From the sequence record MK672798.1: a stretch of DNA of 59,463 nt. One strand, written 5' to 3'. Positions 1 to 59,463 of this stretch are shown here, piece after piece. The notes beneath the pieces were generated by a model that was given only the letters and a program-made list of their open reading frames with translations, was not told the origin of the DNA and did no database searches. The stretch is from Escherichia phage Skure. The position numbers and the translations under genes are program-made. Every line of letters begins with the position of its first letter. Positions within the stretch are counted from its first letter, which is position 1.

Positions 1-2
1 GT

Positions 3-92
3 AAACTGAGGGTTAAGGAAATCATACGCTATGAAGCTGAAAATGTTTCGCTTGATTTTGTAGGATCAAGCAATTATATTCAGCCTAAATAG
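3..92 (+). CDS. 3' end of an ORF entering from the window edge; possibly the tail of the o-spanin ORF that leaves the window at 59463 if the record is a permuted or circularised genome
   Basis: Frame open from position 3 to TAG at 90-92; joining 59463 to 1 keeps the o-spanin reading frame. Confidence 0.2.
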   Translation, partial: KLRVKEIIRYEAENVSLDFVGSSNYIQPK

Positions 93-112
93 CAATAAGA
101 AAGGGGGCTTCC

Positions 113-670
113 ATGAACGGGGCAAGTCAAGAGCAATATGATCGTGACTGGACGAATTACATCCAGTATGCAAATAGCTTGTCCGCTGAAGAGATGGCAA
201 TACGTGACAAAGTTGTTGCTGAGTACATGTTCGACTACAATTGGACTAACGCTTGCATGAGATGCGGGTTCAATGCTATGTTTGCACAGGAGCTTGGCCA
301 ACGCTTTGCCACGGACTGTTATGTTCGATGGAAGCTCAAGGAGATTGAAAGATCCCGTGTTCAACGTACTTCTGAGCAAGCTAACATTGAAGCAGACCTT
401 GAGCGTCAGCATATCATTGAAGCATTAAAACGTGAAGCTCATTATACAGGACCGGGATCTTCTCAAGCTGCTAGAGTCGCCGCATTGGGCAAGCTTGCAC
501 AAATTTATGATTTGGATGCTCCCAAGAAGGCTAAGATTGATGTTACTAACAGAGGCGGCGTAATGATAGTCCCTGCTGTAGCAAATATTGACGAATGGGA
601 AAAAACTGCATCCGAGTCTCAACAACGACTAGTTAAAGAGACTGAAGATGGAGCTAAACCGACAACCTGA
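113..670 (+). CDS. terminase small subunit (putative)
   Basis: 185 aa ORF immediately upstream of and overlapping the large terminase gene; assigned by position. Confidence 0.45.
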   Translation: MNGASQEQYDRDWTNYIQYANSLSAEEMAIRDKVVAEYMFDYNWTNACMRCGFNAMFAQELGQRFATDCYVRWKLKEIERSRVQRTSEQANIEADLERQHIIEALKREAHYTGPGSSQAARVAALGKLAQIYDLDAPKKAKIDVTNRGGVMIVPAVANIDEWEKTASESQQRLVKETEDGAKPTT

Positions 671-2207
671 TAACATGCCGCGAGTCGTCTGGAAACCACA
701 TCCAGGTTCACAGACACTCGCTCTATCCTGCCCCGCTGATATTATCCTATACCACGGAACTCGCGGTCCTGGAAAAACGGACTGCCAGCTTATGCGTTTC
801 CGTAAGAACGTTGGCGTAGGGTACGGTAAATTTTGGAAGGGTATTATATTCGACCGTGAATATAAAAACCTTGATGACCTTGTAACTAAATCCCAGCGTT
901 GGTTTCCTGAATTTAAAGACGGGGCTAAATTCCTTAGCTCTAAGTCTGATTATAAATGGGTTTGGCCTACAGGTGAAGAGCTACTGTTCCGCGTTGCTTG
1001 TAAAGAAAAGGATTACTGGTCTTATCACGGTCACGAATACCCATTTATCGGATGGAACGAATTAACAAAATATCCGGACGGGCGCTTGTTTGAAGCTATG
1101 ATGTCCTGTAACCGTTCATCTTTCTTACCAGAAGATAACCCAATTATTAATCCAGATGGTACGGTCACATATTTACCGGATATCCCTCTTGAAGTGTTTG
1201 CTACCAGTAACCCGTTCGGTGCGGGGCATAACTGGGTTAAGAAACGCTTCATTGACGCTGCACCGATGGGTAAAATACTCAGGAAGACTACGCGAGTGTT
1301 TAACCCGAGGACGCAGAAAGACGAAGATGTGGTTACGACGCAATGCCATATCTTTGGTTCGTACCGTGAAAACAAAAACCTAAGTCCAAAATATATTGCA
1401 GAACTTATGTCTATCACAGACCCGAACAAGCGTGCTGCATGGTTGGGCGGGAGCTGGGATATTACATCCGGTGGTATGTTCGATGATCTGTGGCGTAGCA
1501 CTGTTCACAAAGTACGTCCATTTCCGATTCCAGCGAGTTGGAAGATTACACGTTCTTTCGACTGGGGTTCTTCAAAACCGTTCTCTGTCGGTTGGTGGGC
1601 TATTAGTGATGGTTCGGATGTTGTGCATGAAGATGGCACTACATTCTCCACGGTCCGCGGTGACCTGTTTAGGATTAACGAATGGTATGGGACCAACGGT
1701 AAAACAAACGAAGGTCTACATTTGCTGGACTCAGAAATTGCAAGCGGTATACTGGAGCGGGAATTGGCCTGGGGTATACACGATCGTGTAGTTCCTGGTC
1801 CTGCGGATAACTCCATTTGGGATCTGGAGAACAATAACTCCACCGCTGCAACAATGGCGAAGAAAATTCGTCTTAACGGGAAGTTATACGACGGTATACA
1901 TTGGAAGCGCAGTGATAAGTCTGCTGGGTCACGTAAACGGGGCTGGCAGAAAATGCGTGAGTTCCTTAAAGCTGCACTGCGGCAAGATGCGAACGGTAAA
2001 CCTTTGCCCGGTCCGCGCGAGAATCCAGCAATGTACATTTTTGATAACTGCAACTATTTCTTTGAGCTGGTTCCAAGTCTGCCTCGCGATGAAGTGGATC
2101 AGGACGACGTTGATACGGAATGTGAAGACCATATGGGTGATGAAGTTCGTTATATGGTTCTGGATCAAGCTGTTTATACAGGTGTTGGCAAAACTATCGG
2201 TATTTAA
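648..2207 (+). CDS. terminase large subunit
   Basis: 519 aa; Walker A-like HGTRGPGKTD near N-terminus; first gene of morphogenesis operon; AAGAG RBS-like sequence upstream. Confidence 0.8.
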   Translation: MELNRQPDNMPRVVWKPHPGSQTLALSCPADIILYHGTRGPGKTDCQLMRFRKNVGVGYGKFWKGIIFDREYKNLDDLVTKSQRWFPEFKDGAKFLSSKSDYKWVWPTGEELLFRVACKEKDYWSYHGHEYPFIGWNELTKYPDGRLFEAMMSCNRSSFLPEDNPIINPDGTVTYLPDIPLEVFATSNPFGAGHNWVKKRFIDAAPMGKILRKTTRVFNPRTQKDEDVVTTQCHIFGSYRENKNLSPKYIAELMSITDPNKRAAWLGGSWDITSGGMFDDLWRSTVHKVRPFPIPASWKITRSFDWGSSKPFSVGWWAISDGSDVVHEDGTTFSTVRGDLFRINEWYGTNGKTNEGLHLLDSEIASGILERELAWGIHDRVVPGPADNSIWDLENNNSTAATMAKKIRLNGKLYDGIHWKRSDKSAGSRKRGWQKMREFLKAALRQDANGKPLPGPRENPAMYIFDNCNYFFELVPSLPRDEVDQDDVDTECEDHMGDEVRYMVLDQAVYTGVGKTIGI

Positions 2208-2218
2208 CTGGAGGGTAT

Positions 2219-3715
2219 ATGGGTATTGATGCAACTCACCCGCTATATGACAAGTGGAAGGACGCATGGGTTAAGTGCAACGACTGCTATGAGGGTGAAG
2301 ATAAAATTAAGGAAGAAGGTGTTAAATATCTACCACCTTTAGCTTCCATGATTATTGATGGGATGAATAATCCTAATGATTTGGGCTTTCAACGTTGGCT
2401 CGCTTATCGTCTGCGTGCCAACTTCCCTGACGATTATTCAAGTGCGGTTACAAACAATTTAGGTCTGCTGCACCAGAAGCCCCCTACAATCCAGCTTCCA
2501 CCTGAAATGGAATACATGCGGGAGCTGTGTACTGCGGACGGTGAAGACATTATTGCTCTGCTACGTCGCATCAATGAAATGCAGTTAAAAAATGGGCGTT
2601 TGGGGCTGCTGCTGGACTTGCCTAAAGGTGAGGATGTAAATAACAGACCTTATATTAGTGTTTATGATGCTTTATCCATTATCAACTGGGATGATGGTAA
2701 AGATGAATTGGGTAATATCAACTTGAACATGGTTGTTCTGGATGAAAGCGGCCCTGTACGTGTCAATCAGTTTGACTGGAAAGAAGAGAAGCGTTATCGC
2801 GTTCTACAATTAGGTCCAATGGACACAGATGAAGTTGCAGGTGGGGCGGTCTACTCCCAACATCTGTTTATTAACAATACCAATTATGATGAAGGGCAAA
2901 TGATTGCTCCTTATTATAAAGGTAATACGCTGGATGAAATTCCTTTCCAGTTTGTCAATACAACAGATATTACCCCAGCACCGGAAGCGCCGCCATTGTT
3001 GGGTCTTGCTAACATTTGTCTAAGCATGTACCGAAGTGACGCGGATTACCGCCAATGCTTGCATATGCAGGGTCAGGATACTTTAGTTGTTGTTGGTGGT
3101 TCCATGGAAAATGGAGATAAAGCCCCTCAGCGTATTGGTCCTGGTGCAGTCATTAACGTTTCTCAGGGAGGTGACGCTAAATATGTAGGTGTTAGCGGTG
3201 ACGGTTTGTCCGAGCAACGTCTCGCACTGGCAGCGGATAAGCAGGAAGCCCAAATTAAAGCCGGGCAAATGGTAAACAATACCAAGAGTACGCAGGAATC
3301 AGGCGAAGCTATGAAAACGCGTATTGCTGCGCGTACAGCTAGTTTGATTCGAATTGCGTATACTGGTGCGGCTGGTTTGGAGAACTTGCTGAAGGTTTGC
3401 GCTAAGTGGATGGGTGCTGATCCCGAGAAAGTTGTGGTCAAGCCTAATCTTGAATTTACCAAGAGCATGTTTAACGGTCAGGACTTTGTTCAAATTATTA
3501 CTGCACGCAACCTTAAGGCTCCGATTAGCTTGCAGTCTATTCATGGCTGGCTTGTTGATCAGGGCTTAACCACACTAAGCTTTGAAGAAGAAATGGCAAT
3601 TCTTGAAGAAGAGCTTAAGAAGTGGCCTCTGCCCGATGATGCTAAAGCTGATTTAAACGCAGAGCAGCAAGTAAGCAAAGATCCTAAGGAAGACGACGCT
3701 TCCGATAAAGAATAG
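2219..3715 (+). CDS. portal protein
   Basis: 498 aa ORF directly after terminase; GGAGGG RBS; acidic C-terminus. Confidence 0.7.
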   Translation: MGIDATHPLYDKWKDAWVKCNDCYEGEDKIKEEGVKYLPPLASMIIDGMNNPNDLGFQRWLAYRLRANFPDDYSSAVTNNLGLLHQKPPTIQLPPEMEYMRELCTADGEDIIALLRRINEMQLKNGRLGLLLDLPKGEDVNNRPYISVYDALSIINWDDGKDELGNINLNMVVLDESGPVRVNQFDWKEEKRYRVLQLGPMDTDEVAGGAVYSQHLFINNTNYDEGQMIAPYYKGNTLDEIPFQFVNTTDITPAPEAPPLLGLANICLSMYRSDADYRQCLHMQGQDTLVVVGGSMENGDKAPQRIGPGAVINVSQGGDAKYVGVSGDGLSEQRLALAADKQEAQIKAGQMVNNTKSTQESGEAMKTRIAARTASLIRIAYTGAAGLENLLKVCAKWMGADPEKVVVKPNLEFTKSMFNGQDFVQIITARNLKAPISLQSIHGWLVDQGLTTLSFEEEMAILEEELKKWPLPDDAKADLNAEQQVSKDPKEDDASDKE

Positions 3716-3810
3716 TTGCAACTTCCAAGTTGATTGGTTTATATTAACGAACACGGGGCTGGGACGGCTCAGCTCCAAAAACGTCACACGGGTGACAACG
3801 GAGATAAGAA

Positions 3811-4683
3811 ATGAAAAAGAGTTCTGTAGCTATTAGTGTTGGTATGGCTTTAATTAATCCACGCGCTCGCGGTGAAGGTGATGTGGAACTGGAATACGAA
3901 TATGCATCTGCGGAAGAGATCCCGGCAGAGTTTGCAACTCTTTACGCAGAGCAGGGCGGTAAATACGTTCTTGCAAAAGTTAAAGGTGTAGCCCCTGCTG
4001 ATAGCGTTCGTCGTCTGGAAAGTGCATTGGCAAAAGAACGTAACGACCATCGTCAGGTGAAGCAACAGATTAGCGCACTTGGGCGTCCGGTTGAAGAAGT
4101 CCTTGCGGACCTTGATCGTATCCCACAACTGGAAGCTGCCGCTAACGGTAAAGGTACTCCGGAAGACATCGAAAAGATGGTTAAAGCTCGTCTTGCTCCG
4201 CTCGAGCGTCAATTGCAAACTGTAGCAGCTGAACGCGATTCCGTTAAGCAGGAAATTGAAGGCTACCGCACTCGCGAAACTAAAGCGAAAATTAAAGACG
4301 CAGTTATTGCCGCTGCATCCGGTGCTAAGCTGCGTCCGTCTGCTATCGAAGATGCGGTGACTTATGCACAGTTGCAAATGACCGTCGACGAGAACGGCAA
4401 TGTGGTTACGAAAGATGGGGCGGGTGTAACTCCATACCTAACCCCAGCGGATTGGCTTAACGAGATCCTCCCGAAACGTCCTCACTGGGTTGAGGGTTCT
4501 GCTGGTGGCGGTGCATCTGGTCCGGGCGCTGGCGGTCATCACGGTGAAGACCCATACAGTCACGACGGTTGGAACATCTCTAAGCAGATGAATCTCTGGA
4601 AAACTAATCAATCTTTAGCTAAACGCTTAGCTGAAAAGAATGGCGTAGATCCGCTGAAGCCTGTACGTCCTGCTAAGAAATAA
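3811..4683 (+). CDS. capsid scaffolding protein (putative)
   Basis: 290 aa, charged helical protein between portal and major capsid gene; GGAG RBS. Confidence 0.5.
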   Translation: MKKSSVAISVGMALINPRARGEGDVELEYEYASAEEIPAEFATLYAEQGGKYVLAKVKGVAPADSVRRLESALAKERNDHRQVKQQISALGRPVEEVLADLDRIPQLEAAANGKGTPEDIEKMVKARLAPLERQLQTVAAERDSVKQEIEGYRTRETKAKIKDAVIAAASGAKLRPSAIEDAVTYAQLQMTVDENGNVVTKDGAGVTPYLTPADWLNEILPKRPHWVEGSAGGGASGPGAGGHHGEDPYSHDGWNISKQMNLWKTNQSLAKRLAEKNGVDPLKPVRPAKK

Positions 4684-4697
4684 GTTGACATCCCGAC

Positions 4698-4730
4698 GTC
4701 CCTGATGTTAAGTTTCAACACATCAGGGAC
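4698..4730 (+). promoter_or_regulatory. perfect 11-bp stem-loop between scaffold and major capsid genes
   Basis: GTCCCTGATGT-(11 nt loop)-ACATCAGGGAC; no following U-tract; overlaps a TTGACA hexamer at 4685-4690. Confidence 0.45.
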
Positions 4731-4805
4731 ACGGGTTCCTAAACAGCCTTCCACGGGGAAAGGCTACCAACAGTAAACAAATCAATCCTTTTCCTGGAGA
4801 CAAGT

Positions 4806-5867
4806 ATGTCTAAATCTAAAATTATTCTGCCATTTGGTCGTGGCGAAACTGACCTGACTCGTTTGACGGATGTCATTGTCCCTGAGATCTTCACTGGTTA
4901 TGTGCAGACGCAGACCGCTGAACTTTCTGCCCTGATCCAATCCGGTGCGGTTGTGATGGACGAGCGTTTATCAGCTAACCTTGCTGGTGCAGGTCTGACT
5001 TTTAACGAGCCGTTCTATAACGACTTGAAAGATGAAGACGAAGATATCGCGGTTGATAAAGGTAATCCGTCAAAACCGTCTAATATCACTACTGGATCTG
5101 AAGTTCAGGTTCGTATGAGTCGTTCAAAATCCTGGGGTTCTGCGGATCTGGTATCAGCTTTGATTGGTAACGACCCAATGACCGCTATCGGTAACCGCGT
5201 GTCTGCGTGGTGGGTCCGCCGTCTGCAAGCTGCATACATCGCAACCTGGAAAGGTGTATTTGCTAATGCGAAGAAATCTCATAACGACGATTTGACTTTC
5301 GACATCTCTGGTTCTTCTTTTGTAAATAACCAGACCAACTTTACCGCGTCTAACTTCATCAACGCAACTGCAACGATGGGTGATGCTGCCCGCGGTCTGA
5401 CTATGATTATGGTACACTCTACCGTTCGTAACCGTATGCGTCAGTTGAACCTGATCGACTTCATTCCAGATGCTCGCGGCGAAACTCAGTTTGAGTATTA
5501 TCAGGGTCTGCGTATTATTGAAGACGACTCCATGCCACACGATCCGTCTACTGGTGTGTTTGAAAGCTGGCTGTTCGGCCCGGGCGCAACTGCAATGGGT
5601 GCTGGGTCACCGAAAGTTCCGACCGCTGTGGTGCGTGACGAAGCTGCTAACCAAGGCGCTGGTGAAGAAGTTCTTCACAACCGTGTTGAATGGATTCTGC
5701 ATCCAGTTGGGCATGCTTGGGCTGCTGCTCAAACTGCTAAAGGTGGTCCGTCTAACGCTGCTACCACTAACAACCTGGCCCATGAAGATTCCTGGCGTCG
5801 TGCGTTCCCTGAGCGCAAGCAGCTTAAAGTTGCACGCCTGATCACTCGTGAGTATCAGGGTTCCTAA
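4806..5867 (+). CDS. major capsid protein
   Basis: 353 aa; position after scaffold; followed by strong intrinsic terminator typical of a highly expressed capsid gene. Confidence 0.7.
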   Translation: MSKSKIILPFGRGETDLTRLTDVIVPEIFTGYVQTQTAELSALIQSGAVVMDERLSANLAGAGLTFNEPFYNDLKDEDEDIAVDKGNPSKPSNITTGSEVQVRMSRSKSWGSADLVSALIGNDPMTAIGNRVSAWWVRRLQAAYIATWKGVFANAKKSHNDDLTFDISGSSFVNNQTNFTASNFINATATMGDAARGLTMIMVHSTVRNRMRQLNLIDFIPDARGETQFEYYQGLRIIEDDSMPHDPSTGVFESWLFGPGATAMGAGSPKVPTAVVRDEAANQGAGEEVLHNRVEWILHPVGHAWAAAQTAKGGPSNAATTNNLAHEDSWRRAFPERKQLKVARLITREYQGS

Positions 5868-5898
5868 GGCTTCACTCAACGCTGCGCTGTAGTATTTT

Positions 5899-5925
5899 GG
5901 GGACATCTTATGTCCCCTCTTTTTT
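5899..5925 (+). terminator. rho-independent terminator after major capsid gene
   Basis: GGGGACAT-ctt-ATGTCCCC followed by TCTTTTTT. Confidence 0.6.
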
Positions 5926-5937
5926 AGGAGAACAACC

Positions 5938-6261
5938 ATGCGTTATCAACGTTATGAACGACATGACTTGATGGAAAAATCGTTGCAGGTGGAGCCAATT
6001 TCGATTACTCTCGATCCTGCTACGATTGACACCACAACTTCAGAAGTAAAAACGGTTACTGTTAAAATAAACTTTGTCCCAGGCGGAACTACAAACAAAG
6101 CGTATAGCGCGTCAGTTGACGGTTCCTCTGCTACAATTAAAGACAACGGGGACGGTACAATTACTGTGACCACAACCGAAAGCAGCGGTACTTCAAACTT
6201 GACAGTAACGTCCAAGGCAAAGGATAGTGTTACTGGTACATGTGTTATTAATGTGACCTAA
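5938..6261 (+). CDS. Ig-like (Big_2-type) domain protein, possible head decoration protein
   Basis: 107 aa, Thr/Ser/Val-rich beta-strand pattern resembling bacterial Ig-like group 2 domains; AGGAG RBS. Confidence 0.45.
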   Translation: MRYQRYERHDLMEKSLQVEPISITLDPATIDTTTSEVKTVTVKINFVPGGTTNKAYSASVDGSSATIKDNGDGTITVTTTESSGTSNLTVTSKAKDSVTGTCVINVT

Positions 6262-6277
6262 AAATAAGGATTAAACA

Positions 6278-6931
6278 ATGAAGACATTAATTGAAGCATT
6301 GTTAGAACTTGATCCGGAAAACCCGAATCATTGGACCAGCGATGGCTTACCTAAAGTAGACGCTCTGCGTTTCGCTACCGCTAACCCGTCTTTAACCCGC
6401 GACGATATTACGACTGCTGCTCCTCTATTTACCCGCGACAACCGCGTGCTGGAAGAGCCCGAGCCTGTGGAACCCGTTAAATCTGCTGATCCAGTTTTAC
6501 ATGAAGCAGTTAAACAGGAGAAAGCTCATGAAGAACAAAAGAAAGTCGCGGTTGCAACGATGCAAATCGAAGTTAAGATTAGCGAAGCACTGCGTGCTCT
6601 TCTGGAGCCGGAAAAAATCGGTGACGCTACCAGCTTAACCGATGAAGAACTGAAAGCGAAGCGCGAAAAGCTTAGCAATGTGGTTAAAGAGATTGCCCAC
6701 ACTAAGCACGCGTTGGAGCTTGCTATCGCAGACGTTCAAGCGGATCTGGATAAGATTATCGTTGAGCAGGAGCGTCGTCGTCCTAAGTCCGGTCTTACTG
6801 CAACTCAGATGTATCTTGAAGCGCAGAAAAAACGTAAACCGGAAGACATGCTTTCTGACCATCGCTTCCAGAACCCTATTGACGATCCTGTCGCCCGTAT
6901 GGTTGCACGTAATATGATGCGTCGAGGTTAA
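6278..6931 (+). CDS. hypothetical head-associated protein
   Basis: 217 aa ORF with RBS, in head module. Confidence 0.4.
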   Translation: MKTLIEALLELDPENPNHWTSDGLPKVDALRFATANPSLTRDDITTAAPLFTRDNRVLEEPEPVEPVKSADPVLHEAVKQEKAHEEQKKVAVATMQIEVKISEALRALLEPEKIGDATSLTDEELKAKREKLSNVVKEIAHTKHALELAIADVQADLDKIIVEQERRRPKSGLTATQMYLEAQKKRKPEDMLSDHRFQNPIDDPVARMVARNMMRRG

Positions 6932-6984
6932 CCATGGAAATGAGCCATAGACAATATGTGTTGTGGCTCCTCCGACGTAATAGA

Positions 6985-7015
6985 AAACGGCGTCAAGAAG
7001 ACGCCGTTTCTGTTC
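6985..7015 (+). terminator. candidate intrinsic terminator / attenuator
   Basis: AAACGGCGTC-aagaa-GACGCCGTTT then CTGTTCC; weak U-tract. Confidence 0.35.
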
Positions 7016-7069
7016 CTGAAGAAGAGCTCCCGTCACTTATCCCTACAACCATCGCAATGAGGAAGAAAG

Positions 7070-7576
7070 ATGGAGATTCCACTGATAGTTGAAGATGGTA
7101 CTGGTGTACCGGACGCCAACAGTTATGTCACCATTGAACAAGTCCGCATGTATGCCGCAATGCGAGGTATTGTACTTCCAAGTGAAGACGAAGATCTAAA
7201 GACAAAGATCTTTGACGCTATGGATTTTGTGGAAGGGTACAGCCAACGCTTTAAAGGTTATAAAATTGACCCACAGCAACCGCTAAATTGGCCACGCTAC
7301 GGGGTGTTTGTGGATGGGTTCGAGCTACCCCAAAGCCCCTTACCAAAGGCGCTTATAAACGCTGTTTGCCAGCTTACAGCGGACTCAGCTACTGGCGGTC
7401 CTCTTAATGGGAAAACTACCGCATATGCGGTCAAAAGAACTAAAGTAGAAGGTCTTGAGATTGAATATGCAACTGGTAGCACAGCACAGTCAGGTCCAGC
7501 AAAAACATACGATAAAGCTATGACGTTTTTATCACCTTTGCTGGGTTATCAAATGGGTAACAGATTAATACGGTGA
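7070..7576 (+). CDS. head-tail connector/adaptor protein (putative)
   Basis: 168 aa; position between head and tail genes; AGGAAG RBS. Confidence 0.4.
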   Translation: MEIPLIVEDGTGVPDANSYVTIEQVRMYAAMRGIVLPSEDEDLKTKIFDAMDFVEGYSQRFKGYKIDPQQPLNWPRYGVFVDGFELPQSPLPKALINAVCQLTADSATGGPLNGKTTAYAVKRTKVEGLEIEYATGSTAQSGPAKTYDKAMTFLSPLLGYQMGNRLIR

Positions 7577-7579
7577 TTT

Positions 7580-7960
7580 ATGAGCTTTCCTTATGAGCAG
7601 TTAGTTGAAGCTGCAAAGCAAATGATCAACGACGCTGGCGTGAACTGTACCCTTGTGGTCATGGAAGAAGGAGAAGGTCAAGATGAGTGGGACGATCCTA
7701 GTGTTGAAAAACGCTACCCATTTATCGGAGCTTTCCTTTCTCCGAAGGAAAAAATGATCGGTGGGAGTCTTGTTGCTGCTGGCGAATTGAAAGTCTTAAC
7801 CTATCCAATGACTCCACCATTGACACGAGATAAAGCAATGACTGCACGCATTGAGCGTATGTCTCCTGATGGTGAGTTGGAAGTATGGACAATTAACGAG
7901 TTCGTTGATACAAGACCTGCTAATGTTTCTGTTCTTTATACTTTCAAGGTGACGCGATAA
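7580..7960 (+). CDS. head-tail joining protein (putative)
   Basis: 126 aa, tightly packed in connector gene series. Confidence 0.35.
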   Translation: MSFPYEQLVEAAKQMINDAGVNCTLVVMEEGEGQDEWDDPSVEKRYPFIGAFLSPKEKMIGGSLVAAGELKVLTYPMTPPLTRDKAMTARIERMSPDGELEVWTINEFVDTRPANVSVLYTFKVTR

Positions 7961-8367
7961 TGGGATTCGGGGCGGATATACGGCGTGCAAGTCAAAAGGT
8001 GCTTGTCCAGACTGGGGAGCAAGCCAAAAAGGTTGTTGTCAAGTTCACGGAGAATGTAATTCAGGATACTCCTGTTAAGACCGGACGTACAAAAGGCGGT
8101 TGGCGTTCATCCATTGGTGCACCATATGCGACGGAAACAATCCGCCTCGATCCTACTGGGGAGTTAGCTAAAGCGGAAGCTAGAGTTGTTGTTCGACAGC
8201 TACCAGATAATAAAGACTGGACTTTCTATTTTAGCAATTTGACTCCCTATGCTTCAAAACTTGAATATCTTGGATGGTCGCAGCAAGCGCCAAATGGTAT
8301 GGTGCGTATTAACGTTGCGAAGCTGCCAATGCTAATACGTCAAGCTATTGTAGAAGGAAAACTATAA
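7960..8367 (+). CDS. neck protein, HK97 gp10-like (putative)
   Basis: 135 aa; start overlaps previous stop; position in neck series. Confidence 0.4.
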   Translation: MGFGADIRRASQKVLVQTGEQAKKVVVKFTENVIQDTPVKTGRTKGGWRSSIGAPYATETIRLDPTGELAKAEARVVVRQLPDNKDWTFYFSNLTPYASKLEYLGWSQQAPNGMVRINVAKLPMLIRQAIVEGKL

Positions 8368-8816
8368 TGCTGGGATATGATTATATTAATGACGCATTTA
8401 ATACAATGCTTCGTGAAGCGGTTGGACCGGATATTGGTATAGCTTGGAAGAATAAGAAGTTTACACCTAAAGCCAACCAGATGTGGTTAAAGGCAATCAA
8501 TGCGCCCGCTTCAACTTATGCAGCAACTCTAGGTGATAACGGTCTGAATGAAATTCCAGGCTTCTATCAAATTACAGTATATAGTCCTTTAAACACCGGA
8601 ACGTCTAAACAGAATCAAATCTTGGATTCTATTCGGAAAAAGTTTAAACTGGGCTTGCGTATCCCGTGCCCGGATGACCACACGTTACGGATTGTCAGTT
8701 TAGACTTTTCGCAGGGTGGACAAACTTCGCTGAACGATTTTACCAAAGGCGGGGTTGAAGATAACTGGGACGTTAACTTTATCACAATCTATTGGTCGGC
8801 TCGTGAGCCGAGGTAA
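8367..8816 (+). CDS. tail terminator/tail completion protein (putative)
   Basis: 149 aa immediately upstream of major tail protein gene. Confidence 0.35.
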   Translation: MLGYDYINDAFNTMLREAVGPDIGIAWKNKKFTPKANQMWLKAINAPASTYAATLGDNGLNEIPGFYQITVYSPLNTGTSKQNQILDSIRKKFKLGLRIPCPDDHTLRIVSLDFSQGGQTSLNDFTKGGVEDNWDVNFITIYWSAREPR

Positions 8817-8830
8817 GAGAGGAACTAAAT

Positions 8831-9754
8831 ATGGCTACAGGTTCACGTTATTCGTGCTACTACGTCAAAGAAGATGTAAGTAACACTACACCAGCTAGTG
8901 CGAAGTTTACTCCGTTCCGTGTAACCAGCTCCGGTCTGGACATCAATATTGCAACGCTGGAATCTGAAGAACTGCGTGACGATGCTGAAACCGCATACTT
9001 CCGTCTTGGTGCTCGTAGCGTTGAAGGTACTGTAACTGGCGAAATGTCCTTTGGTACATTTGACGATCTTATTGCTGCTGCACTTCGTGGGGAATGGCAA
9101 GACAACGTCCTCAAAGGCGGCATTGTGCGTCAATCGTTTACTTTTGTAGACTATAACGCAGATCTCCCGTCAGGTAAATATACAATTTATCGCGGATGTG
9201 AAGTTAACAGCATGACGTTCTCACTTTCTGCGGAAAACATGACCACAGTGGAGTTTGGCATTGTTGGACGTTCAATGGAAATTGCGGAATCTCTTCCGTC
9301 CGGTGCAACCATTAAAGACCGCACCACTACATCTCCTATGGACGGCTTCTCCGGTCGCTTGCTGGAAAACGGCGAAGAAATCAGTGTTATTACGGAAATC
9401 GGTCTTACTGTTGAAAACGATATTGCCCCGCGCTTTGTTGTTGGATCGAAGTTCTCCATCGAACCGTCTGCTGGTCGTCGTGCTGTAACTGGTACGGCTA
9501 ACGTATACTTCCTGGATAACAAGCTGCGTATGAAGTATCTGGATGAAGTGGAAACTTCAATCAAGTTTGACCTGATTGATCCTACTAATCCGGAACAAAA
9601 ATACACAGTTGAAATTCCGCGCGTGAAGTTTACCGAAGCTCCGCGTCCTATTGACGGCGAAGGTGATATCATGCTTAATATGGGCTATCGCGGTTTGCTG
9701 GACCCAACAACCGCAAGTTCCATCAAAATTACCCGCGTTTTAGCGGCAGCATAA
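8831..9754 (+). CDS. major tail protein
   Basis: 307 aa, upstream of the chaperone pair and tape measure gene. Confidence 0.6.
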   Translation: MATGSRYSCYYVKEDVSNTTPASAKFTPFRVTSSGLDINIATLESEELRDDAETAYFRLGARSVEGTVTGEMSFGTFDDLIAAALRGEWQDNVLKGGIVRQSFTFVDYNADLPSGKYTIYRGCEVNSMTFSLSAENMTTVEFGIVGRSMEIAESLPSGATIKDRTTTSPMDGFSGRLLENGEEISVITEIGLTVENDIAPRFVVGSKFSIEPSAGRRAVTGTANVYFLDNKLRMKYLDEVETSIKFDLIDPTNPEQKYTVEIPRVKFTEAPRPIDGEGDIMLNMGYRGLLDPTTASSIKITRVLAAA

Positions 9755-9769
9755 TATCAAGGATAAGTA

Positions 9770-10177
9770 ATGACCGACACCAAAAAAGCCAAACAAGCTG
9801 TATCTAAAAGCTTTCGTGATTTCAAAACTGTAAGTCGTGCTAACGACCCAGCCAACACCAAACCATTAGATGTGGTTATTCCTGGTGTTGGTAATACAGG
9901 TGAAAAGCTGTATATCCGTAGCCGTTATTGCACAGAATATCGCGAAGCTGAACTGAAAGCGCAACGTCAATTGTTAGCACTCATGCAGGGTAACGACGGT
10001 GAAGTAACGGACAGCATGAAGGAAGATATCCTTACTCGCTCGTTAGCTAACCTTGTTGCAGGTTGGACGTTTGAAGAGCCGCCGACTATTGATAATGTGT
10101 TTGAGTTCTTGACAGAGAACCCAACGGTTCGTGAAGACATTAACGTATTTGCCGCTAAAGATAGTAATTTTTTCTAA
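9770..10177 (+). CDS. tail assembly chaperone (lambda G-like)
   Basis: 135 aa between major tail and tape measure; ends ...AAT TTT TTC TAA with a slippery heptamer. Confidence 0.6.
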   Translation: MTDTKKAKQAVSKSFRDFKTVSRANDPANTKPLDVVIPGVGNTGEKLYIRSRYCTEYREAELKAQRQLLALMQGNDGEVTDSMKEDILTRSLANLVAGWTFEEPPTIDNVFEFLTENPTVREDINVFAAKDSNFF

Positions 10178-10575
10178 AAGCGCGCAGACAGTTAATTGAT
10201 AAGAAGATCCTCCAATGGGAACTAAATAGCAAAGTCCCCGGCGGGGGATCTTCTTTATTATCGCAACTACAAAAGGTTGAAGAACAGTCTGGTAAGACGC
10301 CTCAAAAACTTAAAGACTATCGGGAAAAGGAAATACCTGTTTGTTTTGAGTACCTTTCTAACTTGTTTGATGATTTTTACACAGGAGGTGATTTTAGTTA
10401 TACGGAGTTGCATAACTATCAGACAACTATGCGATTAAGCTTACAGCCGTACGAATGCGAAATACTGCGACAGTTATGGCTTGAAAAGCGCGTGTCTGAA
10501 GCTGAACAAAATGCTAAACTCATGGAAAGTCAAATGCAAAATCAGAATAAAGGTAGAAGGAAAAGGAGAAGATAA
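9770..10575 (+). CDS. tail assembly chaperone -1 frameshift product (lambda GT-like), shift at T TTT TTC 10168-10174
   Basis: The -1 frame is open from 10168 to TAA at 10573-10575 without needing a start codon; the extension ends exactly where the tape measure ATG begins (TAATG). Confidence 0.5.
10168..10174 (+). promoter_or_regulatory. slippery heptamer T TTT TTC for -1 programmed ribosomal frameshift
   Basis: X XXY YYZ heptamer in frame at the last two sense codons of the chaperone gene; -1 frame open downstream to 10575. Confidence 0.5.
10201..10258 (+). promoter_or_regulatory. nested stem-loop downstream of the slippery site
   Basis: Outer stem AAGAAGATCC/GGATCTTCTT enclosing TCCCC-ggc-GGGGA; lies within the frameshift extension ORF. 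Confidence 0.35.
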
Positions 10576-13500
10576 TGGCTGAAACTGCTTCGCTAGTAAT
10601 CAGAGTTGACGCGAAAGGGATTAGCACAGCGGACTCCATGCTGCGTAACCTTGCGCGTACAGGTGACACAGCGGAGCGTTCCGCTCAACGTGTCACTTCA
10701 AGCTATAAAACATTATCCAACACGTCAAACGAGCTTGCAACTGTCACAGGTCGTTTGGATGCTGCAATTGTAGGTATGATTAGCGTTGACACAATTAACC
10801 GTGTTATTTCGCTATCAGACTCCTGGACTATCCTTACTAACAAACTTGAACTAGCTCGTATGGGTAACGAAACCGTTGCGGATTCTCAGCAACGTGTGTT
10901 TGATATTGCGCAGCGTTCCCGTACTAGCTTAGAAGCAACTGCAACTCTGTATTCCCGTCTTCAGCGTGCAATGAAGAATACTGGCATGACGGGGTTGGAG
11001 CTTGGGCGCATCACAGAAACTATCAACAAAGCGATGATTGTTTCTGGTGCAACTTCCCACGAAGCAAGTGCTGCTCTTATTCAGTTTTCGCAGGCTATGG
11101 CTTCCGGCGTTCTTCGCGGTGACGAATTTAGATCGGTTGCAGAACAGGCTCCGCGTTTAACTCAAATTATGTCCGACGCGTTAGGCGTTACCATTGGACA
11201 ATTGCGTGAAATGGCTTACAGCGGCAAGTTAACCGCCGATGTGGTTATCAAATCATTGTCTGGTGCTGCGGATACAATTGATAAAGAATTCAGCCGCACT
11301 ATGCCAACGTTCAACCAACAATGGACGATTGCAACAAACAACCTGACTAAATTTATGGGTGAATCCCAAAAGACTCAAGGTGCGGTCGCTGCATTGGGTC
11401 AGACGTTTGTTGCATTATCTAAAAACTTAGGAACGGTTGTAACGGTTGGTTCAGCTTTAGCCACAGTGATTACCGCCCGTATCATTACGGCAATGCTTGC
11501 TAAGACTAAAGCGTCTATAGCTGCTGCAAAAGCATCACAGATGGAGGCTGCACAGACTGCGGCAACTACTGCGGTTATGCAAAGCTCCATTGGCGTTACT
11601 GCACAAAAGGCGGCTGCGGATCGTGCTGCGTCGCTTGCTGCGTTACAGGTTGCTCGCGGATCATTAGCGGTTGCTAAGGGCACGGCAGCGGAAGCAGGTG
11701 CACGTCTTGCACTTATTAACGCTACCCGTGCACACTCTGCGGCAATTGTGGCGGACGTACAAGCGCGACAGGCGCTTAATGCTGCGCTTAACGCAACCGT
11801 ACCAGCGGCAAGCCGTGCTGCTACAGCAATGAGCGTGCTGCGCGGTGCTATGGGGTTAATTGGCGGTCCGGTTGGTGTAGCAATGCTGGCAGCGGGCGCT
11901 ATTTACTCGTATAAAGCATCGCTGGAAGCTGGTCGTGCTGAAAATAATCAGTTCGCAGATAGCGTTGACAGTGTACGCGATAAATTGATGCAAATGACGG
12001 AAGCTCAGCTGGCAGCTAACGCGGTCAAAGCTAGAGCAATCCTTCCGGAACTTGAAGAGCAACTGAAGCGGGAGCAGAACGCTCTAAAATCTGCAACAGA
12101 AACACAGAAGTTCTATGAAGCACAATTAAAACGCCGTGCCGCGTCCGGTCGTGATACAGCTAGTGCTGAGAAGAACTTACAAATTGCAACGGATAACGTC
12201 AAGCTTGCTGCCGAGCGTGCTGAAGAAGCTCAACGCCGTTACAACAATGTCTTAGAAATGACAAGCCCTGCTATCGAGAAGATAATTCCGTTAGCTCGTC
12301 AGCTTGCTGCTGATATGAAGGCAGTTCTTAACATCAAATCCGGTCCACTTATTGACGAGAAAGTCCTTGACCGTTTTAAAGGTCAGCTAGGTGATGTCAA
12401 CCGTGAGATTGATGTTAACACGGTTAAGGGTGCTGGCAATGCTCGCCAAGCTGCAATCCTTAGTGGACTGTATCAGACGCTGGGCAAGGATGCAGACACC
12501 TATGGAAGTCTAATTCGCAAAGTAGCTATGGGGCAGGACGTTAGCTCAGAGGCAACAAGCGAATCCGCTAAAGAGCTTGTTAAATATGCTCAAGATTTAG
12601 CCCAAGCTCTTGGCAAAAACTACGATCTTGAAGAAGCAGAGAGAAACCGAACTAAAGCGACAAAAGACGGTATTAAAGCAGAACAACAGAACGCCAAAGT
12701 TATTGACGATTTACGCAATAAGCTTAACGAAGTAACCACAGGGGTTAAGGAAAACGCCAAAGCGAAAGCGCAAGCGGTAGCACTTAATAAGCTCAATGCG
12801 TCTGCAACGGCTGCGGAAAAAGCAGAAGTCGTTAGTCTTGCTGCTGCAATTTACGATGCAGAAGAAGCTCAAAAGAAACTGGACGAGCGTAAGAAGAATC
12901 GTAAAGCTGCCGAAGACTTGTTAGGGGAAGGTAGAACAGACTACGCTAAAATTGAATACGAAATGCAAGAAAAGATCATGAAGCTTCATAGGGATCAAGA
13001 AGCAGATGACCTTGAGCATTACAAACTGTATGAGGACGCTAAGACTCAAGTATTGGCGCAAGCTAACCTTCAAAGGGAAAACCTGAATAAAGTTCTTATG
13101 AACAGGATGATATCCTTTTCTCAGGACTCCTTAGGTATTATAATGGATGGTCTGTCACAGGCTGTAAGCCAGCAGAACTTCTTTTATAAAGCTATGTTTG
13201 CAGCACAGAAAGCAATGCAAATCCCGTCAATCCTTGCCAACACGGAAACGGCAGCATCCGCGGCGCTTGCATGGGGTACACAGCAAGGCGGTGCTACAAT
13301 GGGCGCAACAATGGCAGCTATAGTGAAAACTATGGGTTATGCCTCGGCTGCTACTGTGGGTGGCTTAGCAATTGCTGGTATGGCTCACGACGGTATTGAT
13401 AACGTTCCGCGTGAAGGTACGTGGCTGCTGGATAAAGGGGAGCGTGTTCTTAATGCTCCGTCAAATGATAAGCTAAACAGATTTCTGGACAGTCAATCCT

Positions 13501-13691
13501 CACAACAAGGTGGCATGAATATGTCCGGTGGTGTTAGCATTATTCAGTATATCACGGTGCAAGGAAATGGCGATGCCGCACTCACGCAAGCCATGCAGAA
13601 AGCAGCTCGTGATGGCGCAGAGCAGGGATATAACAAAGTTCTTAATGACTTTGCATCCCGAGGAACAATTCGTAGGACTGCAATGGGGTAA
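10575..13691 (+). CDS. tail tape measure protein
   Basis: 1038 aa, Ala/Gln-rich helical protein, largest gene in tail module. Confidence 0.85.
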   Translation: MAETASLVIRVDAKGISTADSMLRNLARTGDTAERSAQRVTSSYKTLSNTSNELATVTGRLDAAIVGMISVDTINRVISLSDSWTILTNKLELARMGNETVADSQQRVFDIAQRSRTSLEATATLYSRLQRAMKNTGMTGLELGRITETINKAMIVSGATSHEASAALIQFSQAMASGVLRGDEFRSVAEQAPRLTQIMSDALGVTIGQLREMAYSGKLTADVVIKSLSGAADTIDKEFSRTMPTFNQQWTIATNNLTKFMGESQKTQGAVAALGQTFVALSKNLGTVVTVGSALATVITARIITAMLAKTKASIAAAKASQMEAAQTAATTAVMQSSIGVTAQKAAADRAASLAALQVARGSLAVAKGTAAEAGARLALINATRAHSAAIVADVQARQALNAALNATVPAASRAATAMSVLRGAMGLIGGPVGVAMLAAGAIYSYKASLEAGRAENNQFADSVDSVRDKLMQMTEAQLAANAVKARAILPELEEQLKREQNALKSATETQKFYEAQLKRRAASGRDTASAEKNLQIATDNVKLAAERAEEAQRRYNNVLEMTSPAIEKIIPLARQLAADMKAVLNIKSGPLIDEKVLDRFKGQLGDVNREIDVNTVKGAGNARQAAILSGLYQTLGKDADTYGSLIRKVAMGQDVSSEATSESAKELVKYAQDLAQALGKNYDLEEAERNRTKATKDGIKAEQQNAKVIDDLRNKLNEVTTGVKENAKAKAQAVALNKLNASATAAEKAEVVSLAAAIYDAEEAQKKLDERKKNRKAAEDLLGEGRTDYAKIEYEMQEKIMKLHRDQEADDLEHYKLYEDAKTQVLAQANLQRENLNKVLMNRMISFSQDSLGIIMDGLSQAVSQQNFFYKAMFAAQKAMQIPSILANTETAASAALAWGTQQGGATMGATMAAIVKTMGYASAATVGGLAIAGMAHDGIDNVPREGTWLLDKGERVLNAPSNDKLNRFLDSQSSQQGGMNMSGGVSIIQYITVQGNGDAALTQAMQKAARDGAEQGYNKVLNDFASRGTIRRTAMG

Positions 13692-13694
13692 AAT

Positions 13695-14279
13695 ATGCTC
13701 ACCTGGCCTGAAGAACTTAGACCGTCCGAGATGGAATGGTATTTAGTCTCAAACTCTGTAGAATTTACAAGCCCCTTCAATGGGGCTTCCCAAACTGTGT
13801 CCTATCCAGGATCTCGATGGGAAGCAACATTAACTTTTAACAATTTGAATGACTGGCAATCAAGAAAGCTGGAATCGACTTTAGCTAAGCTTGACGGTAA
13901 AGCTGGTCGAATTATGCTTCAAGATTTTGGTCGTTGGGGTCGTGCACCGATCGGATCACCTGTGGTTAATGGTGCTAACAATACGGGGACAACTTTATCA
14001 ACTAAAGGCTGGACACCTAACAGAAAGGTTTTATGGGAAGGAGATTACATTGCAGTAAACAATGAATTAAAACTAATAACAGAAGACGCTTGGAGCGATT
14101 CGTCTGGTAATGTAATCTTAAACATTGCACCAATGTTAAGGACCATACCTCCAAATGGTTCGAAGATTGAAACTCAAAAGCCGCAAGGAGCTTTCCGGTT
14201 AGCAGAAAATACTAACGGAGTTAAGCGTCAACCAGCTTTTAATAATTCATTCACTTTAAAATTTTCGGAGGCGTTCTAA
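13695..14279 (+). CDS. minor tail protein (lambda gpM-like position)
   Basis: 194 aa, first gene after tape measure. Confidence 0.45.
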   Translation: MLTWPEELRPSEMEWYLVSNSVEFTSPFNGASQTVSYPGSRWEATLTFNNLNDWQSRKLESTLAKLDGKAGRIMLQDFGRWGRAPIGSPVVNGANNTGTTLSTKGWTPNRKVLWEGDYIAVNNELKLITEDAWSDSSGNVILNIAPMLRTIPPNGSKIETQKPQGAFRLAENTNGVKRQPAFNNSFTLKFSEAF

Positions 14280-14863
14280 TGCTATTTAGTCCATTTAGTG
14301 ACGAACTTCTTACCGCAATGGAGCAGCCGAACGTCGGATTAGTGTTAGCAGCGGAAATAGACTTTCCGTCCGGTGTAACGCGTGTGCATACTGGGACAGG
14401 TGTTGTTGTTATCAATGGTCAAACTTTCCTGGGCGTCGGTACGCTCGGAGACGTAGGATCTGTAACAGAAGAAAACAGCACAAGTTCCAGCACGATGTCA
14501 ATGGCGCTTAGCGGTTTGGACATGAGTCTAGTTGGGGAAACTTTAAACGAAGAAGTCATTGGCCGTAATGTTGTTTGCTATCTAGCTGTAATGAATGATC
14601 AAGGTGTAGTGTCTGCTGCCAATATCTTGTTTGAAGGCTTTATCACAGATACAGCATTACAAGCAGGGCAACAGAACGCATTAAGTTACGTTATATCTAA
14701 TGTGTTTGAAAGATGGTCGCAGGGTTTACCTGATCGTTATACAGATGAAAGTCAACAGCGGCTATATCCGGGCGATCGTTTTTTCCGATATGTTGCACAA
14801 ATGGCTGAACGTTCTATCTTTTGGGGGAGTAAAAAAGATGCGCCAGGTTTCTCATATGAGTAA
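14279..14863 (+). CDS. minor tail protein (lambda gpL-like position)
   Basis: 194 aa, second gene after tape measure. Confidence 0.45.
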   Translation: MLFSPFSDELLTAMEQPNVGLVLAAEIDFPSGVTRVHTGTGVVVINGQTFLGVGTLGDVGSVTEENSTSSSTMSMALSGLDMSLVGETLNEEVIGRNVVCYLAVMNDQGVVSAANILFEGFITDTALQAGQQNALSYVISNVFERWSQGLPDRYTDESQQRLYPGDRFFRYVAQMAERSIFWGSKKDAPGFSYE

Positions 14864-15272
14864 ATTGCCGGGCTGGCAGACACGTTTGTTAACCACAGTA
14901 AAGGAGTTGTCATCGACTCCTTTTTCTTGGGGCGAGAATGATTGCTGCACATTTGCGGCAAGATGTGTTGATGCTCAATATGGTACTAATATCTATGATC
15001 AAATCGCTGGAAAATATAATACAGAACTAGGAAGTAAAAAATTCACTTTGCAAAGAGTTGGAACCTCTTATCTTCCTTTACTTCTGGATACATACCTGAG
15101 CGAGCGGGTTGAAGCAAACTTTGCGCAAAGAGGCGATGTGGTTACATTTGAGGGAGCATTGGGCTTAACTGCTGGCATATTATGGACTGGATATGTATGG
15201 GCTATGGGTCCGAACGGTGTGGAAACATTCCCGCTTAATAAGATCAAAATTACGGATATTTGGAGGGTCTAA
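14838..15272 (+). CDS. tail assembly protein, NlpC/P60-like (lambda gpK-like)
   Basis: Start moved to ATG 14838 (GGGGGAG RBS upstream) instead of 14700; GENDCCTFAARC motif consistent with NlpC/P60 catalytic Cys. Confidence 0.5.
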   Translation: MRQVSHMSKLPGWQTRLLTTVKELSSTPFSWGENDCCTFAARCVDAQYGTNIYDQIAGKYNTELGSKKFTLQRVGTSYLPLLLDTYLSERVEANFAQRGDVVTFEGALGLTAGILWTGYVWAMGPNGVETFPLNKIKITDIWRV

Positions 15273-18200
15273 TGCCACCAGCAATAATTGGAGCAGCGAT
15301 AGCTTTAGGTGCGTCGGCTGCTGCCGCGGCTAGTATTATTTCAGCAACTACCGCTCTCGTTATTGGTATTGCTGCAACTGCGGCAGGTGCTCTTTTAACT
15401 AAGACACCAAATATGAACTTTGATGCTTACAAGGGGCAGCAAGAGCGTAAACAGGTTCTGCGTGCGGCTACAGCCTCACGTTCTGTTGTATATGGCACGA
15501 CCGTAGCGTCCGGACTATTAGCATTTGCGGAGGAAGAAGCTGGAGATCAAGATGAAGGTGAATGGATGCATCTTGTTGTTGTTCTTGCTAGTCATAAATT
15601 GGAAGGTATTGAAACGATTTGGTTGGGTGATGACGGAATTGATTGGTTTGGTGAAAACGCTACTTGGGAGTTTCATAACGACCGTCAGACTGTTGACCCA
15701 TTCATGTTAAGACATTGTCCTTCCTGGAAGGAGGATATGATTGGCAAGGGTATTGCATGGCTACGTTTAAGCTTAAAGTTTGATGCTGAAAAATTCCCAT
15801 CCGGTTTGCCAAACGTCAAGGTGTTGAAAAAGGGACGTAGAGTCTATGACCCACGTTCCGGTCAAACTGTGTTTAGCGATAACGCTGCTCTTGTTATTCT
15901 TGATTATTTCCGCACGTATTTAAAGCGCAAGGACGAGAATATTAACTGGGACCAATTCAAGGAAGCTGCTAACATCTGCGACGAGTTTGTAACTAATGCG
16001 GATAACACTACGGAAAGACGCTACCGCATTAACGGTGAGTTTGAAGTGGACGAAGCACCTGCCAAGATCCTTGATGCTATGCTTGAAGCTTGCGGTGGGG
16101 AACTAACCTATATTGGCGGTAAGCATGGTCTGTTAGTTGGTGCTTATTACGGCCCAGCCACCATGACTTTGGATGAAAGCTGCATTGCTGGGGATATCAA
16201 AATAATCCCTGAGACGTCTTATAAAGAGCGTACCAATACCATTACAGGTACATTCGTCGACCCGAAGCAAACATACGCTGAAGCAGATTTCCCTCCAGTT
16301 GTGGTTAAGGAATGGGTGGAAAAAGATGGCGGTGAAATAACGCAAGACATGGATTTCCGCTTTGTTACAAGTGAATATCAAGCTCAACGTCTTGCTAATA
16401 TTATTTTACGTCGTAAGCGTGTTGGTCGAACAATTGAAGTTCCGTGTAACATGAAGGGGTATAAATTCCGCCCAGGCATGTATGTCAACGTAACCATTTC
16501 AAATATCGGAATGAAAAACGTTGAGATGCGCGTTACTAAATGGTCATTCGATCCTAAAGGTGGGATTAATCTTGTTCTTCGTCAAGACTTCCTGGAAATG
16601 TGGGACGACGCTATTGGTAAACCAATGGAGCGCCCGGATCTGGTAGACCTTCCGTCTGGTGCTATTGCTCAGCCTCAAAACCTTCAGTATCAGGTATTGC
16701 AGATTAGCGATGTTGTGCAAGGTGTTTTAACGTGGAGCAATATTGGACAGGTAGCATATAACCGCGTAGCCGTGCGACAGGGAGGTACAACGGTTTGGAC
16801 CGCACAAGTCCCTGGCCAAAACGTTCGCGTTACTGGGCTGCTGCGTGGCGCGTATACAGCGCATGTTCAAGCGGTAGCTTATAGCGGGGCAATATCGCCG
16901 GAAGCATATCTGCAATTCAATATTCAAGCACCACCTCCGCCAACTTCTGTTGAAGTGCAACAGGGTTACTTTGCTATAAGTTTGATCCCAAAATCTGCGG
17001 ATATTGCAAACGTTAGCACGCAGTATGATTTCTGGACTTCCGGTGAAACAAGATTGTCTTCCGTGTCTACAGACATTGTAGAACGCGAAGCAACTCGTAA
17101 AGGTATGGGTGCAACTTGGACGTCGGAAGGGTTGAAGAATGACCACACTTATTACTGGTATGTCCGCACCATTAACGCTTTCGGATCATCTGCATTTGTA
17201 GAAGTAGCTGCATTGTGCTTTACAACAGCTACAGATTTGATGCCACAAATTGATTCTGAATTCAAGAAGACGGAGACTTACAAAGAGCTCACTTCAGAAA
17301 TCAAAGGCGTTAAAGACGGGATTACATCTGTCAATGAAAGCCTTGTAGACGCAGAAAAGAGACTCAGCCAGAGTATTAACAGTGTTCAGGAGACTGTGAA
17401 TGGTGTTAGTGCAACTGTGCAGGAAACAAGTAAAGCGGTAGTAACGCTCGAAGGTAAAGTTAACGCTCAATGGGGCGCTAAAATACAAGTTGACAGTAAA
17501 GGGCAAAAATACGTTGCTGGTATCCAGTTAGGTATGGAGGGCTCCGGTGGTGCTGTTCAATCTTACTTCATGGTGAGTGCAAACAACTTTGCTGTTTATA
17601 ACCCGACAAACAGCGTAGCAGAACTGGCATTTGCTGTTAAGAACGGTCAAGTGTTCATGAAGGCTGCGTTTATTGAAAACGGTACGATTGACAGTGCTAA
17701 GATTTCACAGCAAATTCAGTCAACCAATTATGCAGCTGGATCTGCTGGTTGGATGATAAATAAGAACGGTAATGCGGAATTAAATAACGTAACGATAAGA
17801 GGTACTGTATACGCTAGCAACGGGTCTTTTACTGGTACAGTCAACGCTACAAGCGGTAAATTCAAGGGTACTGTGGAAGCCACCAGTTTTGTGGGTGATG
17901 TTGCGAATATGTGTGTCATTGCTGAGTCTGCAATACCAAACACACAAACTACAAGTTCAAGAACCTGGACAAAAACTTTCAAAGACTCATCTGGTTCAAC
18001 ATTATCTAAAGACTTTGTGTTGCTATTAAGTTATAGTTTAACCGCATATACATCAAAACAGGCAAGTCGTATAATTGTGACTGCTAACATAGGGGGGACA
18101 TCAATGACAAGGAGGATTGAGCGAGCTGCTAATGGTCCTGCCATGGATGTAACCATACCTTTAGCAGTGAAAGGAAAGACAGCGTCGAGCGTGACAATAA

Positions 18201-18289
18201 GCGTTACGGAGGAATATACGAATGTCTATGGGAGTTACTTGCGCCCGTCTGTAATATTGATGACTCGCGGAACTGGTAGTTGGTCGTAA
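15260..18289 (+). CDS. tail tip / host specificity protein (lambda gpJ-like) with gpI-like hydrophobic N-terminal region
   Basis: 1009 aa; C-terminal two thirds resemble lambda J (fibronectin-like region DFWTSGETRL...YYWYVRTINAFGSSAFVE and ...KYVAGIQLGMEGS...FMVSANNFAVYNP); N-terminus Gly/Ala-rich as in lambda gpI C-terminus. Confidence 0.8.
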   Translation: MEGLMPPAIIGAAIALGASAAAAASIISATTALVIGIAATAAGALLTKTPNMNFDAYKGQQERKQVLRAATASRSVVYGTTVASGLLAFAEEEAGDQDEGEWMHLVVVLASHKLEGIETIWLGDDGIDWFGENATWEFHNDRQTVDPFMLRHCPSWKEDMIGKGIAWLRLSLKFDAEKFPSGLPNVKVLKKGRRVYDPRSGQTVFSDNAALVILDYFRTYLKRKDENINWDQFKEAANICDEFVTNADNTTERRYRINGEFEVDEAPAKILDAMLEACGGELTYIGGKHGLLVGAYYGPATMTLDESCIAGDIKIIPETSYKERTNTITGTFVDPKQTYAEADFPPVVVKEWVEKDGGEITQDMDFRFVTSEYQAQRLANIILRRKRVGRTIEVPCNMKGYKFRPGMYVNVTISNIGMKNVEMRVTKWSFDPKGGINLVLRQDFLEMWDDAIGKPMERPDLVDLPSGAIAQPQNLQYQVLQISDVVQGVLTWSNIGQVAYNRVAVRQGGTTVWTAQVPGQNVRVTGLLRGAYTAHVQAVAYSGAISPEAYLQFNIQAPPPPTSVEVQQGYFAISLIPKSADIANVSTQYDFWTSGETRLSSVSTDIVEREATRKGMGATWTSEGLKNDHTYYWYVRTINAFGSSAFVEVAALCFTTATDLMPQIDSEFKKTETYKELTSEIKGVKDGITSVNESLVDAEKRLSQSINSVQETVNGVSATVQETSKAVVTLEGKVNAQWGAKIQVDSKGQKYVAGIQLGMEGSGGAVQSYFMVSANNFAVYNPTNSVAELAFAVKNGQVFMKAAFIENGTIDSAKISQQIQSTNYAAGSAGWMINKNGNAELNNVTIRGTVYASNGSFTGTVNATSGKFKGTVEATSFVGDVANMCVIAESAIPNTQTTSSRTWTKTFKDSSGSTLSKDFVLLLSYSLTAYTSKQASRIIVTANIGGTSMTRRIERAANGPAMDVTIPLAVKGKTASSVTISVTEEYTNVYGSYLRPSVILMTRGTGSWS

Positions 18290-18296
18290 TAAATAA

Positions 18297-18326
18297 TTAA
18301 CCCCTCGTTTGAGGGGTTAATTTTCA
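18297..18326. terminator. bidirectional intrinsic terminator between convergent tail tip and lipoprotein genes
   Basis: TTAACCCCTC-gttt-GAGGGGTTAA flanked by T-rich sequence on both strands. Confidence 0.65.
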
Positions 18327-18557
18327 ATAATCAATCACACAGTTTGAAGGTGAACCAATTCGTCGGTATTCATGATCAATCTCATGGCACCATTGCCCAG
18401 TCATTGGAAGCTTTTCGGTATCATAAATTAAAGAACCGTTACCATCACGGTCTAACGGTTTTGGGATAACGCCGGAATTAGGTTTACCAGTATTCAGACC
18501 GTTACCACATGCAGTGAGGGATAAAGTTAATGCCAGCATAATTAAAGCGCGTTTCAT
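18324..18557 (-). CDS. small lipoprotein, putative receptor-blocking superinfection exclusion protein (Cor/Llp-like)
   Basis: 77 aa; signal peptide MKRALIMLALTLSLTAC with lipobox; AAGGAG RBS; opposite strand between tail tip and tail fibre genes. Confidence 0.5.
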   Translation of the reverse strand: MKRALIMLALTLSLTACGNGLNTGKPNSGVIPKPLDRDGNGSLIYDTEKLPMTGQWCHEIDHEYRRIGSPSNCVIDY

Positions 18558-18627
18558 CAGGACTCCTTTGTGTTGTTGTGAATGTTCAATTCTAATATAC
18601 TTGTTGTGTTGAGTAAGTCAAATTAAT

Positions 18628-19254
18628 GTGGGAGATATTATGGCGACTCGTTTATACGGCGTTTTATTGGATGGTTTGAATAAACCTATTATCAACGCCA
18701 CAGTAGCACTTATTTCGAAAGGAAATACTCTTACCGTATTAAACGGAAGCGAGGCAATATTCCGTACAGACGCACAAGGTGCGTATAACGTAACAGTTCA
18801 GACTGGTCGTTATAAAGTTATTATTGGACCGCAAGGTATTGAGCCATATAAAGCTGGTGAGATTGTTATTTATTCAGATAGTAAAGAAGGTTCACTAAAT
18901 AACTATCTTACTAACTGGGTCCCGGAGGAATTAACTCCGGAAGTAATTGCACAAGTAAAAGAACTTGTGGCTAATTCTGAAGCCTATGCACTCCAAGCAG
19001 GTCGATCTGCGGCTTCTGCACAAGCGGACGCTACCGATGCGCGTAACAGCAAGGCAGCTTCTGCAACGTCTGCGGCGGAAGCATTGACTTATAAAAATGA
19101 CTCAAAGGCAAACGCAGATGCAGCTAAACAAGCCCAAGCTGGAGCGGCGGGATCTGCTAACACTGCAACACAAGCTGTAACCACAGTTACTCAGCTTAAA
19201 GCTGATGTTGCTCAGTTAAAACAGATACTCAAGCAATTAAAGACTCCGCGTTGA
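18628..19254 (+). CDS. tail fibre protein, N-terminal segment
   Basis: 208 aa; Ala-rich coiled-coil C-terminal part shares composition with the start of the next ORF, which overlaps in the -1 frame. Confidence 0.55.
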   Translation: MGDIMATRLYGVLLDGLNKPIINATVALISKGNTLTVLNGSEAIFRTDAQGAYNVTVQTGRYKVIIGPQGIEPYKAGEIVIYSDSKEGSLNNYLTNWVPEELTPEVIAQVKELVANSEAYALQAGRSAASAQADATDARNSKAASATSAAEALTYKNDSKANADAAKQAQAGAAGSANTATQAVTTVTQLKADVAQLKQILKQLKTPR

Positions 19255-20612
19255 CTGAAGTCGCAACAGCTAAAGCCGACGCAGTCAAAGAAGTTAATAC
19301 AGCTAAAACATCGGGTGTTGCTGCGGTCAACACCGCTAAGACGGAAGCAATTAATGCAATAACCCCGCTAAAAGACGCTGCCGCAGCTTCTGCAACTCAA
19401 GCGGGTGCTAGTGCAACCGAAGCGGTGAAACAAGCTACAGCAGCCGCAGGCAGCGCTGCAACCGCAGGGCAGAAAGCTACCCTAGCAACAGAGGAAGCTA
19501 ACCGCGCGAAAGGGTATGCGGATTCAATGGACCCCTCCAGCATAGCTAAACTTGATGCTGAAAATACTTTTACCAAAAAGCAGAAGTTTAACCTTAATGC
19601 AGAATTTGGGGCAAACGCTGGTAATCCTCTTTTAATCAAGAGTGTTAACCCAACAATTAAATTTGAAGAAGTTGACGCCACAGGTGATGTAACTGGCTAT
19701 GTTATGGTCATGGAGGGCGGTAACATACAACTCCAGGAGAACGATACTGGTAGCACTAATGTTGTCTTTAACTACAGCGCTTCAGCTAAAACAGTCAGGC
19801 TACCATCTCACAAGACTGGTTCATTTGGGGAAGTTGGTCAGCTCAGGACAACTGGGAGTTATAGTCAAGACAGCATATTAATTAGAGCGACGGGAGCGGG
19901 TTCGGCTTACACAGCTTATACCGGATCTTCCAGTCCATCTATTGTAAGATGGCGATCAGGGCTTGCTACCAGCGGGGGCTATGCATTCTACAACTACAAT
20001 GAGGATGGCACGTATCATTCTACTCCGGTAGCCATTGGGGGTGCGGGTACTGGGATTGCAATTGCGTTCTCTACCAATATTACCGGGCGAATTACAGCAG
20101 GTGGCGGGGACGCAGGAACCGACGCTGCAACGTTTAGATCCAATGGTTCAGCGTCTTATGTTTGTAACTTAGCATCAAATGGAGTTATTCGAACCCGTGT
20201 GGGATTTAGCGACACTGTAGGGAGCTATGGATTTCAAACATATACCACAGCAGGTTCGCCTGAGTATTGGATTAGACTTCCGAGTGCTGGCGGAACCCTT
20301 GCACTGCAAGGAACATCGGGCTTAGCATATAAAAAGGCGATCAATGACGGTAATCCTATTGATGCTTTAAACCGCATCATGGCACAACGCATGGTCACTT
20401 TTATTTATAAGGACGATAAACAAGAAAGAATAAGATTTGGTATTATTGCAGAAGAATCGGAGAAAGTCACACCACAATATGTGAAGCACAATGAAGAGAT
20501 TTATGAGGATGTATACGAGGATGTTATACGAGGATGTACCTGTAGAGGTTACTGTAGATCATACCGACCCCGAAACTGGTATTACAGAACAAATCAAAGA
20601 ACAACGCATTGA
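19251..20612 (+). CDS. tail fibre protein (central/distal segment), TTG start in ORF track
   Basis: 453 aa; Ala-rich N-terminus, Gly/Ser/Thr-rich body; its C-terminus begins an intramolecular-chaperone-like region (GIIAEESEKVTPQYV); frame 0 is open from 19206. Confidence 0.6.
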   Translation: MTEVATAKADAVKEVNTAKTSGVAAVNTAKTEAINAITPLKDAAAASATQAGASATEAVKQATAAAGSAATAGQKATLATEEANRAKGYADSMDPSSIAKLDAENTFTKKQKFNLNAEFGANAGNPLLIKSVNPTIKFEEVDATGDVTGYVMVMEGGNIQLQENDTGSTNVVFNYSASAKTVRLPSHKTGSFGEVGQLRTTGSYSQDSILIRATGAGSAYTAYTGSSSPSIVRWRSGLATSGGYAFYNYNEDGTYHSTPVAIGGAGTGIAIAFSTNITGRITAGGGDAGTDAATFRSNGSASYVCNLASNGVIRTRVGFSDTVGSYGFQTYTTAGSPEYWIRLPSAGGTLALQGTSGLAYKKAINDGNPIDALNRIMAQRMVTFIYKDDKQERIRFGIIAEESEKVTPQYVKHNEEIYEDVYEDVIRGCTCRGYCRSYRPRNWYYRTNQRTTH

Positions 20613-20805
20613 ACAGAAATTTATTCGTCGTGAAGTCGAGAAGAAAATTGTTTCACAGAAGACCCGAGACAGACCTTCAATTGATACTAACCCTATTGTT
20701 ATGGACTTGATGGGCGCCACTCAAGCGCTCAAAGCAGAAATTGATAGTTTGAAAGCGGAGATAGCTGCGTTGAAGGGCAATGTGGTTAATAACAATCTGC
20801 CATAA
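20491..20805 (+). CDS. C-terminal intramolecular chaperone-like segment of the tail fibre, in +1 frame relative to 19251-20612
   Basis: Ends ...ALKAEIDSLKAEIAALKG, resembling the tail-fibre intramolecular chaperone C-terminus; frame joins the upstream ORF if one T is removed from the tandem repeat at 20505-20540. Confidence 0.45.
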   Translation: MKRFMRMYTRMLYEDVPVEVTVDHTDPETGITEQIKEQRIEQKFIRREVEKKIVSQKTRDRPSIDTNPIVMDLMGATQALKAEIDSLKAEIAALKGNVVNNNLP

Positions 20806-20816
20806 CCACAATAATT

Positions 20817-20845
20817 AAGGAGCCAAACGGCTCCTTTTTTTTTTT
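20817..20845 (+). terminator. rho-independent terminator after tail fibre genes
   Basis: AAGGAGCC-aaac-GGCTCCTT followed by ten T. Confidence 0.75.
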
Positions 20846-21066
20846 AGTTGTCACTTTCTCACCTACCTGCGACCGCACCGCGTTTAAACATAACTCCCTC
20901 CTTTTGTTCAAGTCGTGACGTCCATTGCATTATAAGGGTACCAATGCCAGGCTATTTACAATTTATTTACACGCATATCATGGTAAATAATATGTTAACG
21001 AGTATACTTACCAGCGTAACCCGTTGGTTACATCCGCTTAACAAATCCATATATGGAGATTTTCCT

Positions 21067-21774
21067 ATGTCTGACATGACTCTTTTACCTACTAATCTCG
21101 GTGGCGACGGTTTCGGTGGTGAAGCTGGTGCGGCTGGTATCGGTGGCGCGATCGGTGGCTTAATTGGTTCCTGGATCGGTAATGGTTGGGGTGGCAATGG
21201 TGGTTGGGGTGGTCGCGGTAACTTCGCTGGTCCGGTAGAAGTGCAAGCTTCTGTTGACACCAACGCAATTCTGCAAGCTATCAACAACGGTACTCTTCAG
21301 ACCATTCAGGGGTAGAACGGTACTAACCTGACTGTTGAGCGCTCCGCTGCTTCTACCTATAACGGTATTACTCAGCAGAACACTCAAAACCTGCTGGCTT
21401 CCGTTCAGGGCTTTGCTGGTCTGAACACGCAAATCCAGGGCGGCACCAGCCAAGTGCTCGCGGCTCTGTGTAACAACGAAGCAGCTAACATTACCCGCTC
21501 CTTCCAGGCTCAGTTAGAAGCTCAGAAGTGTTGCTGCGAAACCAACCTGAACATCGAGCGTCAAGCAGAAGCTACTCGTGCTCTCCTGCGCGATCAGCAC
21601 GCACAAGCGCAAGCTGTTCTGATCTGTGACCTGAAGTCCCAGTTGCAGGAAGCTCGCTTTGCAAACTCTCAGTTGGCGCAGACGGCTGGCCTTACCTGTA
21701 AAATCAATCAGGTTGAGCAGTTAGTTAACTTTAAACTGCCAACTCCTCCAACTCCTCCGACTGGCTGCTGCTAA
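21067..21774 (+). CDS. Gly-rich N-terminus / Cys-containing C-terminus protein interrupted by in-frame TAG at 21313-21315
   Basis: ATG 21067 with GGAG RBS; same frame open on both sides of the TAG; coding-like composition continues 46 codons to the annotated downstream ORF 21454-21774. Confidence 0.4.
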
Positions 21775-21845
21775 TCGTTGAAGTGCGGTTAAACTAAAGC
21801 GCCTTTCGCTCCTCCGCTTGGGGCGCTTTTAACAGAGGTAATATC

Positions 21846-22214
21846 ATGAGCCACATTAAAATTGCAACGATGGGAATGCCACGGGTCAAATTGCCTAAGG
21901 TTGCTTTACCTCGCATTAGCGTAGGTGAGCACCACCATGAACATGAGAAAGAGGAATATAAACATGCTCACTCTTATGCTCGAGATCATGAACATATGGC
22001 AGCTATGTCAAATGTTCTTGACCGGATGGAAGAACCTCCGCATACGTGGGCGGCGTACCACGACAAGCCCGGCGGTATGATGTCCATTGTTGAAATGGAA
22101 TACCGCGAATTAATGGAGTGTAAGAAAGAAGGCGACCGCGCAGGGATCATGAAAGAGTTGACTGATCTTGCCGCAGCTTGTACTTGCGCTCTTCAAAAAA
22201 TGAAAGATATGTAA
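21846..22214 (+). CDS. MazG-like nucleotide pyrophosphohydrolase (putative)
   Basis: 122 aa; EMEYRELMECKKEGDRAGIMKELTDLAA resembles the E-x-x-E...E-x-x-D metal-binding helices of all-alpha NTP pyrophosphatases. Confidence 0.35.
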   Translation: MSHIKIATMGMPRVKLPKVALPRISVGEHHHEHEKEEYKHAHSYARDHEHMAAMSNVLDRMEEPPHTWAAYHDKPGGMMSIVEMEYRELMECKKEGDRAGIMKELTDLAAACTCALQKMKDM

Positions 22215-22229
22215 GAATAGGAAGCCGAC

Positions 22230-22760
22230 ATGCAAAACGTAAACGCAGGAATGGGCGTAACCCAGTTCAACGGGATGAAACCGAAAAACTCCATCAACAT
22301 GGGCGGTGTTGATTGGACGTTACGTCGGGACGCTACCGATTCAACTACCATGTTCCCACACCAGAAGGTGAGCTGGCTTAATGCTGGATGTGAACCTATG
22401 GGTGATGGAAGGGTTCATTACTGTTGGATTATGGGAGTGATACCGCCTACGCCGGGCACTATCGAACGACCCGTGAATGTGATGTATGTCGGCTTCCACC
22501 AGTTCAAGATCACAATTGCTCCAAACTCCATTAGTCAGTCAGATCTTGATCGTATGCATGTTTACGTCAGCGATGGTACAGACTTCGCAGGGGATTTTAT
22601 TAGTAAGTTTCTTGGTATGCAACCAGAGCAGCCTGTAGAAGTACGCGAGCATATTAGCCCGTGGCCACCCATGATTGATCAGGAAGTGCTGCAACCAAAG
22701 ACCGCTCAAACGGTCCCTCAGAAACCGGAGCAGAAGGTGAAACCAAATGACGAAGAATGA
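22230..22760 (+). CDS. hypothetical protein
   Basis: 176 aa ORF with RBS at distal end of late operon. Confidence 0.4.
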   Translation: MQNVNAGMGVTQFNGMKPKNSINMGGVDWTLRRDATDSTTMFPHQKVSWLNAGCEPMGDGRVHYCWIMGVIPPTPGTIERPVNVMYVGFHQFKITIAPNSISQSDLDRMHVYVSDGTDFAGDFISKFLGMQPEQPVEVREHISPWPPMIDQEVLQPKTAQTVPQKPEQKVKPNDEE

Positions 22761-23031
22761 AGGTATTGATAAAGTCGTTGAAGGGCTTTCTATTCGTGCT
22801 CATGTTATAGCAGACGAAGGTCATGATCAACTCACAATTATGAAATCTGCATTCAGCGATTTTAAGTCTCTTGGAAACTTAAGCGGGTTAATGACTGTGG
22901 TGTCGACCGGAAAATTAACCCAGCAGCAAATCAGTCTGGCTCAGCGTATTGCTGTTAAAGTTATTGCGGTACTTGGGATGATTGAAGCTGAAAAGCCTAG
23001 TTCCAAGCAGGATAACGAAAGCGACCTTTAA
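22747..23031 (+). CDS. hypothetical protein
   Basis: 94 aa ORF overlapping previous stop. Confidence 0.35.
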   Translation: MTKNEGIDKVVEGLSIRAHVIADEGHDQLTIMKSAFSDFKSLGNLSGLMTVVSTGKLTQQQISLAQRIAVKVIAVLGMIEAEKPSSKQDNESDL

Positions 23032-23042
23032 GGAGGTCTACT

Positions 23043-23246
23043 ATGTGTGGTAATACTAACCGTTGCTGTCTAGGCAGTCCTGCAACACAAGCAGGTATAC
23101 TTCAGGGGCAATTAGCTCAAGCAGCGTGTAATTGCAAAACTTTTCAACCAGTAGCGCCAACTCCTGTGTTTGTGAATGCTTTTGCACCGCCTGTTTTCAA
23201 TACTTTTGGCGTATACCCATACGGTGCTTTCTTTCGTATATTCTAA
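23043..23246 (+). CDS. hypothetical Cys-containing small protein
   Basis: 67 aa, GGAGG RBS, last + strand gene before bidirectional terminator. Confidence 0.3.
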   Translation: MCGNTNRCCLGSPATQAGILQGQLAQAACNCKTFQPVAPTPVFVNAFAPPVFNTFGVYPYGAFFRIF

Positions 23247-23252
23247 GAAGAG

Positions 23253-23277
23253 AAAAGGGGCAAACGCCCCTTTCTTT
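23253..23277. terminator. bidirectional intrinsic terminator at convergence of + and - strand blocks
   Basis: AAAGGGGC-aaac-GCCCCTTT with T-rich flanks on both strands. Confidence 0.6.
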
Positions 23278-23557
23278 AACGCTTATGAAAAGCTGACAGG
23301 ATTGCAAGTGTTACAGCACCCAATCCAACGACGGTAGCATAAGTGAGTTGGCGTTGAACTTTAACAAAGCCATAATAGGTGCTAGGGATGTCTACAATCC
23401 CAAACGCCATAGCAAAGCTGGTCCCAAGTAGTGCTACAGCAAGGGCGCGTAATAACGCCCTGCTCATTGCTGTAAAACCCTTCTCATTACTATCTCCGGT
23501 CATTATAACAACAATGATTAGAAATAGCGAAACGACAACTAATAGATATTCCATCAT
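23276..23557 (-). CDS. small membrane protein
   Basis: 93 aa with hydrophobic helices. Confidence 0.4.
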   Translation of the reverse strand: MMEYLLVVVSLFLIIVVIMTGDSNEKGFTAMSRALLRALAVALLGTSFAMAFGIVDIPSTYYGFVKVQRQLTYATVVGLGAVTLAILSAFHKR

Positions 23558-23760
23558 TTGCGCCTCCTGTACATGTATTGATCATACGCAGTCGCAATAA
23601 TAGTGACTGGCCAGCAAGCGAGTATACATAGAAGACTTACAATCTTCTCCCAACGTTTCTTATGGGCTAGCGCATAATCATAGTTATTCCAACAAAAGAA
23701 ATAAGTCATTGCTGCAATAATTGCGCCAATTACAAAATACATAACCACATACTCACTCAT
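23554..23760 (-). CDS. small membrane protein
   Basis: 68 aa, two hydrophobic helices, basic C-terminus. Confidence 0.4.
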   Translation of the reverse strand: MSEYVVMYFVIGAIIAAMTYFFCWNNYDYALAHKKRWEKIVSLLCILACWPVTIIATAYDQYMYRRRK

Positions 23761-23947
23761 TGGTAAATTCCCATTCTAAAGAGTTACGATAACTTGATGG
23801 TACATAGCGCCCTGGACGTGGATCGAAGCTTTTCACTGAAAATTCCAGCGTTCCGGCGCTATATAGTTGCACCTTTTGTCCGTCCCACGGTCCGCCTATC
23901 AATTTAAAAGTCTGTCGATAACCTTTTGCAGCTCTAGCCATGCTCAC
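23753..23947 (-). CDS. hypothetical protein
   Basis: 64 aa ORF in operon context. Confidence 0.35.
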   Translation of the reverse strand: MSMARAAKGYRQTFKLIGGPWDGQKVQLYSAGTLEFSVKSFDPRPGRYVPSSYRNSLEWEFTNE

Positions 23948-23983
23948 TCCTTAAATACCCGCGCGAACGCGGGTATTATTTTA

Positions 23984-24190
23984 TTACGCTTCCGGTGTTT
24001 CCGGTGATGGTTCATCAGGAACAACAATAACGTCGGCTAAAACTTTTAACGCTTCTTGCTGCTCCGCGGTCATATTATTCCAGTAATAGACGTGAATGTA
24101 AACTACTGGTTTGTCACCATGTTGCCACGGTTCGCGACTTACTACATCCGCAGCTAAATCGCTTGCTACGCTCTTTTCTTTACCAGCCAT
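23984..24190 (-). CDS. hypothetical acidic protein
   Basis: 68 aa ORF. Confidence 0.35.
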   Translation of the reverse strand: MAGKEKSVASDLAADVVSREPWQHGDKPVVYIHVYYWNNMTAEQQEALKVLADVIVVPDEPSPETPEA

Positions 24191-24222
24191 GCTAATATAC
24201 CCCTTTAAGGTTTTACACGCGG

Positions 24223-24516
24223 CTAGCCCCCAAAAGTACCCATATGATCAAGGGTTCTAATGCGCTGCTCCAGCCAACGTGCGTTCTTTTCAAAATGTTT
24301 ATTGGTACGCGCTGCTTTGCACGCATCAATAATACCTAACTCACATCCAAGCTGCGTTTGTCCCATCACGTAAGAATGGGTTAACATGCTGGATACAAGC
24401 TCTTCACATTGTAACTTAATAGGATGGTCTTGGCATAGTTTCTTTGCTGCATCTTTTAAATCCACAGCTTGGACACCAGGCGCTATCAGCAAAGTTACGA
24501 GTAATAAACGTTTCAT
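24223..24516 (-). CDS. secreted/periplasmic small protein
   Basis: 97 aa; N-terminal signal peptide MKRLLLVTLLIAPGVQA; four Cys. Confidence 0.4.
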   Translation of the reverse strand: MKRLLLVTLLIAPGVQAVDLKDAAKKLCQDHPIKLQCEELVSSMLTHSYVMGQTQLGCELGIIDACKAARTNKHFEKNARWLEQRIRTLDHMGTFGG

Positions 24517-24800
24517 TATACTTTCCCTTTACGACATAAGGCTTGAAGTTCCAGAAGCGCATCAATGTCTTCCTGTGGAGTTACACCAACGTGAATTGGA
24601 TATTTATCGCGGCATTCGTTACCGACCTCAACAGTGTGGTTAATGTAGCCGTAAACACATCCACCAATAACAGTGAAGATAAGCGCAACAATCATTGTAA
24701 GGTACTTACCTTGTTTGCGTTCTTCATTTTGTTTATTAAGCTGACGGTTAAGTTCTACCGCGTCGATTTTACCTTTATTGTAATCGTCTACTAAGCTCAT
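24516..24800 (-). CDS. small membrane protein
   Basis: Start moved to internal ATG (MSLVDDYNK) with GAGGAG RBS; one TM helix. Confidence 0.4.
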   Translation of the reverse strand: MSLVDDYNKGKIDAVELNRQLNKQNEERKQGKYLTMIVALIFTVIGGCVYGYINHTVEVGNECRDKYPIHVGVTPQEDIDALLELQALCRKGKV

Positions 24801-24864
24801 TTTGTATCTCCTCTTGTTGTATGCATATATTAAAACAGACCCGCGAAGGGTCTGCAAGTAGAAT

Positions 24865-26850
24865 TTAGGCGTATCCCATGTCTTCGAGATACTTCTCTGC
24901 TTTAGCTATATAAGCATCATAATCTATGTCGTCCGGTATTTTATCCGGTAGCGTCATAATCGGGACACCTCCCGCGCTACCAGCTACACGGTTGCCCGAG
25001 TTAGCATAGATTATTTCAGGTGTTTCTTCATTAGTGCTTAAGTACCAGCGTACAACCTTACCCAAAAATTCGCCATTCCATACCGCGCCGCCTTTTACCG
25101 CACGTAGGATAATGAATTTTCTAATATCGTTGCAATTGCGTATAGTACGAGAAACAGGCGTACCGTGGGCCAAACATTCACATACAGCTTCCATAATGAT
25201 CTCACCAGTACAGTTCTTTTGAAGACCTGTCTTTGCGAACCACCCTTTACGTTTAATTTCAACATTTCCTTCCTTGTCAGGTTCTTTTACTGCAACATAG
25301 TTATTGACGTTAGCACTGTACAGCTTGTCATAGTAGTTGGATTCCATTTCAAAACCTGTTACGGATTCCCACCACTTGATCATATTATCAACGAAGTCCT
25401 GCATGTGGTCTGGATACTTAACCACAATGCCGTCCGTGTTGGCTGAAATTACTTTAACACCATTCAATTCAAATGCTTCAATAAGCATCAATAGTGAAAG
25501 TTGTCCAGTTAATGTAACTTGTATCAATAATTGAGGCGCGTACAGTACAGACCACATGGACCCCAACTTACCAAACGATCCGTTGATAACGATCTTCAGC
25601 GTGTTGGCTGTGTTCTTGTCCCCGCTGTGCTTTGCAGCAATACGTCGGTCTACAATACTTTTATAAACACGAAGGAACGCTGGTCCTAACTGTTCTGGAT
25701 ATAATCCCTGATTAAGAATAATTGAAGGATAATAAGACGTTACGTCAATGTCCCGCTTTTTGATACCTGGCTCTTTACCGTGCCCAGCACACTCTTCGGA
25801 GCTATGTAAACCACCAATACCCATACGGTACACACCGTCCGCAATCTTGATCTCAAGACCTGTTAATGCAGGAGGTAAGCTAACACCACCGTTATCGCTA
25901 ACAATAAAGCGACAGTCCCGAACAATATCCAAAACACTATTCATCAAAGGTGTTTGAAAACGAATAAAGTCCGGTATGTTGTATGCATACTTTGTTCCAG
26001 GATAAACTTGCGGACGCTGTGGGCGCACGCCCGTTAACGCTTGAATTTCGTGCTTAATTACGTCTTCTGCAATCTGTGCATCGGAGCGTGAACGTAGATC
26101 CACACCGTATTCTTGCGACATAATTTCACGCAAGTGAATAGGCTCTTGCAATGCAATAAAACATTCTTCTGTCTGTACAAGGTCGTTAATACAGTACCAG
26201 CGCACAATAAGCATCTGGTCTTGCGTCAACATTGTATTAGGCTTGAACGGTAAATCCTGCATACGACGAGTATGTACACGTCCGCCGTATTGTTTCAAAC
26301 CGCCGGACCCAGGCAGCACTTCCATGATATCAATGTGGTTAACGTTCTGCATACGCTTGAGACGGTAACTTTTCAATACATCCGAAGGACGCCAGTCTTC
26401 AACGATTATCTTATCGGTCGCGTCTTTAAGCTGCGCATTAGAACAGCCGTTAAGCGCAAGCGTAGCAATGGGCATATCGTACCCGTTACCGTTAAAGCTT
26501 ACGATAAGGAAGTTTGTCATTACCCAGTTAAGTAATAAGCAATTCAAACTACAACCGTGATACATCTCGAAGTAGACAACTTTCTTAGTTCGCACTCCGC
26601 GAAATGCAATTAAAAAATAATTTGGATAACATTCTATATCATATACAAGCGGTTCGCGGTTAATCCATGCTTGAATAAGTTCGTCCTGTGTGTACAGGTT
26701 GTATTGGAAGTTCCGCGCTTCCTCAAGATTAGGCAAATAATCCGGGCGCTCCCAAGTGCGCTCCGGCGGTAAACGTTTAACCTTTTCTTTTTTTGCTTTT
26801 GGCTCAGGCGGTAAGTCCTGCCAAAAGAAACCAATAGCATCTGTCCGCAT
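24865..26850 (-). CDS. DNA polymerase, family B, with 3'-5' exonuclease domain
   Basis: Exo motifs YDIECY, FNGNGYD, YCIND; polymerase motifs DVTSYYPSI (A), KIVINGSFGKLG (B), ANTDGI (C); start ATG 26850 overlaps upstream stop (TAATG). Confidence 0.8.
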   Translation of the reverse strand: MRTDAIGFFWQDLPPEPKAKKEKVKRLPPERTWERPDYLPNLEEARNFQYNLYTQDELIQAWINREPLVYDIECYPNYFLIAFRGVRTKKVVYFEMYHGCSLNCLLLNWVMTNFLIVSFNGNGYDMPIATLALNGCSNAQLKDATDKIIVEDWRPSDVLKSYRLKRMQNVNHIDIMEVLPGSGGLKQYGGRVHTRRMQDLPFKPNTMLTQDQMLIVRWYCINDLVQTEECFIALQEPIHLREIMSQEYGVDLRSRSDAQIAEDVIKHEIQALTGVRPQRPQVYPGTKYAYNIPDFIRFQTPLMNSVLDIVRDCRFIVSDNGGVSLPPALTGLEIKIADGVYRMGIGGLHSSEECAGHGKEPGIKKRDIDVTSYYPSIILNQGLYPEQLGPAFLRVYKSIVDRRIAAKHSGDKNTANTLKIVINGSFGKLGSMWSVLYAPQLLIQVTLTGQLSLLMLIEAFELNGVKVISANTDGIVVKYPDHMQDFVDNMIKWWESVTGFEMESNYYDKLYSANVNNYVAVKEPDKEGNVEIKRKGWFAKTGLQKNCTGEIIMEAVCECLAHGTPVSRTIRNCNDIRKFIILRAVKGGAVWNGEFLGKVVRWYLSTNEETPEIIYANSGNRVAGSAGGVPIMTLPDKIPDDIDYDAYIAKAEKYLEDMGYA

Positions 26851-27803
26851 TAGACACGTTCTCCAATTAATACACCGCGAAGATTTTCCCCAAAGAATGC
26901 GCAAGGTTGCGGATATAAACTAAAGTCCGCAGTCTTAACCACATTTTCGAGTAATAACAGGATGTCGATATTGTAAACTCCCGTTATTGATCTGTCCTGC
27001 AATACGAAGCTTGCACCTTCTGCATCATCATAATGAGTACGCGCTAGACCGTTTTCAATATATACGCGAGGACGATCTTCCGCAAAAGGTTTGATTTTAT
27101 GCAAGCCCTCAAAAAGACCTGGATCAACAGGATGTGCATTGCATTGAACATTTAAAATACGACGTATATCAGGCCACTCCGCATCAATAAGCTGTGTTCG
27201 CAACCAGCGACCTTCCGGATAATGAAACGTCACATTGTTCTTGCTGACCTGAATATGTGTCGGGTTAGCTTTAATGCGCAGTATTTCTTTAATAGCAACA
27301 GACGGTATTATGCAGTCAATAGGGAATTGATTACCGAACCAATATTCCGCAATGGTGACGTTATTTGTAGCAAACAGGCTACCGTTATTAATCAGAATAC
27401 CGCAAGCCCACGGGCGGGATGCATCTGAGCCTACGAACGGAGCAACGGACTTCACACCGTGTACGAAGCGAGCACCGTCTATTTCGTATAAATCGCCTTC
27501 AGGGAATACGTGAGGTGTTTCCTTGTCAATACAGCGTATAGCAACACGAAACGGTCCGGACTTGATATTAAGTTTACCGTTAGCCATCATTGTTAACTGT
27601 ACGGTTTCGTCACAGTTTGAAATAGCTTTAATCATAGGCCCAGCTTCGGGTTTGCAATCAATATCCAGCTCAATAGGGCTACCCAGTGCAATAACACCGT
27701 TAAAGCCCTGTACCTGTCCATCACGGATAAGAAAGCTGGTAAGCCCTTCTACCAGTTCCTTTCGAGCGACGGAGCCTTGAACAAATTTAAGAGCGTCTAA
27801 CAT
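26850..27803 (-). CDS. hypothetical protein, possible polymerase processivity factor (sliding clamp-like)
   Basis: 317 aa, translationally coupled to the polymerase gene; function guessed from position and size only. Confidence 0.3.
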   Translation of the reverse strand: MLDALKFVQGSVARKELVEGLTSFLIRDGQVQGFNGVIALGSPIELDIDCKPEAGPMIKAISNCDETVQLTMMANGKLNIKSGPFRVAIRCIDKETPHVFPEGDLYEIDGARFVHGVKSVAPFVGSDASRPWACGILINNGSLFATNNVTIAEYWFGNQFPIDCIIPSVAIKEILRIKANPTHIQVSKNNVTFHYPEGRWLRTQLIDAEWPDIRRILNVQCNAHPVDPGLFEGLHKIKPFAEDRPRVYIENGLARTHYDDAEGASFVLQDRSITGVYNIDILLLLENVVKTADFSLYPQPCAFFGENLRGVLIGERV

Positions 27804-28030
27804 TAGCGATCCTCGATTGCTCTAATTGTGGTTAAATCTAATTCGCAGGTTGGAGGGTATCCATAAAGTCCCATTTGTTTTCCTTGTGCATTAAACCATG
27901 TACCTGACGGATCCTGCCATTGCTTAGGTGTCTTGTGGAGAAATACTACTCTGTTTTCACCGTAATAATTAATTCTTACGCCTGTGTGAGTATATTTACG
28001 TTTACCTTTTGGTCTTCTTAAGTTAGCCAT
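27803..28030 (-). CDS. hypothetical protein
   Basis: 75 aa between DpdA and the polymerase accessory gene. Confidence 0.4.
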   Translation of the reverse strand: MANLRRPKGKRKYTHTGVRINYYGENRVVFLHKTPKQWQDPSGTWFNAQGKQMGLYGYPPTCELDLTTIRAIEDR

Positions 28031-28950
28031 CAGAACAACTCCATTACACGATCACGGAATGTGCCGTCATGGGTGGCGTTAATGTTTGCAGCAATTACAC
28101 CATACGCCCATAAGTTGAAGGCAGCACGTGATTCATAGATTGTTGATAAACGTTCGTAAGTGAAACCGTTTTGCTCAAGGTATTTAAGGACAGCGTCTTG
28201 TTCAATTTCAGTTAATGTTGAAACATGCTTACCAAAATGATGGCGGTCCGGTGACTTATCTGAAACGCGCATTGGTCCCCACGGAGGGGTAACCACACTT
28301 CCAAACGCTGCCGCTTGTATCCAGGAGGATGAGTCGCAGCTATACCACGGGTAACGTTCCATAATGGTTGTGGACGTAATACCAAACGCATGAAGTTTAA
28401 TCTTAGCACGTCCGCTACCGTCGCAAATGTATTTGTCCCACATGCGGTCAAGCCAAGTCTTAAGCGTGTCCGTGGAACGCCCTACCATGCCCCCGATGGT
28501 GATATATTCGTAGTTCTTCATGTAGTATTCAAGATAGCGGAAGTCCTCCCCAAAGTGAAAGCAAGGTAACGGTTTAGCACCGCGTGCTTCCATTTCAAGC
28601 TGGTTACGGTAGGTTTGTAGCGGATCACCGATACCATCGAGCACCGATGCCATCACCGCACCATCTTCTACGCGAAGGATGTCTTTGTTACGCTTAATGT
28701 ATTCGCAGTATTCAACAATATCAATGTGAGCACCCAAAGAGTGCGCGGAGAATGCACCGGAGTCGAGAAACACTTTAGCCCCGTCCGCACGCATCTGATC
28801 AACATACTTTTGACGTCCAACGTAGTGGTATGATTCCAAAATATGGGGCAGATTGCGCGTGATATTTTTCTCATGCTCCGACAGCTTTTCATAACGCTGC
28901 TGCCCGGGCATATATCCGTTTGTGTAAACTGCTGCCATAAAAACGTTCAT
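28030..28950 (-). CDS. dpdA: DpdA-like DNA-guanine transglycosylase (TGT superfamily)
   Basis: 306 aa; KVFLDSGAFS resembles the TGT catalytic DSGGFQ region; embedded in preQ0 biosynthesis genes; GGAGGA RBS. Confidence 0.7.
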   Translation of the reverse strand: MNVFMAAVYTNGYMPGQQRYEKLSEHEKNITRNLPHILESYHYVGRQKYVDQMRADGAKVFLDSGAFSAHSLGAHIDIVEYCEYIKRNKDILRVEDGAVMASVLDGIGDPLQTYRNQLEMEARGAKPLPCFHFGEDFRYLEYYMKNYEYITIGGMVGRSTDTLKTWLDRMWDKYICDGSGRAKIKLHAFGITSTTIMERYPWYSCDSSSWIQAAAFGSVVTPPWGPMRVSDKSPDRHHFGKHVSTLTEIEQDAVLKYLEQNGFTYERLSTIYESRAAFNLWAYGVIAANINATHDGTFRDRVMELF

Positions 28951-29180
28951 TTTTGGAATGGTCCTCCAAACTGATCAATTAGTTCTAAGGTACGCCATGC
29001 ATTATTAAATGCTTCGTCCGCTTGATGTTTAGCGTCAATAAGCTGCTGCTTTAAGACATTTGTAGGAGCATCATTCTGTATCGCAGAGCAAGCATCCGCA
29101 GTACCTGCTTTAAGCTTGTAGAATGCAGCTTCTAAAATTAATTGTCTTGACATATTTCCCCCAATGACTAAAAAGCCCAT
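28947..29180 (-). CDS. hypothetical protein
   Basis: 77 aa; stop overlaps dpdA start (ATGA). Confidence 0.4.
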   Translation of the reverse strand: MGFLVIGGNMSRQLILEAAFYKLKAGTADACSAIQNDAPTNVLKQQLIDAKHQADEAFNNAWRTLELIDQFGGPFQK

Positions 29181-29224
29181 ACCAGTATTATGACCGATAT
29201 GGGCTTGATCTGTAAAGCTATCTA

Positions 29225-29815
29225 TTATTTACAAGCTTCAAGGAACTCCCGGCGCCATTCTTTACCAATATCGCTACCATGCTCCAGTTCTGTAGCGCCC
29301 CGGAACGCTTTGGTAATAGTAGAGCTTCCGCATACCTGCTTGACGCCACGACTTTCCATGCACATATGCTTGGCGTCAATATAAACACATACAGCTTTCG
29401 GGTTTAAATGCTCCTGAATAGCGTCTGCAATCTGGTTAGTAAGACGTTCCTGAACTTGCAGTCGACGACTAAAAGCATCCACAACGCGAGACAGCTTACT
29501 AAGCCCAACGATCTTCCCATTGGGGACATAACCCACAACAGCACGCCCGATAATAGGAGCCATGTGATGCTCACAATGACTGTATACAGGAATATCACGG
29601 ACAATGACCATTTCATCCGCACCTTCCGCACCATCTTCAAAGGTTTTAAACAATCCAGCGATATCTACATCGTAACCGCTGAACCACGTTGCATAAGCTT
29701 TCGCTACACGCTCCGGAGTTTCCATCAACCCATCACGCAGACCTTCTTCTGCTTTTACGCCTTCAATCTGACGCAGGATAGAAATAATATTCGCTTCGAG
29801 TATTGTTTTATTCAT
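29225..29815 (-). CDS. folE: GTP cyclohydrolase I
   Basis: 196 aa; canonical CEHH motif and VGYVPNGKIVGLSKL region. Confidence 0.9.
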   Translation of the reverse strand: MNKTILEANIISILRQIEGVKAEEGLRDGLMETPERVAKAYATWFSGYDVDIAGLFKTFEDGAEGADEMVIVRDIPVYSHCEHHMAPIIGRAVVGYVPNGKIVGLSKLSRVVDAFSRRLQVQERLTNQIADAIQEHLNPKAVCVYIDAKHMCMESRGVKQVCGSSTITKAFRGATELEHGSDIGKEWRREFLEACK

Positions 29816-29851
29816 GGTTTGCAGTTTCCTTGTTTGTTAATGTGGTCATAC

Positions 29852-30373
29852 TTACAGGCTATAATTTACGTGACATTTCGAAGTTTCTTCGATGGTGCAT
29901 TCTACAAGTTGAACACCATGCTCGTCAAGCAGTTGCGGCCCAATTACTTCAACCATGTATGCAGCTAAGTTTTCCGCAGTTGGGTTGAACGGTAGAGCTA
30001 CCAGTGAATCAACGAAATGTGAGTGCTCTTCTTCTGTAATATAACCTTCACTTTCATCCGCTAAAACATCACGAAGACCGATAAGTAAGTGATCTTTTTC
30101 CCAATGCAGGAACTTATGATCCCAGTTATCTTCCAGCCACTGGCAAAGCGTAGTTTTAACCACACTGAAGTCGATAACACGACCAACACTGTCCAGGCCT
30201 CCTTCTAGCGTCAGTTTACCGCACGTAATCTTTTTAACATCCGTGCGACCTTTCGGGGCAACCTTAAAGTGAAACTTATAGTTATGTCCGTGAAGATGTC
30301 GACATTTGCTTTCATGTCCTACAACACGGTGCCCAGCGCAAATTTCATGTGAACGGATCACTGTATAGCTCAT
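29852..30373 (-). CDS. queD: 6-carboxy-5,6,7,8-tetrahydropterin synthase
   Basis: 173 aa; CxxxHGH zinc motif (CRHLHGHNY); AGGAGA RBS. Confidence 0.85.
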   Translation of the reverse strand: MSYTVIRSHEICAGHRVVGHESKCRHLHGHNYKFHFKVAPKGRTDVKKITCGKLTLEGGLDSVGRVIDFSVVKTTLCQWLEDNWDHKFLHWEKDHLLIGLRDVLADESEGYITEEEHSHFVDSLVALPFNPTAENLAAYMVEVIGPQLLDEHGVQLVECTIEETSKCHVNYSL

Positions 30374-30374
30374 T

Positions 30375-30698
30375 TTATTCTCCTAACTCTGCTTTAACCG
30401 CTGCTTCGATATCTTCAAGGGCTTTAAGTTCATGAGTATAGTAACTCATATCATCTGGTTCAGTCGACTCTTCGTGCATGGTTTCTAATGCTTGACGCCA
30501 TATAGCTATGTGACCTTTAATCATACATGCAAGCGAACTATGACCTTTGTAAACTGCTTTGTCCACTTGCATCTGTGGGTTGAATTGCACAATAGCATCT
30601 TCAACAAGATCAATCAGATCATATGCTTGTTGAGGGACTGGGTTTCCAAATGCTTTATGAGCTATACCCATTCTTGCTAAATTACTTATCCTATTCAT
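30375..30698 (-). CDS. hypothetical protein inside deazaguanine cluster
   Basis: 107 aa, AAGGAG RBS, no recognisable motif. Confidence 0.45.
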   Translation of the reverse strand: MNRISNLARMGIAHKAFGNPVPQQAYDLIDLVEDAIVQFNPQMQVDKAVYKGHSSLACMIKGHIAIWRQALETMHEESTEPDDMSYYTHELKALEDIEAAVKAELGE

Positions 30699-31264
30699 TT
30701 CGATACTCCTTTCGATTGTTCAATTTCTAACGCACGCTGTGCGGACGCAATAATGTCTTTTAAGTCTTCTACCAGACTTTTATGCCCGCGCTCACCGGGT
30801 TGCAATGCTTTTTTGATAAGGTGTTGCAGAGCTGGGTTCGTTGTTTCCCAGGCGGTAAGAACATCATACACATCTACAACAATTGAAGCAACATGCCCGT
30901 CAATATCTTTACCGCGGATAAGGCGCTGGTATTTGGTCAGACGGTTATCTTCAGGATAGCTCTGGTAACGCGCTTCTGGAACCGTCATTGCAATTTCCAT
31001 CACTTCTTTAAACTTGTGCTCGGTTATTGGGTCTTTGCTGGTCATTTGTTGATTAATTGGCTCTTCAATGATGTAACGCCAAGCAGTCACATCAAATTGT
31101 GTGGTCATTGGGATTGGCGAATATGACCATATCCAACCAGCTCCGCGATGGTTTCTTAAAACGTTACCATTTCTTAGTTTCACTTCAAAATGGTCATTCT
31201 GAAGATAGACGGGCATCCCTTTGCCGTCGTGTTTGTGCCAAATTTTATCCAGATTATCTTTCAT
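30695..31264 (-). CDS. hypothetical protein inside deazaguanine cluster
   Basis: Start placed at internal ATG (MKDNLDK) one nt after upstream stop; about 189 aa; no recognisable motif. Confidence 0.45.
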   Translation of the reverse strand: MKDNLDKIWHKHDGKGMPVYLQNDHFEVKLRNGNVLRNHRGAGWIWSYSPIPMTTQFDVTAWRYIIEEPINQQMTSKDPITEHKFKEVMEIAMTVPEARYQSYPEDNRLTKYQRLIRGKDIDGHVASIVVDVYDVLTAWETTNPALQHLIKKALQPGERGHKSLVEDLKDIIASAQRALEIEQSKGVSK

Positions 31265-31265
31265 T

Positions 31266-31745
31266 TTATGCTCTCGCTGTACGTGAATGAACTTCGTAAA
31301 CAACCCAAAGGATAGCTGATGCTGTGAACTTACTTAAGCTCATTGCTACCATCGATCCCGGATTTACAATACCAATAATACTTAAGAATACAATGGAGTC
31401 AATTGGTACTGCGACCAAAGAGCTGATAAATACTCGTTGATGGAAAGGCTTCTTGGTGACCGTGTATACCACATAGTCAGCAAACTCGCTAAGTGCAAAT
31501 GACGCAACGGATGCAACTACAACCGCAGGATCCCCGAACACCCAGCTAAGAATGCAACCGACAATCATTGCAGGGATAACGCCTTTGCCAGCGTTACGCT
31601 GTGCGTAGTCACGCAGGACGAAGATAATACCTACGAAGAAAGCCATCATGGGTACTACGCCAAGCGGCGTGTTAAGTATTGGAAGGTAGGAAAAGCCCAG
31701 GTTTACGAACGTAATTGCAGCCAGGTAAGCAACGATAAATTTCAT
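31266..31745 (-). CDS. integral membrane protein, putative queuosine-precursor (preQ0/preQ1) transporter of the YhhQ/COG1738 type
   Basis: 159 aa, about 5 TM helices; sits between queC and queD; assigned by context, not by motif. Confidence 0.4.
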   Translation of the reverse strand: MKFIVAYLAAITFVNLGFSYLPILNTPLGVVPMMAFFVGIIFVLRDYAQRNAGKGVIPAMIVGCILSWVFGDPAVVVASVASFALSEFADYVVYTVTKKPFHQRVFISSLVAVPIDSIVFLSIIGIVNPGSMVAMSLSKFTASAILWVVYEVHSRTARA

Positions 31746-31865
31746 ACTTTTGTTCTCCAGTTTTAACAGCGTTATTCGCTGGTTGTTGGGTTTAAAAGCT
31801 TTAGTAGTATAGTTGGGTTACCGCACCCTAAACAATGCGCTAGCGGTGCGGTTTTCGCGGTAAGA

Positions 31866-32588
31866 TCAAACGTGTTTGCTGTAAGCGTTATCCATAAATT
31901 CAGTGTAACCCTTAGCACGGAGTTTACACGCTGGGCATTCCCCGCAACCGTATCCCCAGTCATGCAAAGTTCGACGAATGCCGTTATAGCAGGTGTGCGA
32001 CTGTTCAATAACTGTGGTTAAGAAACCAACCTTGTCCGCCAGCTCAAACGTTTCAGCTTTGTTTAAACGCATAAGTGGGGTAACAAAATGAATATCTGTT
32101 TCATATCCAACGTTTAAGGTAGCTTCAAGCAAATCAACAAACTGCTGACGGCAATCCGGATAACCGCTATAGTCCGTTTCACATACGCCTGTAACCACAT
32201 ATCGGGCTCCGACCTTCTGCGCGTAAGCGTGCGCGGTTGTCAGAAAAAGCGCATTACGATTTGGCACAAAACTTGCCGGAAGGTTATTGTGCTGTTCGTG
32301 ATGCTCGTTGACATCACCTTCGTTCCCGATCAAAGCGCTATTACCAATCTGTTTCAAAGCTGGTAATTCGAAGACAACAAACGGGACATTGTGCTCTTTA
32401 CAAATTTGATTAGCACAAGCCAGCTCAATGTTATGACGTTGACCGTATGCAAAACCAATAGCGTAAACTTTATCATAGTTATTAAGCGCAAGACCTAGAC
32501 AAGTCACGCTGTCCTGACCGCCAGACAGGACCACAACGGCGGAGTTATGATTTTTTACAGGGAACACCAGTTTATCTAATTTATTCAT
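31866..32588 (-). CDS. queC: 7-cyano-7-deazaguanine synthase
   Basis: 240 aa; PP-loop VVLSGGQDS; C-terminal zinc ribbon CxxCxxC (GCGECPACK); no fused amidotransferase domain. Confidence 0.9.
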   Translation of the reverse strand: MNKLDKLVFPVKNHNSAVVVLSGGQDSVTCLGLALNNYDKVYAIGFAYGQRHNIELACANQICKEHNVPFVVFELPALKQIGNSALIGNEGDVNEHHEQHNNLPASFVPNRNALFLTTAHAYAQKVGARYVVTGVCETDYSGYPDCRQQFVDLLEATLNVGYETDIHFVTPLMRLNKAETFELADKVGFLTTVIEQSHTCYNGIRRTLHDWGYGCGECPACKLRAKGYTEFMDNAYSKHV

Positions 32589-32589
32589 T

Positions 32590-32787
32590 TTAGAAACCTT
32601 TAAGGCTAATATTAAGGTTAACGACTACTTGTTCAACTACATCTTCACAGGTCACCTGACGCTTGTGAATTTCAAGTTCCGAATATATTTTCTTTGAAGC
32701 TGCGCGACATAGGGCGTCATTCAATTCGTCTTGTAGACGTTGAATCTTGTGCATAAGCACTACAGTTTCTTCATTCATTTTCCACAC
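32590..32787 (-). CDS. hypothetical small protein inside deazaguanine cluster
   Basis: 65 aa between queE and queC. Confidence 0.35.
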   Translation of the reverse strand: MWKMNEETVVLMHKIQRLQDELNDALCRAASKKIYSELEIHKRQVTCEDVVEQVVVNLNISLKGF

Positions 32788-32983
32788 CTTTAATATAACA
32801 AGGGTTGATTGTTACATTTGACATTACAATTGGATGATTACGTGCTCCAATTGTACTAACGTGATTAATATCTAATTCTACATGCACACCCTGCATAGTA
32901 GCATGGGCAATTGCAGAATTAAGTTTTTCTACCAGCTCAGTAATCATTTCCTGATGCTGTTTTGCTTCTTCTAAAGTGATCAT
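32771..32983 (-). CDS. hypothetical small protein inside deazaguanine cluster
   Basis: 70 aa; stop overlaps next start. Confidence 0.35.
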   Translation of the reverse strand: MITLEEAKQHQEMITELVEKLNSAIAHATMQGVHVELDINHVSTIGARNHPIVMSNVTINPCYIKGVENE

Positions 32984-33690
32984 TATTCCACTCCGATATA
33001 TTTGTGAACCTGAAGCTGCAACGTGTAACCGTGTTTCATACAGCTTTGGACAACGGCTTGGATATTACTGTGGTTAAGGTCTTCATCCTGCTCGTCCATT
33101 GGCTGTAAATATATCTTACCCTTGAACCCCTTCGGAGGTCTAGCGATAAATGGCGTAGCTTGATGATCTAATGCTTGAAGAGGTAAACCATCTTCCACGT
33201 TTACACAGCACGCTTTAAGTACATATTTAAATGCATTAGCGCGGCGCAGCACAGAAGGATGAATCTTTGAGGTCTTAGGACTACATACAATCACAGGTAA
33301 CTGGGAAAAGTTCTTAGGTAAAGGCATAGACCCATTAGTTTCAATTTGCACCAAATAGCCGCGCGATAACAGTTGTTCAATAAACGGGTTAATTTGCTGA
33401 CGGAACGGTTCACCCCCAGTGATAACCACAAGTGAGGTGCTATTGCCGGATTCCAGCTTACGGCTTTCGATTAAACGCATAATATCGACAATATGATAAA
33501 GACTACGACCAACAGTATAATCCGTATCACAGCCAGGACATTGCAGGTTGCACCCAGCAAGACGCACAAATACAGCAGGTTGGCCGCAGAATGGACCTTC
33601 ACCCTGAATGGTAGAGAATACCGAATGCACGTCTAAATACATATCGTTTTCTTTAGAACGGGGCTCGGGAGCTTGTTGATTAATATTCAT
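32983..33690 (-). CDS. queE: 7-carboxy-7-deazaguanine synthase (radical SAM)
   Basis: 235 aa; LAGCNLQCPGCDTDYT cluster-binding motif typical of QueE. Confidence 0.85.
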   Translation of the reverse strand: MNINQQAPEPRSKENDMYLDVHSVFSTIQGEGPFCGQPAVFVRLAGCNLQCPGCDTDYTVGRSLYHIVDIMRLIESRKLESGNSTSLVVITGGEPFRQQINPFIEQLLSRGYLVQIETNGSMPLPKNFSQLPVIVCSPKTSKIHPSVLRRANAFKYVLKACCVNVEDGLPLQALDHQATPFIARPPKGFKGKIYLQPMDEQDEDLNHSNIQAVVQSCMKHGYTLQLQVHKYIGVE

Positions 33691-33699
33691 CTTAAATCC

Positions 33700-33735
33700 T
33701 CTAGTGAAAAAGAAAGCGCCTCATTGGGCGCTTTC
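33700..33735 (-). terminator. rho-independent terminator (- strand) downstream of the Ala-rich protein gene
   Basis: Plus-strand GAAAGCGCC-tcattg-GGCGCTTTC; on - strand followed by TTTTTCAC. Confidence 0.5.
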
Positions 33736-33759
33736 ATTATAACGTGATATGTTTTGATA

Positions 33760-34563
33760 TTACAAGCCGTTCAGGGCTTCCGGTACTGGCATAGGTACGC
33801 GACCAGTCACACCATTAAACTTCTTCCAACGTGCATACTGAGTTTTAACAGTATCTTCGTTCAGACCGTGACGACCTGCCAGATTCAGAACATAAGAGAT
33901 CGGAGCAGGCTGACCCAGCGTAGCGCTAATCTGGTCCATCAGAGCCCAGGCACGACCGCAGGAAGTTTCCGGTTGCGGACGACGAACACCATTCTGTTCA
34001 GGCATACGGTTCGCTTCTTTCGCTTTTTCACGTTCAGCTTTTTCGCGGGCTTTTTCAGCAGCCTTTTCAGCCTGTTTAGCAGCGCGGATCTTGTCTTTGA
34101 AGCCTTTGATAGACGAATCCAGTTCGTCGACCATGCTCTGAGCAGCAGTTACTGCACCGGACAGATCTTCACCTTTGGATTTTTTAACAACTGCTTTCAG
34201 ATCTTTCAGAGCATTCTTTAAATGCTTCAGCTGTTCGGAACCCTTAGATTCTGCTTCCGTAATCTGTTCAACAGTGCTTTCATCGGTAATACCGGATAAA
34301 GCAAACTTCACGGTTTCAACTGCCTGGGAAAGAGCGGTAAATTTATTTTCCGCTTCAGTACGAATTTCAGCTTGTTTCTTTTCAGCGGCAGCTTTTTTCT
34401 CTGCTTCTTTTTTCTCTTTTGCTACGCGTGCAGCTTCAGCGGCAGCGGCTTTTTTAGCTTCTGCGTCGTTAGCAGTAGCTTCTTTCTTTGCAGGCTTAGC
34501 AGATTTTGCAGCGGCAGCAGCGGCTGCGGCAGCAGCGGCTTTCTTATCTTCAATATTACTCAT
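33760..34563 (-). CDS. Ala/Lys/Glu-rich protein with poly-Ala tract and conserved C-terminal domain (function unknown)
   Basis: Start at ATG 34563 (GGAG RBS) rather than GTG 34572; 12-residue poly-Ala; C-terminus ...QYARWKKFNG paralogous to the protein at 50611-51225. Confidence 0.5.
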   Translation of the reverse strand: MSNIEDKKAAAAAAAAAAAKSAKPAKKEATANDAEAKKAAAAEAARVAKEKKEAEKKAAAEKKQAEIRTEAENKFTALSQAVETVKFALSGITDESTVEQITEAESKGSEQLKHLKNALKDLKAVVKKSKGEDLSGAVTAAQSMVDELDSSIKGFKDKIRAAKQAEKAAEKAREKAEREKAKEANRMPEQNGVRRPQPETSCGRAWALMDQISATLGQPAPISYVLNLAGRHGLNEDTVKTQYARWKKFNGVTGRVPMPVPEALNGL

Positions 34564-34690
34564 TTTCTTCACTCCGAATTATTATGGGTTCGTTTGTTAC
34601 CAACGGGGTTAAATGTACCAAAGGATTTTGTGACACGCAACCCCTTACATAAACATTTTTAAAAATATTTTTGATCAGGGTTAGAACTTA

Positions 34691-35185
34691 TTAGCTCTTC
34701 GCACCTCTGCCCGGTGTCCATGCTGCTTGCAATGCGGGTCGCTCACAAATGACCCTGGCACCGGAAATAATACTACCCTCCCGTTCAGCATCGTATTTGA
34801 CACGGGCAGGTTTCCAAAGTCCTTCATCCATTGACGGAACGTATTGCCCAATTTGAGGTGAGCAAAAGCCTTGGATATCGTATTCCACACAGAATTCGGC
34901 TTGTGCGCTAATTTGGGTGTGATCCAGGATTGTTTCTGGAAGTTGCGTAAAGTAATCAGACAAAATGCGCTCAACGATTTCCCGTTCATATGGTGCAGCT
35001 CCTAAGTTTTCTGTCAGGTTAATATAAAGCATTTGAAGATCAACATCTTCAAGATCTTTTAAATCGTTTACTGGTGTTACCAGTGTTGACTCCGGACAAC
35101 AGATAATTCCAAGTTGGTGTAGTGTCAACCAATTGGGATGTTTTGCCAAGAGTTCAAATTTATCTGTATCAATTAGGACGTACAT
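34691..35185 (-). CDS. hypothetical protein
   Basis: 164 aa ORF. Confidence 0.45.
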   Translation of the reverse strand: MYVLIDTDKFELLAKHPNWLTLHQLGIICCPESTLVTPVNDLKDLEDVDLQMLYINLTENLGAAPYEREIVERILSDYFTQLPETILDHTQISAQAEFCVEYDIQGFCSPQIGQYVPSMDEGLWKPARVKYDAEREGSIISGARVICERPALQAAWTPGRGAKS

Positions 35186-35244
35186 TGCAATCCCCTATAA
35201 ATAAGTAATGCCCCAATAGTAGGGGCATTAGATGTTGAAGTCAA

Positions 35245-37221
35245 TTAGAACGGGACGTAATCCGGATCATCTACTTGTACAGGGTTAACCACATTGTTCA
35301 CCGTTATGCCTTGCGTATTCTGCGAAACAATATCGTCCCAGCTTACATCATCGTTATAGCTCGGACCTTCTGTTGTTCCATCCTGCCCGTATACTTTAAC
35401 CTGAATAGCTTCGTCGTCCTGTGGAGCTTCAAACTTACCGAAACAAGTACCATCATAATCATAGTTCAATATCTCAGGCCATTTCTTATTGGTATGAACT
35501 TTGATGTATTTTGGTGTTTTAAGCATTGCAGCAACATCAAGAGCTTCTTCAATAGTTTGTGGTAAAGGTAAGTGAGTCCTTTTCTTCCACCATGCAACAG
35601 CTTTACGACCTGCCCAGTCCCCATGAAGCAGAGCTACCCATTCGCTGAATATTTTACTACCGCAATAATAAGTCACCTTCATTGTTGGAGGTTTAGAGCT
35701 GTCATTGCGTTTAGTATGCTTTGCATAAGTCACATGCGTAACTTTAAAGTCTTCAACTACTGGAATATCCTGCTTGATCAGGGCTTCCGTACTTGCTGCT
35801 TTCTTGAGTTTGGTCTGGAACTTAAACTCATGACCGCAAAAGCCTTCTTTAACGTAATCCGTCCCGCGTAGCCTAAATCCTTTCAGATATAATTGTTGAA
35901 CTTGTTCCTGTGTGACGCTGTCCATTGGGATTGGTGCGAAGCCACCGCAATAGCGAGCGGATGCATGATTATACGACCCACATACATCGCATTCTTTAAC
36001 CGGAGCAGTACCAGCACCTTTTTCGCCAGGGCGCTTGGGTTTAACAGGGTCGTTAATAGGGCCCAAACGGCGCGTATTACCGCTGAAATCCAGTACAAGG
36101 CAGTTCTGCTTGGGGCTTGCCGCAATAGCTTGTAAGCGCCCCTCCTGCGTGGAAAGATCAAAGCCCTCCGCGTACACCGGACGCGTACCACGACCCAGCA
36201 TCTGAACCCATAGCACCGCCGACGCAGTGGGACGGAGCATGATAATTAAGTCCAGCATTGGATGATCAAAACCTGTGGTTAAGACGTTGTTGTTCGTTAA
36301 TGCTCGAAATTCACCGCGCTTGAATTTTTCAATAATCTCGTCACGTTCTTTTGCATCAAGCTTAGAGTGAATACATCCACAGCTAATACCCATATCGTTC
36401 AGCATATCACACGCGTCTTTAGCGTGTTCAATGCCAGAACAAAATATAAGCCAGCTTTGACGGTCTTCACCACATTCAATCGCTTCCTCAAGTGCGCGGA
36501 GTGTTGCGTCATCGCGGTTTACCGCACTTTGCAGCTCACTCTGGATAAACTCACCGCCGCGTTTACCTACCCCGTTGAGGTCCAGCTCCATCTTAGTACG
36601 CTTTGGCACAACCGGAAGAAGATAACCTTGTTCCAGAAACCAGTTGAAGGCTTCCGGAGTAGTTGCATCAAACGTTACCTTATCAAATAACGCATCATCG
36701 TCTTCGTTTTCCTTAACAATTGAACCATACCCCAGTCGATAAGGTGTAGCAGTAAGACCGATGATTTTTAAGTAAGGGTTAACTTCACGCAACGCTGCAA
36801 AGAACTTCTTATACATTGTTGCATCACGCGGACTAATAAGATGCGCTTCGTCCACAAAAATAAGATCAACTTTGCCGAACTTTTTCGGATGCTTAGCAAC
36901 GGACGCAATCCCTGCAAAGGTAATAAGATTGTAGACTTCTTTACGCTTCAAACCCGCGCTGTAAATACCTGCTGGCGCTTCGGGCCAGACTTTCATTAAT
37001 TTATCATAGTTTTGTGCAATTAACTCTTTGACGTGAGTTAACATCATTACTCGCTGGTTTGGATACCATTTGTAAAGCAGATCGAGGAACCCCGCGATAA
37101 CGAGCGATTTTCCTGTCCCTGTTGGTAACAGGATCAAAGGGTTCCCCGCGTTACCCTTTTCAGCATCAAAATAGCGGAATACGCTATAAACTGCTTCCTG
37201 TTGATAATCGCGGAGTTGCAT
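35245..37221 (-). CDS. SF2 DEAD/DEAH-box helicase
   Basis: 658 aa; LRDYQQEA (Q motif), LLPTGTGKS (Walker A), FVDEAH (DEAH), LTATP, QMLGRGTR. Confidence 0.8.
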   Translation of the reverse strand: MQLRDYQQEAVYSVFRYFDAEKGNAGNPLILLPTGTGKSLVIAGFLDLLYKWYPNQRVMMLTHVKELIAQNYDKLMKVWPEAPAGIYSAGLKRKEVYNLITFAGIASVAKHPKKFGKVDLIFVDEAHLISPRDATMYKKFFAALREVNPYLKIIGLTATPYRLGYGSIVKENEDDDALFDKVTFDATTPEAFNWFLEQGYLLPVVPKRTKMELDLNGVGKRGGEFIQSELQSAVNRDDATLRALEEAIECGEDRQSWLIFCSGIEHAKDACDMLNDMGISCGCIHSKLDAKERDEIIEKFKRGEFRALTNNNVLTTGFDHPMLDLIIMLRPTASAVLWVQMLGRGTRPVYAEGFDLSTQEGRLQAIAASPKQNCLVLDFSGNTRRLGPINDPVKPKRPGEKGAGTAPVKECDVCGSYNHASARYCGGFAPIPMDSVTQEQVQQLYLKGFRLRGTDYVKEGFCGHEFKFQTKLKKAASTEALIKQDIPVVEDFKVTHVTYAKHTKRNDSSKPPTMKVTYYCGSKIFSEWVALLHGDWAGRKAVAWWKKRTHLPLPQTIEEALDVAAMLKTPKYIKVHTNKKWPEILNYDYDGTCFGKFEAPQDDEAIQVKVYGQDGTTEGPSYNDDVSWDDIVSQNTQGITVNNVVNPVQVDDPDYVPF

Positions 37222-37222
37222 A

Positions 37223-38131
37223 TCAATCTTTCCCGTAATAATTAGCTACTTGATAGTTTTGACAACCAACTTTCTGCCCTTGCGTATCCACTGCGGCGGA
37301 ATGGAAATTGCAATACCATGTTCCATCTTCTTTTGGTTCAAGGAATTGGCATGTGCGGCAGTTTACTTCCGGCATAGTTTTACGCCAGCATAGTGAGGAG
37401 TGATCGCACCATTTACATTCGAAGAAAGTGGAATCTTTAAATGCGCGGTCCGGAATATCTGTAGCAATAGCAATCTGCACACCACGATCAATATACATGT
37501 CCGCGGTAACAGGATCAAACGGAATAATTTCTGCGTAAACTTCATCGTCATTCTTGTTTACTGCAAGATATAACGCTGCGCCAAGACCTAGTTTTCGCAT
37601 ATACACGTTCATCTGTACATAGTGCTCAGGTTTAGCTTCTTTGACACCTTTAGCTTTCAGCTTTTTAAAAGACTTATCGTTATGCGTCTTCATTTCGGTG
37701 AGCACGGGCATCCCAGGCTGCACGTCCGGACAACCTATAACCACACCATCACAGGAACCGCCAAAGTGTCCGCCAGCTTCGCTGATACGGAACTGGTGTC
37801 CGTTTTCGTCCTGCTGGTAGACCTGCATACCTGCCGCAAGCAGCATAGCAATGAAACGGGCTTCTTCCAGATGTCCGCGGTTAAACAGTCGAAGCTGGCG
37901 TCCGTCAAACTCTTTGCGTGTAGCCCAGCGATATCCATAGAAAAGCTTGCGTGCGCATTGCTGCCCAATAAGGGAAGCGCCTAAGTGACTGCGGTTACCG
38001 CTTTCAGGGCGATAAGCGTCTTCAATTGTGGGAATGACTACGCCAAGATACTTACGGTAAGTCCCACCCTGATCTTTTTGCACACCGTCATTGATCGCTT
38101 GAAGTGTTTTTTCTGCAATATAAATAGCCAT
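37223..38131 (-). CDS. PD-(D/E)XK nuclease with C-terminal Cys cluster (Cas4/RecB-like exonuclease)
   Basis: 302 aa; C-terminal CKWCDHSSLC...CRTC...C pattern; adjacent to annealing-type ATPase and SSB-like gene. Confidence 0.55.
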   Translation of the reverse strand: MAIYIAEKTLQAINDGVQKDQGGTYRKYLGVVIPTIEDAYRPESGNRSHLGASLIGQQCARKLFYGYRWATRKEFDGRQLRLFNRGHLEEARFIAMLLAAGMQVYQQDENGHQFRISEAGGHFGGSCDGVVIGCPDVQPGMPVLTEMKTHNDKSFKKLKAKGVKEAKPEHYVQMNVYMRKLGLGAALYLAVNKNDDEVYAEIIPFDPVTADMYIDRGVQIAIATDIPDRAFKDSTFFECKWCDHSSLCWRKTMPEVNCRTCQFLEPKEDGTWYCNFHSAAVDTQGQKVGCQNYQVANYYGKD

Positions 38132-38196
38132 TGGAATACCTTAGAAAAATAAGCCGTCTTTCGACGGCTTATGGACACTACAGAGGGAGGGTTATC

Positions 38197-39081
38197 TTAC
38201 TGCTGCCACGGCGGGACTGCTGCTTGTGCCGGATGCGGTTCAGCTTGCTGCTGCGGCTGAGCTTGCTGCTGAGGTGCTGCTGCCTGGCCCGGCTGTGCTA
38301 CCTGCTGCGTCCACGGCTGCTGAGCTGCTTCCGGTGCTACTGGCTGTTGTACCGGAGCTTGCTGCACTGGCTGCTGTGGTGCTGCGTTTTGAGCAGGATT
38401 ATCCCACGGCTGCGGTGCGGCATTCTGCCACGGTTGTGCTGCTGCGCCCTGCTGTGGTGCTGGTTGCTGCACAGGCTGCTGAACTGGTTGCTGTTGCTGC
38501 ACCGGAGCTTGCTGCTGTACAGGCGCTTGCTGTTGCTGTGCAAACGGGTTAGCTGCTGGTTGCTGAGGTGCTGCGCCCGGGAAAGCTGGCTGCTGTGCTG
38601 GCGCACCTGCACCGAACGGGTTAGCTACTGCCGCTTGAGCACCCATTGCTGGAGCACCTGCTTCTTTTTCTGCATACTTAACCGGATCGTTGATGTTAGC
38701 ATAACCGTTAGGCTCGTTGCTGTCTTCATAACCTTCCTGAGAACGAACTTTCAGACGCAGGTTCAGCGGAATGTTATGCAGTTGAGCAGGAGTATCCCAG
38801 CGAATTACGCCAACCGCATGGGAAAGCGCGCCCAGTTGCTCGTATGCAATACGCACAGTATCTTCGTTGTCGTTGATAACGTTGTAACGAGCAAAGATTT
38901 TACGGCCTTTAGCAAAACCATCAATAATGCTAAACGTTACCTGGATCGCCATACCGCCATTTTTGGTCGGTTTAAATTCAGATGCTTCAATTACTGCTTT
39001 ATACCAACCTTTCGGCAATGCGCCGTAAGAAGGTGCTTGATAGCTGCTCGCGTCAAAGTGGAAATTAGTTGGCATAGTCAT
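38197..39081 (-). CDS. putative ssDNA-binding protein with long Gln/Pro/Ala-rich low-complexity C-terminal tail
   Basis: 294 aa; globular N-terminal half then QQPV/QQAP repeats; position between Sak4-like ATPase and nuclease. Confidence 0.4.
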   Translation of the reverse strand: MTMPTNFHFDASSYQAPSYGALPKGWYKAVIEASEFKPTKNGGMAIQVTFSIIDGFAKGRKIFARYNVINDNEDTVRIAYEQLGALSHAVGVIRWDTPAQLHNIPLNLRLKVRSQEGYEDSNEPNGYANINDPVKYAEKEAGAPAMGAQAAVANPFGAGAPAQQPAFPGAAPQQPAANPFAQQQQAPVQQQAPVQQQQPVQQPVQQPAPQQGAAAQPWQNAAPQPWDNPAQNAAPQQPVQQAPVQQPVAPEAAQQPWTQQVAQPGQAAAPQQQAQPQQQAEPHPAQAAVPPWQQ

Positions 39082-39809
39082 TAGTTGATACCTTTCATTT
39101 TGTTGATAACAGAACCTAAGTGTGGGACTTCAACCGCATCTAAACGTCCCGAACGATCCTTAGCGATTGTATTAAAGTCCGGTTGAGTTTGCAAGTAACG
39201 ATACGAGTTACCTTGCTGATCCTTATTTACATTCAGACGAAATACTTCGTCGAAGAAGTAAGGGAGCATTTGCCCCAATTTGGACCCAGGCATAGATGGA
39301 GCATACGCGGTAACACCGGAGACTTCATCTTTGTCTTTGCCCATTTTAGCAGACATATAAACATGTTTGCCAGGAATATCGCGAAACTTACGGATCAGAT
39401 CTTGCATCTTTTCAAGCAAAGTACCATAAGCTTGACGAGGATCTTTCGTTCCCTTTTTTGCGTTGTTTAAACATTGTTCAGCAATTTCGCTCAAGCTGTC
39501 AAGTGCAATAGAATCGAAATACTGCTGGTTAGCTGGAGTTACACACCACTGATAAGCCGCTTCAACGTCTTCCAGACATTTCACTTCAATTACCGGAATA
39601 TCGTAGACGATGGGCAAACCCATGTTACCATAAACACGGTTAAGGTTTTCCGCTGCAATAGACAACAGACCGGATTCTGCGCTGATTAAAATTGGTTTAG
39701 GTAGTGTGGCTACAAGGCTGGTTTTACCCATACCTGCTTCACCGTAAACCAGAATTTTAACACCTGTGTCCTGCACAACTTGTGAAGACATTTTAATTTC
39801 AATGGCCAT
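39081..39809 (-). CDS. RecA-core ATPase, Sak4-like recombination protein (putative)
   Basis: 242 aa; Walker A GEAGMGKTS; AGAGAGG RBS; recombination module context. Confidence 0.45.
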   Translation of the reverse strand: MAIEIKMSSQVVQDTGVKILVYGEAGMGKTSLVATLPKPILISAESGLLSIAAENLNRVYGNMGLPIVYDIPVIEVKCLEDVEAAYQWCVTPANQQYFDSIALDSLSEIAEQCLNNAKKGTKDPRQAYGTLLEKMQDLIRKFRDIPGKHVYMSAKMGKDKDEVSGVTAYAPSMPGSKLGQMLPYFFDEVFRLNVNKDQQGNSYRYLQTQPDFNTIAKDRSGRLDAVEVPHLGSVINKMKGIN

Positions 39810-39874
39810 TTAACGCCTCTCTTTTAAGTTCGCGCTCATTGTAACGTAATATACTTTGAACCCTCAATTACTTT

Positions 39875-40789
39875 TTAATCTAAAGCCTGATCACTTTCAT
39901 CGCGGAAATGCATAAAGTTTGCAAAACGCGGTTTATCTTTCACGCCATGAGGGAAGTGTTTATATGAAATAGTCCGACCTTTAATTTTGTCAGGGTTATT
40001 CCAATAATAAATCTTATCCTCTTGCGTTAGTTTACCAGGACTAACGTTGATTGTATTGCCCGTCTTAACGTCTTTACAAACCAACGTCCCGATCATACCG
40101 TTAGGAACTTTATTTTCCTGATGTGAAGATCGTGTAGTCCTTCCCAGCTCGTTAACAGTAGCTTCATTAAGATTAGTTTCACCCTCAATAATATCAAGGA
40201 CAATAGCATCTTCCTGAATAAAGCGTTTAATACGAAGATATCCACCTTCACGAACTGTGCCGCGCCCATGTTTATAAGGCTTGTCAGGATCACGGATAAT
40301 AATACCTTCATAACCCATATCAAGCCAGATGTTTTCCCAGTAGAGCAACTCTTCTAAAGACTTAACCACATACATTGGCACAACTTGCAGGTCGAGCAAT
40401 TCACCTTTCGCGTGCTGTGTGGTTATAAAATCTTTCATCATGTTGTAGCGGGCTTCATAGCCCAGCTCTGCAACACTCTCAGCGCACAGATCAAAGATGT
40501 GCCATTTCAGGAACGGTTCACCTTCAATTGTGTTTACCGCACTGGTTGTTTTACGACACAGGTCTGGATCTGTTTCCACCCCTGCCGCAAGCTCACCGTC
40601 ATAGCCCATGTATTGAGAACCGCTGAAAATTGCGCTGGTATGGCGGTTTTTAAACAGCTTTAAGCTTCGCCCTACTATCCGCCCGTCCGGATTTAAACCG
40701 CGCACACCGTCGATTTTAGGCAGTATACAGCACGGAAACTTAATCTTTTCTTCAACCGCGTCAGTCGCTAAATGTGGCTTGAATGCCAT
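39875..40789 (-). CDS. ATP-dependent DNA ligase
   Basis: 304 aa; adenylation motif I KIDGVRG; later motifs EGIIIR and LRIKR. Confidence 0.7.
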   Translation of the reverse strand: MAFKPHLATDAVEEKIKFPCCILPKIDGVRGLNPDGRIVGRSLKLFKNRHTSAIFSGSQYMGYDGELAAGVETDPDLCRKTTSAVNTIEGEPFLKWHIFDLCAESVAELGYEARYNMMKDFITTQHAKGELLDLQVVPMYVVKSLEELLYWENIWLDMGYEGIIIRDPDKPYKHGRGTVREGGYLRIKRFIQEDAIVLDIIEGETNLNEATVNELGRTTRSSHQENKVPNGMIGTLVCKDVKTGNTINVSPGKLTQEDKIYYWNNPDKIKGRTISYKHFPHGVKDKPRFANFMHFRDESDQALD

Positions 40790-40798
40790 ATGTCCTCC

Positions 40799-41452
40799 TT
40801 ACATTTCATAGTCAAAGTCTGACCAGTCTGAGCGAGTTGTAATTGAATTTACGCCCATACCTTTACCCATAGAACGCCGCCAAACGGTTGCAGCTTTTTG
40901 AGCTTTCTCTTTCATACGAGTATTGCGACGTAAATGTCCGCTGCCCTTTTTAGGTCTATTTTCCTTTTTCTTTGCTTTGGAAATAAGCTCTTTGCATTCC
41001 TGCAAACGGATTTTGCTTCTTTCCAATCGCATAGCAGAACGCGCACGTTCATCGCAGAATCTTTGTGCTTTACTACGTTGGTCTTGCGTGCTCGTATGAC
41101 CTTTAACGTGGCGGAACTCAATAGTTAGATTATATTTACGCAATTGATCGTTCAACCATTTGAAAGCTACACCTTCCTGTTCACTTTTCCAGCTTGCTTC
41201 TTTATACACTTTAATAGCTGTTGAACAATCTGTTTGCACAATTAAATGATCGCCCGGATGGATTAATTTAGCCTTCATTCCCTCCCAAATAACATTACAG
41301 ATTGCCATTGTTTCAGCTGCATTATTATCAGGAGCTCCGCGTAACGGTCCACCGTTAGCGTTATTTCCACGGTTGCACACTACCCATCCACCGTATCCCG
41401 CAGCTTTTGTATTTGGACAAAAACTTGCATCAGATATAATTGTTACTCTCAT
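40799..41452 (-). CDS. ribonuclease H
   Basis: 217 aa; catalytic-motif equivalents IISDAS, AETMAI, VQTDCS, HVKGH, CDERA match RNase HI D-E-D-H-D; basic C-terminal tail. Confidence 0.7.
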   Translation of the reverse strand: MRVTIISDASFCPNTKAAGYGGWVVCNRGNNANGGPLRGAPDNNAAETMAICNVIWEGMKAKLIHPGDHLIVQTDCSTAIKVYKEASWKSEQEGVAFKWLNDQLRKYNLTIEFRHVKGHTSTQDQRSKAQRFCDERARSAMRLERSKIRLQECKELISKAKKKENRPKKGSGHLRRNTRMKEKAQKAATVWRRSMGKGMGVNSITTRSDWSDFDYEM

Positions 41453-41493
41453 TGTTTATCCTTAATAAAAAGGGGTCTGTTGACCCCTTATAG

Positions 41494-41724
41494 TTATGCA
41501 GGAATGGATTCTTCCGGTGCTTCCGGAATAACAATCTCGATCTCTTCCTCATTCTGGAAGGTTAGTCGAAACCCGTCTCCTGGACGCCCGAAAGCAAAGG
41601 TAAGGGCTATCGTATTATCCTGCTCGTAATGACAGATACTTTCTACTTTCATTTCGTTACCGTAAAAGTCACGGTAAATCATTCCAGGTAGCGCATCGGT
41701 CGCTTTGATCTTTCTTACAGCCAT
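41494..41724 (-). CDS. hypothetical protein
   Basis: 76 aa ORF. Confidence 0.4.
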   Translation of the reverse strand: MAVRKIKATDALPGMIYRDFYGNEMKVESICHYEQDNTIALTFAFGRPGDGFRLTFQNEEEIEIVIPEAPEESIPA

Positions 41725-41735
41725 TATTCCCCCGT

Positions 41736-42527
41736 TTACAGTTTGTCTTTGAACTCTTCGATATATTGCTCGATCGGATACTGCTTACGCTTGAAACGAT
41801 CAAACAAGATTTTAGCAGATTCTACGTCTTCGTCGCTCTCTTTACTTGCGCCCGGTGCCATAAAATCACGCCATGTAAAACCGTTCAGATTATGCATCTT
41901 AGCGATGTGTTTATTGTAACGACTTTCCCAGTCCACGCGCGGACCTTCCATCTTGCGCAAACCGCGTCCAAGAACTTGCACATATACATCTTTCTGACGT
42001 TGTACAGCTTCACCATTATAAGGTCCGGTTTTAAACTCAACAACACTACCGTTAAGATCTGCACCATCCGCAAAGTTGTGTAGCATAGTTTCAATGACGT
42101 CATTCAATGTTGGAACCGTCACTTTGCCCTGGGCAATACCTGCCAAATAACCGACGTTTTCTTCACCGTACAACTCGATCAGTTCTTTCTTGGTCGCTTC
42201 TGCTTCTTTGTTTGCGGACAAAGCCAACATCTGTTGTTCGAACATGTGCTCCTGTTCCAGGAAGTGCGTATATCGCTCTTCATCCACTTTACAGACAATC
42301 CATTTGTATTCAACATCCTTGCTGAAGTCCGGATACTGATCTACTTCTACTACTTCCGTAGTAAAGAACTTGCCGTTATATTGAATAACAACTGTATCGC
42401 CCGGCTGCAATTCGTCACTTTCCAGAGCACGGTAGGTATAAAGACGACCACCTGCTTCAAACTTAACTTTGACAGTTACAACGCCTTTTAACAGAGCATG
42501 ATAAGCTTTCTGAAATTCTTTACGCAT
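41736..42527 (-). CDS. hypothetical protein
   Basis: 263 aa ORF. Confidence 0.5.
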   Translation of the reverse strand: MRKEFQKAYHALLKGVVTVKVKFEAGGRLYTYRALESDELQPGDTVVIQYNGKFFTTEVVEVDQYPDFSKDVEYKWIVCKVDEERYTHFLEQEHMFEQQMLALSANKEAEATKKELIELYGEENVGYLAGIAQGKVTVPTLNDVIETMLHNFADGADLNGSVVEFKTGPYNGEAVQRQKDVYVQVLGRGLRKMEGPRVDWESRYNKHIAKMHNLNGFTWRDFMAPGASKESDEDVESAKILFDRFKRKQYPIEQYIEEFKDKL

Positions 42528-42568
42528 TTTAGTTTCCTCTTGGGCGGATTGACCGCCCGTTAATGTGG

Positions 42569-42979
42569 TTAGGCTTTATTTGGCACAATTTCCAGAGACG
42601 CGGAACCAACTTTCGATTCAACGCACTGGTTAAAGACTGCGGCTTGCTCCGCTGTAAGTTTACGCCAAGCCGCAACTTTCAACACAGGTTTATTTTCCAC
42701 AAGCTGATCAACGTTAACACCAACTTTAATTAGATCGCCCAGGATTCCGTTGAGGCTTGGAAGATCAATCTTGCGATCAATCTTGTGAGTCATTTTCATA
42801 ACCCCGCCAGTGATTTCAACTTTATTAGTCCCTTCAGATGGAGCAGGGAAATAGGACTTAATAATCTTTTCGCGTAGTGCTCGCTCGCGAGCTTGAAGCT
42901 TTTGTAATTCTGCTTTGGTTTTATACCACTCAATTACATCTGCTTCTGTTGCTTGTACTGCTTTATCTGCGTCGAACAT
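42569..42979 (-). CDS. hypothetical protein
   Basis: Start placed at internal ATG (MFDADKAV) with GAGGAT RBS. Confidence 0.4.
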   Translation of the reverse strand: MFDADKAVQATEADVIEWYKTKAELQKLQARERALREKIIKSYFPAPSEGTNKVEITGGVMKMTHKIDRKIDLPSLNGILGDLIKVGVNVDQLVENKPVLKVAAWRKLTAEQAAVFNQCVESKVGSASLEIVPNKA

Positions 42980-43220
42980 TTTTCTATCCTCTGTTGTGTT
43001 TCGATGTATGTATAATAGCACATCCATGTGACAGGGCAAGACTCAATTCGTATCAATTAATCTTTTTAAACGGATTTGTAATCTAGCAACCTTCCTCCAT
43101 TCAGCATCCTCCATTAAGGGTGAAGGCTTATACGCTTCGGGTATCGGACAAGGTATATAGGGTTCCATGTCAGATATTACTTGCTTTGATAACTTTTTCT
43201 TCCGTTTACCCATAAATAGC

Positions 43221-43877
43221 CTATTTCAAATAGCGGGAAGTCATGATTGGATGCAAAGACACTTCTTCCTCAGATGTAACCACATCAGTGGCAGGTACAA
43301 AGTTGTTTGACTGCTCGTCTCCAACTTTCCACCCTTTGCCGTTACCCTTTTTAAGTTCTCCCGTACCAGTGGACCCAAAGCCATTAACACCGCGCTCAGT
43401 GGTCTTAAGCTCGTCCACTTCTACCAGTTGCACGCTGGGCAGCTTAATAAGCATAGCTTGCGCAATGCGATCACCATGATTGACAGTAAAATTACCATCG
43501 TTATCAATAGTAATCTTAACCTTAAGTTCCCCAGTGTAGTCGCTATCAATGACGCCCACGCAGTTTGCCAGACGCACGTCGTTTTTGAATCCGTGTCCGC
43601 TACGGGAATACACCATAAGCGCGTGACCTTCAGGAATATCAAACGCCAATCCTGTGCGGAATATGTGCTCGTAAGAGAAAATAATTTGCTCACATCCATC
43701 TTCACTCTTAAGATCCGCGTGCAGGTCAAAGCAAGCTGCCCCCGCACTGGCAAACGATGGAAGAATTGCGCTGTCTGTTAAGCGTTTCACCCCGAGAAGA
43801 GTTGGCGCAAAGGATGCAGCAGTTACGCTACAATTAGTTATAGAAATAGTGTGCATATTATTTAATACGTCCGTCAT
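43221..43877 (-). CDS. dut: dUTP diphosphatase
   Basis: 218 aa; dUTPase motif 3 GVIDSDYTGE and motif 5 ERGVNGFGSTG; AAGGTG RBS. Confidence 0.85.
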   Translation of the reverse strand: MTDVLNNMHTISITNCSVTAASFAPTLLGVKRLTDSAILPSFASAGAACFDLHADLKSEDGCEQIIFSYEHIFRTGLAFDIPEGHALMVYSRSGHGFKNDVRLANCVGVIDSDYTGELKVKITIDNDGNFTVNHGDRIAQAMLIKLPSVQLVEVDELKTTERGVNGFGSTGTGELKKGNGKGWKVGDEQSNNFVPATDVVTSEEEVSLHPIMTSRYLK

Positions 43878-43909
43878 AATTTCACCTTATTGGATTGAAC
43901 CGCGATCAA

Positions 43910-44431
43910 TTAACCATTGTTGGAAAATTCACCGTGCAAAATTGCACGCATTTCCTTCAGCCATTGTGTCGCTTTATTTTTACCTTCATCATTAAATGGA
44001 AAATACCTATAATAGTTTTTACCATTCAGTCGAATCTGCGCTAACCAACTATTGCTGGTTTTAGATTTGTTATGTGTAAGACCTTTAACCCCGCTTGAAT
44101 TGTTACTGTATTTAAATCTATTATGTGCGTTCTGACTAGAATCGCAAGCCCTCAAATTGTATTGAGCATTATTCAGTTTATTGCAGTCGTCATGATCAAT
44201 TTCTTCAGGTTCTTCATCATAGAGCATTTTCCAGATTATGCGGTGGACAAAATATGAAATGCCATCAATCTTTGTTCTAAGATGACCAGTTGTATGAACC
44301 CATCCAACGCAAGATCCCTTTGGAGCTCTGTTGCTTCTATGGATCTTCCATGTTAATGCACCCGTCGACGGATCATAGTCAAATAGCTCCAGAAGCTGCT
44401 CTTGTGTAAGGTGTATAGGCTTCGCTTTCAT
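43910..44431 (-). CDS. HNH homing endonuclease with AP2-type DNA-binding domain
   Basis: 173 aa; HRIIW...EIDHDDCNKLNNAQYNLRACDSSQNAHN (HNH) followed by SGVKGLTHNKSKTSNSWLAQIRLNGKNYYRYF (AP2-like). Confidence 0.75.
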   Translation of the reverse strand: MKAKPIHLTQEQLLELFDYDPSTGALTWKIHRSNRAPKGSCVGWVHTTGHLRTKIDGISYFVHRIIWKMLYDEEPEEIDHDDCNKLNNAQYNLRACDSSQNAHNRFKYSNNSSGVKGLTHNKSKTSNSWLAQIRLNGKNYYRYFPFNDEGKNKATQWLKEMRAILHGEFSNNG

Positions 44432-44898
44432 GACATGAGTGAACCCCTCTCAATCAAGTAGCATTTCGCGTGCGCTTTAAAAATAATGCGGTAGTCATCA
44501 AGACTAATTTCCGCGCGGATGGAATCTTTAACTTCATACCACTGCCATTCACCATTACTGAAGACAACCGGATTAAGTGGTAGAACAACCTTCCATCCTT
44601 TACGTTCTATTTTATACATCAGAACTGGATATCTGCCAAGCTCTTTAGCAGATTGAACAGTCTGCTTCCACCATGTGTTTACTTGTGGTGTAGCATGGTT
44701 TTTTACTTCAACTGCATGGTGACATGTATTGCTAATGTCGCAACCACCGACCGCACTTTGATTCTGGTTACGCTGAGCAATAGGTTTTTCCGGTAACTGC
44801 ATCCCCAGCTCTGCGTAGATTTCGGCATAAATTGCATTAAAGAAATCACATACTTCCCGCTCACCGCGTTGACCTTTAGCGCGAATATTTACTGCCAT
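44428..44898 (-). CDS. PD-(D/E)XK nuclease, possible Holliday-junction resolvase-like
   Basis: Start at ATG 44898 (GGAGA RBS); KGQRGEREV...GGCDIS...VEVK pattern; function guessed. Confidence 0.4.
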   Translation of the reverse strand: MAVNIRAKGQRGEREVCDFFNAIYAEIYAELGMQLPEKPIAQRNQNQSAVGGCDISNTCHHAVEVKNHATPQVNTWWKQTVQSAKELGRYPVLMYKIERKGWKVVLPLNPVVFSNGEWQWYEVKDSIRAEISLDDYRIIFKAHAKCYLIERGSLMS

Positions 44899-44938
44899 GT
44901 TTGTCTCCATAACTTTAATGTAAAACACTTCATAAAGA

Positions 44939-44967
44939 ATTTTATATTGAAGTTCTGTTGATCTCAA
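44939..44967 (-). promoter_or_regulatory. sigma70-like promoter (- strand): -35 TTGAGA, 17-nt spacer, -10 TAAAAT
   Basis: Hexamers read on - strand at 44967-44962 and 44944-44939; lies between terminator and the 44898 start codon. Confidence 0.4.
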
Positions 44968-44969
44968 GG

Positions 44970-45003
44970 AACAAAAAAGCCCAGGCATAAGGATTCCTGG
45001 GCT
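44970..45003 (-). terminator. rho-independent terminator (- strand)
   Basis: Plus-strand AGCCCAGG-(10 nt)-CCTGGGCT; on - strand followed by TTTTTTGT. Confidence 0.5.
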
Positions 45004-45315
45004 CTCTTGATTGTCGGATAGCTTACTTTGACTGCCGTCTTCGTCTATCCTGGCCTACTTGTACAGCCTCGCCAAAGGCTGGTGACGGTTTGGTACATCT
45101 GGCGCCGTCGCGTTAAACATCGTTCACATCGTTCAGTAAGTTGCGGGTTTACCCTGTCCGCTCCAGGAAGCCCAGCGAAAGTAGTTGCTGTAAGGAGGTA
45201 CAGCTACCGCTTTCAAGGGCTTGAGTTAAGCATCGTTCACTAAGTTAATGTTGTTAAATTGTTAAACCTCGTTAACTGTGGTTATCTTAAAGGATGCAGT
45301 CTTGAATGGCAAGCT

Positions 45316-45633
45316 TCAATTTTGCGCGGTTCCCTTTGCCGCTTTTGGTGCTAAAGTACCATCATTTAACATCAACTCAAAACCTGTTACTTGATCGGTT
45401 GGAACAATAGGGTAATTCATAATAGCCATGTGAATACAATGTCCACCGTCACATTCCTCGATGTATTCATTACCCCAATAGTATAAATGCCCATCTCTTC
45501 GAATATCCATTGCCGTTGGGAAATCTACAAGAATTCTTTTAATTTCTTTTCGTCCTTCTTTATGCAGATTAGTTTCAATACGGATAAGCTCCGCATAAAT
45601 TGCTTCACAGATAGTGTTTACAATTCCCATCAT
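45316..45633 (-). CDS. hypothetical protein
   Basis: 105 aa, Cys/His-containing. Confidence 0.4.
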   Translation of the reverse strand: MMGIVNTICEAIYAELIRIETNLHKEGRKEIKRILVDFPTAMDIRRDGHLYYWGNEYIEECDGGHCIHMAIMNYPIVPTDQVTGFELMLNDGTLAPKAAKGTAQN

Positions 45634-45827
45634 TTACCCCTTAAGTTTTGAATCATTCTGTCGCAGGCAGCTTTTACAGAAGAGTTTTGCCAGTCTTCCT
45701 CGATTTGTGAAGGTTCTTCAGGTGAATAAGCAGCACTAATTAAGCACTGATTATAACCTTCAATATAAGCCTGCTTTGCGGTATCTATTATTGCTTGTAA
45801 AGCAATATTGAATAATTGTTGAGACAT
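45630..45827 (-). CDS. hypothetical protein
   Basis: Start at internal ATG (MSQQLFNIAL) with GAGGTG RBS; about 65 aa. Confidence 0.35.
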   Translation of the reverse strand: MSQQLFNIALQAIIDTAKQAYIEGYNQCLISAAYSPEEPSQIEEDWQNSSVKAACDRMIQNLRGK

Positions 45828-46068
45828 TTTACACCTCACAGAATATACATAAACCAGAAATAACCAGCTACGAAAATAGCACCCGCAAATAATTTTAAAA
45901 GCTCGAACATTGTCCCCTCCGTTAACTTTATGCTGTAAGTATAGCAAGACTTACGATGTATGCAACAACTTTAGACTTGAAATACATCTATGAAATAGCA
46001 CGATTTGCCTTTACCTCTGATCCGTCTAGCTGTACTATTAACCCATAAACAGAGCGGAGGATTACAAA

Positions 46069-46293
46069 ATGGTCATGCTGAATAAAGTATATAGCACAAT
46101 GGGCGCGGATTATAAAGTTGTACGTCACCCGCGTACTGGTAAATTTGAAGCATACATCCGTCCAATGGGTGAAGGTTGGATGTATTACGGTACTTATGAT
46201 GACGCTGAGAAAGCTTATGAAGAAGCGGAAAGTGCGGCGGAAGCATCCGAAATTATGGCAAGGTACGACGTCGACGATTACTATTTCAACTAA
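46069..46293 (+). CDS. small acidic protein on opposite strand (moron-like)
   Basis: 74 aa; GGAGG RBS 7 nt upstream; followed by intrinsic terminator; antisense ORF 45988-46296 looks non-protein-like. Confidence 0.4.
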   Translation: MVMLNKVYSTMGADYKVVRHPRTGKFEAYIRPMGEGWMYYGTYDDAEKAYEEAESAAEASEIMARYDVDDYYFN

Positions 46294-46297
46294 CAAT

Positions 46298-46326
46298 AAA
46301 GGGCCGAAAGGCCCTTTATTTATTTG
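46298..46326. terminator. bidirectional terminator between primase gene (-) and small + strand gene
   Basis: AAAGGGCC-gaaa-GGCCCTTT followed by ATTTATTT on + strand. Confidence 0.6.
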
Positions 46327-48659
46327 CTTAAGTCCTTGAAAACACTCTCAATTGACTCGTCTATATACCATCCCAATCCCCTGAAATTACGCTTCAACGC
46401 ATCTTCACGCGTGACTGGAACGAGCGCACCCATGTCTACAAGTTGCTTGATGGTAAGGTCTGTTGCAGTACCTGCTCCCATCCTGTGATTCTTGAATGCT
46501 GCTAGACCGTAGGTTCTGCGTGTGATAGTTGCCTTTGGAATAATACCGTCAACGCGCAGCTCCTTACGATCACATGCAATCTTACCGCCAAGATAATCTT
46601 TGCAGACCTGACAGATAGCCTTCACACGTGTTTCGTCATCACCGCCAATAGTACCTTTTTCCCATGCGTTGATCATGATGTCTTGTCCATGCGTAACAAA
46701 ATCTACCGCCCATTGCATGTGGTTTGGTTGCACCACAGGATTGATCCAGTTTTCCCCCACCGCTAACAGAGACGCAAGACGCAGAGCTTTAAGGTGAGCA
46801 CGGTTCCACGGCTGACGGATTGCTTCGTCTTTGGTTGCGTTAATGTGTTCATCACATAACAGGTTAAACTCCCGTTCAATCCTTTCAGCTTCAGGACTTA
46901 ACTGGACTGTGACAGTTTGAAACTTCGCCATTGTTACTAAGGTGTGGTTAACAAGATGGCACACCATGTCCTTTAACTGCTGGGGCATTATAATCTCAGG
47001 GTTTTCGTTTGCAGGAACTCGATCTCCTTCATATTGCACAATGTGGAAACGGGACAAGAAACCGTCTTCCATCATTTCACGAGTTAATGCTTCAAAGAAA
47101 GTGTCCGGTGTTGTTTCTCCCAGCACGCTGAACGCCACCCCTTCCATTGTTTTGGTATTATTAGCCTTATCAGAATATCCAATACCGCCAACAACATCCA
47201 TCGCACCAGATTTTTGATACACATCTGTGATAGTTTGCTTCAGGGTATAGTTTGCAGTGCCAGGCTGAGCTGTCGCCATACCTTTAATGGTTTTACCAAA
47301 CTCACCGTTAATATTCACAAACGAAGTATGATCCGCAAAACTTTTACGCAAGGCAGGACCGGAAGCATAGTTAGTCATATCTACAAATTCATGCACTTGC
47401 GGTAATTGCTCGCCTACTTGCTTACAGATATAACTAGGCCCAGCGTGAAGCATTTCTTTACCCACACCAGATCGGGCAATAAGGACAAAGTAACCGTTCA
47501 GCCCTGTGTTGGTGATAGTATTCCATACCTTACCGCATACGCCGGACAAGAATGCTAACGATGCAGTGATTGCAATTTCTTTCACCGGACGCTGCGATGC
47601 TTTGTAGATATACTTCGCAAGCTCACCAGCAAGACCCGGCGGCCATTCAATAGCTGTTGCATCAATGGACGTGCTTTCTGCTACTACTATTTCACCGGAC
47701 GGGCTGACTGTGGTTACAGGCATTTCCGTTACCTGCTGCATTGTGCTGTGTGCGGCTTGCATACGGGCAGCGTAATCCCGCGCCAGCGCCGCTACGTTTT
47801 CCTGGGCAATGCGCTCACGTTCCATGCGACCGCGACACATACGCAAGCAACGGTCAATATGAACATTGTTCTTATTAGCCTTCTCACGTTTGCCCAGTGC
47901 ACTATAACGGAACAGACGACGACATTGCTCATTACTTTCCGTGTAGAATGCATACATAGAAATAAGGGCAAGGTCTGCTTCAGACTGGGAAGGGAATCCC
48001 ATTTCAACCCATTCACCGTTAAATAACCGTGCATACTTATCGCCGTTGTCTGCTTCAAGTGCACGCTGATGAATAGTTGCATCATCTTCTACCGGATCTT
48101 TTTCTACCAGTTCAATTTCATATGTCTTGCGCTGAAGATCAATTTCATTCACAAGCATAGTAAGGTAATGATCACGTTCTGCAACTGGTTTGTTGTAAAC
48201 GGGATTGCCCGTGCAGATAATAAAACGCTCCTGACTATAAACCTCGACACCATCACGTCGACGACCTTTACCGATGTTACCTCTTAACCACAGGTGAACA
48301 CCCAAGCCTGAGCGACTCACTTCGGTGTAAGTATCGAACGCAGTCATGATCTGTTCGAAGCGGCGCAACTGCTCCGGCGTCGTGTGCTTCTTGGGGTCCG
48401 GTTCATTGGTTGCATTCTTCACATCCAGGTCGATGCAGGTGAACGGGTCTTGTGCAGTAAGCACAAAGCCAATATAAGGTTTATTGAAATGAGCAGCACA
48501 ACCTTTGGCAGCTTCAAACGTCATAAGCATATCCGGATCGGTAACGTCCGCCGCCATCAAACGTCCAATATCGTTATCCCATACGAGCGGCTTTTTATCC
48601 GCATCGGCGACCGCCCATTGTGGGAAAGCTTTAATTTCAGCGGGAAACAGTTCCATCAT
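46320..48659 (-). CDS. DNA primase / replication initiation protein (primase-polymerase-like N-terminal region)
   Basis: 779 aa; SRSGLGVHLW resembles the primase-polymerase active-site region; ARSGVGKE nucleotide-binding-like segment; next to candidate origin. Confidence 0.45.
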   Translation of the reverse strand: MMELFPAEIKAFPQWAVADADKKPLVWDNDIGRLMAADVTDPDMLMTFEAAKGCAAHFNKPYIGFVLTAQDPFTCIDLDVKNATNEPDPKKHTTPEQLRRFEQIMTAFDTYTEVSRSGLGVHLWLRGNIGKGRRRDGVEVYSQERFIICTGNPVYNKPVAERDHYLTMLVNEIDLQRKTYEIELVEKDPVEDDATIHQRALEADNGDKYARLFNGEWVEMGFPSQSEADLALISMYAFYTESNEQCRRLFRYSALGKREKANKNNVHIDRCLRMCRGRMERERIAQENVAALARDYAARMQAAHSTMQQVTEMPVTTVSPSGEIVVAESTSIDATAIEWPPGLAGELAKYIYKASQRPVKEIAITASLAFLSGVCGKVWNTITNTGLNGYFVLIARSGVGKEMLHAGPSYICKQVGEQLPQVHEFVDMTNYASGPALRKSFADHTSFVNINGEFGKTIKGMATAQPGTANYTLKQTITDVYQKSGAMDVVGGIGYSDKANNTKTMEGVAFSVLGETTPDTFFEALTREMMEDGFLSRFHIVQYEGDRVPANENPEIIMPQQLKDMVCHLVNHTLVTMAKFQTVTVQLSPEAERIEREFNLLCDEHINATKDEAIRQPWNRAHLKALRLASLLAVGENWINPVVQPNHMQWAVDFVTHGQDIMINAWEKGTIGGDDETRVKAICQVCKDYLGGKIACDRKELRVDGIIPKATITRRTYGLAAFKNHRMGAGTATDLTIKQLVDMGALVPVTREDALKRNFRGLGWYIDESIESVFKDLSK

Positions 48660-48925
48660 TTACCTTCGTTAACAATCACTTTTAACAGAGATGTAATTAC
48701 ATCCTTGACTTTATCGATAGTGACGAAAGCTGTATCCATTGTGGCATATGTGCCAATATACTGATACTCATCCATGACTCTAATAAATGCGCGATATTGT
48801 GTAATCCCACCTTTTAATTCCACCTCTTCAAAATAAGCGCATACATCCTCAAATTGTCCTTCTCCCAGCCATGGAGCAGGGAATCGAATCATCTCTTTAC
48901 CTATATATGGTATTTTTCTAGCCAT
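48656..48925 (-). CDS. hypothetical protein
   Basis: Start at internal ATG (MARKIPYI) with GGAGG RBS. Confidence 0.4.
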   Translation of the reverse strand: MARKIPYIGKEMIRFPAPWLGEGQFEDVCAYFEEVELKGGITQYRAFIRVMDEYQYIGTYATMDTAFVTIDKVKDVITSLLKVIVNEGK

Positions 48926-49217
48926 AGATCTGTTTCCTCCGCCATTCTTCGTATGCTGAATTATTTGCGTCATATACTTCGCAAGCGTCTTTCATGCTGT
49001 CATACAGTCCAAGGAAAGTTCGCCTTGTTTCTCCACCTGCATCTACCCATGTTAATCGGGCGAGCCATTTACCAGTTTTATAATCGAAAGTAACTCCCTC
49101 ACGCCCGCTCACATTTTCCCGCGGCACTCGGGGCTTTCGGCGTGCGAGTCCACGACCTTTGAAATTACTACCCGGGACAGTCCTGCACTTACGACCCACG
49201 ACCAACCTCCGGCACAA
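48918..49217 (-). CDS. AP2-like DNA-binding domain ORF, possibly a degenerate homing-endonuclease fragment
   Basis: GVTFDYKTGKWLARLTWVDAGGETRRTFLGLYDSMKDACEVY resembles the AP2 domain of HNH endonucleases; Arg-rich N-terminus, no HNH motif. Confidence 0.3.
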   Translation of the reverse strand: MCRRLVVGRKCRTVPGSNFKGRGLARRKPRVPRENVSGREGVTFDYKTGKWLARLTWVDAGGETRRTFLGLYDSMKDACEVYDANNSAYEEWRRKQIYG

Positions 49218-49404
49218 CCCGGCCAGCGTGCAACATTAAGACAGGTTCTGCAACTGCACGAACATAGACATACACGTTAGCAATTTTAACTTCGCCCGGC
49301 AGCTTACCGCGAAGCGAACATAATTTGCGACGACTAAGACCGAAGCGGTTTTCAATTTCTGATGTGGTTATGTATTTAAGATCAAATTCTTTTTGACAGT
49401 CCAT
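49189..49404 (-). CDS. small protein with HTH-like segment
   Basis: 71 aa; AGGAGG RBS; ITTSEIENRFGLSRRKL resembles a helix-turn-helix; C-terminal part overlaps the next ORF out of frame. Confidence 0.35.
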   Translation of the reverse strand: MDCQKEFDLKYITTSEIENRFGLSRRKLCSLRGKLPGEVKIANVYVYVRAVAEPVLMLHAGRVVPEVGRGS

Positions 49405-49560
49405 ACCTACCTCCTAACAGCACTATACACAATCCATAGTAAGCCAGCCACAATTATTCCACCTGAAGTTATGATGTGAGCGGATTGTTAACATATAACC
49501 ACATGTGATGGAAAGTTTTGGGTAGGAATAGTTGGTGCTCCGCAGTTTGCACAATGTGAC

Positions 49561-49600
49561 GGAAAGTTTTGTGAGTTTTGCAAAGTTTTGCGAAGTTTTG
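49561..49600. repeat. four tandem (A)AGTTTTG repeats at about 10-bp spacing
   Basis: ggaaagttttg tgagttttg caaagttttg cgaagttttg; a fifth copy at 49513-49520. Confidence 0.6.
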
Positions 49601-50075
49601 TGGTGCCACTGTTGCTAAAAACTTTAATAAAAACAATAAGTTGGTGCAGTAAGTTTTTGCGTTTTGGGGTAAAACGCATTTTTTACCCTAATACCCTAAT
49701 CCCGACTGTTAGTAAAAAACGTATATAAATCAATAAGATAGATACTAAATGAATAGTGAATGGAATGGGTAGAAATCCAAATGATGGAAGTGGAATAAAT
49801 TATTCCTACTTGATGGAATAATGGAATCGGTACTCTGGAGCGCAAAAACCTAAAACTTTCAGTCAACAGACTAAAAACGGATAGAAACTAAAAGTTAATA
49901 AGTAATACCATAAATATATATAAAATAAGGATTTATTAGTAATGTATATAGTACCTATTGGTATTTATTTGAATGTTTTTGGGTCTGCAATAAAAAGTCG
50001 CAAAACTCACAAAAAGTGAAAGAATACAATTCGTGACAGGATTGTTAATGGAATATGGTGTATGGATATACAGTA

Positions 50076-50113
50076 TTATTCCAGATTCCGGAATAATTGG
50101 AATAATGGAATAA
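50076..50113. repeat. GGAATAA repeat cluster with embedded 10-bp palindrome ATTCCGGAAT
   Basis: TTATTCC-agattcc-GGAATAA-tt-GGAATAA-t-GGAATAA; related palindrome GGAATAA-a-TTATTCC at 49792-49806. Confidence 0.6.
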
Positions 50114-50233
50114 ATTATTGAACTATTGTGGTCGGAAGGTATATCAAGCTATAATGCGCTTAATCGCGGGATATTGGAGGAGGACTTTATTGCGCGGTTA
50201 ACCGGACCAGTAGGAGGGCTGGCCCGGAGTAGT

Positions 50234-50566
50234 TTAGAGCTGTACAGGTATGAAGTGGGCTAATGTGTCGTCGGACATGATACCCGACAATTTTTCGCTT
50301 ACCCATTCGGACCAAATGCTATCCGGTTCCTGGCGGTGCACAAACCAGATTTCGGAAGTGCCTTCTTTGCGCATCGGCTGCACTTCTACAAGGAACTTGT
50401 CCTGCATGAGGCGGGTGAAGCAGACGCTGGTCATTGGAACCGGCTTTTCGTGTTTATTGTAATAAGGAGTCAGTAATTTATTTCCGAAGTTGGCAACTTC
50501 ATAAACTGTTCCTTTGCGAAGCCCTCTGATGTCTGTGTAAGAGCGGATAAATGTTCTCATGTTCAC
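50234..50566 (-). CDS. hypothetical protein
   Basis: 110 aa ORF, first gene downstream (on - strand) of the iteron region. Confidence 0.45.
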   Translation of the reverse strand: MNMRTFIRSYTDIRGLRKGTVYEVANFGNKLLTPYYNKHEKPVPMTSVCFTRLMQDKFLVEVQPMRKEGTSEIWFVHRQEPDSIWSEWVSEKLSGIMSDDTLAHFIPVQL

Positions 50567-50610
50567 TCCTAGGGCTCCCGCAGAAGCCCGTTGGTTGATG
50601 TGGTTATAGA

Positions 50611-51225
50611 TTATGCGTCCAGTCCGTTATATTTGCGCCAGGCGTAGAACTGAATGGCGACTGTTGTCCCGTTGTGAGAAGGCATTGCCGCTTTCATTTC
50701 TTTCAGCTCCGGCGTGCGGCCCAGTTTGGCTAAAAGTTTGTCGCCCATTGCCCACACTTCGGCGGTTTTTCCTTTCAGAGGCTTGCGAGCGCCATTTTTG
50801 AAATCACAGCGAGCAGCTTTTGCATCCTGTTTTGGCGCAGCAGCTTTTGGCTCTTCAATTTTGATTTCAGAAACCTGCGTGGCAGCTTTTGCATGTTTCA
50901 TATCTTTCTCTTCCTCCTGCTCCAGAGCTTCGAGGCAGCTTTTGACGATTTCCGGATTTACCATCGGGCGCAGTACCGAGACGCTGGCAGCTGGCGCGGC
51001 GGTTGGTGCTGGGACTTTCTGCTCCGGTTGTTGCGCTTTTTTATGGTCGCGCAGTACCTGAAGGACTTCCTTCTCGACGATGTAAAAACCGATCTCGTCC
51101 TGATGGATAAGTTGTTCGTGTGCATCGCGTGCAACCTGGCCCCAACGGGTCTTAAGGGCGCGGCGTGCATTCGTTTTCATGGTGTAACGCATTTTGTCCT
51201 GTTCGCGGTGAGTTACTTTAGACAT
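50611..51225 (-). CDS. hypothetical protein with C-terminal domain paralogous to the 33760-34563 protein
   Basis: Start at internal ATG (MSKVTHREQ) with AAGGAG RBS; C-terminus ...VAIQFYAWRKYNG. Confidence 0.45.
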   Translation of the reverse strand: MSKVTHREQDKMRYTMKTNARRALKTRWGQVARDAHEQLIHQDEIGFYIVEKEVLQVLRDHKKAQQPEQKVPAPTAAPAASVSVLRPMVNPEIVKSCLEALEQEEEKDMKHAKAATQVSEIKIEEPKAAAPKQDAKAARCDFKNGARKPLKGKTAEVWAMGDKLLAKLGRTPELKEMKAAMPSHNGTTVAIQFYAWRKYNGLDA

Positions 51226-51298
51226 GGTATAGCTCCTTTCATTAATATTAGTTTGCTTATTACTGCCCACCGTAATGATGAGCAGTGTATAAGAAAAC

Positions 51299-51547
51299 TT
51301 ACTGCACGATTGCTACGAAATCGACGGTTGCGATATCCATACTTGCGAAAGCAACAATGCTGTAGTCGGTGTCGTTGTCCGCGTTAAAAGCTTTGAGGAA
51401 CTGCTGTACTGCTGCTTTATGGTTAAGCGTTACGTCGATAGCATAGTCCCAGCTATAGACTTTGCGCTTGCCAAAACCTTTAACTGCAATGCGAGCGCTT
51501 TTAGTGTTGGTCGGTGCCAAAAATTTGGTGACGATAGAAGTAGCCAT
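51299..51547 (-). CDS. hypothetical protein
   Basis: 82 aa ORF. Confidence 0.4.
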   Translation of the reverse strand: MATSIVTKFLAPTNTKSARIAVKGFGKRKVYSWDYAIDVTLNHKAAVQQFLKAFNADNDTDYSIVAFASMDIATVDFVAIVQ

Positions 51548-51615
51548 GATGTAATCCTCGTTTTGTTTAAGTTGACTTATTATTGCCCAGTCAGATCAAC
51601 TAGGCAAGATATAAA

Positions 51616-51768
51616 TCACTTAATTTGGACTAAATCGTATTCCTTGTAGATATCGCTAATGTACATGTCGAACTGTCCCATTAAGAAGATTTCAGCCTCC
51701 TCCCAGCTTGGGGCAGATACATAACCAGCTATTTTACCGGACGCGAGTTCCACTAATTTGAATTCCAT
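51616..51768 (-). CDS. hypothetical small protein, first gene of the - strand block
   Basis: Start at internal ATG (MEFKLVEL) with AAGGG RBS; about 50 aa. Confidence 0.3.
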   Translation of the reverse strand: MEFKLVELASGKIAGYVSAPSWEEAEIFLMGQFDMYISDIYKEYDLVQIK

Positions 51769-52088
51769 GATGTAACCCTTAATGTGGTTAAGCAGTATTG
51801 CTTTGTTGAAGTAATAATAGCCTTGCATCGTGATATTGAATAGGCCAAAAGTGCTATTTTGATATTGTTTTGCATCTAGTGAAAATTATGCTTGCCTTGC
51901 ATGTTTAGCACAAATGGCCTAACTAACATCACATTATCTGGAGTATTCGCACGGGCGCACACATACATATAAAGCTGCCAAAATATTTTTATAAAAAGAT
52001 GCAAAAAGGTGTAGACATATGATCGGTCTAGCACTACTATATACACATACCGCAAGGGTACTACAAATTAACTTAAAGGGTACACATT
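51769..52088. promoter_or_regulatory. divergent promoter/operator region between - strand and + strand blocks
   Basis: 320-nt AT-rich spacer; repeated motifs CCTTGCAT (51821, 51895) and TGATATTG (51831, 51860); candidate + strand promoter TAGACA-17-TACTAT at 52012-52040. Confidence 0.35.
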
Positions 52089-52373
52089 ATGTCCATCGTT
52101 ACTATGTCGTTCTTCGACCATTGCAATAACGAAAAACAAATTATCGTTAACTTGCAAAAAGGATCTGTTGTCGCACGCAATGCTAACCGCCAATGCATCG
52201 CGCTAACCGATTTTGCTTTCCGTCTTAACGTGGACAACACCACCGCCAAAAATATCGTTCACGATACAGCGTTGCAAGCTGCTCACGCTGCGAAGGATGA
52301 AGGTATCCGCGCCGCACGCAAAATCATGCATAAGGTGCTCGGCATCACGTTCTTCATTGGCATTAAGGGGTAA
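52089..52373 (+). CDS. hypothetical protein
   Basis: 94 aa, first gene of right-hand + strand block. Confidence 0.45.
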   Translation: MSIVTMSFFDHCNNEKQIIVNLQKGSVVARNANRQCIALTDFAFRLNVDNTTAKNIVHDTALQAAHAAKDEGIRAARKIMHKVLGITFFIGIKG

Positions 52374-52378
52374 CTACT

Positions 52379-52519
52379 ATGGCTCGCAAATACACGCTTA
52401 CACGCGCACAGCACGCGTTATTAATTGCAGCAATGCGCGCAGAATATGCAGTTCATGGCTGGCATAGTGCCATGATGCGCGGTAAAAGCATATATGCGGA
52501 CATACGCTCGCAAGGATAA
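52379..52519 (+). CDS. hypothetical small protein (46 aa)
   Basis: ATG 52379 with AAGGGG RBS; below ORF-track size cut-off; hand translation MARKYTLTRAQHALLIAAMRAEYAVHGWHSAMMRGKSIYADIRSQG. Confidence 0.3.
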   Translation: MARKYTLTRAQHALLIAAMRAEYAVHGWHSAMMRGKSIYADIRSQG

Positions 52520-52561
52520 CGCACACAGCAGCACCACAGCGAGCTAAAGCTCAAAGGTAAT

Positions 52562-52575
52562 GGTAATGCATTACC
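52562..52575. repeat. perfect 14-bp palindrome GGTAATGCATTACC
   Basis: Preceded by a direct GGTAAT copy; inside the 52520-52982 noncoding region. Confidence 0.4.
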
Positions 52576-52982
52576 AACACACAATAAGCACGCTGTACCC
52601 AGCAAAGCGGCGCTAATTTCAACACTCACAGGCTGTACGTTAACGCGTACGGCCTGCTATGCTATATGCGCGCCATGTATATAGCCAGCTCACACTGTGC
52701 ATCGATATAATTACGAATGAAATGGATTCGTCTGGAACAATAACAGATCTTACAGTCACAGACCGGTCCAATGAGCCGACTCATAGACCCCACCTAGGAT
52801 CATCAGGGTACTAATAATCACCCGAGGGTGCCTTATCCATCCTGATAGTAAGTCCTTGTCTAAATCTCACCTGTCACATACCCCACCTACCATAAAAAGT
52901 GACCCTTAGGAGTTTCACACTTTCTATATACTGGGTTTAGTGCTAAAATATAGGTGATGTAAACTTGATCAGAGGTATTGAA

Positions 52983-53456
52983 ATGAACTGGAATAACATA
53001 TTTGAATACAGGGATGGTGTTCTGTATTGGAAGGTGAGTAGACGATGTATAAACGCAGGAGACAGAGCTGGATATGTTCAAGAGGACGGATACACGAGAA
53101 TAGCATTTGAAGGCAAGCAATACCTGCGCCACCGAATAGTGTGGTTAATGCACGGAAGAACTATTCCGGAAGGTATGGAAATTGACCACATTGACCATGA
53201 CCGCCAAAATGACCGAATTGAAAATTTACGTTTAGTTACTGCTGTAGTAAACTGTCAAAATAAAGGAAAATATATCAGTAACACAAGCGGCGTTACTGGT
53301 GTAAGCTGGGACAGAAAGAATTTAAAATGGTTTGTAACTATAAGAGTCAATAAAAAGAATGTATTTTTAGGTCGTTTTGACAAATTTGATGAAGCAGTTA
53401 AGGTACGAAAGGAAGCGGAATTGCTGTATAATTTCCACGAAAACCACGGTAAATGA
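52983..53456 (+). CDS. HNH homing endonuclease with AP2-type DNA-binding domain
   Basis: HRIVWLMHG...EIDHIDHDRQNDRIENLRLVTAVVNCQNK (HNH) then SGVTGVSWDRKNLKWFVTIRVNKKNVFLGRFDKFDEAVKVR (AP2); ATG 52983 preferred over TTG 52965. Confidence 0.75.
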   Translation: MNWNNIFEYRDGVLYWKVSRRCINAGDRAGYVQEDGYTRIAFEGKQYLRHRIVWLMHGRTIPEGMEIDHIDHDRQNDRIENLRLVTAVVNCQNKGKYISNTSGVTGVSWDRKNLKWFVTIRVNKKNVFLGRFDKFDEAVKVRKEAELLYNFHENHGK

Positions 53457-53475
53457 TGGTTAAGCGGAGGAAATT

Positions 53476-53661
53476 GTGAGACTTGGACCTTATCTTGGTT
53501 TCTATGGTCGTGCTTTTTGGAATGATGAAACAAACAGGTTTGAAGGTTGGCTAATTACACCGGATCGTTTTACATTTCACAGTGTAAAAGAGAAGAATAT
53601 CGTTCTTAATTTTCAAAAATGTGTCGCTAAATATGTAGAGGAGCAAGAAGAATGCGTGTAG
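53476..53661 (+). CDS. hypothetical protein
   Basis: 61 aa, GGAGG RBS. Confidence 0.35.
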   Translation: MRLGPYLGFYGRAFWNDETNRFEGWLITPDRFTFHSVKEKNIVLNFQKCVAKYVEEQEECV

Positions 53662-53945
53662 AAGAAATTGTTGAAGGTAAAGAGTACCGTCTGCTAACTG
53701 ATATCGGTGCTGTAGGCTATACTCCGGATGGTGCAGCTTGTTTTAATGTCTTACCGCAAGCGGCAATTGTCACAGTTAATAAGGTTGTGACAAATTTATA
53801 CACTACTTCGCCTGACGGGAATTGGCCACATGCGGTTATTGTCACCTTCGGTAAAGATGGCTATGTTGACCTTGACGGCGAAGAAGACACTTACGAAGTT
53901 GCTTATACAGGTCTTGTCAGCCCCAATTTCCTGGAAGAAGTATAA
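53652..53945 (+). CDS. hypothetical protein
   Basis: 97 aa ORF. Confidence 0.4.
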   Translation: MRVEEIVEGKEYRLLTDIGAVGYTPDGAACFNVLPQAAIVTVNKVVTNLYTTSPDGNWPHAVIVTFGKDGYVDLDGEEDTYEVAYTGLVSPNFLEEV

Positions 53946-53996
53946 TTATCAATCTATAATGGGCTCTACGGAGCCCTTAATTATCTGGAGGTTGTT

Positions 53997-54293
53997 ATGC
54001 TGTATCTAGGAATGGATGAAACTGGTCACGCAATTCCTTCTGTTAACAAAGAAACGCAAGTATTTACAGACTATTACGGGTCTGCTATCCCTGTAGAGCC
54101 CTGGGCTAACTTTATCGCTGTAGATGCAGACGGTAAAGTACATTGTTATGATGCAAAACCTTCTTGCTATGAATCTGGTAAGCAGTGGATGCTTGGCGTA
54201 TACGGTTTGCATGTTCGCTACTGCGGCGAAGTTGACATTGAAGGTGTGGACTGGCGCGATACGTTGAAGGAGATTAAAGATGTCCGCGGCTGA
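53997..54293 (+). CDS. hypothetical protein
   Basis: 98 aa ORF. Confidence 0.45.
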   Translation: MLYLGMDETGHAIPSVNKETQVFTDYYGSAIPVEPWANFIAVDADGKVHCYDAKPSCYESGKQWMLGVYGLHVRYCGEVDIEGVDWRDTLKEIKDVRG

Positions 54294-54366
54294 AGTTACG
54301 ACATTTATAATAGCTTTTGCTGTTGCTTTATTCCTTATAGCTAAGTTAGATTTAATGATGGGATAG
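54280..54366 (+). CDS. 28-aa hydrophobic peptide
   Basis: ATG 54280 with AAGGAG RBS; hand translation MSAAEVTTFIIAFAVALFLIAKLDLMMG; overlaps upstream stop. Confidence 0.3.
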   Translation: MSAAEVTTFIIAFAVALFLIAKLDLMMG

Positions 54367-54369
54367 TTT

Positions 54370-54594
54370 ATGCGCTTACTCATGGTGTTAGGCGTTATAC
54401 TTGCCGCTTTCGTTGTATTTGCAATTGTAGACTCTAAAGAAATGGAGCGGCAAAACTGCCAACGTACTGGTAACAGCCGGGATGATATTATTTGGCAATA
54501 TATTTACGATGCAAAAGGTAATGTTATGTCAATGTATCCTCAGGTTATTACTGAGTATGAATATAAATGCAATGACCGTAACAGGTGGAGATAA
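54370..54594 (+). CDS. small membrane-anchored protein
   Basis: 74 aa; N-terminal TM helix LLMVLGVILAAFVVFAIV. Confidence 0.4.
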   Translation: MRLLMVLGVILAAFVVFAIVDSKEMERQNCQRTGNSRDDIIWQYIYDAKGNVMSMYPQVITEYEYKCNDRNRWR

Positions 54595-54596
54595 TA

Positions 54597-55076
54597 ATGG
54601 AAGTTACTGAAGCTGCTAAACGCATGGTAAAATTCTATGTCGGTTCTGATGCACCTTTAATTCGCGCTTTTGGTCAGGAACTTTATGTTTTCCAGGGCGA
54701 TCGAGAGGAGGCTGAAGAAATTGCTCAGGCAATCCTCGATCTGCAAGCAAAAGCGGATCGTGCGGAAGCCCTTGAAGCAGAATGGCGAGCTCAGGAAGAA
54801 CGTGCTGAAAATGCTGAAACGAATCTTGTCAACATGCGTGCTGCTGAGCACGCTCTATCCGATTCTTATATTCGTTTGCGTCAAATTGTTGGTGCAATGA
54901 ACCCGCCTGGTGTGAGCAGCGAAGAGGTGTGGGCGCATACCGAGAAGAAGGCTCAAGAGTTGCGTGATCGTTGCGAAGCTCTGGAAGCTGTAGCAAAGGA
55001 CTTCCTGCGCCGTAACAAATATGGTCCTTTGTTCTATCGTGATTTGTATAACCGTTTTAAGGAGATTGTGGAATGA
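54597..55076 (+). CDS. hypothetical protein (coiled-coil)
   Basis: Start at ATG 54597 with GGAG RBS. Confidence 0.45.
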   Translation: MEVTEAAKRMVKFYVGSDAPLIRAFGQELYVFQGDREEAEEIAQAILDLQAKADRAEALEAEWRAQEERAENAETNLVNMRAAEHALSDSYIRLRQIVGAMNPPGVSSEEVWAHTEKKAQELRDRCEALEAVAKDFLRRNKYGPLFYRDLYNRFKEIVE

Positions 55077-55342
55077 TTACCGCTCAAGAAGCTCGTGAAT
55101 TAAGCGATAAACTGGATATTAGCGAAGATATTGAATTTATCAGTGACAGCATTCGCGTAGCTGCTACAAAGGGATACAATAAAGTATCACTGGTAACCAA
55201 ATACGGAGCTGTTGGCAATCCTGACACTCAAGACCCGACCACTATGAAGATTGCTAAATGGTTAGCTGATTCTGGTTTTACGGTGTTATATTATCCTTCA
55301 ATGGACCAACGTGATAACGAGCGTACTGAGGTGGTCTGGTGA
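55073..55342 (+). CDS. hypothetical protein
   Basis: 89 aa ORF, start overlaps previous stop. Confidence 0.4.
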   Translation: MITAQEARELSDKLDISEDIEFISDSIRVAATKGYNKVSLVTKYGAVGNPDTQDPTTMKIAKWLADSGFTVLYYPSMDQRDNERTEVVW

Positions 55343-55409
55343 TTGAACAACATATGCAACACTGGAAAGATTTTATTGAAGAAATGCTGAAACCTTTGGA
55401 GAAGAAATA

Positions 55410-55802
55410 ATGTTATTAGTCGTCACCGGAGGGCGTAATTTTAAGCATGTGGAATATATTTATGCTCAACTGGATAAGTTGCATATGCAAAGAAGGATAA
55501 CCACACTTCGCCACGGTGACGCTGACGGTGTTGACCGCATTTGCGCACAGTGGGCAGAGCGCAACGGTATTAAGACAGAAGCGTTCCCTGCCCCGTGGGA
55601 CAATCTTTCCTTACCAAATACCAAGATACGGTATAACGCCAAGGGTGCTTATAATGCACAAGCTGGCGCTTACCGCAATCAATTGATGCTGGATACTGAT
55701 CCTAAACCAGATCACGCTATTGTATTTCCTGGCGGAGCTGGTACTATGGATATGTACAGACGGATTAAAGCATCCGGTATCCCTTACACATTAGCGGAGT
55801 AA
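55410..55802 (+). CDS. LOG/SLOG-like Rossmann-fold protein (putative nucleotide-binding or N-glycosidase-like)
   Basis: 130 aa; N-terminal LLVVTGGRNF and C-terminal VFPGGAGTMDM resemble the LOG family PGGxGTxxE motif. Confidence 0.35.
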   Translation: MLLVVTGGRNFKHVEYIYAQLDKLHMQRRITTLRHGDADGVDRICAQWAERNGIKTEAFPAPWDNLSLPNTKIRYNAKGAYNAQAGAYRNQLMLDTDPKPDHAIVFPGGAGTMDMYRRIKASGIPYTLAE

Positions 55803-55805
55803 ATA

Positions 55806-56276
55806 ATGGCTGACGTTAAAACTATTGTTGATGCAATGGACGAATCCAAAGACGACCAACTGAAGAAGTCGTTTGAAGTAAAACAGGTTACAGAGACTCA
55901 GTTGGTCTGTAATTTTGCGCGTTATTGTGGACTGGGGCGCGGGAAAGACTGGAACGGGCTTATTGTTATGCCCACATCACAAATCCTCGTTTACGTTCGC
56001 AATATTCTTGAGGATTTATTATATCTTCAGATTGATATCGGTGATGTAGAAATCAATATGACTGCGAGCTCTACCATTGTGGTTAAATGGCAGTCGGGCG
56101 AGACACTGCGTTTGGAAGCGTGCCATTGTGCTAAGAGCCTACACCACCTGCGCGGTTGTCATTACCAGTTCGTTGGGTTTGTACATCCGCAAGGGTTAAG
56201 CGAGCGTACGGCGCTGGTAGCGCGTTTGCTGCTGCGTCCTTATAATAACGAGCCGGAAGTTATATACGAGGCATAA
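55806..56276 (+). CDS. hypothetical protein
   Basis: 156 aa ORF. Confidence 0.45.
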   Translation: MADVKTIVDAMDESKDDQLKKSFEVKQVTETQLVCNFARYCGLGRGKDWNGLIVMPTSQILVYVRNILEDLLYLQIDIGDVEINMTASSTIVVKWQSGETLRLEACHCAKSLHHLRGCHYQFVGFVHPQGLSERTALVARLLLRPYNNEPEVIYEA

Positions 56277-56278
56277 AC

Positions 56279-56635
56279 ATGAGAAGCGGGCGATGTCGTT
56301 TTGTATTTTTTATTGGGCGTTACGCGATAAAAATACCTCGTCTAAATAGTTACGAAGGGTTCCTACAAGGCTTATTAAGTAATATTACAGAGCGGAAATG
56401 GCGTAATTATCCTGATAAACACTTGTGTCCTGTAGTGTATGCTAATTGTATTGGTTTAATTGTGATAATGCTAAGGGCGCAGGAAGTAACAGATTTTGAA
56501 AAGTTTAAAAAGGATTTGGATGTCATATGCAACGATGAAAAAGGGCTTGGCGAAGAGTTTTATCGCTGGGATGGTACAGCAAAAAACTTTGGATACCTTA
56601 ACGGTAAGTTAGTTAAAGTAGATTACGGTGATTAA
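56279..56635 (+). CDS. hypothetical protein
   Basis: 118 aa ORF. Confidence 0.4.
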   Translation: MRSGRCRFVFFIGRYAIKIPRLNSYEGFLQGLLSNITERKWRNYPDKHLCPVVYANCIGLIVIMLRAQEVTDFEKFKKDLDVICNDEKGLGEEFYRWDGTAKNFGYLNGKLVKVDYGD

Positions 56636-57064
56636 ATGACAAAAATACGATTTGTTAAACAGCCAACTTTAAATACATGCGTTTCTGCGTGTTTGGCAAT
56701 GATCCTTAATAAACCTGTTGAGAAGGTCATTGAGGAATTTCATAGTCGTTATTATAACAACTGGGAAATCACTATCAGCGAATATTTGACTAAAAACGGC
56801 GTCAAGCATCATTGTTCAGAAGGTGGTGGGCGTGAAGCTTTGCATATGGGAGGTCTGTTCCTGTGCACGGTGCCAAGTCTTAATATTCCGGGCGCATTGC
56901 ACCAGATTGTGATTGATATGACAGATCACAAGTTTATTGTGCATGATCCAATTAAAGGATGGGAAGGTAAAAAGTTCTATGTTGGTCCGGATCAAGATCC
57001 TGAAGAGCCTGGAGCTTTTATCATTCATACTTGGGTCAAAGACGTTGAAATCCTGCCTTATTAA
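56636..57064 (+). CDS. papain-fold cysteine peptidase-like protein (C39-like)
   Basis: 142 aa; QPTLNTCVSACLAMIL resembles the Q...C(G)xAxLxMI active-site region of C39 peptidases; later H in IVHDP. Confidence 0.4.
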   Translation: MTKIRFVKQPTLNTCVSACLAMILNKPVEKVIEEFHSRYYNNWEITISEYLTKNGVKHHCSEGGGREALHMGGLFLCTVPSLNIPGALHQIVIDMTDHKFIVHDPIKGWEGKKFYVGPDQDPEEPGAFIIHTWVKDVEILPY

Positions 57065-57126
57065 TTTTCTTGCTATCACATAACCATTCATTGTATTGTG
57101 TACCCATCGAATAAGAGGGGTACACA

Positions 57127-57312
57127 ATGACCAAACTATACGCCGGATTGTTTTTATTTGCGACGTTGATGTTCGCTGGGCTTTATACCTATACAGTAGT
57201 CGAACAACCTTCCACGGTTATCCGAATCTTTGCAAGTACAGGGCTTTGCATCTGTCTTATTCTATTTGTTTTATGCATTGTTATTATCCAAGACCAAAGG
57301 AAAGTTAAATGA
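57127..57312 (+). CDS. small membrane protein (two TM helices)
   Basis: 61 aa; AGAGGGG RBS. Confidence 0.35.
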   Translation: MTKLYAGLFLFATLMFAGLYTYTVVEQPSTVIRIFASTGLCICLILFVLCIVIIQDQRKVK

Positions 57313-57773
57313 CCACAATTGCGTTTGATGGAAAAGTATTAGCTGCGGACCGTGGCGTTATGCGCGGGGAAGCTGTGACTGCTTATAAGAAAGTTCATAG
57401 CGTGAATGGACATCGTGGACGGTTTTTACTGGGCTTGTGCGGTTTGACAGCATTTACCGATCAGGTGTTGCGTTATTTTAATAGCGCGGAACCTGTTAAG
57501 TTCCCTGATATTAAACTTTACAGCAAAGATGATGATTACGGGCAAACTTGCGGTCTTGCTATCACTCCGGAAGGTACTTGCCATTTTATTTATAATGATG
57601 GTACTTTGAGCGAGCCCATGCTGGATGGATGGGGATCTGAGGGTAGCGGTTGTGTGTTTGCCGCTGGTGCATTAGCCGCTGGTGCAAGCGCAAGCGAAGC
57701 TATTGAGCTGGCAATTAAACACACCACATGCGCATTCCTGGGAGTTGATACAATATCATTTGAGGGTTTTTAA
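57309..57773 (+). CDS. Ntn-hydrolase, HslV/proteasome beta subunit-like protein
   Basis: 154 aa; begins MTTIAFDGK (Thr right after Met as in HslV MTTIVSV); GSEGSG and AGALAAGASASEAIELAIK resemble HslV GSGG and C-terminal helix. Confidence 0.4.
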   Translation: MTTIAFDGKVLAADRGVMRGEAVTAYKKVHSVNGHRGRFLLGLCGLTAFTDQVLRYFNSAEPVKFPDIKLYSKDDDYGQTCGLAITPEGTCHFIYNDGTLSEPMLDGWGSEGSGCVFAAGALAAGASASEAIELAIKHTTCAFLGVDTISFEGF

Positions 57774-58034
57774 ATGACTACATTCAGTCACCTGATCCCA
57801 CCTGCTTATCATAGTAAGGTAGTTGACCACGGGACGCATGTTGTAATTGGTGGCGAAATCTTTATCACAGATAACGAGGAAATCGCCATTGCAATTATTG
57901 ACAGCACTCAGCATGACTTTATGGTTATCCTGCAACACGAACCAGATAACTTCACTTTTTACTCCAGCTACGGGGTCGATAAAGGTGGAAAAAGCCTTGT
58001 TAGCTGGTATATTAGCGAGTGGTTTGACGGGTAA
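57774..58034 (+). CDS. hypothetical protein
   Basis: 86 aa ORF. Confidence 0.4.
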   Translation: MTTFSHLIPPAYHSKVVDHGTHVVIGGEIFITDNEEIAIAIIDSTQHDFMVILQHEPDNFTFYSSYGVDKGGKSLVSWYISEWFDG

Positions 58035-58116
58035 TCTCCTTAGATCAATTCTCCTTGCGCCGTATCAAGTTTCTCTGTTACCCTTGAGTGGTTCATGTCA
58101 AGCGGAGGAACTCGAT

Positions 58117-58554
58117 ATGGCACTTCAACCTCGTGGTATTCGTAATAACAATCCAGGCAATATTCGCTGGGGTGATAATTGGCAGGGCTTAGTTCCTGCT
58201 GATAAGCGAACCGATAAATCTTTTGCTCAATTCACGCAACCGATTTACGGCATTCGTGCGCTAGCGAAAATCCTGACAAACTACACCAAACGTGAAGGCT
58301 TGCCCAATGTAGGTAAGAAAAACATCGACACTGTACGTGAAATTATCGCTCGCTGGGCACCGCCTAACGAAAACGATACGGAAGCGTATATTCGCTCTGT
58401 TGCTAAAGCAATTGGTGTTCAACCTAACGATCCAATTAATGTCTTCGACAAGGCAATTATGTCAGGATTGGTGAAAGCAATCATTCGTCATGAAAATGGC
58501 ATGATGCCCTATACCGACGACGTAATTAACCGCGCTATTGCAATGGTACTTTAA
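58117..58554 (+). CDS. putative endolysin
   Basis: Start at ATG 58117 (GGAGG RBS) rather than 57847; 146 aa soluble protein immediately upstream of holin and spanins; catalytic family not identified. Confidence 0.45.
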   Translation: MALQPRGIRNNNPGNIRWGDNWQGLVPADKRTDKSFAQFTQPIYGIRALAKILTNYTKREGLPNVGKKNIDTVREIIARWAPPNENDTEAYIRSVAKAIGVQPNDPINVFDKAIMSGLVKAIIRHENGMMPYTDDVINRAIAMVL

Positions 58555-58590
58555 CTGACGGGGCGTTAGCCCCTTTTGTTTGGAGGGAAC

Positions 58591-58935
58591 ATGTTCAATT
58601 CACCCAACGAACATTGGGCAGTTCTAGCGGGGTTTGCGTTTATCTCCCTCATTGGGGGAGCTCTCGGTTATGTCATGCGTACAATAGACGCTGGTAAGAA
58701 AGTACGGGCAAGCATTGCGTTTCTTGAAGGCTTATCCGCCGCTTTCTTTGGCGTTATAATGTATGCGATCTACAGGGAGTTTAACATCAGCCTTTGGTTC
58801 GCTTTTGGCCTTGCTGGCCTATTTGCTTGGGCAGGTTCACGTGCTACGCTAAAAGCCCTAACGTCGCTTATAGCTTCACGGACAGGGATCAAACTCGATT
58901 CAGGGGACTGCAAACATGAAAACGATTCTAAATAA
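58591..58935 (+). CDS. holin (three TM helices, class I-like)
   Basis: Start at ATG 58591 with GGAGGG RBS; three hydrophobic helices and charged C-terminus. Confidence 0.5.
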   Translation: MFNSPNEHWAVLAGFAFISLIGGALGYVMRTIDAGKKVRASIAFLEGLSAAFFGVIMYAIYREFNISLWFAFGLAGLFAWAGSRATLKALTSLIASRTGIKLDSGDCKHENDSK

Positions 58936-59392
58936 CTTCTTCAGTTTTATAAAAACTAAACCGCGTCTGTTTATCGAGTATTTGATGATCGGCGCGGTTG
59001 TGTTTTTATGCGGGGTGGCTGCATACTTGTGGTCACAGAACGAGCTTAGCAAAACTAATTTAAATCATGCTGAGCAAAGACTAACCGTTGTAGAACGGGA
59101 CAATGCAAAGCTGGGCGAAGCTGTTGTATTTCTTGCATCCCAACGGGAGAAGGATACTGAATCCTATCGAAAATTGGCTTCAGCAATTGAAAGTGAGCAA
59201 CATAACCACAGGTTGCTTCAGGACAAATTAAAAGCACTGGAGAAAAGCAATGCCGACGTCAAAGCTTATCTTAATGAGCGTGTTCCTGATGATTTGCGCA
59301 GGCTGCTCGACGGAGATACAACCTCCACCACCGCCGCAGATAGTGAAGATAAAACTTCCGGCCCATCTGTTGGTAGAATGTCGGGAAGTTGA
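58916..59392 (+). CDS. i-spanin (Rz-like)
   Basis: 158 aa; N-terminal TM helix then coiled-coil periplasmic domain; overlaps holin end and contains the o-spanin start. Confidence 0.6.
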   Translation: MKTILNNFFSFIKTKPRLFIEYLMIGAVVFLCGVAAYLWSQNELSKTNLNHAEQRLTVVERDNAKLGEAVVFLASQREKDTESYRKLASAIESEQHNHRLLQDKLKALEKSNADVKAYLNERVPDDLRRLLDGDTTSTTAADSEDKTSGPSVGRMSGS

Positions 59393-59463
59393 TAAATATC
59401 CTTTGGTTTATACAAGGGACATTATCCAACGTTTGCAGGATACAGAAACAGCTCTGACTGAAT
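59250..59463 (+). CDS. o-spanin (Rz1-like lipoprotein), partial, starts in +1 frame inside the i-spanin gene and runs off the window
   Basis: Hand translation MPTSKLILMSVFLMICAGCSTEIQPPPPPQIVKIK...; lipoprotein-like signal with Cys and a poly-Pro stretch typical of Rz1. Confidence 0.5.
   Translation, partial: MPTSKLILMSVFLMICAGCSTEIQPPPPPQIVKIKLPAHLLVECREVDKYPLVYTRDIIQRLQDTETALTE

What the first reader, a model, noticed from the sequence alone, without database searches (positions are those of the whole stretch)
21067..21774. In-frame amber codon interrupting a Gly-rich / Cys-containing gene
A gene starting at ATG 21067 encodes a Gly-rich segment and then hits TAG at 21313-21315. The same frame stays open with matching Asn/Thr/Gln-rich composition for 46 codons into ORF 21454-21774, which ends in a Cys-containing segment. 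There is no ATG start in that stretch. This looks like one roughly 235-codon gene with an internal amber codon: nonsense mutation, stop-codon readthrough or sequencing error.
Basis: seen in the sequence. Interest (0 to 1): 0.55.

Follow-up and report, generated by a model that had tools for sequence, protein, structure and literature searches.

The report
Natural amber mutation beside tail-fibre gene
A conserved phage gene of unknown function, sitting just after the side tail-fibre gene, carries a genuine CAG-to-TAG stop mutation that is shared with two other independent sequences and looks like ordinary gene decay, not programmed readthrough.

Summary
ATG 21067 opens a 235-codon frame ending at TAA 21772-21774, and its only interruption is TAG 21313-21315 (codon 83). 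The window is a Seuratvirus (Queuovirinae), almost certainly Escherichia phage Skure, which was isolated on E. coli K-12 MG1655.

Every intact relative has one ~233-aa protein (phrog_9288, function unknown) with CAG (Gln) at codon 83. That Gln is kept in at least 90% of 32 diverse homologues. The lesion is therefore Q83am in a gene under strong purifying selection elsewhere.

The same TAG occurs in phage SeppeHuegi (Switzerland) and in a Logan contig from SRR35114254. This rules out a sequencing error.

Recoding is not supported. There is no suppressor tRNA, no genome-wide TAG recoding, no RNA structure and no conserved stop.

The gene always follows the lateral tail-fibre (LTF) gene. It is damaged independently in many phages by deletions, frameshifts, fusions and another amber in T5-like phages. 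In this window the LTF gene itself carries two frameshifting deletions, while no other gene shared with SLUR25 is disrupted.

Best reading: a real nonsense allele in a dispensable accessory gene of a decaying LTF module, comparable to the stf frameshift of lambda PaPa. Interest is low to moderate.

The parts
21067..21774 (+). Interrupted gene of family phrog_9288 (ancestrally 235 aa plus stop). It has a Gly-zipper-like N-terminus, a conserved Q/N-rich core, a long predicted helix with an invariant CCC motif, and a PTPPTPPTGCC tail.
   Evidence: phrog_9288, 1-235, E 1e-129. (169 homologues, nearly all 225-237 aa). (alignment A2). (AlphaFold2 model, low confidence: residues 1-65 without secondary structure, helix 89-223).
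21313..21315 (+). In-frame amber codon (Q83am), a CAG-to-TAG transition.
   Evidence: The codon is TAG in the window, SeppeHuegi and the SRR35114254 contig. It is CAG in 10 intact aligned Seuratvirus copies and in the separately frameshifted SRR5886101 contig, and in 2 ENA metagenome contigs. Q83 is at least 90% conserved and G82 invariant in 32 diverse homologues.
21067..21312 (+). The 82-aa N-terminal fragment, the only product expected in quantity on a non-suppressor host. It contains the glycine-zipper-like segment.
   Evidence: translation. (weak Gly-zipper_Omp match in one member). (a distant hit to profile positions 3-37 lies in a protein, P0247, that also matches Pfam glycine-zipper families in a different stretch).
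21454..21774 (+). Mechanical GTG ORF (106 aa). It is the C-terminal remainder of the gene and is annotated as a separate 'hypothetical protein' in Skure and SeppeHuegi. There is no convincing ribosome-binding site, so it is probably not translated on its own.
   Evidence: (exact sequence equals QBZ71652.1 of Skure and QXV84484.1 of SeppeHuegi). The upstream bases were read directly.
20817..20836 (+). Intrinsic-terminator-like hairpin plus T-run that ends the lateral tail-fibre transcription unit upstream of the gene.
   Evidence: A terminator is annotated at the matching place in SA80RD and SA126VB.
20966..20993 (+). Sigma-70-like promoter match (TTTACA, 16-nt spacer, TAATAT) upstream of the gene. 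Consensus match only.
21797..21832 (+). GC-rich hairpin plus T-run after the gene. By its position in the aligned SA80RD and SA126VB loci it corresponds to an annotated rho-independent terminator. The gene therefore looks like its own promoter-gene-terminator unit.
   Evidence: sequence AAAGCGCC...GGGGCGCTTTT.
18628..20805 (+). Lateral (side) tail-fibre gene, broken into three ORFs: 18628-19254, 19251-20612 and 20491-20805. The breaks are a 1-nt deletion in an A-run at about 19217 and an 11-nt deletion at about 20524, inside the C-terminal Peptidase_S74 chaperone region.
   Evidence: compared with SLUR25 SOE45391.1 (725 aa, continuous).

Best explanation
The TAG is a genuine CAG-to-TAG nonsense mutation (Gln83 to amber) in a conserved accessory gene of about 235 codons (phrog_9288, function unknown). 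This gene forms the right-hand edge of the lateral tail-fibre (LTF) cassette in Queuovirinae, T1-like and T5-like siphoviruses.

On the isolation host (E. coli K-12 MG1655, no amber suppressor) translation should stop after 82 residues. That leaves a Gly-zipper N-terminal fragment. From general knowledge, at most a trace of full-length protein would arise by near-cognate Gln insertion, which would restore the wild-type sequence.

The phage grows anyway because the gene is dispensable under these conditions. The allele was not created in the laboratory after isolation and is not an assembly artefact. It circulates in natural Seuratvirus populations and has been carried into different LTF backgrounds.

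In this phage it is one of three inactivating lesions in the LTF module, which is decaying as a unit. This fits lateral fibres and their accessories being unnecessary on an O-antigen-less host.

Shown: the mutation, its sharing across sequences, the conservation of the intact gene, the repeated independent loss, and the broken LTF gene. Inferred: dispensability due to relaxed selection on K-12-like hosts, a functional link to the LTF, and the fate of the truncated product.
For: 1. Homologues are single ORFs with CAG at codon 83. Q83 is at least 90% conserved and lies in the most conserved block of the family.

2. Intact copies show strong purifying selection. Examples: CAjan 11 synonymous and 0 nonsynonymous changes; KS_A8 28 and 5.

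3. The same TAG is in SeppeHuegi and in an SRR35114254 contig. The gene has 31 single-transition routes to a stop, so three hits on one codon indicate common descent rather than coincidence. The window has a SLUR25-type 725-aa fibre and SeppeHuegi a CAjan-type 1026-aa fibre.

4. The probable identity is Skure, isolated on MG1655. The downstream ORF is an exact match, and length, GC content and nearest relative agree with the paper.

5. There is no tRNA gene, no genome-wide in-frame TAG pattern, no special RNA fold and no Rfam hit.

6. The same gene is damaged independently elsewhere:
- SRR5886101: a 1-nt deletion.
- VogelGryff: 3' deletion. KurtStettler: in-frame fusion to an S74 chaperone. 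PLYYY01: only the 3' part remains.
- phiG7: frameshift plus deletion. FritzHoffmann: 43-codon remnant. GottfriedDienst: 50-nt remnant.
- T5-like rokbiter: TAG at the Gln-104 equivalent, followed by decayed sequence.
- Further fragments break at codons of about 80, 95, 116 and 165.

7. Of 89 SLUR25 genes compared with the window, only the LTF gene and this gene are disrupted. Three lesions fall in 5.3% of the genome.

8. Synteny directly after an S74-type fibre gene holds in three phage families.
Against: The function of the gene is unknown, so 'dispensable because LTF-related' is an inference from position and co-decay only.

SeppeHuegi carries the amber with an apparently intact LTF gene, so the amber is not simply part of one decay event.

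CAjan and the slur phages keep the gene intact, and CAjan at least was grown on K-12. K-12 passage therefore does not force loss.

No nonsynonymous changes have accumulated downstream of the TAG in the three carriers. That could hint at continued constraint. The sample is tiny, however: three private downstream changes, all in the contig that was found by exact match to that very protein segment.

A frameshift in SRR5886101 lies only 1-4 nt from the amber. This could point to a local hotspot rather than coincidence.
Confidence: 0.8

Rival explanations
1. Maintained leaky stop. The amber allele would be kept by selection because it sets a ratio of abundant 82-aa N-terminal fragment to rare full-length protein. 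Readthrough would occur either by near-cognate tRNA-Gln or in natural hosts carrying supE-like suppressors. Either route inserts Gln and regenerates the wild-type protein.
For: The TAG replaces exactly a Gln codon, so suppression would be phenotypically silent. The allele occurs in three sequences with different backgrounds. No nonsynonymous change lies downstream in the carriers. Many family fragments consist of the N-terminal part alone.
Against: All other close relatives examined, and every distant family member, have a sense codon there. There is no stimulatory RNA structure and no suppressor tRNA. Truncations in other phages fall at many different codons and are accompanied by frameshifts and deletions typical of decay. 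The lack of downstream nonsynonymous change is uninformative because of ascertainment and small numbers.
Confidence: 0.08
2. Mutation selected, or recurrently arising, during laboratory propagation on E. coli K-12. The full-length protein would be harmful on this host, and a local mutational hotspot (GGGG-CAG) would produce the same lesion repeatedly.
For: Skure and SeppeHuegi were both isolated on K-12 MG1655 derivatives. A 1-nt deletion in the adjacent G4 run occurs in SRR5886101. Three other BASEL Queuovirinae also carry altered copies.
Against: Both phages went through few passages. With 31 equivalent transition routes to a stop, the probability of three hits on one codon is about 0.001 without a hotspot. 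The site is not a Dcm site (CCWGG; sequence read). The G4 deletion is one of five homopolymer runs of at least 4 nt in the ascertainable part of the gene, and it comes from an unpolished assembly. CAjan and the slur phages keep CAG.
Confidence: 0.07
3. Sequencing or assembly error. The true base would be C, possibly miscalled because of 7-deazaguanine modification of the opposite strand.
For: Queuovirinae DNA carries modified G (BASEL paper text). The change corresponds to G-to-A on the complementary strand.
Against: The identical base appears in three independent data sets. Other modified Seuratvirus genomes read CAG. No other collinear gene in the window is disrupted apart from the fibre gene.
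Confidence: 0.02
4. Genetic-code reassignment (TAG read as Gln), as in some crAss-like and Lak phages.
For: A TAG sits at a conserved Gln position.
Against: It is a single instance. TAG terminates 8 of 90 long open frames normally, and the other same-frame TAG junctions are ordinary gene ends, since all SLUR25 genes there are intact. There is no suppressor tRNA, and the host is E. coli with the standard code.
Confidence: 0.01

Closest known systems
Frameshift in the side tail-fibre gene stf of laboratory lambda PaPa (Hendrix and Duda 1992; recalled from memory)
   Same: A lesion in the side-fibre locus of a siphovirus grown on E. coli K-12. It splits one gene into two annotated ORFs, and the phage stays fully viable because the fibre function is dispensable on that host. 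In the window the fibre gene itself is also frameshifted.
   Different: The lesion under study is a nonsense codon, not a frameshift. It lies in the gene after the fibre gene, whose function is unknown. It is shared by at least three independent sequences rather than one laboratory stock.
Classical amber mutants of phages (T4 am, lambda Sam7) grown on supE, supD or supF hosts
   Same: A CAG-to-TAG change. A supE (glnV44) host would insert Gln and restore the wild-type protein (established genetics, from memory).
   Different: It is not conditional-lethal, because the phage was isolated and propagated on suppressor-free MG1655. It was not produced by mutagenesis and is found in environmental isolates.
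Programmed stop-codon readthrough (Q-beta A1 protein at UGA; retroviral gag-pol at UAG)
   Same: An in-frame stop with an open, homologous reading frame continuing behind it.
   Different: The stop is not conserved. Relatives have a sense codon, and there is no downstream stimulatory structure. The upstream part alone is not the conserved unit; the whole 235-aa protein is.
TAG-to-Gln recoded phage genomes (crAss-like and Lak phages)
   Same: A TAG aligned to a conserved Gln.
   Different: There is one site only, no suppressor tRNA, and TAG is used as a normal terminator elsewhere.
phrog_9288 / VOG6360 family (called 'hypothetical protein', or 'putative sugar-binding protein' in some BASEL Drexlerviridae records)
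   Same: With Q at codon 83 the window gene is a full-length member. It has the same position after the S74-type fibre gene.
   Different: The window copy is interrupted. No experimental function exists for any member, to my knowledge.

Membership tests
phrog_9288 protein family (ancestral gene) | Full-length profile match | tested here: met
   residues 1-235 on profile positions 1-233 of 234, E 1e-129, once codon 83 is read as Gln; 169 homologues, mostly 225-237 aa.
phrog_9288 protein family (ancestral gene) | Intact reading frame giving one polypeptide | tested here: not met
   TAG at codon 83. The window copy is a nonsense allele, a probable pseudogene.
Programmed translational readthrough | Stop codon conserved among relatives at the same position | tested here: not met
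   The codon is CAG in 10 intact Seuratvirus copies and 2 metagenome contigs. Gln is present in at least 90% of 32 diverse homologues.
Programmed translational readthrough | Stimulatory context or RNA structure 3' of the stop | tested here: not met
   MFE z-score -0.46 against shuffles; no Rfam family.
Programmed translational readthrough | Detectable extended protein product | not testable with these tools
   Needs a western blot, mass spectrometry or a reporter assay.
Stop-codon reassignment (TAG to Gln) phage | Many in-frame TAGs across genes, with TAG avoided as a terminator | tested here: not met
   TAG ends 8 of 90 long open frames; only this gene has an in-frame stop relative to SLUR25.
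Stop-codon reassignment (TAG to Gln) phage | Phage-encoded suppressor tRNA (anticodon CUA) | tested here: not met
   ARAGORN finds no tRNA gene in the window.
Nonsense pseudogene / natural loss-of-function allele | Sense codon at this position in orthologues, with a single-step mutation to a stop | tested here: met
   CAG versus TAG, a single transition.
Nonsense pseudogene / natural loss-of-function allele | Gene dispensable for growth | tested here: inconclusive
   Indirect only. Carriers were isolated on sup0 K-12, and relatives with deletions of the gene are viable. No knockout was made, and trace readthrough is not excluded.
Nonsense pseudogene / natural loss-of-function allele | Relaxed constraint downstream of the lesion | tested here: inconclusive
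   no nonsynonymous change downstream in carriers. Only about 3 private changes exist, and they are biased by how the contig was found.
Lateral tail-fibre module accessory gene | Conserved position directly 3' of a Peptidase_S74-type fibre gene | tested here: met
   Queuovirinae, Drexlerviridae (aaroes) and T5-like rokbiter.
Lateral tail-fibre module accessory gene | Physical or functional interaction with the fibre | not testable with these tools
   The AlphaFold2 model is low confidence (pLDDT 51). There are no Pfam, PDB or PADLOC matches.

The most novel reading that the evidence does not exclude
The Q83am allele would be a balanced natural polymorphism. It would convert a full-length LTF-associated protein into an abundant 82-aa glycine-zipper peptide plus a trace of Gln-readthrough full-length protein. 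It would be maintained because this is advantageous on some hosts, or because amber-suppressing enterobacteria are common enough in sewage to keep the downstream part under selection.
Probability: 0.08. Interest if true: 0.5.

Novelty: new member of a known kind. Interest (0 to 1): 0.25.

Why it matters
Mostly for annotation and for interpreting phage collections. Skure and SeppeHuegi (BASEL Bas24) each list two 'hypothetical proteins' where there is really one interrupted gene. Skure's lateral tail fibre is also frameshifted, so host-range or adsorption phenotypes measured with these stocks reflect an LTF-module mutant.

The survey also flags phrog_9288 as a widespread, strongly conserved and uncharacterised gene. 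It is tied to lateral tail-fibre cassettes in three siphovirus families and is lost again and again. That makes it a reasonable target for a knockout study on O-antigen-bearing hosts.

It does not reveal a new recoding mechanism.

Tried and rejected
- **Suppressor tRNA.** ARAGORN found no tRNA gene.
- **Genome-wide TAG recoding.** The scan of same-frame ORF pairs and stop usage was negative.
- **Readthrough signals.** The RNA fold (z = -0.46) and the Rfam scan gave nothing.
- **Frameshift rescue at CAG-GGG-TAG.** Reading the sequence, both alternative frames hit stops within 4-6 codons, so this was rejected.
- **Independent initiation of the downstream ORF.** There is no ATG and no Shine-Dalgarno-like sequence near GTG 21454, and the same bases are present in intact homologues.
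- **Function by sequence.** Pfam, PADLOC, PDB sequence search, PHROGs and a 1.84-billion-protein HMM search gave no informative annotation.
- **Function by structure.** The AlphaFold2 model with a 32-sequence alignment had pLDDT 51 (a long helix plus an N-terminus with no predicted secondary structure). No fold search was run, because matches to such a model would be meaningless.
- **More TAG carriers.** Pattern scans of viral, metagenome and genome collections found only CAG alleles. Exact look-ups of five possible N-terminal products (82, 107, 111 and 123 aa of this gene, and the 204-aa fibre fragment) were not on record.
- **Haplotype test for identity by descent.** Inconclusive. All copies are 98-99% identical with mosaic SNPs, and one four-gamete conflict lies 82 nt from the TAG.
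- **Selection test downstream of the TAG.** Underpowered, and biased by how the third carrier was found.
- **Literature.** The Skure and BASEL papers do not mention the amber. The SRA run accessions matched no paper in the literature search, so the runs' origin remains unknown.

Full report
**1. The observation**

Reading the window directly confirms every coordinate in the finding.
- ATG at 21067-21069 opens a frame that reaches TAG at 21313-21315, which is codon 83.
- The same frame then stays open to TAA at 21772-21774, giving 235 sense positions.
- The translation starts with a Gly-rich segment: MSDMTLLPTNLGGDGFGGEAGAAGIGGAIGGLIGSWIGNGWGGNGGWGGRGNF.
- A Q/N/T-rich core and a helical region with Cys residues (CCC, ICD, TC) follow. 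The C-terminus is PTPPTPPTGCC.
- The ORF the tool lists downstream (GTG 21454-21774, 106 aa) is simply the first possible start after the TAG.

**2. What the window is**

- The region is 97-98% identical to Seuratvirus genomes of the Queuovirinae: SLUR25, SeppeHuegi, Greed, CAjan and slur01.
- Over 20 kb the best match is SLUR25 at 95%, so the window itself is not in the phage collection searched.
- The exact 106-aa downstream ORF is deposited as QBZ71652.1 of Escherichia phage Skure and as QXV84484.1 of SeppeHuegi.
- The Skure paper gives 59,474 bp, 44.6% GC and SLUR25 as nearest relative. Its host was E. coli K-12 MG1655, and sequencing used Nextera/Illumina (PMC7552041).
- The window is 59,463 bp and 44.56% GC. 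I therefore take it to be Skure or a near-identical record.

**3. It is one gene, and the stop replaces a conserved glutamine**

- With Gln at codon 83 the protein matches phrog_9288 end to end (E 1e-129).
- It also matches 169 proteins in the 5.8-billion-protein set, nearly all 225-237 aa. They come from Seuratvirus, Nonagvirus, Sashavirus, T1-like phages, Hafnia phage yong3 and Yersinia phage P400.
- CAjan, Greed, slur01, SLUR75, SLUR76, SA80RD and SA126VB annotate a continuous 708-nt ORF. SLUR25, Dru_SM1 and KS_A8 annotate the same frame with an upstream start.
- Alignments show CAG where the window has TAG. Two ENA metagenome contigs also have CAG.
- In 32 diverse homologues G82 is invariant and Q83 is at least 90% conserved. 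Both lie inside the best-conserved block, LQTIQGQNGTNLTVERSAAST...VQGFAGLN.
- Intact copies evolve under strong purifying selection, for example 11 synonymous and 0 nonsynonymous changes in CAjan and 28 and 5 in KS_A8.

**4. It is not an error**

- The identical TAG is present in SeppeHuegi (BASEL Bas24, Swiss sewage), where it is also annotated as two ORFs.
- It is also present in a 3.1-kb Logan contig assembled from SRR35114254.
- The three carriers differ from each other at 5-9 other positions in the gene.
- They also sit in different backgrounds. The window has a SLUR25-type 725-aa fibre and upstream region. SeppeHuegi has a CAjan-type 1026-aa fibre.
- The gene offers 31 single-transition routes to a stop codon. 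Three independent hits on the same codon would be very unlikely (about 0.001), so descent from one mutant allele spread by recombination is the simplest reading.
- The haplotype data are too mosaic to prove this.

**5. It is not programmed recoding**

- The window has no tRNA gene.
- TAG terminates other long frames normally, and no other gene has an in-frame TAG relative to SLUR25.
- The RNA around and downstream of the stop folds no better than shuffled sequence (z = -0.46), and no Rfam family matches.
- Slipping at CAG-GGG-TAG into either alternative frame meets a stop within 4-6 codons (read).
- There is no start-site signal for the downstream piece.
- Above all, the stop is absent from all other relatives examined.

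From general knowledge, residual near-cognate decoding of UAG in E. coli and supE suppression both insert Gln. Any leak would therefore recreate the wild-type protein. That makes the allele a severe knock-down rather than a designed readthrough.

**6. Context: the lateral tail-fibre module**

- The gene lies between a terminator-like hairpin that ends the fibre gene (20817-20836), with a promoter-like site at 20966-20993, and a hairpin plus T-run at about 21797-21832. By position, that hairpin corresponds to the rho-independent terminator annotated in SA80RD and SA126VB.
- In Queuovirinae, in T1-like phages (aaroes and Logan contigs) and as a remnant in T5-like Epseptimavirus, it directly follows the fibre gene, which in the copies with domain data ends in a Peptidase_S74 chaperone domain.
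- Several BASEL Drexlerviridae records call it a 'putative sugar-binding protein'.
- No Pfam, PADLOC or PDB relationship was found. PHROGs gave only phrog_9288 and phrog_16490, both of unknown function.
- The AlphaFold2 model is low confidence (pLDDT 51). It shows no secondary structure in the Gly-rich first 65 residues and one long helix, 89-223. I did not run a fold search on it.

**7. The gene is lost again and again**

Independent lesions were found in many phages.
- SRR5886101 contig: a 1-nt deletion in the GGGG run immediately before codon 83.
- VogelGryff: a 3' deletion that also removes the downstream genes.
- KurtStettler: an in-frame fusion of an S74 chaperone protein to codon 19.
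- PLYYY01: only nucleotides 463-711 remain.
- phiG7: a frameshift near codon 14 plus a deletion after codon 91.
- FritzHoffmann: 43 codons remain. ChristophMerian: about 100 nt. GottfriedDienst: 50 nt.
- T5-like rokbiter: another CAG-to-TAG at the Gln-104 equivalent, followed by frameshifted remains.
- The exhaustive HMM search adds fragments broken at codons of about 80, 95, 116 and 165.

The breakpoints are scattered. The closeness of the SRR5886101 frameshift to the amber is therefore probably coincidence. That run is one of five homopolymers of at least 4 nt in the ascertainable region, and the contig comes from an unpolished assembly. I nevertheless record it as unexplained.

**8. The window's own fibre gene is also broken**

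- Compared with the SLUR25 side tail fibre (725 aa, about 99.5% nucleotide identity), the window lacks one A in an A-run at about 19217. It also lacks 11 nt at about 20524, inside the S74 chaperone region.
- The gene is therefore split into ORFs 18628-19254, 19251-20612 and 20491-20805.
- As a quality control, I compared all 89 SLUR25 proteins with the window by tblastn. Only the fibre gene and this gene are disrupted. Everything else is intact, absent or divergent.
- Three lesions fall in a module covering 5.3% of the genome. The probability that the other two fall there by chance is about 0.003.

**9. Interpretation**

- The amber is a real natural loss-of-function allele (Q83am) of a conserved accessory gene at the edge of the lateral tail-fibre cassette.
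- The BASEL paper argues that these fibres recognise O-antigen glycans. K-12 lacks O-antigen (general knowledge), so relaxed selection on the module during life on such hosts is a plausible cause.
- This cause remains an inference. SeppeHuegi has the amber with an intact fibre gene, and CAjan keeps both genes intact on K-12.
- The closest precedent is the stf frameshift of lambda PaPa.
- Remaining alternatives are a maintained leaky stop (about 8%), a laboratory-selected or hotspot mutation (about 7%), a sequencing error (about 2%) and code reassignment (about 1%).

**10. Verdict**

The phenomenon is ordinary in kind.

Three things have modest value. Two GenBank annotations need correcting. 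Skure is an LTF-module mutant. And phrog_9288 is a conserved, fibre-linked gene of unknown function that is frequently lost.

Noticed in passing
window 18628-20805: The lateral tail-fibre gene is split into three ORFs by a 1-nt deletion in an A-run (about 19217) and an 11-nt deletion (about 20524) relative to SLUR25. The two deletions together total 12 nt, so the last piece returns to the original frame.
   Followed up: yes
L047 (Salmonella phage rokbiter NC_048868) 2501-3000; also P0178: T5-like Epseptimavirus phages carry a remnant of the same gene right after their L-shaped tail-fibre gene. It has its own CAA-TAG-AAT amber at the position equivalent to Gln-104, followed by frameshifted, decayed sequence.
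   Followed up: partly
L013 (Logan SRR5886101_74) about 1348-1360, equivalent to window 21309-21312: A 1-nt deletion in the GGGG run directly before codon 83 gives an 82-aa product plus RTVLT*. This is almost the same truncation point as the amber. It may be coincidence, a homopolymer error or a local hotspot; this is unresolved.
   Followed up: partly
L040 (phage KurtStettler MZ501091) 927-2459: A 510-aa ORF joins a fibre-like protein carrying a Peptidase_S74 chaperone domain in frame to codon 19 of the phrog_9288 gene. It is annotated as 'putative lateral tail fiber chaperone'.
   Followed up: partly
window 21022-21192: A recombination boundary lies inside the 5' part of the gene. Upstream of about 21022 the window is identical to SLUR25 and differs at 12 sites from SeppeHuegi and CAjan. 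Downstream it follows the common Seuratvirus sequence. The gene marks the right edge of the exchangeable fibre cassette.
   Followed up: partly
window 23043-23246: A small 67-aa ORF (MCGNTNRCCLGSPATQAG...), Cys-rich with a Pro-rich and hydrophobic tail, is conserved in all Seuratvirus relatives examined. It is the last of four genes following the interrupted gene on the same strand (122, 176, 94 and 67 aa). T1-like phages have a similar downstream set of three small genes (about 107, 165 and 80 aa). It has no family annotation.
   Followed up: no
P0149 (223 aa, metagenomic): An in-frame deletion fuses codon ~165 of a phrog_9288 homologue to the middle of the homologue of the window's 176-aa gene (22230-22760). 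This removes the C-terminal helix and the intervening gene.
   Followed up: no
window 54759-55073, compared with SLUR25 CDS 24944-25483: One early gene matches SLUR25 only over its C-terminal 105 residues. About seven small SLUR25 ORFs have no counterpart or only a weak one in the window. This is ordinary accessory-gene mosaicism.
   Followed up: no

What the first reader, a model, noticed from the sequence alone, without database searches (positions are those of the whole stretch)
27803..33690. Phage-encoded 7-deazaguanine DNA modification cluster (FolE, QueD, QueE, QueC, DpdA) without a recognisable amidotransferase
The full preQ0 pathway is present with textbook motifs: FolE (CEHH), QueD (CxxxHGH), QueE (CNLQCPGCDTDYT) and QueC (SGGQDS plus CxxCxxC). 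A TGT-superfamily DpdA-like transglycosylase and a YhhQ-type membrane protein sit in the same cluster. QueC is a standard 240 aa protein with no fused glutaminase domain, and I see no ArcS or QueF. The simplest prediction is that genomic guanine is replaced by 7-cyano-7-deazaguanine (dPreQ0) rather than archaeosine-type dG+. A different, unrecognised tailoring step remains possible.
Basis: partly seen in the sequence, partly recalled or inferred. Interest (0 to 1): 0.8.

Follow-up and report, generated by a model that had tools for sequence, protein, structure and literature searches.

The report
Known phage dPreQ0 DNA-modification gene cluster
This is the gene set a coliphage uses to swap about a quarter of the guanines in its DNA for 7-cyano-7-deazaguanine and so escape host restriction enzymes; its core enzymes are identical to those of phage CAjan, where this was already shown by experiment, so the finding is correct but not new.

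Summary

- **What the window is:** a complete Seuratvirus (Queuovirinae) genome, permuted by 112 bp relative to Escherichia phage CAjan.
- **Match to CAjan:** the region 27803-33690 is 99.0% identical in nucleotides to CAjan 28621-34508. DpdA, FolE and QueC are 100% identical in amino acids. QueD, QueE and the YhhQ-like protein each differ by one residue.
- **Published experiments on CAjan:** LC-MS/MS found dPreQ0 on about 32% of G, with dADG, dG+, dPreQ1 and dQ all below 6 per 10^6 nt. Deleting dpdA abolished the modification. Deleting folE or queC brought it below the Nanopore calling threshold; LC-MS/MS of the queC mutant showed 12-fold less dPreQ0. Deleting yhhQ had no effect. The modified motifs are GA and GGC.
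- **Checks made here:**
  - All four quoted motifs are present.
  - FolE and QueC pass curated family cut-offs.
  - QueD passes Pfam PTPS.
  - QueE hits only QueE models, all below their cut-offs.
  - DpdA is invisible to Pfam and to PDB sequence search, but a pLDDT 96.5 model matches only tRNA-guanine transglycosylases.
  - No GATase, QueF, ArcS, DpdC, methyltransferase or formyltransferase domain was found in the non-structural genes.
- **Consistency:** 28.3% of the window's G lie in GA or GGC contexts, in line with the 23-32% measured for CAjan.

Novelty: already known. Interest: low.

The parts
32983..33690 (-). queE, 7-carboxy-7-deazaguanine synthase (radical SAM), 235 aa
   Evidence: The CNLQCPGC cluster motif is present. 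The best NCBIfam hits are all QueE models, E 6e-28 to 2e-20, below their cut-offs. PHROG 2076 scores 7e-69. The protein differs from CAjan QueE by 1 aa. The role is inferred; queE was not deleted in CAjan.
32771..32983 (-). 70-aa ORF of unknown function
   Evidence: It matches PHROG 26258 and is labelled 'radical SAM domain-containing' in CAjan. It has a single Cys and no Pfam hit. It is 100% identical to CAjan.
32590..32778 (-). 62-aa ORF of unknown function
   Evidence: It matches PHROG 24420, unknown function, and is 100% identical to CAjan.
31866..32588 (-). queC, 7-cyano-7-deazaguanine (preQ0) synthase, 240 aa, no glutaminase fusion
   Evidence: PF06508 scores 251 bits and TIGR00364 243.3 bits, above its 150.3 cut-off. 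SGGQDS and CGECPAC are present. It is 100% identical to CAjan QueC. The CAjan queC deletion lowers dPreQ0 12-fold (PMC7544227).
31266..31745 (-). YhhQ-like membrane protein (putative preQ0 or queuosine-precursor transporter), 159 aa
   Evidence: Hits are sub-threshold: Vut_1 E 1.6e-5 and TIGR00697 E 1.5e-4. It differs from CAjan by 1 aa. The CAjan yhhQ deletion keeps wild-type modification (PMC7544227).
30695..31264 (-). 189-aa ORF of unknown function (ATG start as annotated in CAjan; the longest ORF starts at TTG 31303)
   Evidence: It matches PHROG 23361 and has no Pfam or PDB hit. Its C-terminal 60-80 aa occur in 703 phage records, most outside Queuovirinae, so it is not pathway-specific.
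30375..30698 (-). 107-aa ORF of unknown function
   Evidence: It matches PHROG 24659 and is 100% identical to CAjan.
29852..30373 (-). queD, 6-carboxy-tetrahydropterin synthase, 173 aa
   Evidence: PF01242 scores 73.5 bits, above its 22.4 cut-off. TIGR03367 is the best NCBIfam hit but falls below its cut-off. CRHLHGH is present. It differs from CAjan by 1 aa.
29225..29815 (-). folE, GTP cyclohydrolase I, 196 aa
   Evidence: PF01227 scores 211 bits and TIGR00063 195.9 bits, above its 181.6 cut-off. CEHH is present. It is 100% identical to CAjan. In the CAjan folE deletion no site reaches the Nanopore calling threshold; a weak residual signal remains, attributed to host preQ0 (PMC7544227).
28947..29153 (-). 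68-aa ORF of unknown function (the longest ORF extends to 29180)
   Evidence: It matches PHROG 20065 and differs from CAjan by 2 aa.
28030..28950 (-). dpdA (DpdA1 subfamily), DNA-guanine transglycosylase that exchanges G for preQ0 in DNA, 306 aa
   Evidence: It is 100% identical to CAjan DpdA. The published Cas9 spacer against CAjan dpdA is found at window 28443-28472. PHROG 887 scores 8e-96. The AlphaFold model has pLDDT 96.5. The top 50 Foldseek PDB matches are all tRNA-guanine transglycosylases; the best is arcTGT 1j2b, E 8.7e-8. D206 is invariant and D63 nearly invariant in 68 diverse homologues. The CAjan dpdA deletion has no modification (PMC6884629).
27803..28030 (-). 75-aa ORF of unknown function at the downstream end of the cluster
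   Evidence: It matches PHROG 38388 and is 100% identical to CAjan.

Best explanation
The locus is the Seuratvirus-type 7-deazaguanine DNA-modification module, effectively the CAjan module.

**Proposed mechanism.**
1. During infection, FolE, QueD, QueE and QueC convert GTP through H2NTP, CPH4 and CDG to the free base preQ0 (7-cyano-7-deazaguanine).
2. DpdA is a stand-alone TIM-barrel transglycosylase of the TGT superfamily. It lacks the tRNA-binding C-terminal domains and has no CxCxxC motif of the kind that binds zinc in tRNA TGTs.
3. After replication, DpdA excises guanine from phage DNA at GA and GGC sites and inserts preQ0. It probably acts through a covalent Asp206-deoxyribose intermediate, with Asp63 deprotonating the incoming base.
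4. The result is dPreQ0 at roughly a quarter to a third of all G. This blocks many type I and type II restriction enzymes.
5. No further tailoring occurs, because QueC is not fused to a glutaminase and no ArcS, QueF or DpdC is encoded.
6. The YhhQ-like membrane protein may import or salvage preQ0 but is not required.

**Shown by published experiment on identical proteins:** the identity of the base, the need for dpdA, folE and queC, the two motifs, and the restriction protection.

**Inferred:** the QueD and QueE steps, the catalytic residues, and the transfer of all this to this particular isolate.
For: - **Identity to CAjan.** The cluster is 99.0% identical in nucleotides to CAjan over 100% of its length. 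DpdA, FolE and QueC are 100% identical in amino acids; QueD, QueE and YhhQ each differ by 1 aa.
- **CAjan LC-MS/MS.** dPreQ0 is on about 32% of G, the other 7-deazaguanines are below 6 per 10^6 nt, and the dpdA mutant is unmodified and fully restrictable (PMC6884629).
- **CAjan genetics and motifs.** Nanopore and LC-MS/MS give GA and GGC as the motifs. folE, queC and dpdA are required and yhhQ is dispensable (PMC7544227).
- **Family models.** Results are.
- **DpdA fold.** The model has pLDDT 96.5 and all top-50 PDB matches are TGTs. The best PDB sequence hit of the diverse profile is bacterial DpdA 7ui4, aligned over the GGMV...HGFG...SxDS region at E 0.08.
- **Conserved pocket and catalytic residues.** D63, S64, D105, H132, G153, G154, F189 and D206 are conserved; F67 is invariant among the 31 close homologues.
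- **Independent support for G217.** G217 is nearly invariant. A G217E change in the DpdA of phage HK243 abolished dPreQ0 incorporation (bioRxiv 10.1101/2025.10.29.685425); correspondence of the numbering with the window's DpdA was assumed, not checked.
- **No tailoring enzymes.** No GATase, QueF, ArcS, DpdC, methyltransferase or formyltransferase domain was found in the 59 non-structural ORFs.
- **Site density.** 28.3% of the window's G (63 per 10^3 nt) lie in GA or GGC contexts, against 44-71 per 10^3 nt measured in CAjan.
- **Genus-level statement.** The BASEL study describes dPreQ0 as the signature of the genus Seuratvirus.
Against: - Nothing measured here bears on this isolate's DNA itself; the conclusion is transferred from CAjan.
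- About 15-20% of the window is diverged from or absent in CAjan and contains many small ORFs without any family hit. An unknown tailoring function encoded there cannot be formally excluded.
- The structural module (113-23246) was not scanned against Pfam.
- QueE, QueD and YhhQ do not reach the NCBIfam equivalog cut-offs.
- The CAjan LC-MS/MS was targeted to five nucleosides.
Confidence: 0.93

Rival explanations
1. An unrecognised tailoring enzyme converts preQ0 or dPreQ0 further (for example to dADG, dG+, dPreQ1 or a new derivative), so the final base is not dPreQ0. The enzyme would be one of the small ORFs in the cluster or in the parts of the genome not shared with CAjan.
For: - Six ORFs of unknown function are interleaved in the cluster.
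- Several kb of the window have no CAjan counterpart, and many ORFs there have no family hit.
- Published LC-MS/MS on CAjan was targeted to five nucleosides.
Against: - Five of the six intra-cluster ORFs are 100% identical to CAjan's and the sixth (68 aa) differs by 2 aa. CAjan contains dPreQ0 at a level that accounts for nearly all GA and GGC sites.
- No GATase, QueF, ArcS, DpdC, methyltransferase or formyltransferase domain was found in the non-structural genes.
- The recognisable content of the non-CAjan segments is HNH homing endonucleases.
- The conserved C-terminal domain of the 189-aa ORF occurs in 703 phage records, most outside Queuovirinae.
Confidence: 0.03
2. The 306-aa protein is a tRNA-guanine transglycosylase, as many database records label it ('queuine tRNA-ribosyltransferase'). 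On this reading the cluster manipulates queuosine in host tRNA rather than modifying DNA.
For: - GenBank and PHROG names say so.
- The closest solved folds are tRNA TGTs.
Against: - The identical CAjan protein is required for dPreQ0 in DNA.
- The protein is 306 aa, against 576 aa for arcTGT, and lacks arcTGT's C-terminal tRNA-binding domains. It has no CxCxxC motif of the kind that, from memory, binds zinc in tRNA TGTs; its only cysteines are C82, C130, C176 and C205 (sequence).
- It does not hit Pfam TGT at all.
- Its only NCBIfam hit and its best PDB sequence hit are DNA-acting DpdA.
- The phage carries no tRNA genes.
Confidence: 0.02
3. The cluster is present but inactive in this isolate, so its DNA carries ordinary guanine.
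For: None beyond the fact that this isolate's DNA was not analysed.
Against: - All twelve ORFs are intact. Eight are identical to those of the active CAjan cluster, and the single-residue changes in QueD, QueE and YhhQ lie outside the quoted motifs.
- The catalytic residues are conserved.
Confidence: 0.02

Closest known systems
Escherichia phage CAjan (Seuratvirus cajan) 7-deazaguanine cluster, KP064094 28621-34508
   Same: Gene order, strand and content are the same. Nucleotide identity is 99.0%. DpdA, FolE, QueC and five small ORFs are identical in amino acids; QueD, QueE and YhhQ differ by 1 aa each. The experimentally defined product is dPreQ0 at GA and GGC.
   Different: The surrounding genome is a mosaic. 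The structural genes are about 94% identical to CAjan and closer to phage SLUR25. The tail-fibre, primase and early regions have diverged, and the HNH endonuclease content differs.
Enterobacteria phage 9g and other Nonagvirus phages (dG+, 2'-deoxyarchaeosine)
   Same: They share FolE, QueD, QueE and DpdA1, post-replicative base exchange on DNA, partial replacement of G (about 25%) and a related siphovirus backbone.
   Different: Nonagvirus encodes Gat-QueC, a glutamine amidotransferase fused to QueC, and makes dG+. The window has a plain 240-aa QueC that passes the TIGR00364 equivalog cut-off. It is only about 29% identical to the QueC homologue of Escherichia phage HdK1 and 28-30% identical to QueC moieties annotated as amidotransferase fusions. 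I take HdK1 to be a Nonagvirus from memory.
Bacterial Dpd restriction-modification system (DpdA/DpdB/DpdC, Salmonella Montevideo; PDB 7ui4)
   Same: A TGT-fold DNA-guanine transglycosylase inserts preQ0 into DNA. 7ui4 is the best PDB sequence hit of the diverse profile, aligned across the catalytic SxDS region.
   Different: Similarity is weak: NCBIfam DpdA scores 16.9 bits against a cut-off of 200. The phage encodes no recognisable DpdC. A DpdB partner was not specifically searched for; per the literature the bacterial enzyme works in complex with DpdB. Bacterial modification is below 0.1% of G and proceeds to dADG (PMC10516641).
Archaeosine tRNA-guanine transglycosylase (arcTGT, PDB 1j2b/1iq8)
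   Same: It is the best structural match (E 8.7e-8, probability 1.00, 17% identity). It has the same TIM-barrel catalytic domain, uses preQ0 as substrate and has the two catalytic aspartates (PMC7544227).
   Different: arcTGT is 576 aa with C-terminal tRNA-binding domains and acts on tRNA G15. The phage protein is the 306-aa catalytic domain only and acts on DNA.

Membership tests
GTP cyclohydrolase I (FolE) | Matches the family model above the curated cut-off and carries the zinc-binding CEHH motif | tested here: met
   PF01227 scores 211.2 bits (cut-off 27). TIGR00063 scores 195.9 (cut-off 181.6). 'SHCEHH' is in the translation.
QueD (6-carboxytetrahydropterin synthase) | PTPS fold model above cut-off, with the CxxxHGH motif | tested here: met
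   PF01242 scores 73.5 bits (cut-off 22.4). 'CRHLHGH' is present.
QueD (6-carboxytetrahydropterin synthase) | Reaches the NCBIfam QueD equivalog cut-off (TIGR03367) | tested here: not met
   It scores 59.1 bits against 89.25. This is the best NCBIfam hit, but the match is interrupted by an insertion: residues 7-144 cover 87 model positions.
QueE (7-carboxy-7-deazaguanine synthase, radical SAM) | Radical-SAM CxxxCxxC cluster motif | tested here: met
   'CNLQCPGC' is present. Fer4_12 scores 22.5 bits (cut-off 22).
QueE (7-carboxy-7-deazaguanine synthase, radical SAM) | Reaches a QueE equivalog cut-off | tested here: not met
   The five best NCBIfam hits are all QueE models (97.9, 95.5, 75.8, 74.5 and 73.6 bits) against cut-offs of 200-300. 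PHROG 2076 'QueE-like' scores 7e-69. It is a divergent phage QueE.
QueC (preQ0 synthase) | Equivalog model above cut-off, PP-loop SGGxDS, and a C-terminal Cys cluster | tested here: met
   TIGR00364 scores 243.3 (cut-off 150.3) and PF06508 251.4 bits. 'SGGQDS' and 'CGECPAC' are present.
Gat-QueC (dG+ synthase of Nonagvirus) | Glutamine amidotransferase domain fused to QueC | tested here: not met
   The protein is 240 aa and the QueC model covers residues 17-231. No GATase hit was found and no GATase domain elsewhere in the non-structural genes.
TGT superfamily (tRNA/DNA-guanine transglycosylases) | TGT-type TIM-barrel fold | tested here: met
   The AlphaFold model has pLDDT 96.5 and pTM 0.92. 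All top-50 Foldseek PDB matches are TGTs, 123 matches have E<=0.001, and the best is 1j2b_A at E 8.7e-8.
TGT superfamily (tRNA/DNA-guanine transglycosylases) | Sequence match to the Pfam TGT model (PF01702) | tested here: not met
   No Pfam family was found even at E<=10. Neither phmmer nor profile searches gave a significant PDB hit.
Phage DpdA1 (DNA preQ0 transglycosylase) | Catalytic Asp nucleophile and second Asp, plus the preQ0/guanine pocket residues defined for CAjan DpdA (D206, D63, S64, F67, D105, H132, G153, G154, F189) | tested here: met
   All are present in the sequence and invariant in 31 close homologues. Among 68 diverse homologues D206 is invariant, and D63, S64, D105, H132, G153, G154 and F189 are at least 90% conserved. 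The residue list comes from PMC7544227.
Phage DpdA1 (DNA preQ0 transglycosylase) | Required for 7-deazaguanine in phage DNA | not testable with these tools
   This was shown for the 100% identical CAjan protein by CRISPR-Cas9 deletion and LC-MS/MS (PMC6884629; identity).
Bacterial DpdA (bDpdA, NF041059 equivalog) | Reaches the equivalog cut-off | tested here: not met
   It scores 16.9 bits against 200, E 0.0022, over residues 147-212 only.
YhhQ/Vut_1 queuosine-precursor transporter | Family model above cut-off | tested here: inconclusive
   PF02592 scores 25.7 bits against 27.2. TIGR00697 scores 21.6 against 50.95. Only part of each profile is matched, and at 159 aa the protein is shorter than the 201-position TIGR00697 model.
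Tailoring enzymes ArcS, QueF, DpdC, DpdM, DpdN, DpdL | Presence of any corresponding domain in the genome | tested here: not met
   The Pfam scan of 59 non-structural ORFs (23276-59392) found helicase, nuclease, ligase, RNase H, dUTPase, primase, HNH, SLOG, holin and DUF domains (DUF669, DUF7173, DUF3987). The weak QueF hits lie on FolE itself, which shares the T-fold. Structural genes were not scanned.

The most novel reading that the evidence does not exclude
One or more of the six conserved ORFs of unknown function interleaved with the pathway genes (75, 68, 107, 189, 62 and 70 aa) might be an accessory factor of the modification system. Such a factor could help one DpdA to recognise two unrelated motifs (GA and GGC), or protect dPreQ0-DNA from host glycosylases that target it.
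Probability: 0.07. Interest if true: 0.5.

Novelty: already known. Interest (0 to 1): 0.1.

Why it matters
7-deazaguanine DNA modification is an established phage counter-defence. It protects against type I and type II restriction and in turn is targeted by host glycosylases such as Dag1.

For this window the value is only annotational. The phage can be labelled a dPreQ0-modified Seuratvirus, with about 7,500 predicted modified sites. Its DNA should resist enzymes such as EcoRV and HaeIII, and Nanopore base-calling quality may suffer.

Nothing here opens a new question beyond those already stated in the literature: how a single DpdA reads both GA and GGC, and what the small cluster ORFs do.

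Tried and rejected
1. **Pfam TGT membership of DpdA.** No hit was found even at E<=10. PDB sequence searches with the single protein, a shallow profile and a diverse profile gave nothing significant.
2. **First AlphaFold run.** An alignment of 31 homologues at 68-75% identity gave a poor model (pLDDT 60). Its Foldseek matches were non-significant, although arcTGT ranked first. I discarded it in favour of the model from 68 diverse homologues.
3. **Hidden tailoring enzymes.** ORFs concatenated into ten pseudo-proteins were scanned against Pfam and none was found. The structural genes 113-23246 were left out.
4. **The 189-aa ORF as a pathway-specific factor.** I rejected this because its conserved C-terminal domain occurs in 703 phage records, most outside Queuovirinae, and the full-length protein is only 53.5% identical in a sampled relative, phage SLUR26.
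5. **The 'radical SAM' label of the 70-aa ORF.** I rejected it: the protein has one Cys and no family hit.
6. **RNA elements.** Rfam and tRNA scans looking for preQ1 riboswitches or phage tRNAs found none.
7. **Promoters and terminators.** Counts in the cluster do not exceed those in shuffled sequence.

Full report
**Observation**

The region 27803-33690 carries twelve consecutive minus-strand ORFs.
- FolE: 'SHCEHH'
- QueD: 'CRHLHGH'
- QueE: 'CNLQCPGCDTDYT'
- QueC: 'SGGQDS' and 'CGECPAC'

Profile searches support the assignments to different degrees:
- FolE is above the curated cut-offs (PF01227 211 bits; TIGR00063 195.9 against 181.6).
- QueC is above the curated cut-offs (PF06508 251 bits; TIGR00364 243.3 against 150.3).
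- QueD passes Pfam PTPS (73.5 against 22.4) but not the NCBIfam QueD equivalog (59.1 against 89.25).
- QueE's five best NCBIfam hits are all QueE models (E 6e-28 to 2e-20), all below their cut-offs. PHROG 2076 'QueE-like' scores 7e-69.
- The 159-aa membrane protein has only sub-threshold hits to Vut_1/YhhQ models.
- The 306-aa protein has no Pfam hit at all, even at E<=10. It has a marginal hit to the bacterial DpdA equivalog (16.9 bits, E 0.0022) and a strong hit to PHROG 887 (8e-96).

**What the window is**

Megablast of the region against 50,697 phage records gives Escherichia phage CAjan (KP064094/NC_028776, Seuratvirus cajan, Queuovirinae). Coverage is 100% and identity 99.0%. About thirty other Seuratvirus genomes follow at 90-93%.

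Aligning the whole window to CAjan shows a complete genome of the same architecture:
- It is permuted by 112 bp: window 1-112 equals CAjan 59559-59670.
- Identity is 94-98% over most of the length.
- The tail-fibre, primase and early regions have diverged.

The structural half is closer to phage SLUR25. The window is therefore a mosaic Seuratvirus isolate, not CAjan itself.

Within the cluster, DpdA, FolE, QueC and five small ORFs are 100% identical in amino acids to CAjan's. QueD, QueE and YhhQ each differ at one residue, and the 68-aa ORF at two. The Cas9 spacer published for knocking out CAjan dpdA is present unchanged at window 28443-28472.

**What is already known about this locus**

Hutinet et al. 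2019 (PMC6884629):
- They measured dPreQ0 at 70,628 per 10^6 nt, about 32% of G. dADG, dG+, dPreQ1 and dQ were all below 6 per 10^6 nt.
- A CRISPR-Cas9 dpdA deletion lost all modification and became fully restrictable.

Kot et al. 2020 (PMC7544227):
- In folE, queC and dpdA deletions no site reached the Nanopore modification threshold. LC-MS/MS of the queC mutant showed a 12-fold reduction, the residue coming from host preQ0.
- A yhhQ deletion had no effect.
- The modification maps to GA and GGC.
- CAjan DpdA was homology-modelled on the catalytic domain of arcTGT, with Asp206 as nucleophile and Asp63 as the second catalytic residue.

Other literature:
- The BASEL study describes dPreQ0 as the signature of the genus Seuratvirus and dG+ (via Gat-QueC) as that of Nonagvirus.
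- Hutinet et al. 2023 describes 9g's DpdA as DpdA1 and calls CAjan a related phage; it treats all such modifications as post-replicative.

**Independent checks made here**

*DpdA fold.*
- A first model from 31 close homologues was poor (pLDDT 60) and gave only non-significant matches.
- After collecting representatives at 50% clustering (6,466 proteins with E<=0.001), I aligned 68 diverse homologues. The new model reached pLDDT 96.5 and pTM 0.92.
- All top-50 Foldseek PDB matches of that model are tRNA-guanine transglycosylases. The best is arcTGT 1j2b_A (E 8.7e-8, probability 1.00), and 123 matches have E<=0.001.
- The best PDB sequence hit of the diverse profile is the bacterial DNA-guanine transglycosylase 7ui4. 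It is not significant (E 0.08) but aligns across GGMV...HGFG...SxDS.

*DpdA residues.*
- D206 is invariant across the 68 diverse homologues. D63, S64, D105, H132, G153, G154 and F189 are at least 90% conserved; F67 is invariant among the 31 close homologues.
- G217 is also nearly invariant. A G217E change in the DpdA of phage HK243 abolished dPreQ0 incorporation in a 2025 preprint; I assumed, but did not check, that the numbering corresponds.
- The protein is 306 aa against 576 aa for arcTGT, so it corresponds to the catalytic domain only. It has no CxCxxC motif of the kind that, from memory, binds zinc in tRNA TGTs.

*Tailoring enzymes.*
- A Pfam scan of 59 non-structural ORFs found helicase, nuclease, AAA_24, ligase, RNase H, dUTPase, primase-associated, HNH, SLOG and holin domains, plus DUF669, DUF7173 and DUF3987.
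- It found no GATase, QueF, ArcS, DpdC, methyltransferase or formyltransferase domain.
- The weak QueF hits lie on FolE, which shares the T-fold.
- The window's QueC is only about 29% identical to the QueC homologue of Escherichia phage HdK1 (a Nonagvirus, from memory) and 28-30% to amidotransferase-annotated fusions. It is a canonical QueC, not a truncated fusion.

*Consistency of site density.*
- 7,505 G, or 28.3% of all G on both strands (63 per 10^3 nt), lie in GA or GGC contexts.
- CAjan measurements are 44-71 per 10^3 nt, or 23-32% of G.

**Mechanism**

1. FolE, QueD, QueE and QueC make free preQ0 from GTP.
2. DpdA exchanges guanine for preQ0 in double-stranded phage DNA after replication, at GA and GGC sites.
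3. dPreQ0 blocks many restriction enzymes.

The steps shown by experiment, on identical proteins in CAjan, are the identity of the base, the requirement for dpdA, folE and queC, the motifs, and the protection. The QueD and QueE steps rest on homology and on the established pathway. The catalytic chemistry is inferred from TGT enzymes. Transfer to this isolate is inferred from sequence identity.

**Rivals**

- A hidden tailoring step is very unlikely. Five of the six intra-cluster unknown ORFs are identical to CAjan's and the sixth differs by 2 aa; CAjan's dPreQ0 level accounts for nearly all motif sites. The 189-aa ORF's conserved domain occurs in 703 phage records, most outside Queuovirinae.
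- A tRNA-directed role, as the database label 'queuine tRNA-ribosyltransferase' implies, is contradicted by the knock-out data, the domain architecture and the lack of tRNA genes.
- Inactivity of the cluster is contradicted by its intact ORFs, eight of the twelve identical to those of the active CAjan cluster.

**Verdict**

Novelty is 'already known' and interest is low. The only residual open points are the ones the field already lists: how one DpdA recognises two motifs, and the function of the small interleaved ORFs.

Noticed in passing
window 1-112 and 113-59463: The window is a whole phage genome, circularly permuted by 112 bp relative to the CAjan record (window 1-112 equals CAjan 59559-59670). 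It is a mosaic. The deazaguanine and replication region is 97-99% identical to CAjan, while the structural module is about 94% identical to CAjan and closer to phage SLUR25 (95.7% over 100%).
   Followed up: partly
window 43910-44431 (-), 52965-53456 (+), and junction 50627-50638: Two HNH_3 endonuclease ORFs sit in segments that have no counterpart in CAjan. One is a 543-bp insertion between the dUTPase and the PDDEXK nuclease. Conversely, the CAjan homing endonuclease gene (CAjan 50970-51452) is missing from the window, which has only a 10-bp junction there. Homing-endonuclease content therefore differs between near-identical phages.
   Followed up: partly
window 17316-20977: The tail-fibre or receptor-binding region is only 87% identical to CAjan over 17405-19185 and has no match over about 19186-20976. 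This suggests a different host-recognition module.
   Followed up: no
window 24865-26904 (-) and 26850-27803 (-): The protein annotated as DNA polymerase B in CAjan (679 aa) has no significant Pfam hit; the best is DNA_pol_B_exo2 at E 0.03. PolB-like motifs are nevertheless visible in the sequence (SYYPSII, KIVINGSFGKLG, NTDG). The adjacent 317-aa 'beta subunit' has only a sub-threshold DNA_pol3_beta_2 hit (E 1.7e-4). This looks like a very divergent replicase pair sitting directly next to dpdA.
   Followed up: no
window 55410-55802 (+): A 130-aa protein carries a YAcAr domain (YspA/cpYpsA-related SLOG family, PF10686, E 5e-17). CAjan annotates it only as 'putative DNA binding protein'.
   Followed up: no
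window 32771-32983 (-): This 70-aa ORF is labelled 'radical SAM domain-containing protein' in CAjan and PHROG 26258. It has a single cysteine and no family hit, so the label looks like an annotation carry-over from neighbouring queE.
   Followed up: yes
window 30695-31264 (-): The C-terminal 60-80 residues of the 189-aa cluster ORF form a domain found in 703 phage records, including many Salmonella and Escherichia siphoviruses. It appears in proteins variously labelled hypothetical, 'terminase ATPase subunit' or 'ligase/BRCA1'. Its function is unknown and it is not in Pfam.
   Followed up: partly
proteins P0122, P0128, P0137, P0146, P0154, P0184 (not in the window): Several distant DpdA homologues are 535-640 aa because of an insertion of roughly 315 aa between 'YPW(Y/H)' and 'SVDSSSW', two residues before the catalytic Asp206. 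In the two sequences read (P0122, P0128) the insertion starts with Cys, ends with Asn followed by Ser, and contains LAGLIDADG-like motifs. It looks like an intein at the DpdA active site. Pfam does not recognise it.
   Followed up: partly
window 33712-33765 (-): A strong terminator-like hairpin (GAAAGCGCC-CAATGA-GGCGCTTTC followed by TTTTT) lies about 20 bp upstream of the queE start. A promoter-like site (TTGTAA-18-TATAAT) lies just before it. This may mark a transcription-unit boundary at the head of the cluster, but site counts in the region do not exceed those in shuffled sequence.
   Followed up: no
window 33760-34572 (-): A 270-aa Ala/Lys/Glu-rich protein with an 11-residue poly-Ala run lies directly upstream of queE. 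CAjan annotates it as 'FtrA domain-containing', but no Pfam family was found here.
   Followed up: no

What the first reader, a model, noticed from the sequence alone, without database searches (positions are those of the whole stretch)
31266..31745. Membrane protein inside the biosynthesis cluster, possible precursor salvage transporter
A 159 aa polytopic membrane protein lies between queC and queD. Carrying a preQ0/preQ1 importer alongside a complete de novo pathway would let the phage use both synthesis and scavenging. The assignment is by context and topology only.
Basis: inference. Interest (0 to 1): 0.4.

Follow-up and report, generated by a model that had tools for sequence, protein, structure and literature searches.

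The report
Phage copy of preQ0 importer YhhQ
This is a real, conserved phage gene for a compact membrane protein related to the bacterial YhhQ/QPTR importer of queuosine precursors; it most likely imports the modified base preQ0 for the phage's DNA-modification pathway, and it is already annotated and published as such in the near-identical phage CAjan, so the finding is correct but ordinary.

Summary
The ORF exists as described: 31266-31745, minus strand, 159 aa, GGAG ribosome-binding site, pN/pS 0.04-0.09 against relatives. The window is about 99% identical to Escherichia phage CAjan, and the protein is 99.4% identical to CAjan gp41, annotated "putative preQ0 transporter". It is published as yhhQ (Hutinet 2019; Kot 2020), and a deletion mutant showed no loss of DNA modification in rich medium.

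On its own the protein falls just below curated cut-offs: Pfam Vut_1 25.7 bits against 27.2, TIGR00697 21.6 against 50.95. Homology is still solid:
- All 34 members of the compact family hit Vut_1.
- A profile-profile comparison with a diverse YhhQ alignment gives E 3.5e-6 over 140 columns, covering all predicted helices.
- The conserved polar core is in register (N15, D46, R50, D90, D116, K139).

There is no QueT match and no preQ1 riboswitch.

Context beyond this phage also supports import. Of 45 viral loci with this compact protein, 40 have a DpdA-like gene nearby (baseline 0.47% of phage records). In about 25 loci it is the immediate neighbour and no preQ0 synthesis genes are in the fetched stretch.

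Verdict: most likely a solitary 7-deazaguanine (preQ0) importer. Transport has never been assayed for a phage member. Already known; low interest.

The parts
31266..31745 (-). Gene for a compact (159 aa) VUT/QPTR (YhhQ-type) membrane protein; the finding itself
   Evidence: ORF. Vut_1 E 1.6e-5 and phrog_4899 E 1.2e-47. 99.4% identical to CAjan gp41 'putative preQ0 transporter'. hhalign against a YhhQ profile E 3.5e-6. AlphaFold2 model pLDDT 84.6. pN/pS 0.04-0.09.
31755..31758 (-). Shine-Dalgarno GGAG, 9 nt upstream of the ATG
   Evidence: Read directly from the sequence.
31820..31852 (-). Stable hairpin (ACCGCACC...GGTGCGGT) in the 120-nt queC-transporter gap; role unknown, and not a known riboswitch
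   Evidence: The 131-nt stretch folds at -28.4 kcal/mol, z -2.1. No Rfam match. Conserved in Seuratvirus loci L001 and L007-L009; replaced by other GC-rich hairpins at the same position in L011 and L013.
31866..32588 (-). queC (7-cyano-7-deazaguanine synthase), upstream neighbour
   Evidence: Pfam QueC E 7.7e-75; TIGR00364 243 bits, above its cut-off.
32983..33690 (-). queE (radical-SAM 7-carboxy-7-deazaguanine synthase)
   Evidence: TIGR04322 E 5.7e-28; phrog_2076 E 7.3e-69.
30695..31264 (-). Unknown-function gene (CAjan gp40 homologue). Its ATG follows the transporter's stop with a 1-nt spacer (TAAAATG), so it is probably translationally coupled.
   Evidence: Junction sequence; phrog_23361 E 2.2e-103 with no function assigned; CAjan annotation.
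30375..30698 (-). Unknown-function gene (CAjan gp39 homologue)
   Evidence: phrog_24659 and no Pfam hit.
29852..30373 (-). queD (6-carboxytetrahydropterin synthase, PTPS fold)
   Evidence: Pfam PTPS E 1.9e-20; phrog_2389 E 1.2e-53.
29225..29815 (-). folE (GTP cyclohydrolase I)
   Evidence: Pfam E 9.9e-63; TIGR00063 above its cut-off.
28030..28950 (-). dpdA (DNA guanine transglycosylase), the consumer of the preQ0 base
   Evidence: phrog_887 E 8.2e-96. Annotated as the 7-deazaguanosine-inserting enzyme in relatives. The CAjan delta-dpdA mutant loses all modification.

Best explanation
The gene encodes a compact, phage-borne member of the VUT/QPTR (YhhQ, COG1738, PF02592) superfamily. It sits in the host inner membrane and imports a 7-deazaguanine base, most likely preQ0, from the medium. 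The imported base adds to the preQ0 pool made by phage FolE-QueD-QueE-QueC, and DpdA swaps that base into phage DNA as dPreQ0.

Shown here or in the literature:
- The gene is real and under selection.
- It is homologous over its full length to genuine YhhQ, with the conserved polar core retained.
- It is tightly and repeatedly linked to dpdA in unrelated phage lineages.
- E. coli YhhQ is required for preQ0/preQ1 salvage at 10 nM.

Inferred:
- The phage protein transports at all.
- The substrate is preQ0.
- The direction is inward.
- It works alone, without an ECF energising module. E. coli K-12 has none, and no such module is apparent among the genes annotated around it in CAjan or scanned in the window cluster.

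Likely benefit: about a quarter to a third of the G residues in this phage type are replaced, so the demand for base is high. Scavenging or recapturing free preQ0 is cheaper than making it from GTP. In phages that carry only DpdA plus this protein, import may be a main supply route.
For: Homology:
- Vut_1 E 1.6e-5 and TIGR00697 E 1.5e-4 for the single protein.
- All 34 family members hit Vut_1, best E 4.7e-8.
- hhalign of the family against 18 diverse YhhQ representatives gives probability 87.6%, E 3.5e-6, with phage residues 1-146 aligned to YhhQ 15-194.
- The most conserved residues of both families coincide: N15/N28, D46/D57, R50/R61, S79/S115, D90/D126, S108/S146, D116/D154, F120/F158, K139/K186.

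Structure:
- The AlphaFold2 model is confident, with pLDDT 84.6 and pTM 0.74.

Context:
- 40 of 45 viral loci with this compact protein have a DpdA-like gene in the fetched stretch. Two more have one elsewhere in the genome.
- The baseline is 236 of 50,697 phage records.
- In 12 loci an unambiguous short DpdA (hhalign E 3.5e-69 to the CAjan type) abuts the gene (11 directly, one about 180 nt away), and no FolE/QueD/QueE/QueC lies in the stretch.
- The complete genomes of Arthrobacter phage Aoka and Roseobacter phage CRP-701 have the protein next to a DpdA-like gene and no preQ0 synthesis genes at all.

Function of the family and prior assignment:
- YhhQ is needed for preQ0/preQ1 salvage in E. 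coli, and K-12 lacks ECF modules (PMC5372724).
- Other groups made the same assignment independently (PMC6884629, PMC7544227, PMC10484667, PMC8310023).

Selection: pN/pS 0.035-0.089.
Against: - No transport assay exists for any phage member.
- The protein misses both curated cut-offs and is only about 22% identical to E. coli YhhQ, with no significant pairwise BLAST hit.
- Substrate specificity varies within the family: E. coli YhhQ takes preQ0/preQ1, while the Chlamydia protein takes queuine only (PMC11130926).
- The CAjan delta-yhhQ mutant has wild-type modification in BHI, so the gene is dispensable there.
- The host already has YhhQ, so the added value of a phage copy is unexplained.
- There is no preQ1 riboswitch upstream.
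- In 13 of the gene-pair loci, including both complete genomes, the neighbour is a phrog_15826 protein. Its relation to DpdA is weak: hhalign E 3e-4 to 9e-4, and no Pfam or PDB hit.
- The 45 loci are not phylogenetically independent.
Confidence: 0.7

Rival explanations
1. It is a transporter of the same superfamily but for a different substrate: preQ1, queuine, another purine-like base, or a vitamin. The link to preQ0 would then be indirect.
For: Substrate preference differs between characterised QPTR members, and Zallot et al. argue that the family is not homogeneous. The phage clade is a separate, deeply divergent branch that scores below the 'queuosine precursor transporter' equivalog cut-off. 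Several of its invariant residues differ from the residues usual in YhhQ (R45, Q49, E87, R104, P114).
Against: CAjan DNA carries dPreQ0 and the phage has no queF, so preQ0 is the base its DpdA needs. The gene repeatedly abuts dpdA in phages from unrelated hosts. According to PMC8310023, the protein is found in QueC-type (preQ0) Seuratvirus and Vibrio phages.
Confidence: 0.13
2. It acts on 7-deazaguanines but not as a net importer. It could be an exporter or detoxifier of excess preQ0, or a membrane anchor or scaffold for the modification enzymes.
For: The direction of transport is not known for the phage protein. The host already has an importer. A phage that overproduces preQ0 might need to manage the pool. 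The tightly coupled unknown gene downstream (TAAAATG junction) could be a partner.
Against: The characterised homologues are importers. Pairing with DpdA in genomes that lack any preQ0 synthesis makes export pointless there. The S-component-like fold is that of substrate-capture import proteins.
Confidence: 0.07
3. It is a phage membrane protein with an unrelated role (holin-like lysis, superinfection exclusion, or a decaying passenger gene), and the Vut_1 similarity has no functional meaning.
For: The deletion mutant has no phenotype in the one condition tested. The single-sequence scores are below the curated thresholds.
Against: Purifying selection is strong. 22 columns are invariant across relatives at 41-80% identity, including the polar positions shared with YhhQ. 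Holins appear only as non-significant structural hits, E about 1. The gene sits in the replication/modification module rather than the lysis module in every genome examined.
Confidence: 0.04

Closest known systems
Escherichia phage CAjan gp41 (YP_009196835), 'putative preQ0 transporter' / yhhQ
   Same: 99.4% identical over 159 aa, in the same position between queC and gp40 in the same 12-gene deazaguanine cluster. For practical purposes it is the same gene in a sister isolate.
   Different: One amino-acid difference. The window is a different isolate (59,463 bp against 59,670 bp).
E. coli YhhQ / QPTR (COG1738, PF02592 Vut_1, TIGR00697, TC 2.A.88)
   Same: Homologous across all predicted helices, with the same conserved polar positions. 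The predicted topology is N-in/C-in, matching the cytoplasmic C-terminus reported for YhhQ. Both are linked genomically to deazaguanine genes.
   Different: 159 aa against 221 aa. The phage protein lacks about 14 N-terminal and about 25 C-terminal residues, and has shorter TM3-TM4 (about 20 aa) and TM5-TM6 (about 8 aa) loops. Identity is about 22%. It scores below the equivalog and Pfam cut-offs. It is phage-borne and feeds DNA rather than tRNA modification. It has no preQ1 riboswitch. It has not been assayed.
Solitary ECF-type S-components (BtuM 8ovv, BioY 4dve, RibU 3p5n, ThiT 3rlb)
   Different: No sequence similarity (8-18% identity; no Pfam or PDB sequence hit). Foldseek does not support the match. 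This is a resemblance in how it may work, not membership.
QueT / QrtT (ECF S-components for queuosine precursors)
   Same: Same proposed physiological job, the uptake of queuosine precursors.
   Different: No detectable sequence match to the QueT/QrtT Pfam families. Those proteins depend on an ECF module that E. coli K-12 lacks.

Membership tests
VUT / QPTR superfamily (Pfam PF02592 Vut_1; COG1738) | Score at or above the Pfam gathering threshold (27.2 bits) | tested here: not met
   25.7 bits, E 1.6e-5, covering residues 66-145 only. It is a near miss. Many close relatives carry a precomputed PF02592 hit, and all 34 family members hit at E<=0.01.
VUT / QPTR superfamily (Pfam PF02592 Vut_1; COG1738) | Full-length homology to experimentally characterised YhhQ by profile-profile comparison | tested here: met
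   hhalign of A1 against A3: probability 87.6%, E 3.5e-6, 140 columns, phage 1-146 aligned to YhhQ 15-194. A global run gave E 8.9e-6 over 152 columns.
VUT / QPTR superfamily (Pfam PF02592 Vut_1; COG1738) | Conserved polar residues of the family retained in register (N28, D57, R61, S115, D126, D154, F158, K186 in E. coli numbering) | tested here: met
   Phage N15, D46, R50, S79, D90, D116, F120 and K139 are each at least 90% conserved in the phage family and align with those positions.
VUT / QPTR superfamily (Pfam PF02592 Vut_1; COG1738) | Six transmembrane helices with a cytoplasmic C-terminus | tested here: inconclusive
   Hydropathy and the positive-inside rule fit six helices with N-in/C-in. 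DSSP on the AlphaFold2 model gives five long helices plus a hairpin, and merges the predicted TM2 and TM3 into one element, residues 37-69.
Queuosine precursor transporter equivalog (NCBIfam TIGR00697 / NF008406) | Score at or above the curated equivalog cut-off (50.95 bits; 252 bits for NF008406) | tested here: not met
   21.6 bits for TIGR00697 and no hit to NF008406. Eight other compact or intermediate relatives score 23-38 bits. E. coli YhhQ scores 229.6 and 391.8 bits.
Queuosine precursor transporter equivalog (NCBIfam TIGR00697 / NF008406) | Transport of preQ0/preQ1, shown by complementation of delta-queD delta-yhhQ | not testable with these tools
   Needs the wet-lab assay of PMC5372724. 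No published assay of a phage member was found.
Queuosine precursor transporter equivalog (NCBIfam TIGR00697 / NF008406) | Genomic association with 7-deazaguanine pathway genes | tested here: met
   The gene sits inside the folE-queD-queC-queE-dpdA cluster here. 40 of 45 viral loci have a DpdA-like gene in the fetched stretch, against a baseline of 0.47% of phage records.
Queuosine precursor transporter equivalog (NCBIfam TIGR00697 / NF008406) | preQ1 riboswitch control (frequent in bacteria, not obligatory) | tested here: not met
   No Rfam family matched in 31600-32000 at E<=10, apart from two chance hits.
QueT / QrtT ECF S-components | Sequence match to the QueT/QrtT Pfam families | tested here: not met
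   Only Vut_1 was reported at E<=0.01 for the protein, and only Vut_1 recurred across the 34 relatives (one relative also had a stray Mem_trans hit).
ECF S-component fold class | Significant structural similarity to solved S-components | tested here: inconclusive

The most novel reading that the evidence does not exclude
The compact (about 150-170 aa) phage-borne QPTR clade forms a minimal two-gene 'import and insert' module with DpdA. Phages that carry only this pair would modify their DNA with 7-deazaguanine bases scavenged from the environment rather than made by phage or host. In CAjan-type phages the same protein would serve as a recapture or top-up route. On this reading, phage DNA hypermodification in some lineages depends on community-level exchange of queuosine precursors.
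Probability: 0.3. Interest if true: 0.5.

Novelty: already known. Interest (0 to 1): 0.2.

Why it matters
The finding matters little as a discovery. The gene, its YhhQ assignment and a deletion mutant are already published for CAjan and its relatives.

This re-examination is useful in three modest ways:
- It shows the annotation rests on genuine full-length homology rather than on context, even though the protein fails the curated thresholds. This explains why many relatives are still labelled "hypothetical protein".
- It shows that the phage proteins form a distinct, compact clade that has never been assayed.
- It shows that this clade is most often found directly next to dpdA in environmental phages with no preQ0 synthesis genes nearby. 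That is better support for an import role than the CAjan context, and it points to a simple experimental system for testing whether phages modify DNA with scavenged bases.

Tried and rejected
- **preQ1 riboswitch in the 120-nt gap upstream.** Rfam at E<=10 found nothing relevant. The gap holds only a hairpin.
- **QueT/QrtT membership.** No hit.
- **Pairwise BLAST against E. coli YhhQ.** Not significant, E 1.4 and 8.8.
- **hhalign of the family against the single YhhQ sequence.** Uninformative, probability 1.8%, because the template had Neff 1. It was superseded by the profile-profile run.
- **The search for homologous proteins with E. coli YhhQ.** It listed only relatives of at least 87% identity, too shallow for a profile. 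The 50%-clustered representative search was used instead.
- **Solved structures of the family.** None exist by sequence search, for YhhQ or for the phage family.
- **AlphaFold DB fold search.** The library was not available, so no direct structural comparison with a YhhQ model was possible.
- **Foldseek against the PDB.** No significant match.
- **Holin or lysis-protein reading.** Only non-significant BFVD hits.
- **Independent confirmation that the phrog_15826 neighbours (Aoka type) are DpdA.** No Pfam or PDB sequence hit, and hhalign is only E 3e-4 to 9e-4. I therefore count those 13 loci as 'DpdA-like, weak'.
- **First co-occurrence pass.** It missed DpdA in five loci. For two of them (Rhizobium phage RHph_N17 and Vibrio phage 1.117.O), whole-genome retrieval showed the full cluster 5-6 kb away.

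Full report
**1. The observation**

The window has an ATG-to-TAA ORF of 159 aa at 31266-31745 on the minus strand. The ORF cannot be extended upstream. A GGAG motif lies 9 nt before the start codon, and the stop codon is followed after one base by the ATG of the next gene (TAAAATG).

Hydropathy gives six hydrophobic segments. Positive charges cluster in the alternate loops and at both termini, which fits a six-helix, N-in/C-in membrane protein.

Against three relatives that differ at 4.8-9.4% of nucleotides, pN/pS is 0.035-0.089. The frame is therefore translated and constrained.

Two small genes of unknown function lie between the target and queD.

**2. Identity of the genome, and prior knowledge**

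A 6-kb stretch around the gene is 99.0% identical to Escherichia phage CAjan (Queuovirinae, Seuratvirus). The protein is 99.4% identical to CAjan gp41, which RefSeq calls "putative preQ0 transporter".

- Hutinet et al. 2019 included YhhQ in their survey and noted that some phages encode homologues (PMC6884629).
- Kot et al. 2020 name this gene yhhQ, draw it as an alternative preQ0 source for DpdA, and deleted it. The mutant's DNA stayed modified and restriction-resistant in BHI, whereas the folE, queC and dpdA deletions lost the modification (PMC7544227).
- Two later papers repeat the assignment for CAjan and for Enterobacter phage EC151.

I found no transport assay of any phage-encoded member.

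**3. Does the family assignment hold?**

The single sequence is a near miss.

| Test | Result | Cut-off |
|---|---|---|
| Pfam Vut_1 | 25.7 bits, E 1.6e-5, residues 66-145 only | 27.2 bits |
| NCBIfam TIGR00697 "queuosine precursor transporter" | 21.6 bits | 50.95 bits |
| Pairwise BLAST to E. coli YhhQ | not significant, about 22% identity | n/a |
| phrog_4899 (unannotated) | E 1.2e-47 | n/a |

A database search returned 107 relatives. Nearly all are 152-191 aa, and many lie on phage-sized contigs. An alignment of 34 of them (41-80% identity to the query) has 22 invariant columns, and every member hits Vut_1.

To compare full lengths, I built a profile from 18 full-length YhhQ representatives, 34-66% identical to the E. 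coli protein. hhalign of the two profiles gives 87.6% probability and E 3.5e-6 over 140 columns, aligning phage residues 1-146 with YhhQ 15-194.

The most conserved positions of the two families coincide:

| Phage protein | E. coli YhhQ |
|---|---|
| N15 | N28 |
| D46 | D57 |
| R50 | R61 |
| S79 | S115 |
| D90 | D126 |
| S108 | S146 |
| D116 | D154 |
| F120 | F158 |
| K139 | K186 |

The phage protein is therefore not a fragment. It is a compact version that lacks the N- and C-terminal tails and has shorter TM3-TM4 and TM5-TM6 loops. No QueT/QrtT similarity was detected.

**4. Structure**

No member of the family has a solved structure detectable by sequence.

Foldseek does not confirm this. 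It reports no significant PDB hit, and ThiT, BioY and FolT appear only at TM 0.33-0.38. I treat the S-component resemblance as suggestive. It is consistent with TCDB's placement of the family among vitamin-uptake/ECF-like porters, as described by Zallot et al..

DSSP on the model merges the predicted TM2 and TM3 into one long helical element, so the helix count (five or six) is not settled. The AlphaFold DB library was unavailable.

**5. Context beyond this phage**

I fetched 40 viral-contig loci that encode the compact protein, plus GenBank phages from other lineages. I scanned their six-frame ORFs with HMMs seeded from the window's proteins.

- 40 of 45 loci have a DpdA-like gene within the fetched stretch.
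- Two of the five exceptions (Rhizobium phage RHph_N17 and Vibrio phage 1.117.O) have the complete FolE/QueD/QueC/QueE/DpdA set 5-6 kb further away.
- CAjan-type DpdA is detectable in only 236 of 50,697 phage records.
- Under independence, 28 or more unambiguous DpdA loci out of 45 would have P of about 5e-54. The loci are related, so this figure overstates the case. The pattern does recur, however, in enterobacterial, Vibrio, Rhizobium, Roseobacter, Arthrobacter and uncultured marine phages.

The neighbours fall into three groups:

| Group | Loci | Relation to CAjan DpdA | Position |
|---|---|---|---|
| Long CAjan-type DpdA, in full clusters | 16 | the reference type | within the cluster |
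| Short (about 226 aa) DpdA | 12 | clear homologue, hhalign E 3.5e-69, phrog_887 | abuts the transporter gene (11 directly, one about 180 nt away) |
| About 200-aa phrog_15826 proteins (13th, L014, sits beside a long DpdA) | 13 | weak link, hhalign E 3e-4 to 9e-4 | adjacent or nearly adjacent to the transporter in 12 |

SEA-PHAGES annotators call the phrog_15826 type "DpdA-like" in phage Aoka. I could link it to DpdA only weakly, and it has no Pfam or PDB sequence hit.

None of the gene-pair loci has FolE, QueD, QueE or QueC in the fetched stretch. The complete genomes of Aoka (36.7 kb) and CRP-701 (29 kb) have none at all.

A transporter next to the base-inserting enzyme, in genomes that cannot make the base, argues more strongly for import than the CAjan arrangement does.

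**6. Mechanism**

The best-supported reading is a solitary inner-membrane importer of preQ0.

Established knowledge:
- E. coli YhhQ is required for salvage of 10 nM preQ0 or preQ1.
- It is an inner-membrane protein with a cytoplasmic C-terminus.
- E. coli K-12 lacks ECF energising modules, so the family must work alone there (PMC5372724).
- CAjan DNA carries dPreQ0, inserted by DpdA at two motifs, at about 44 per 1000 nt.

Inference:
- The phage protein keeps the conserved polar core and so binds a deazaguanine base.
- The base is preQ0, because that is what this DpdA inserts and the phage has no queF.
- Import supplements or recaptures the pool during the burst of DNA synthesis.

The energy source and the substrate-contacting residues are unknown.

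Points against the reading: no phenotype in the one mutant study, the presence of a host copy, varied substrate specificity within the family, and the absence of any assay.

**7. Rivals**

- A different substrate within the same superfamily is the main rival (0.13).
- Export or scaffolding (0.07) fits poorly with the DpdA-only genomes.
- An unrelated membrane role or a decaying gene (0.04) fits poorly with the strong constraint, the retained family core, and the consistent placement in the replication/modification module.

**8. Verdict**

The finding is already known for this very gene, so interest is low.

What is modestly new here:
- the full-length profile evidence;
- recognition of a compact phage-specific clade that falls below the curated thresholds, which explains the many "hypothetical protein" labels;
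- the recurrent transporter-DpdA gene pair in phages without preQ0 synthesis.

Noticed in passing
window 31820-31852 (minus strand), in the 120-nt gap between queC and the transporter gene: A stable hairpin (ACCGCACC...GGTGCGGT), with no U-run after it on the coding strand; on the plus strand it is followed by TTTTCG. It is conserved in Seuratvirus loci L001 and L007-L009. More distant relatives have different GC-rich hairpins at the same position (L011, terminator-like with TTTTTC; L013). There is no Rfam match. It could uncouple or attenuate expression of the downstream genes.
   Followed up: partly
window 30695-31264 (minus strand): The CAjan gp40 homologue (189 aa from the annotated ATG) starts one base after the transporter's stop codon (TAAAATG). 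It matches phrog_23361 (unknown function), and its C-terminal ~100 aa matches several other unannotated PHROGs. In loci L010, L012 and L014 the homologue sits between queC and the transporter instead, so it stays with the cluster in variable order.
   Followed up: partly
literature: Kot et al. 2020 (PMC7544227), Table 1; corresponds to window ~30695-31745: The published CAjan delta-yhhQ genome is 550 bp shorter than wild type (59,120 against 59,670), but yhhQ is only 480 bp, and the methods state deletions of 150-350 bp. If the listed position 31,850 is the start, the deletion also removes the 5' part of gp40. The 'no phenotype' result then applies to both genes.
   Followed up: no
L006 5274-5873 / L048 3721-4320 (Roseobacter phage CRP-701 gene 6): This gene is annotated 'ssDNA-binding protein'. 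It belongs to phrog_15826 (E 3.6e-53), the same family as Arthrobacter phage Aoka gp40 'DpdA-like tRNA-guanine transglycosylase', and it directly abuts the VUT-family gene. This is probably a misannotation.
   Followed up: partly
L014 12019-12954 and 12915-13553: One Seuratvirus-like contig carries a long CAjan-type DpdA immediately followed by a phrog_15826-type ORF. The phrog_15826 family may therefore be a paralogue or partner of DpdA rather than a simple replacement. Its link to DpdA is weak: hhalign E 3e-4 to 9e-4, with no Pfam or PDB hit.
   Followed up: partly
window 33760-34572 (minus strand): A 270-aa protein rich in Ala, Lys and Glu, with a run of 11 alanines near the N-terminus, lies just upstream of queE. 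It is annotated in CAjan as an FtrA-domain transcriptional activator. It is followed by a terminator-like hairpin (33735-33712) and overlapped by a promoter-like site (33765-33736) ahead of queE.
   Followed up: no
window 29852-30373 (minus strand): The phage QueD is 173 aa, but it spans only 118 positions of the 121-position PTPS profile across residues 5-171. It therefore carries an insertion of about 50 aa relative to canonical QueD, and it scores below the QueD equivalog cut-off.
   Followed up: no
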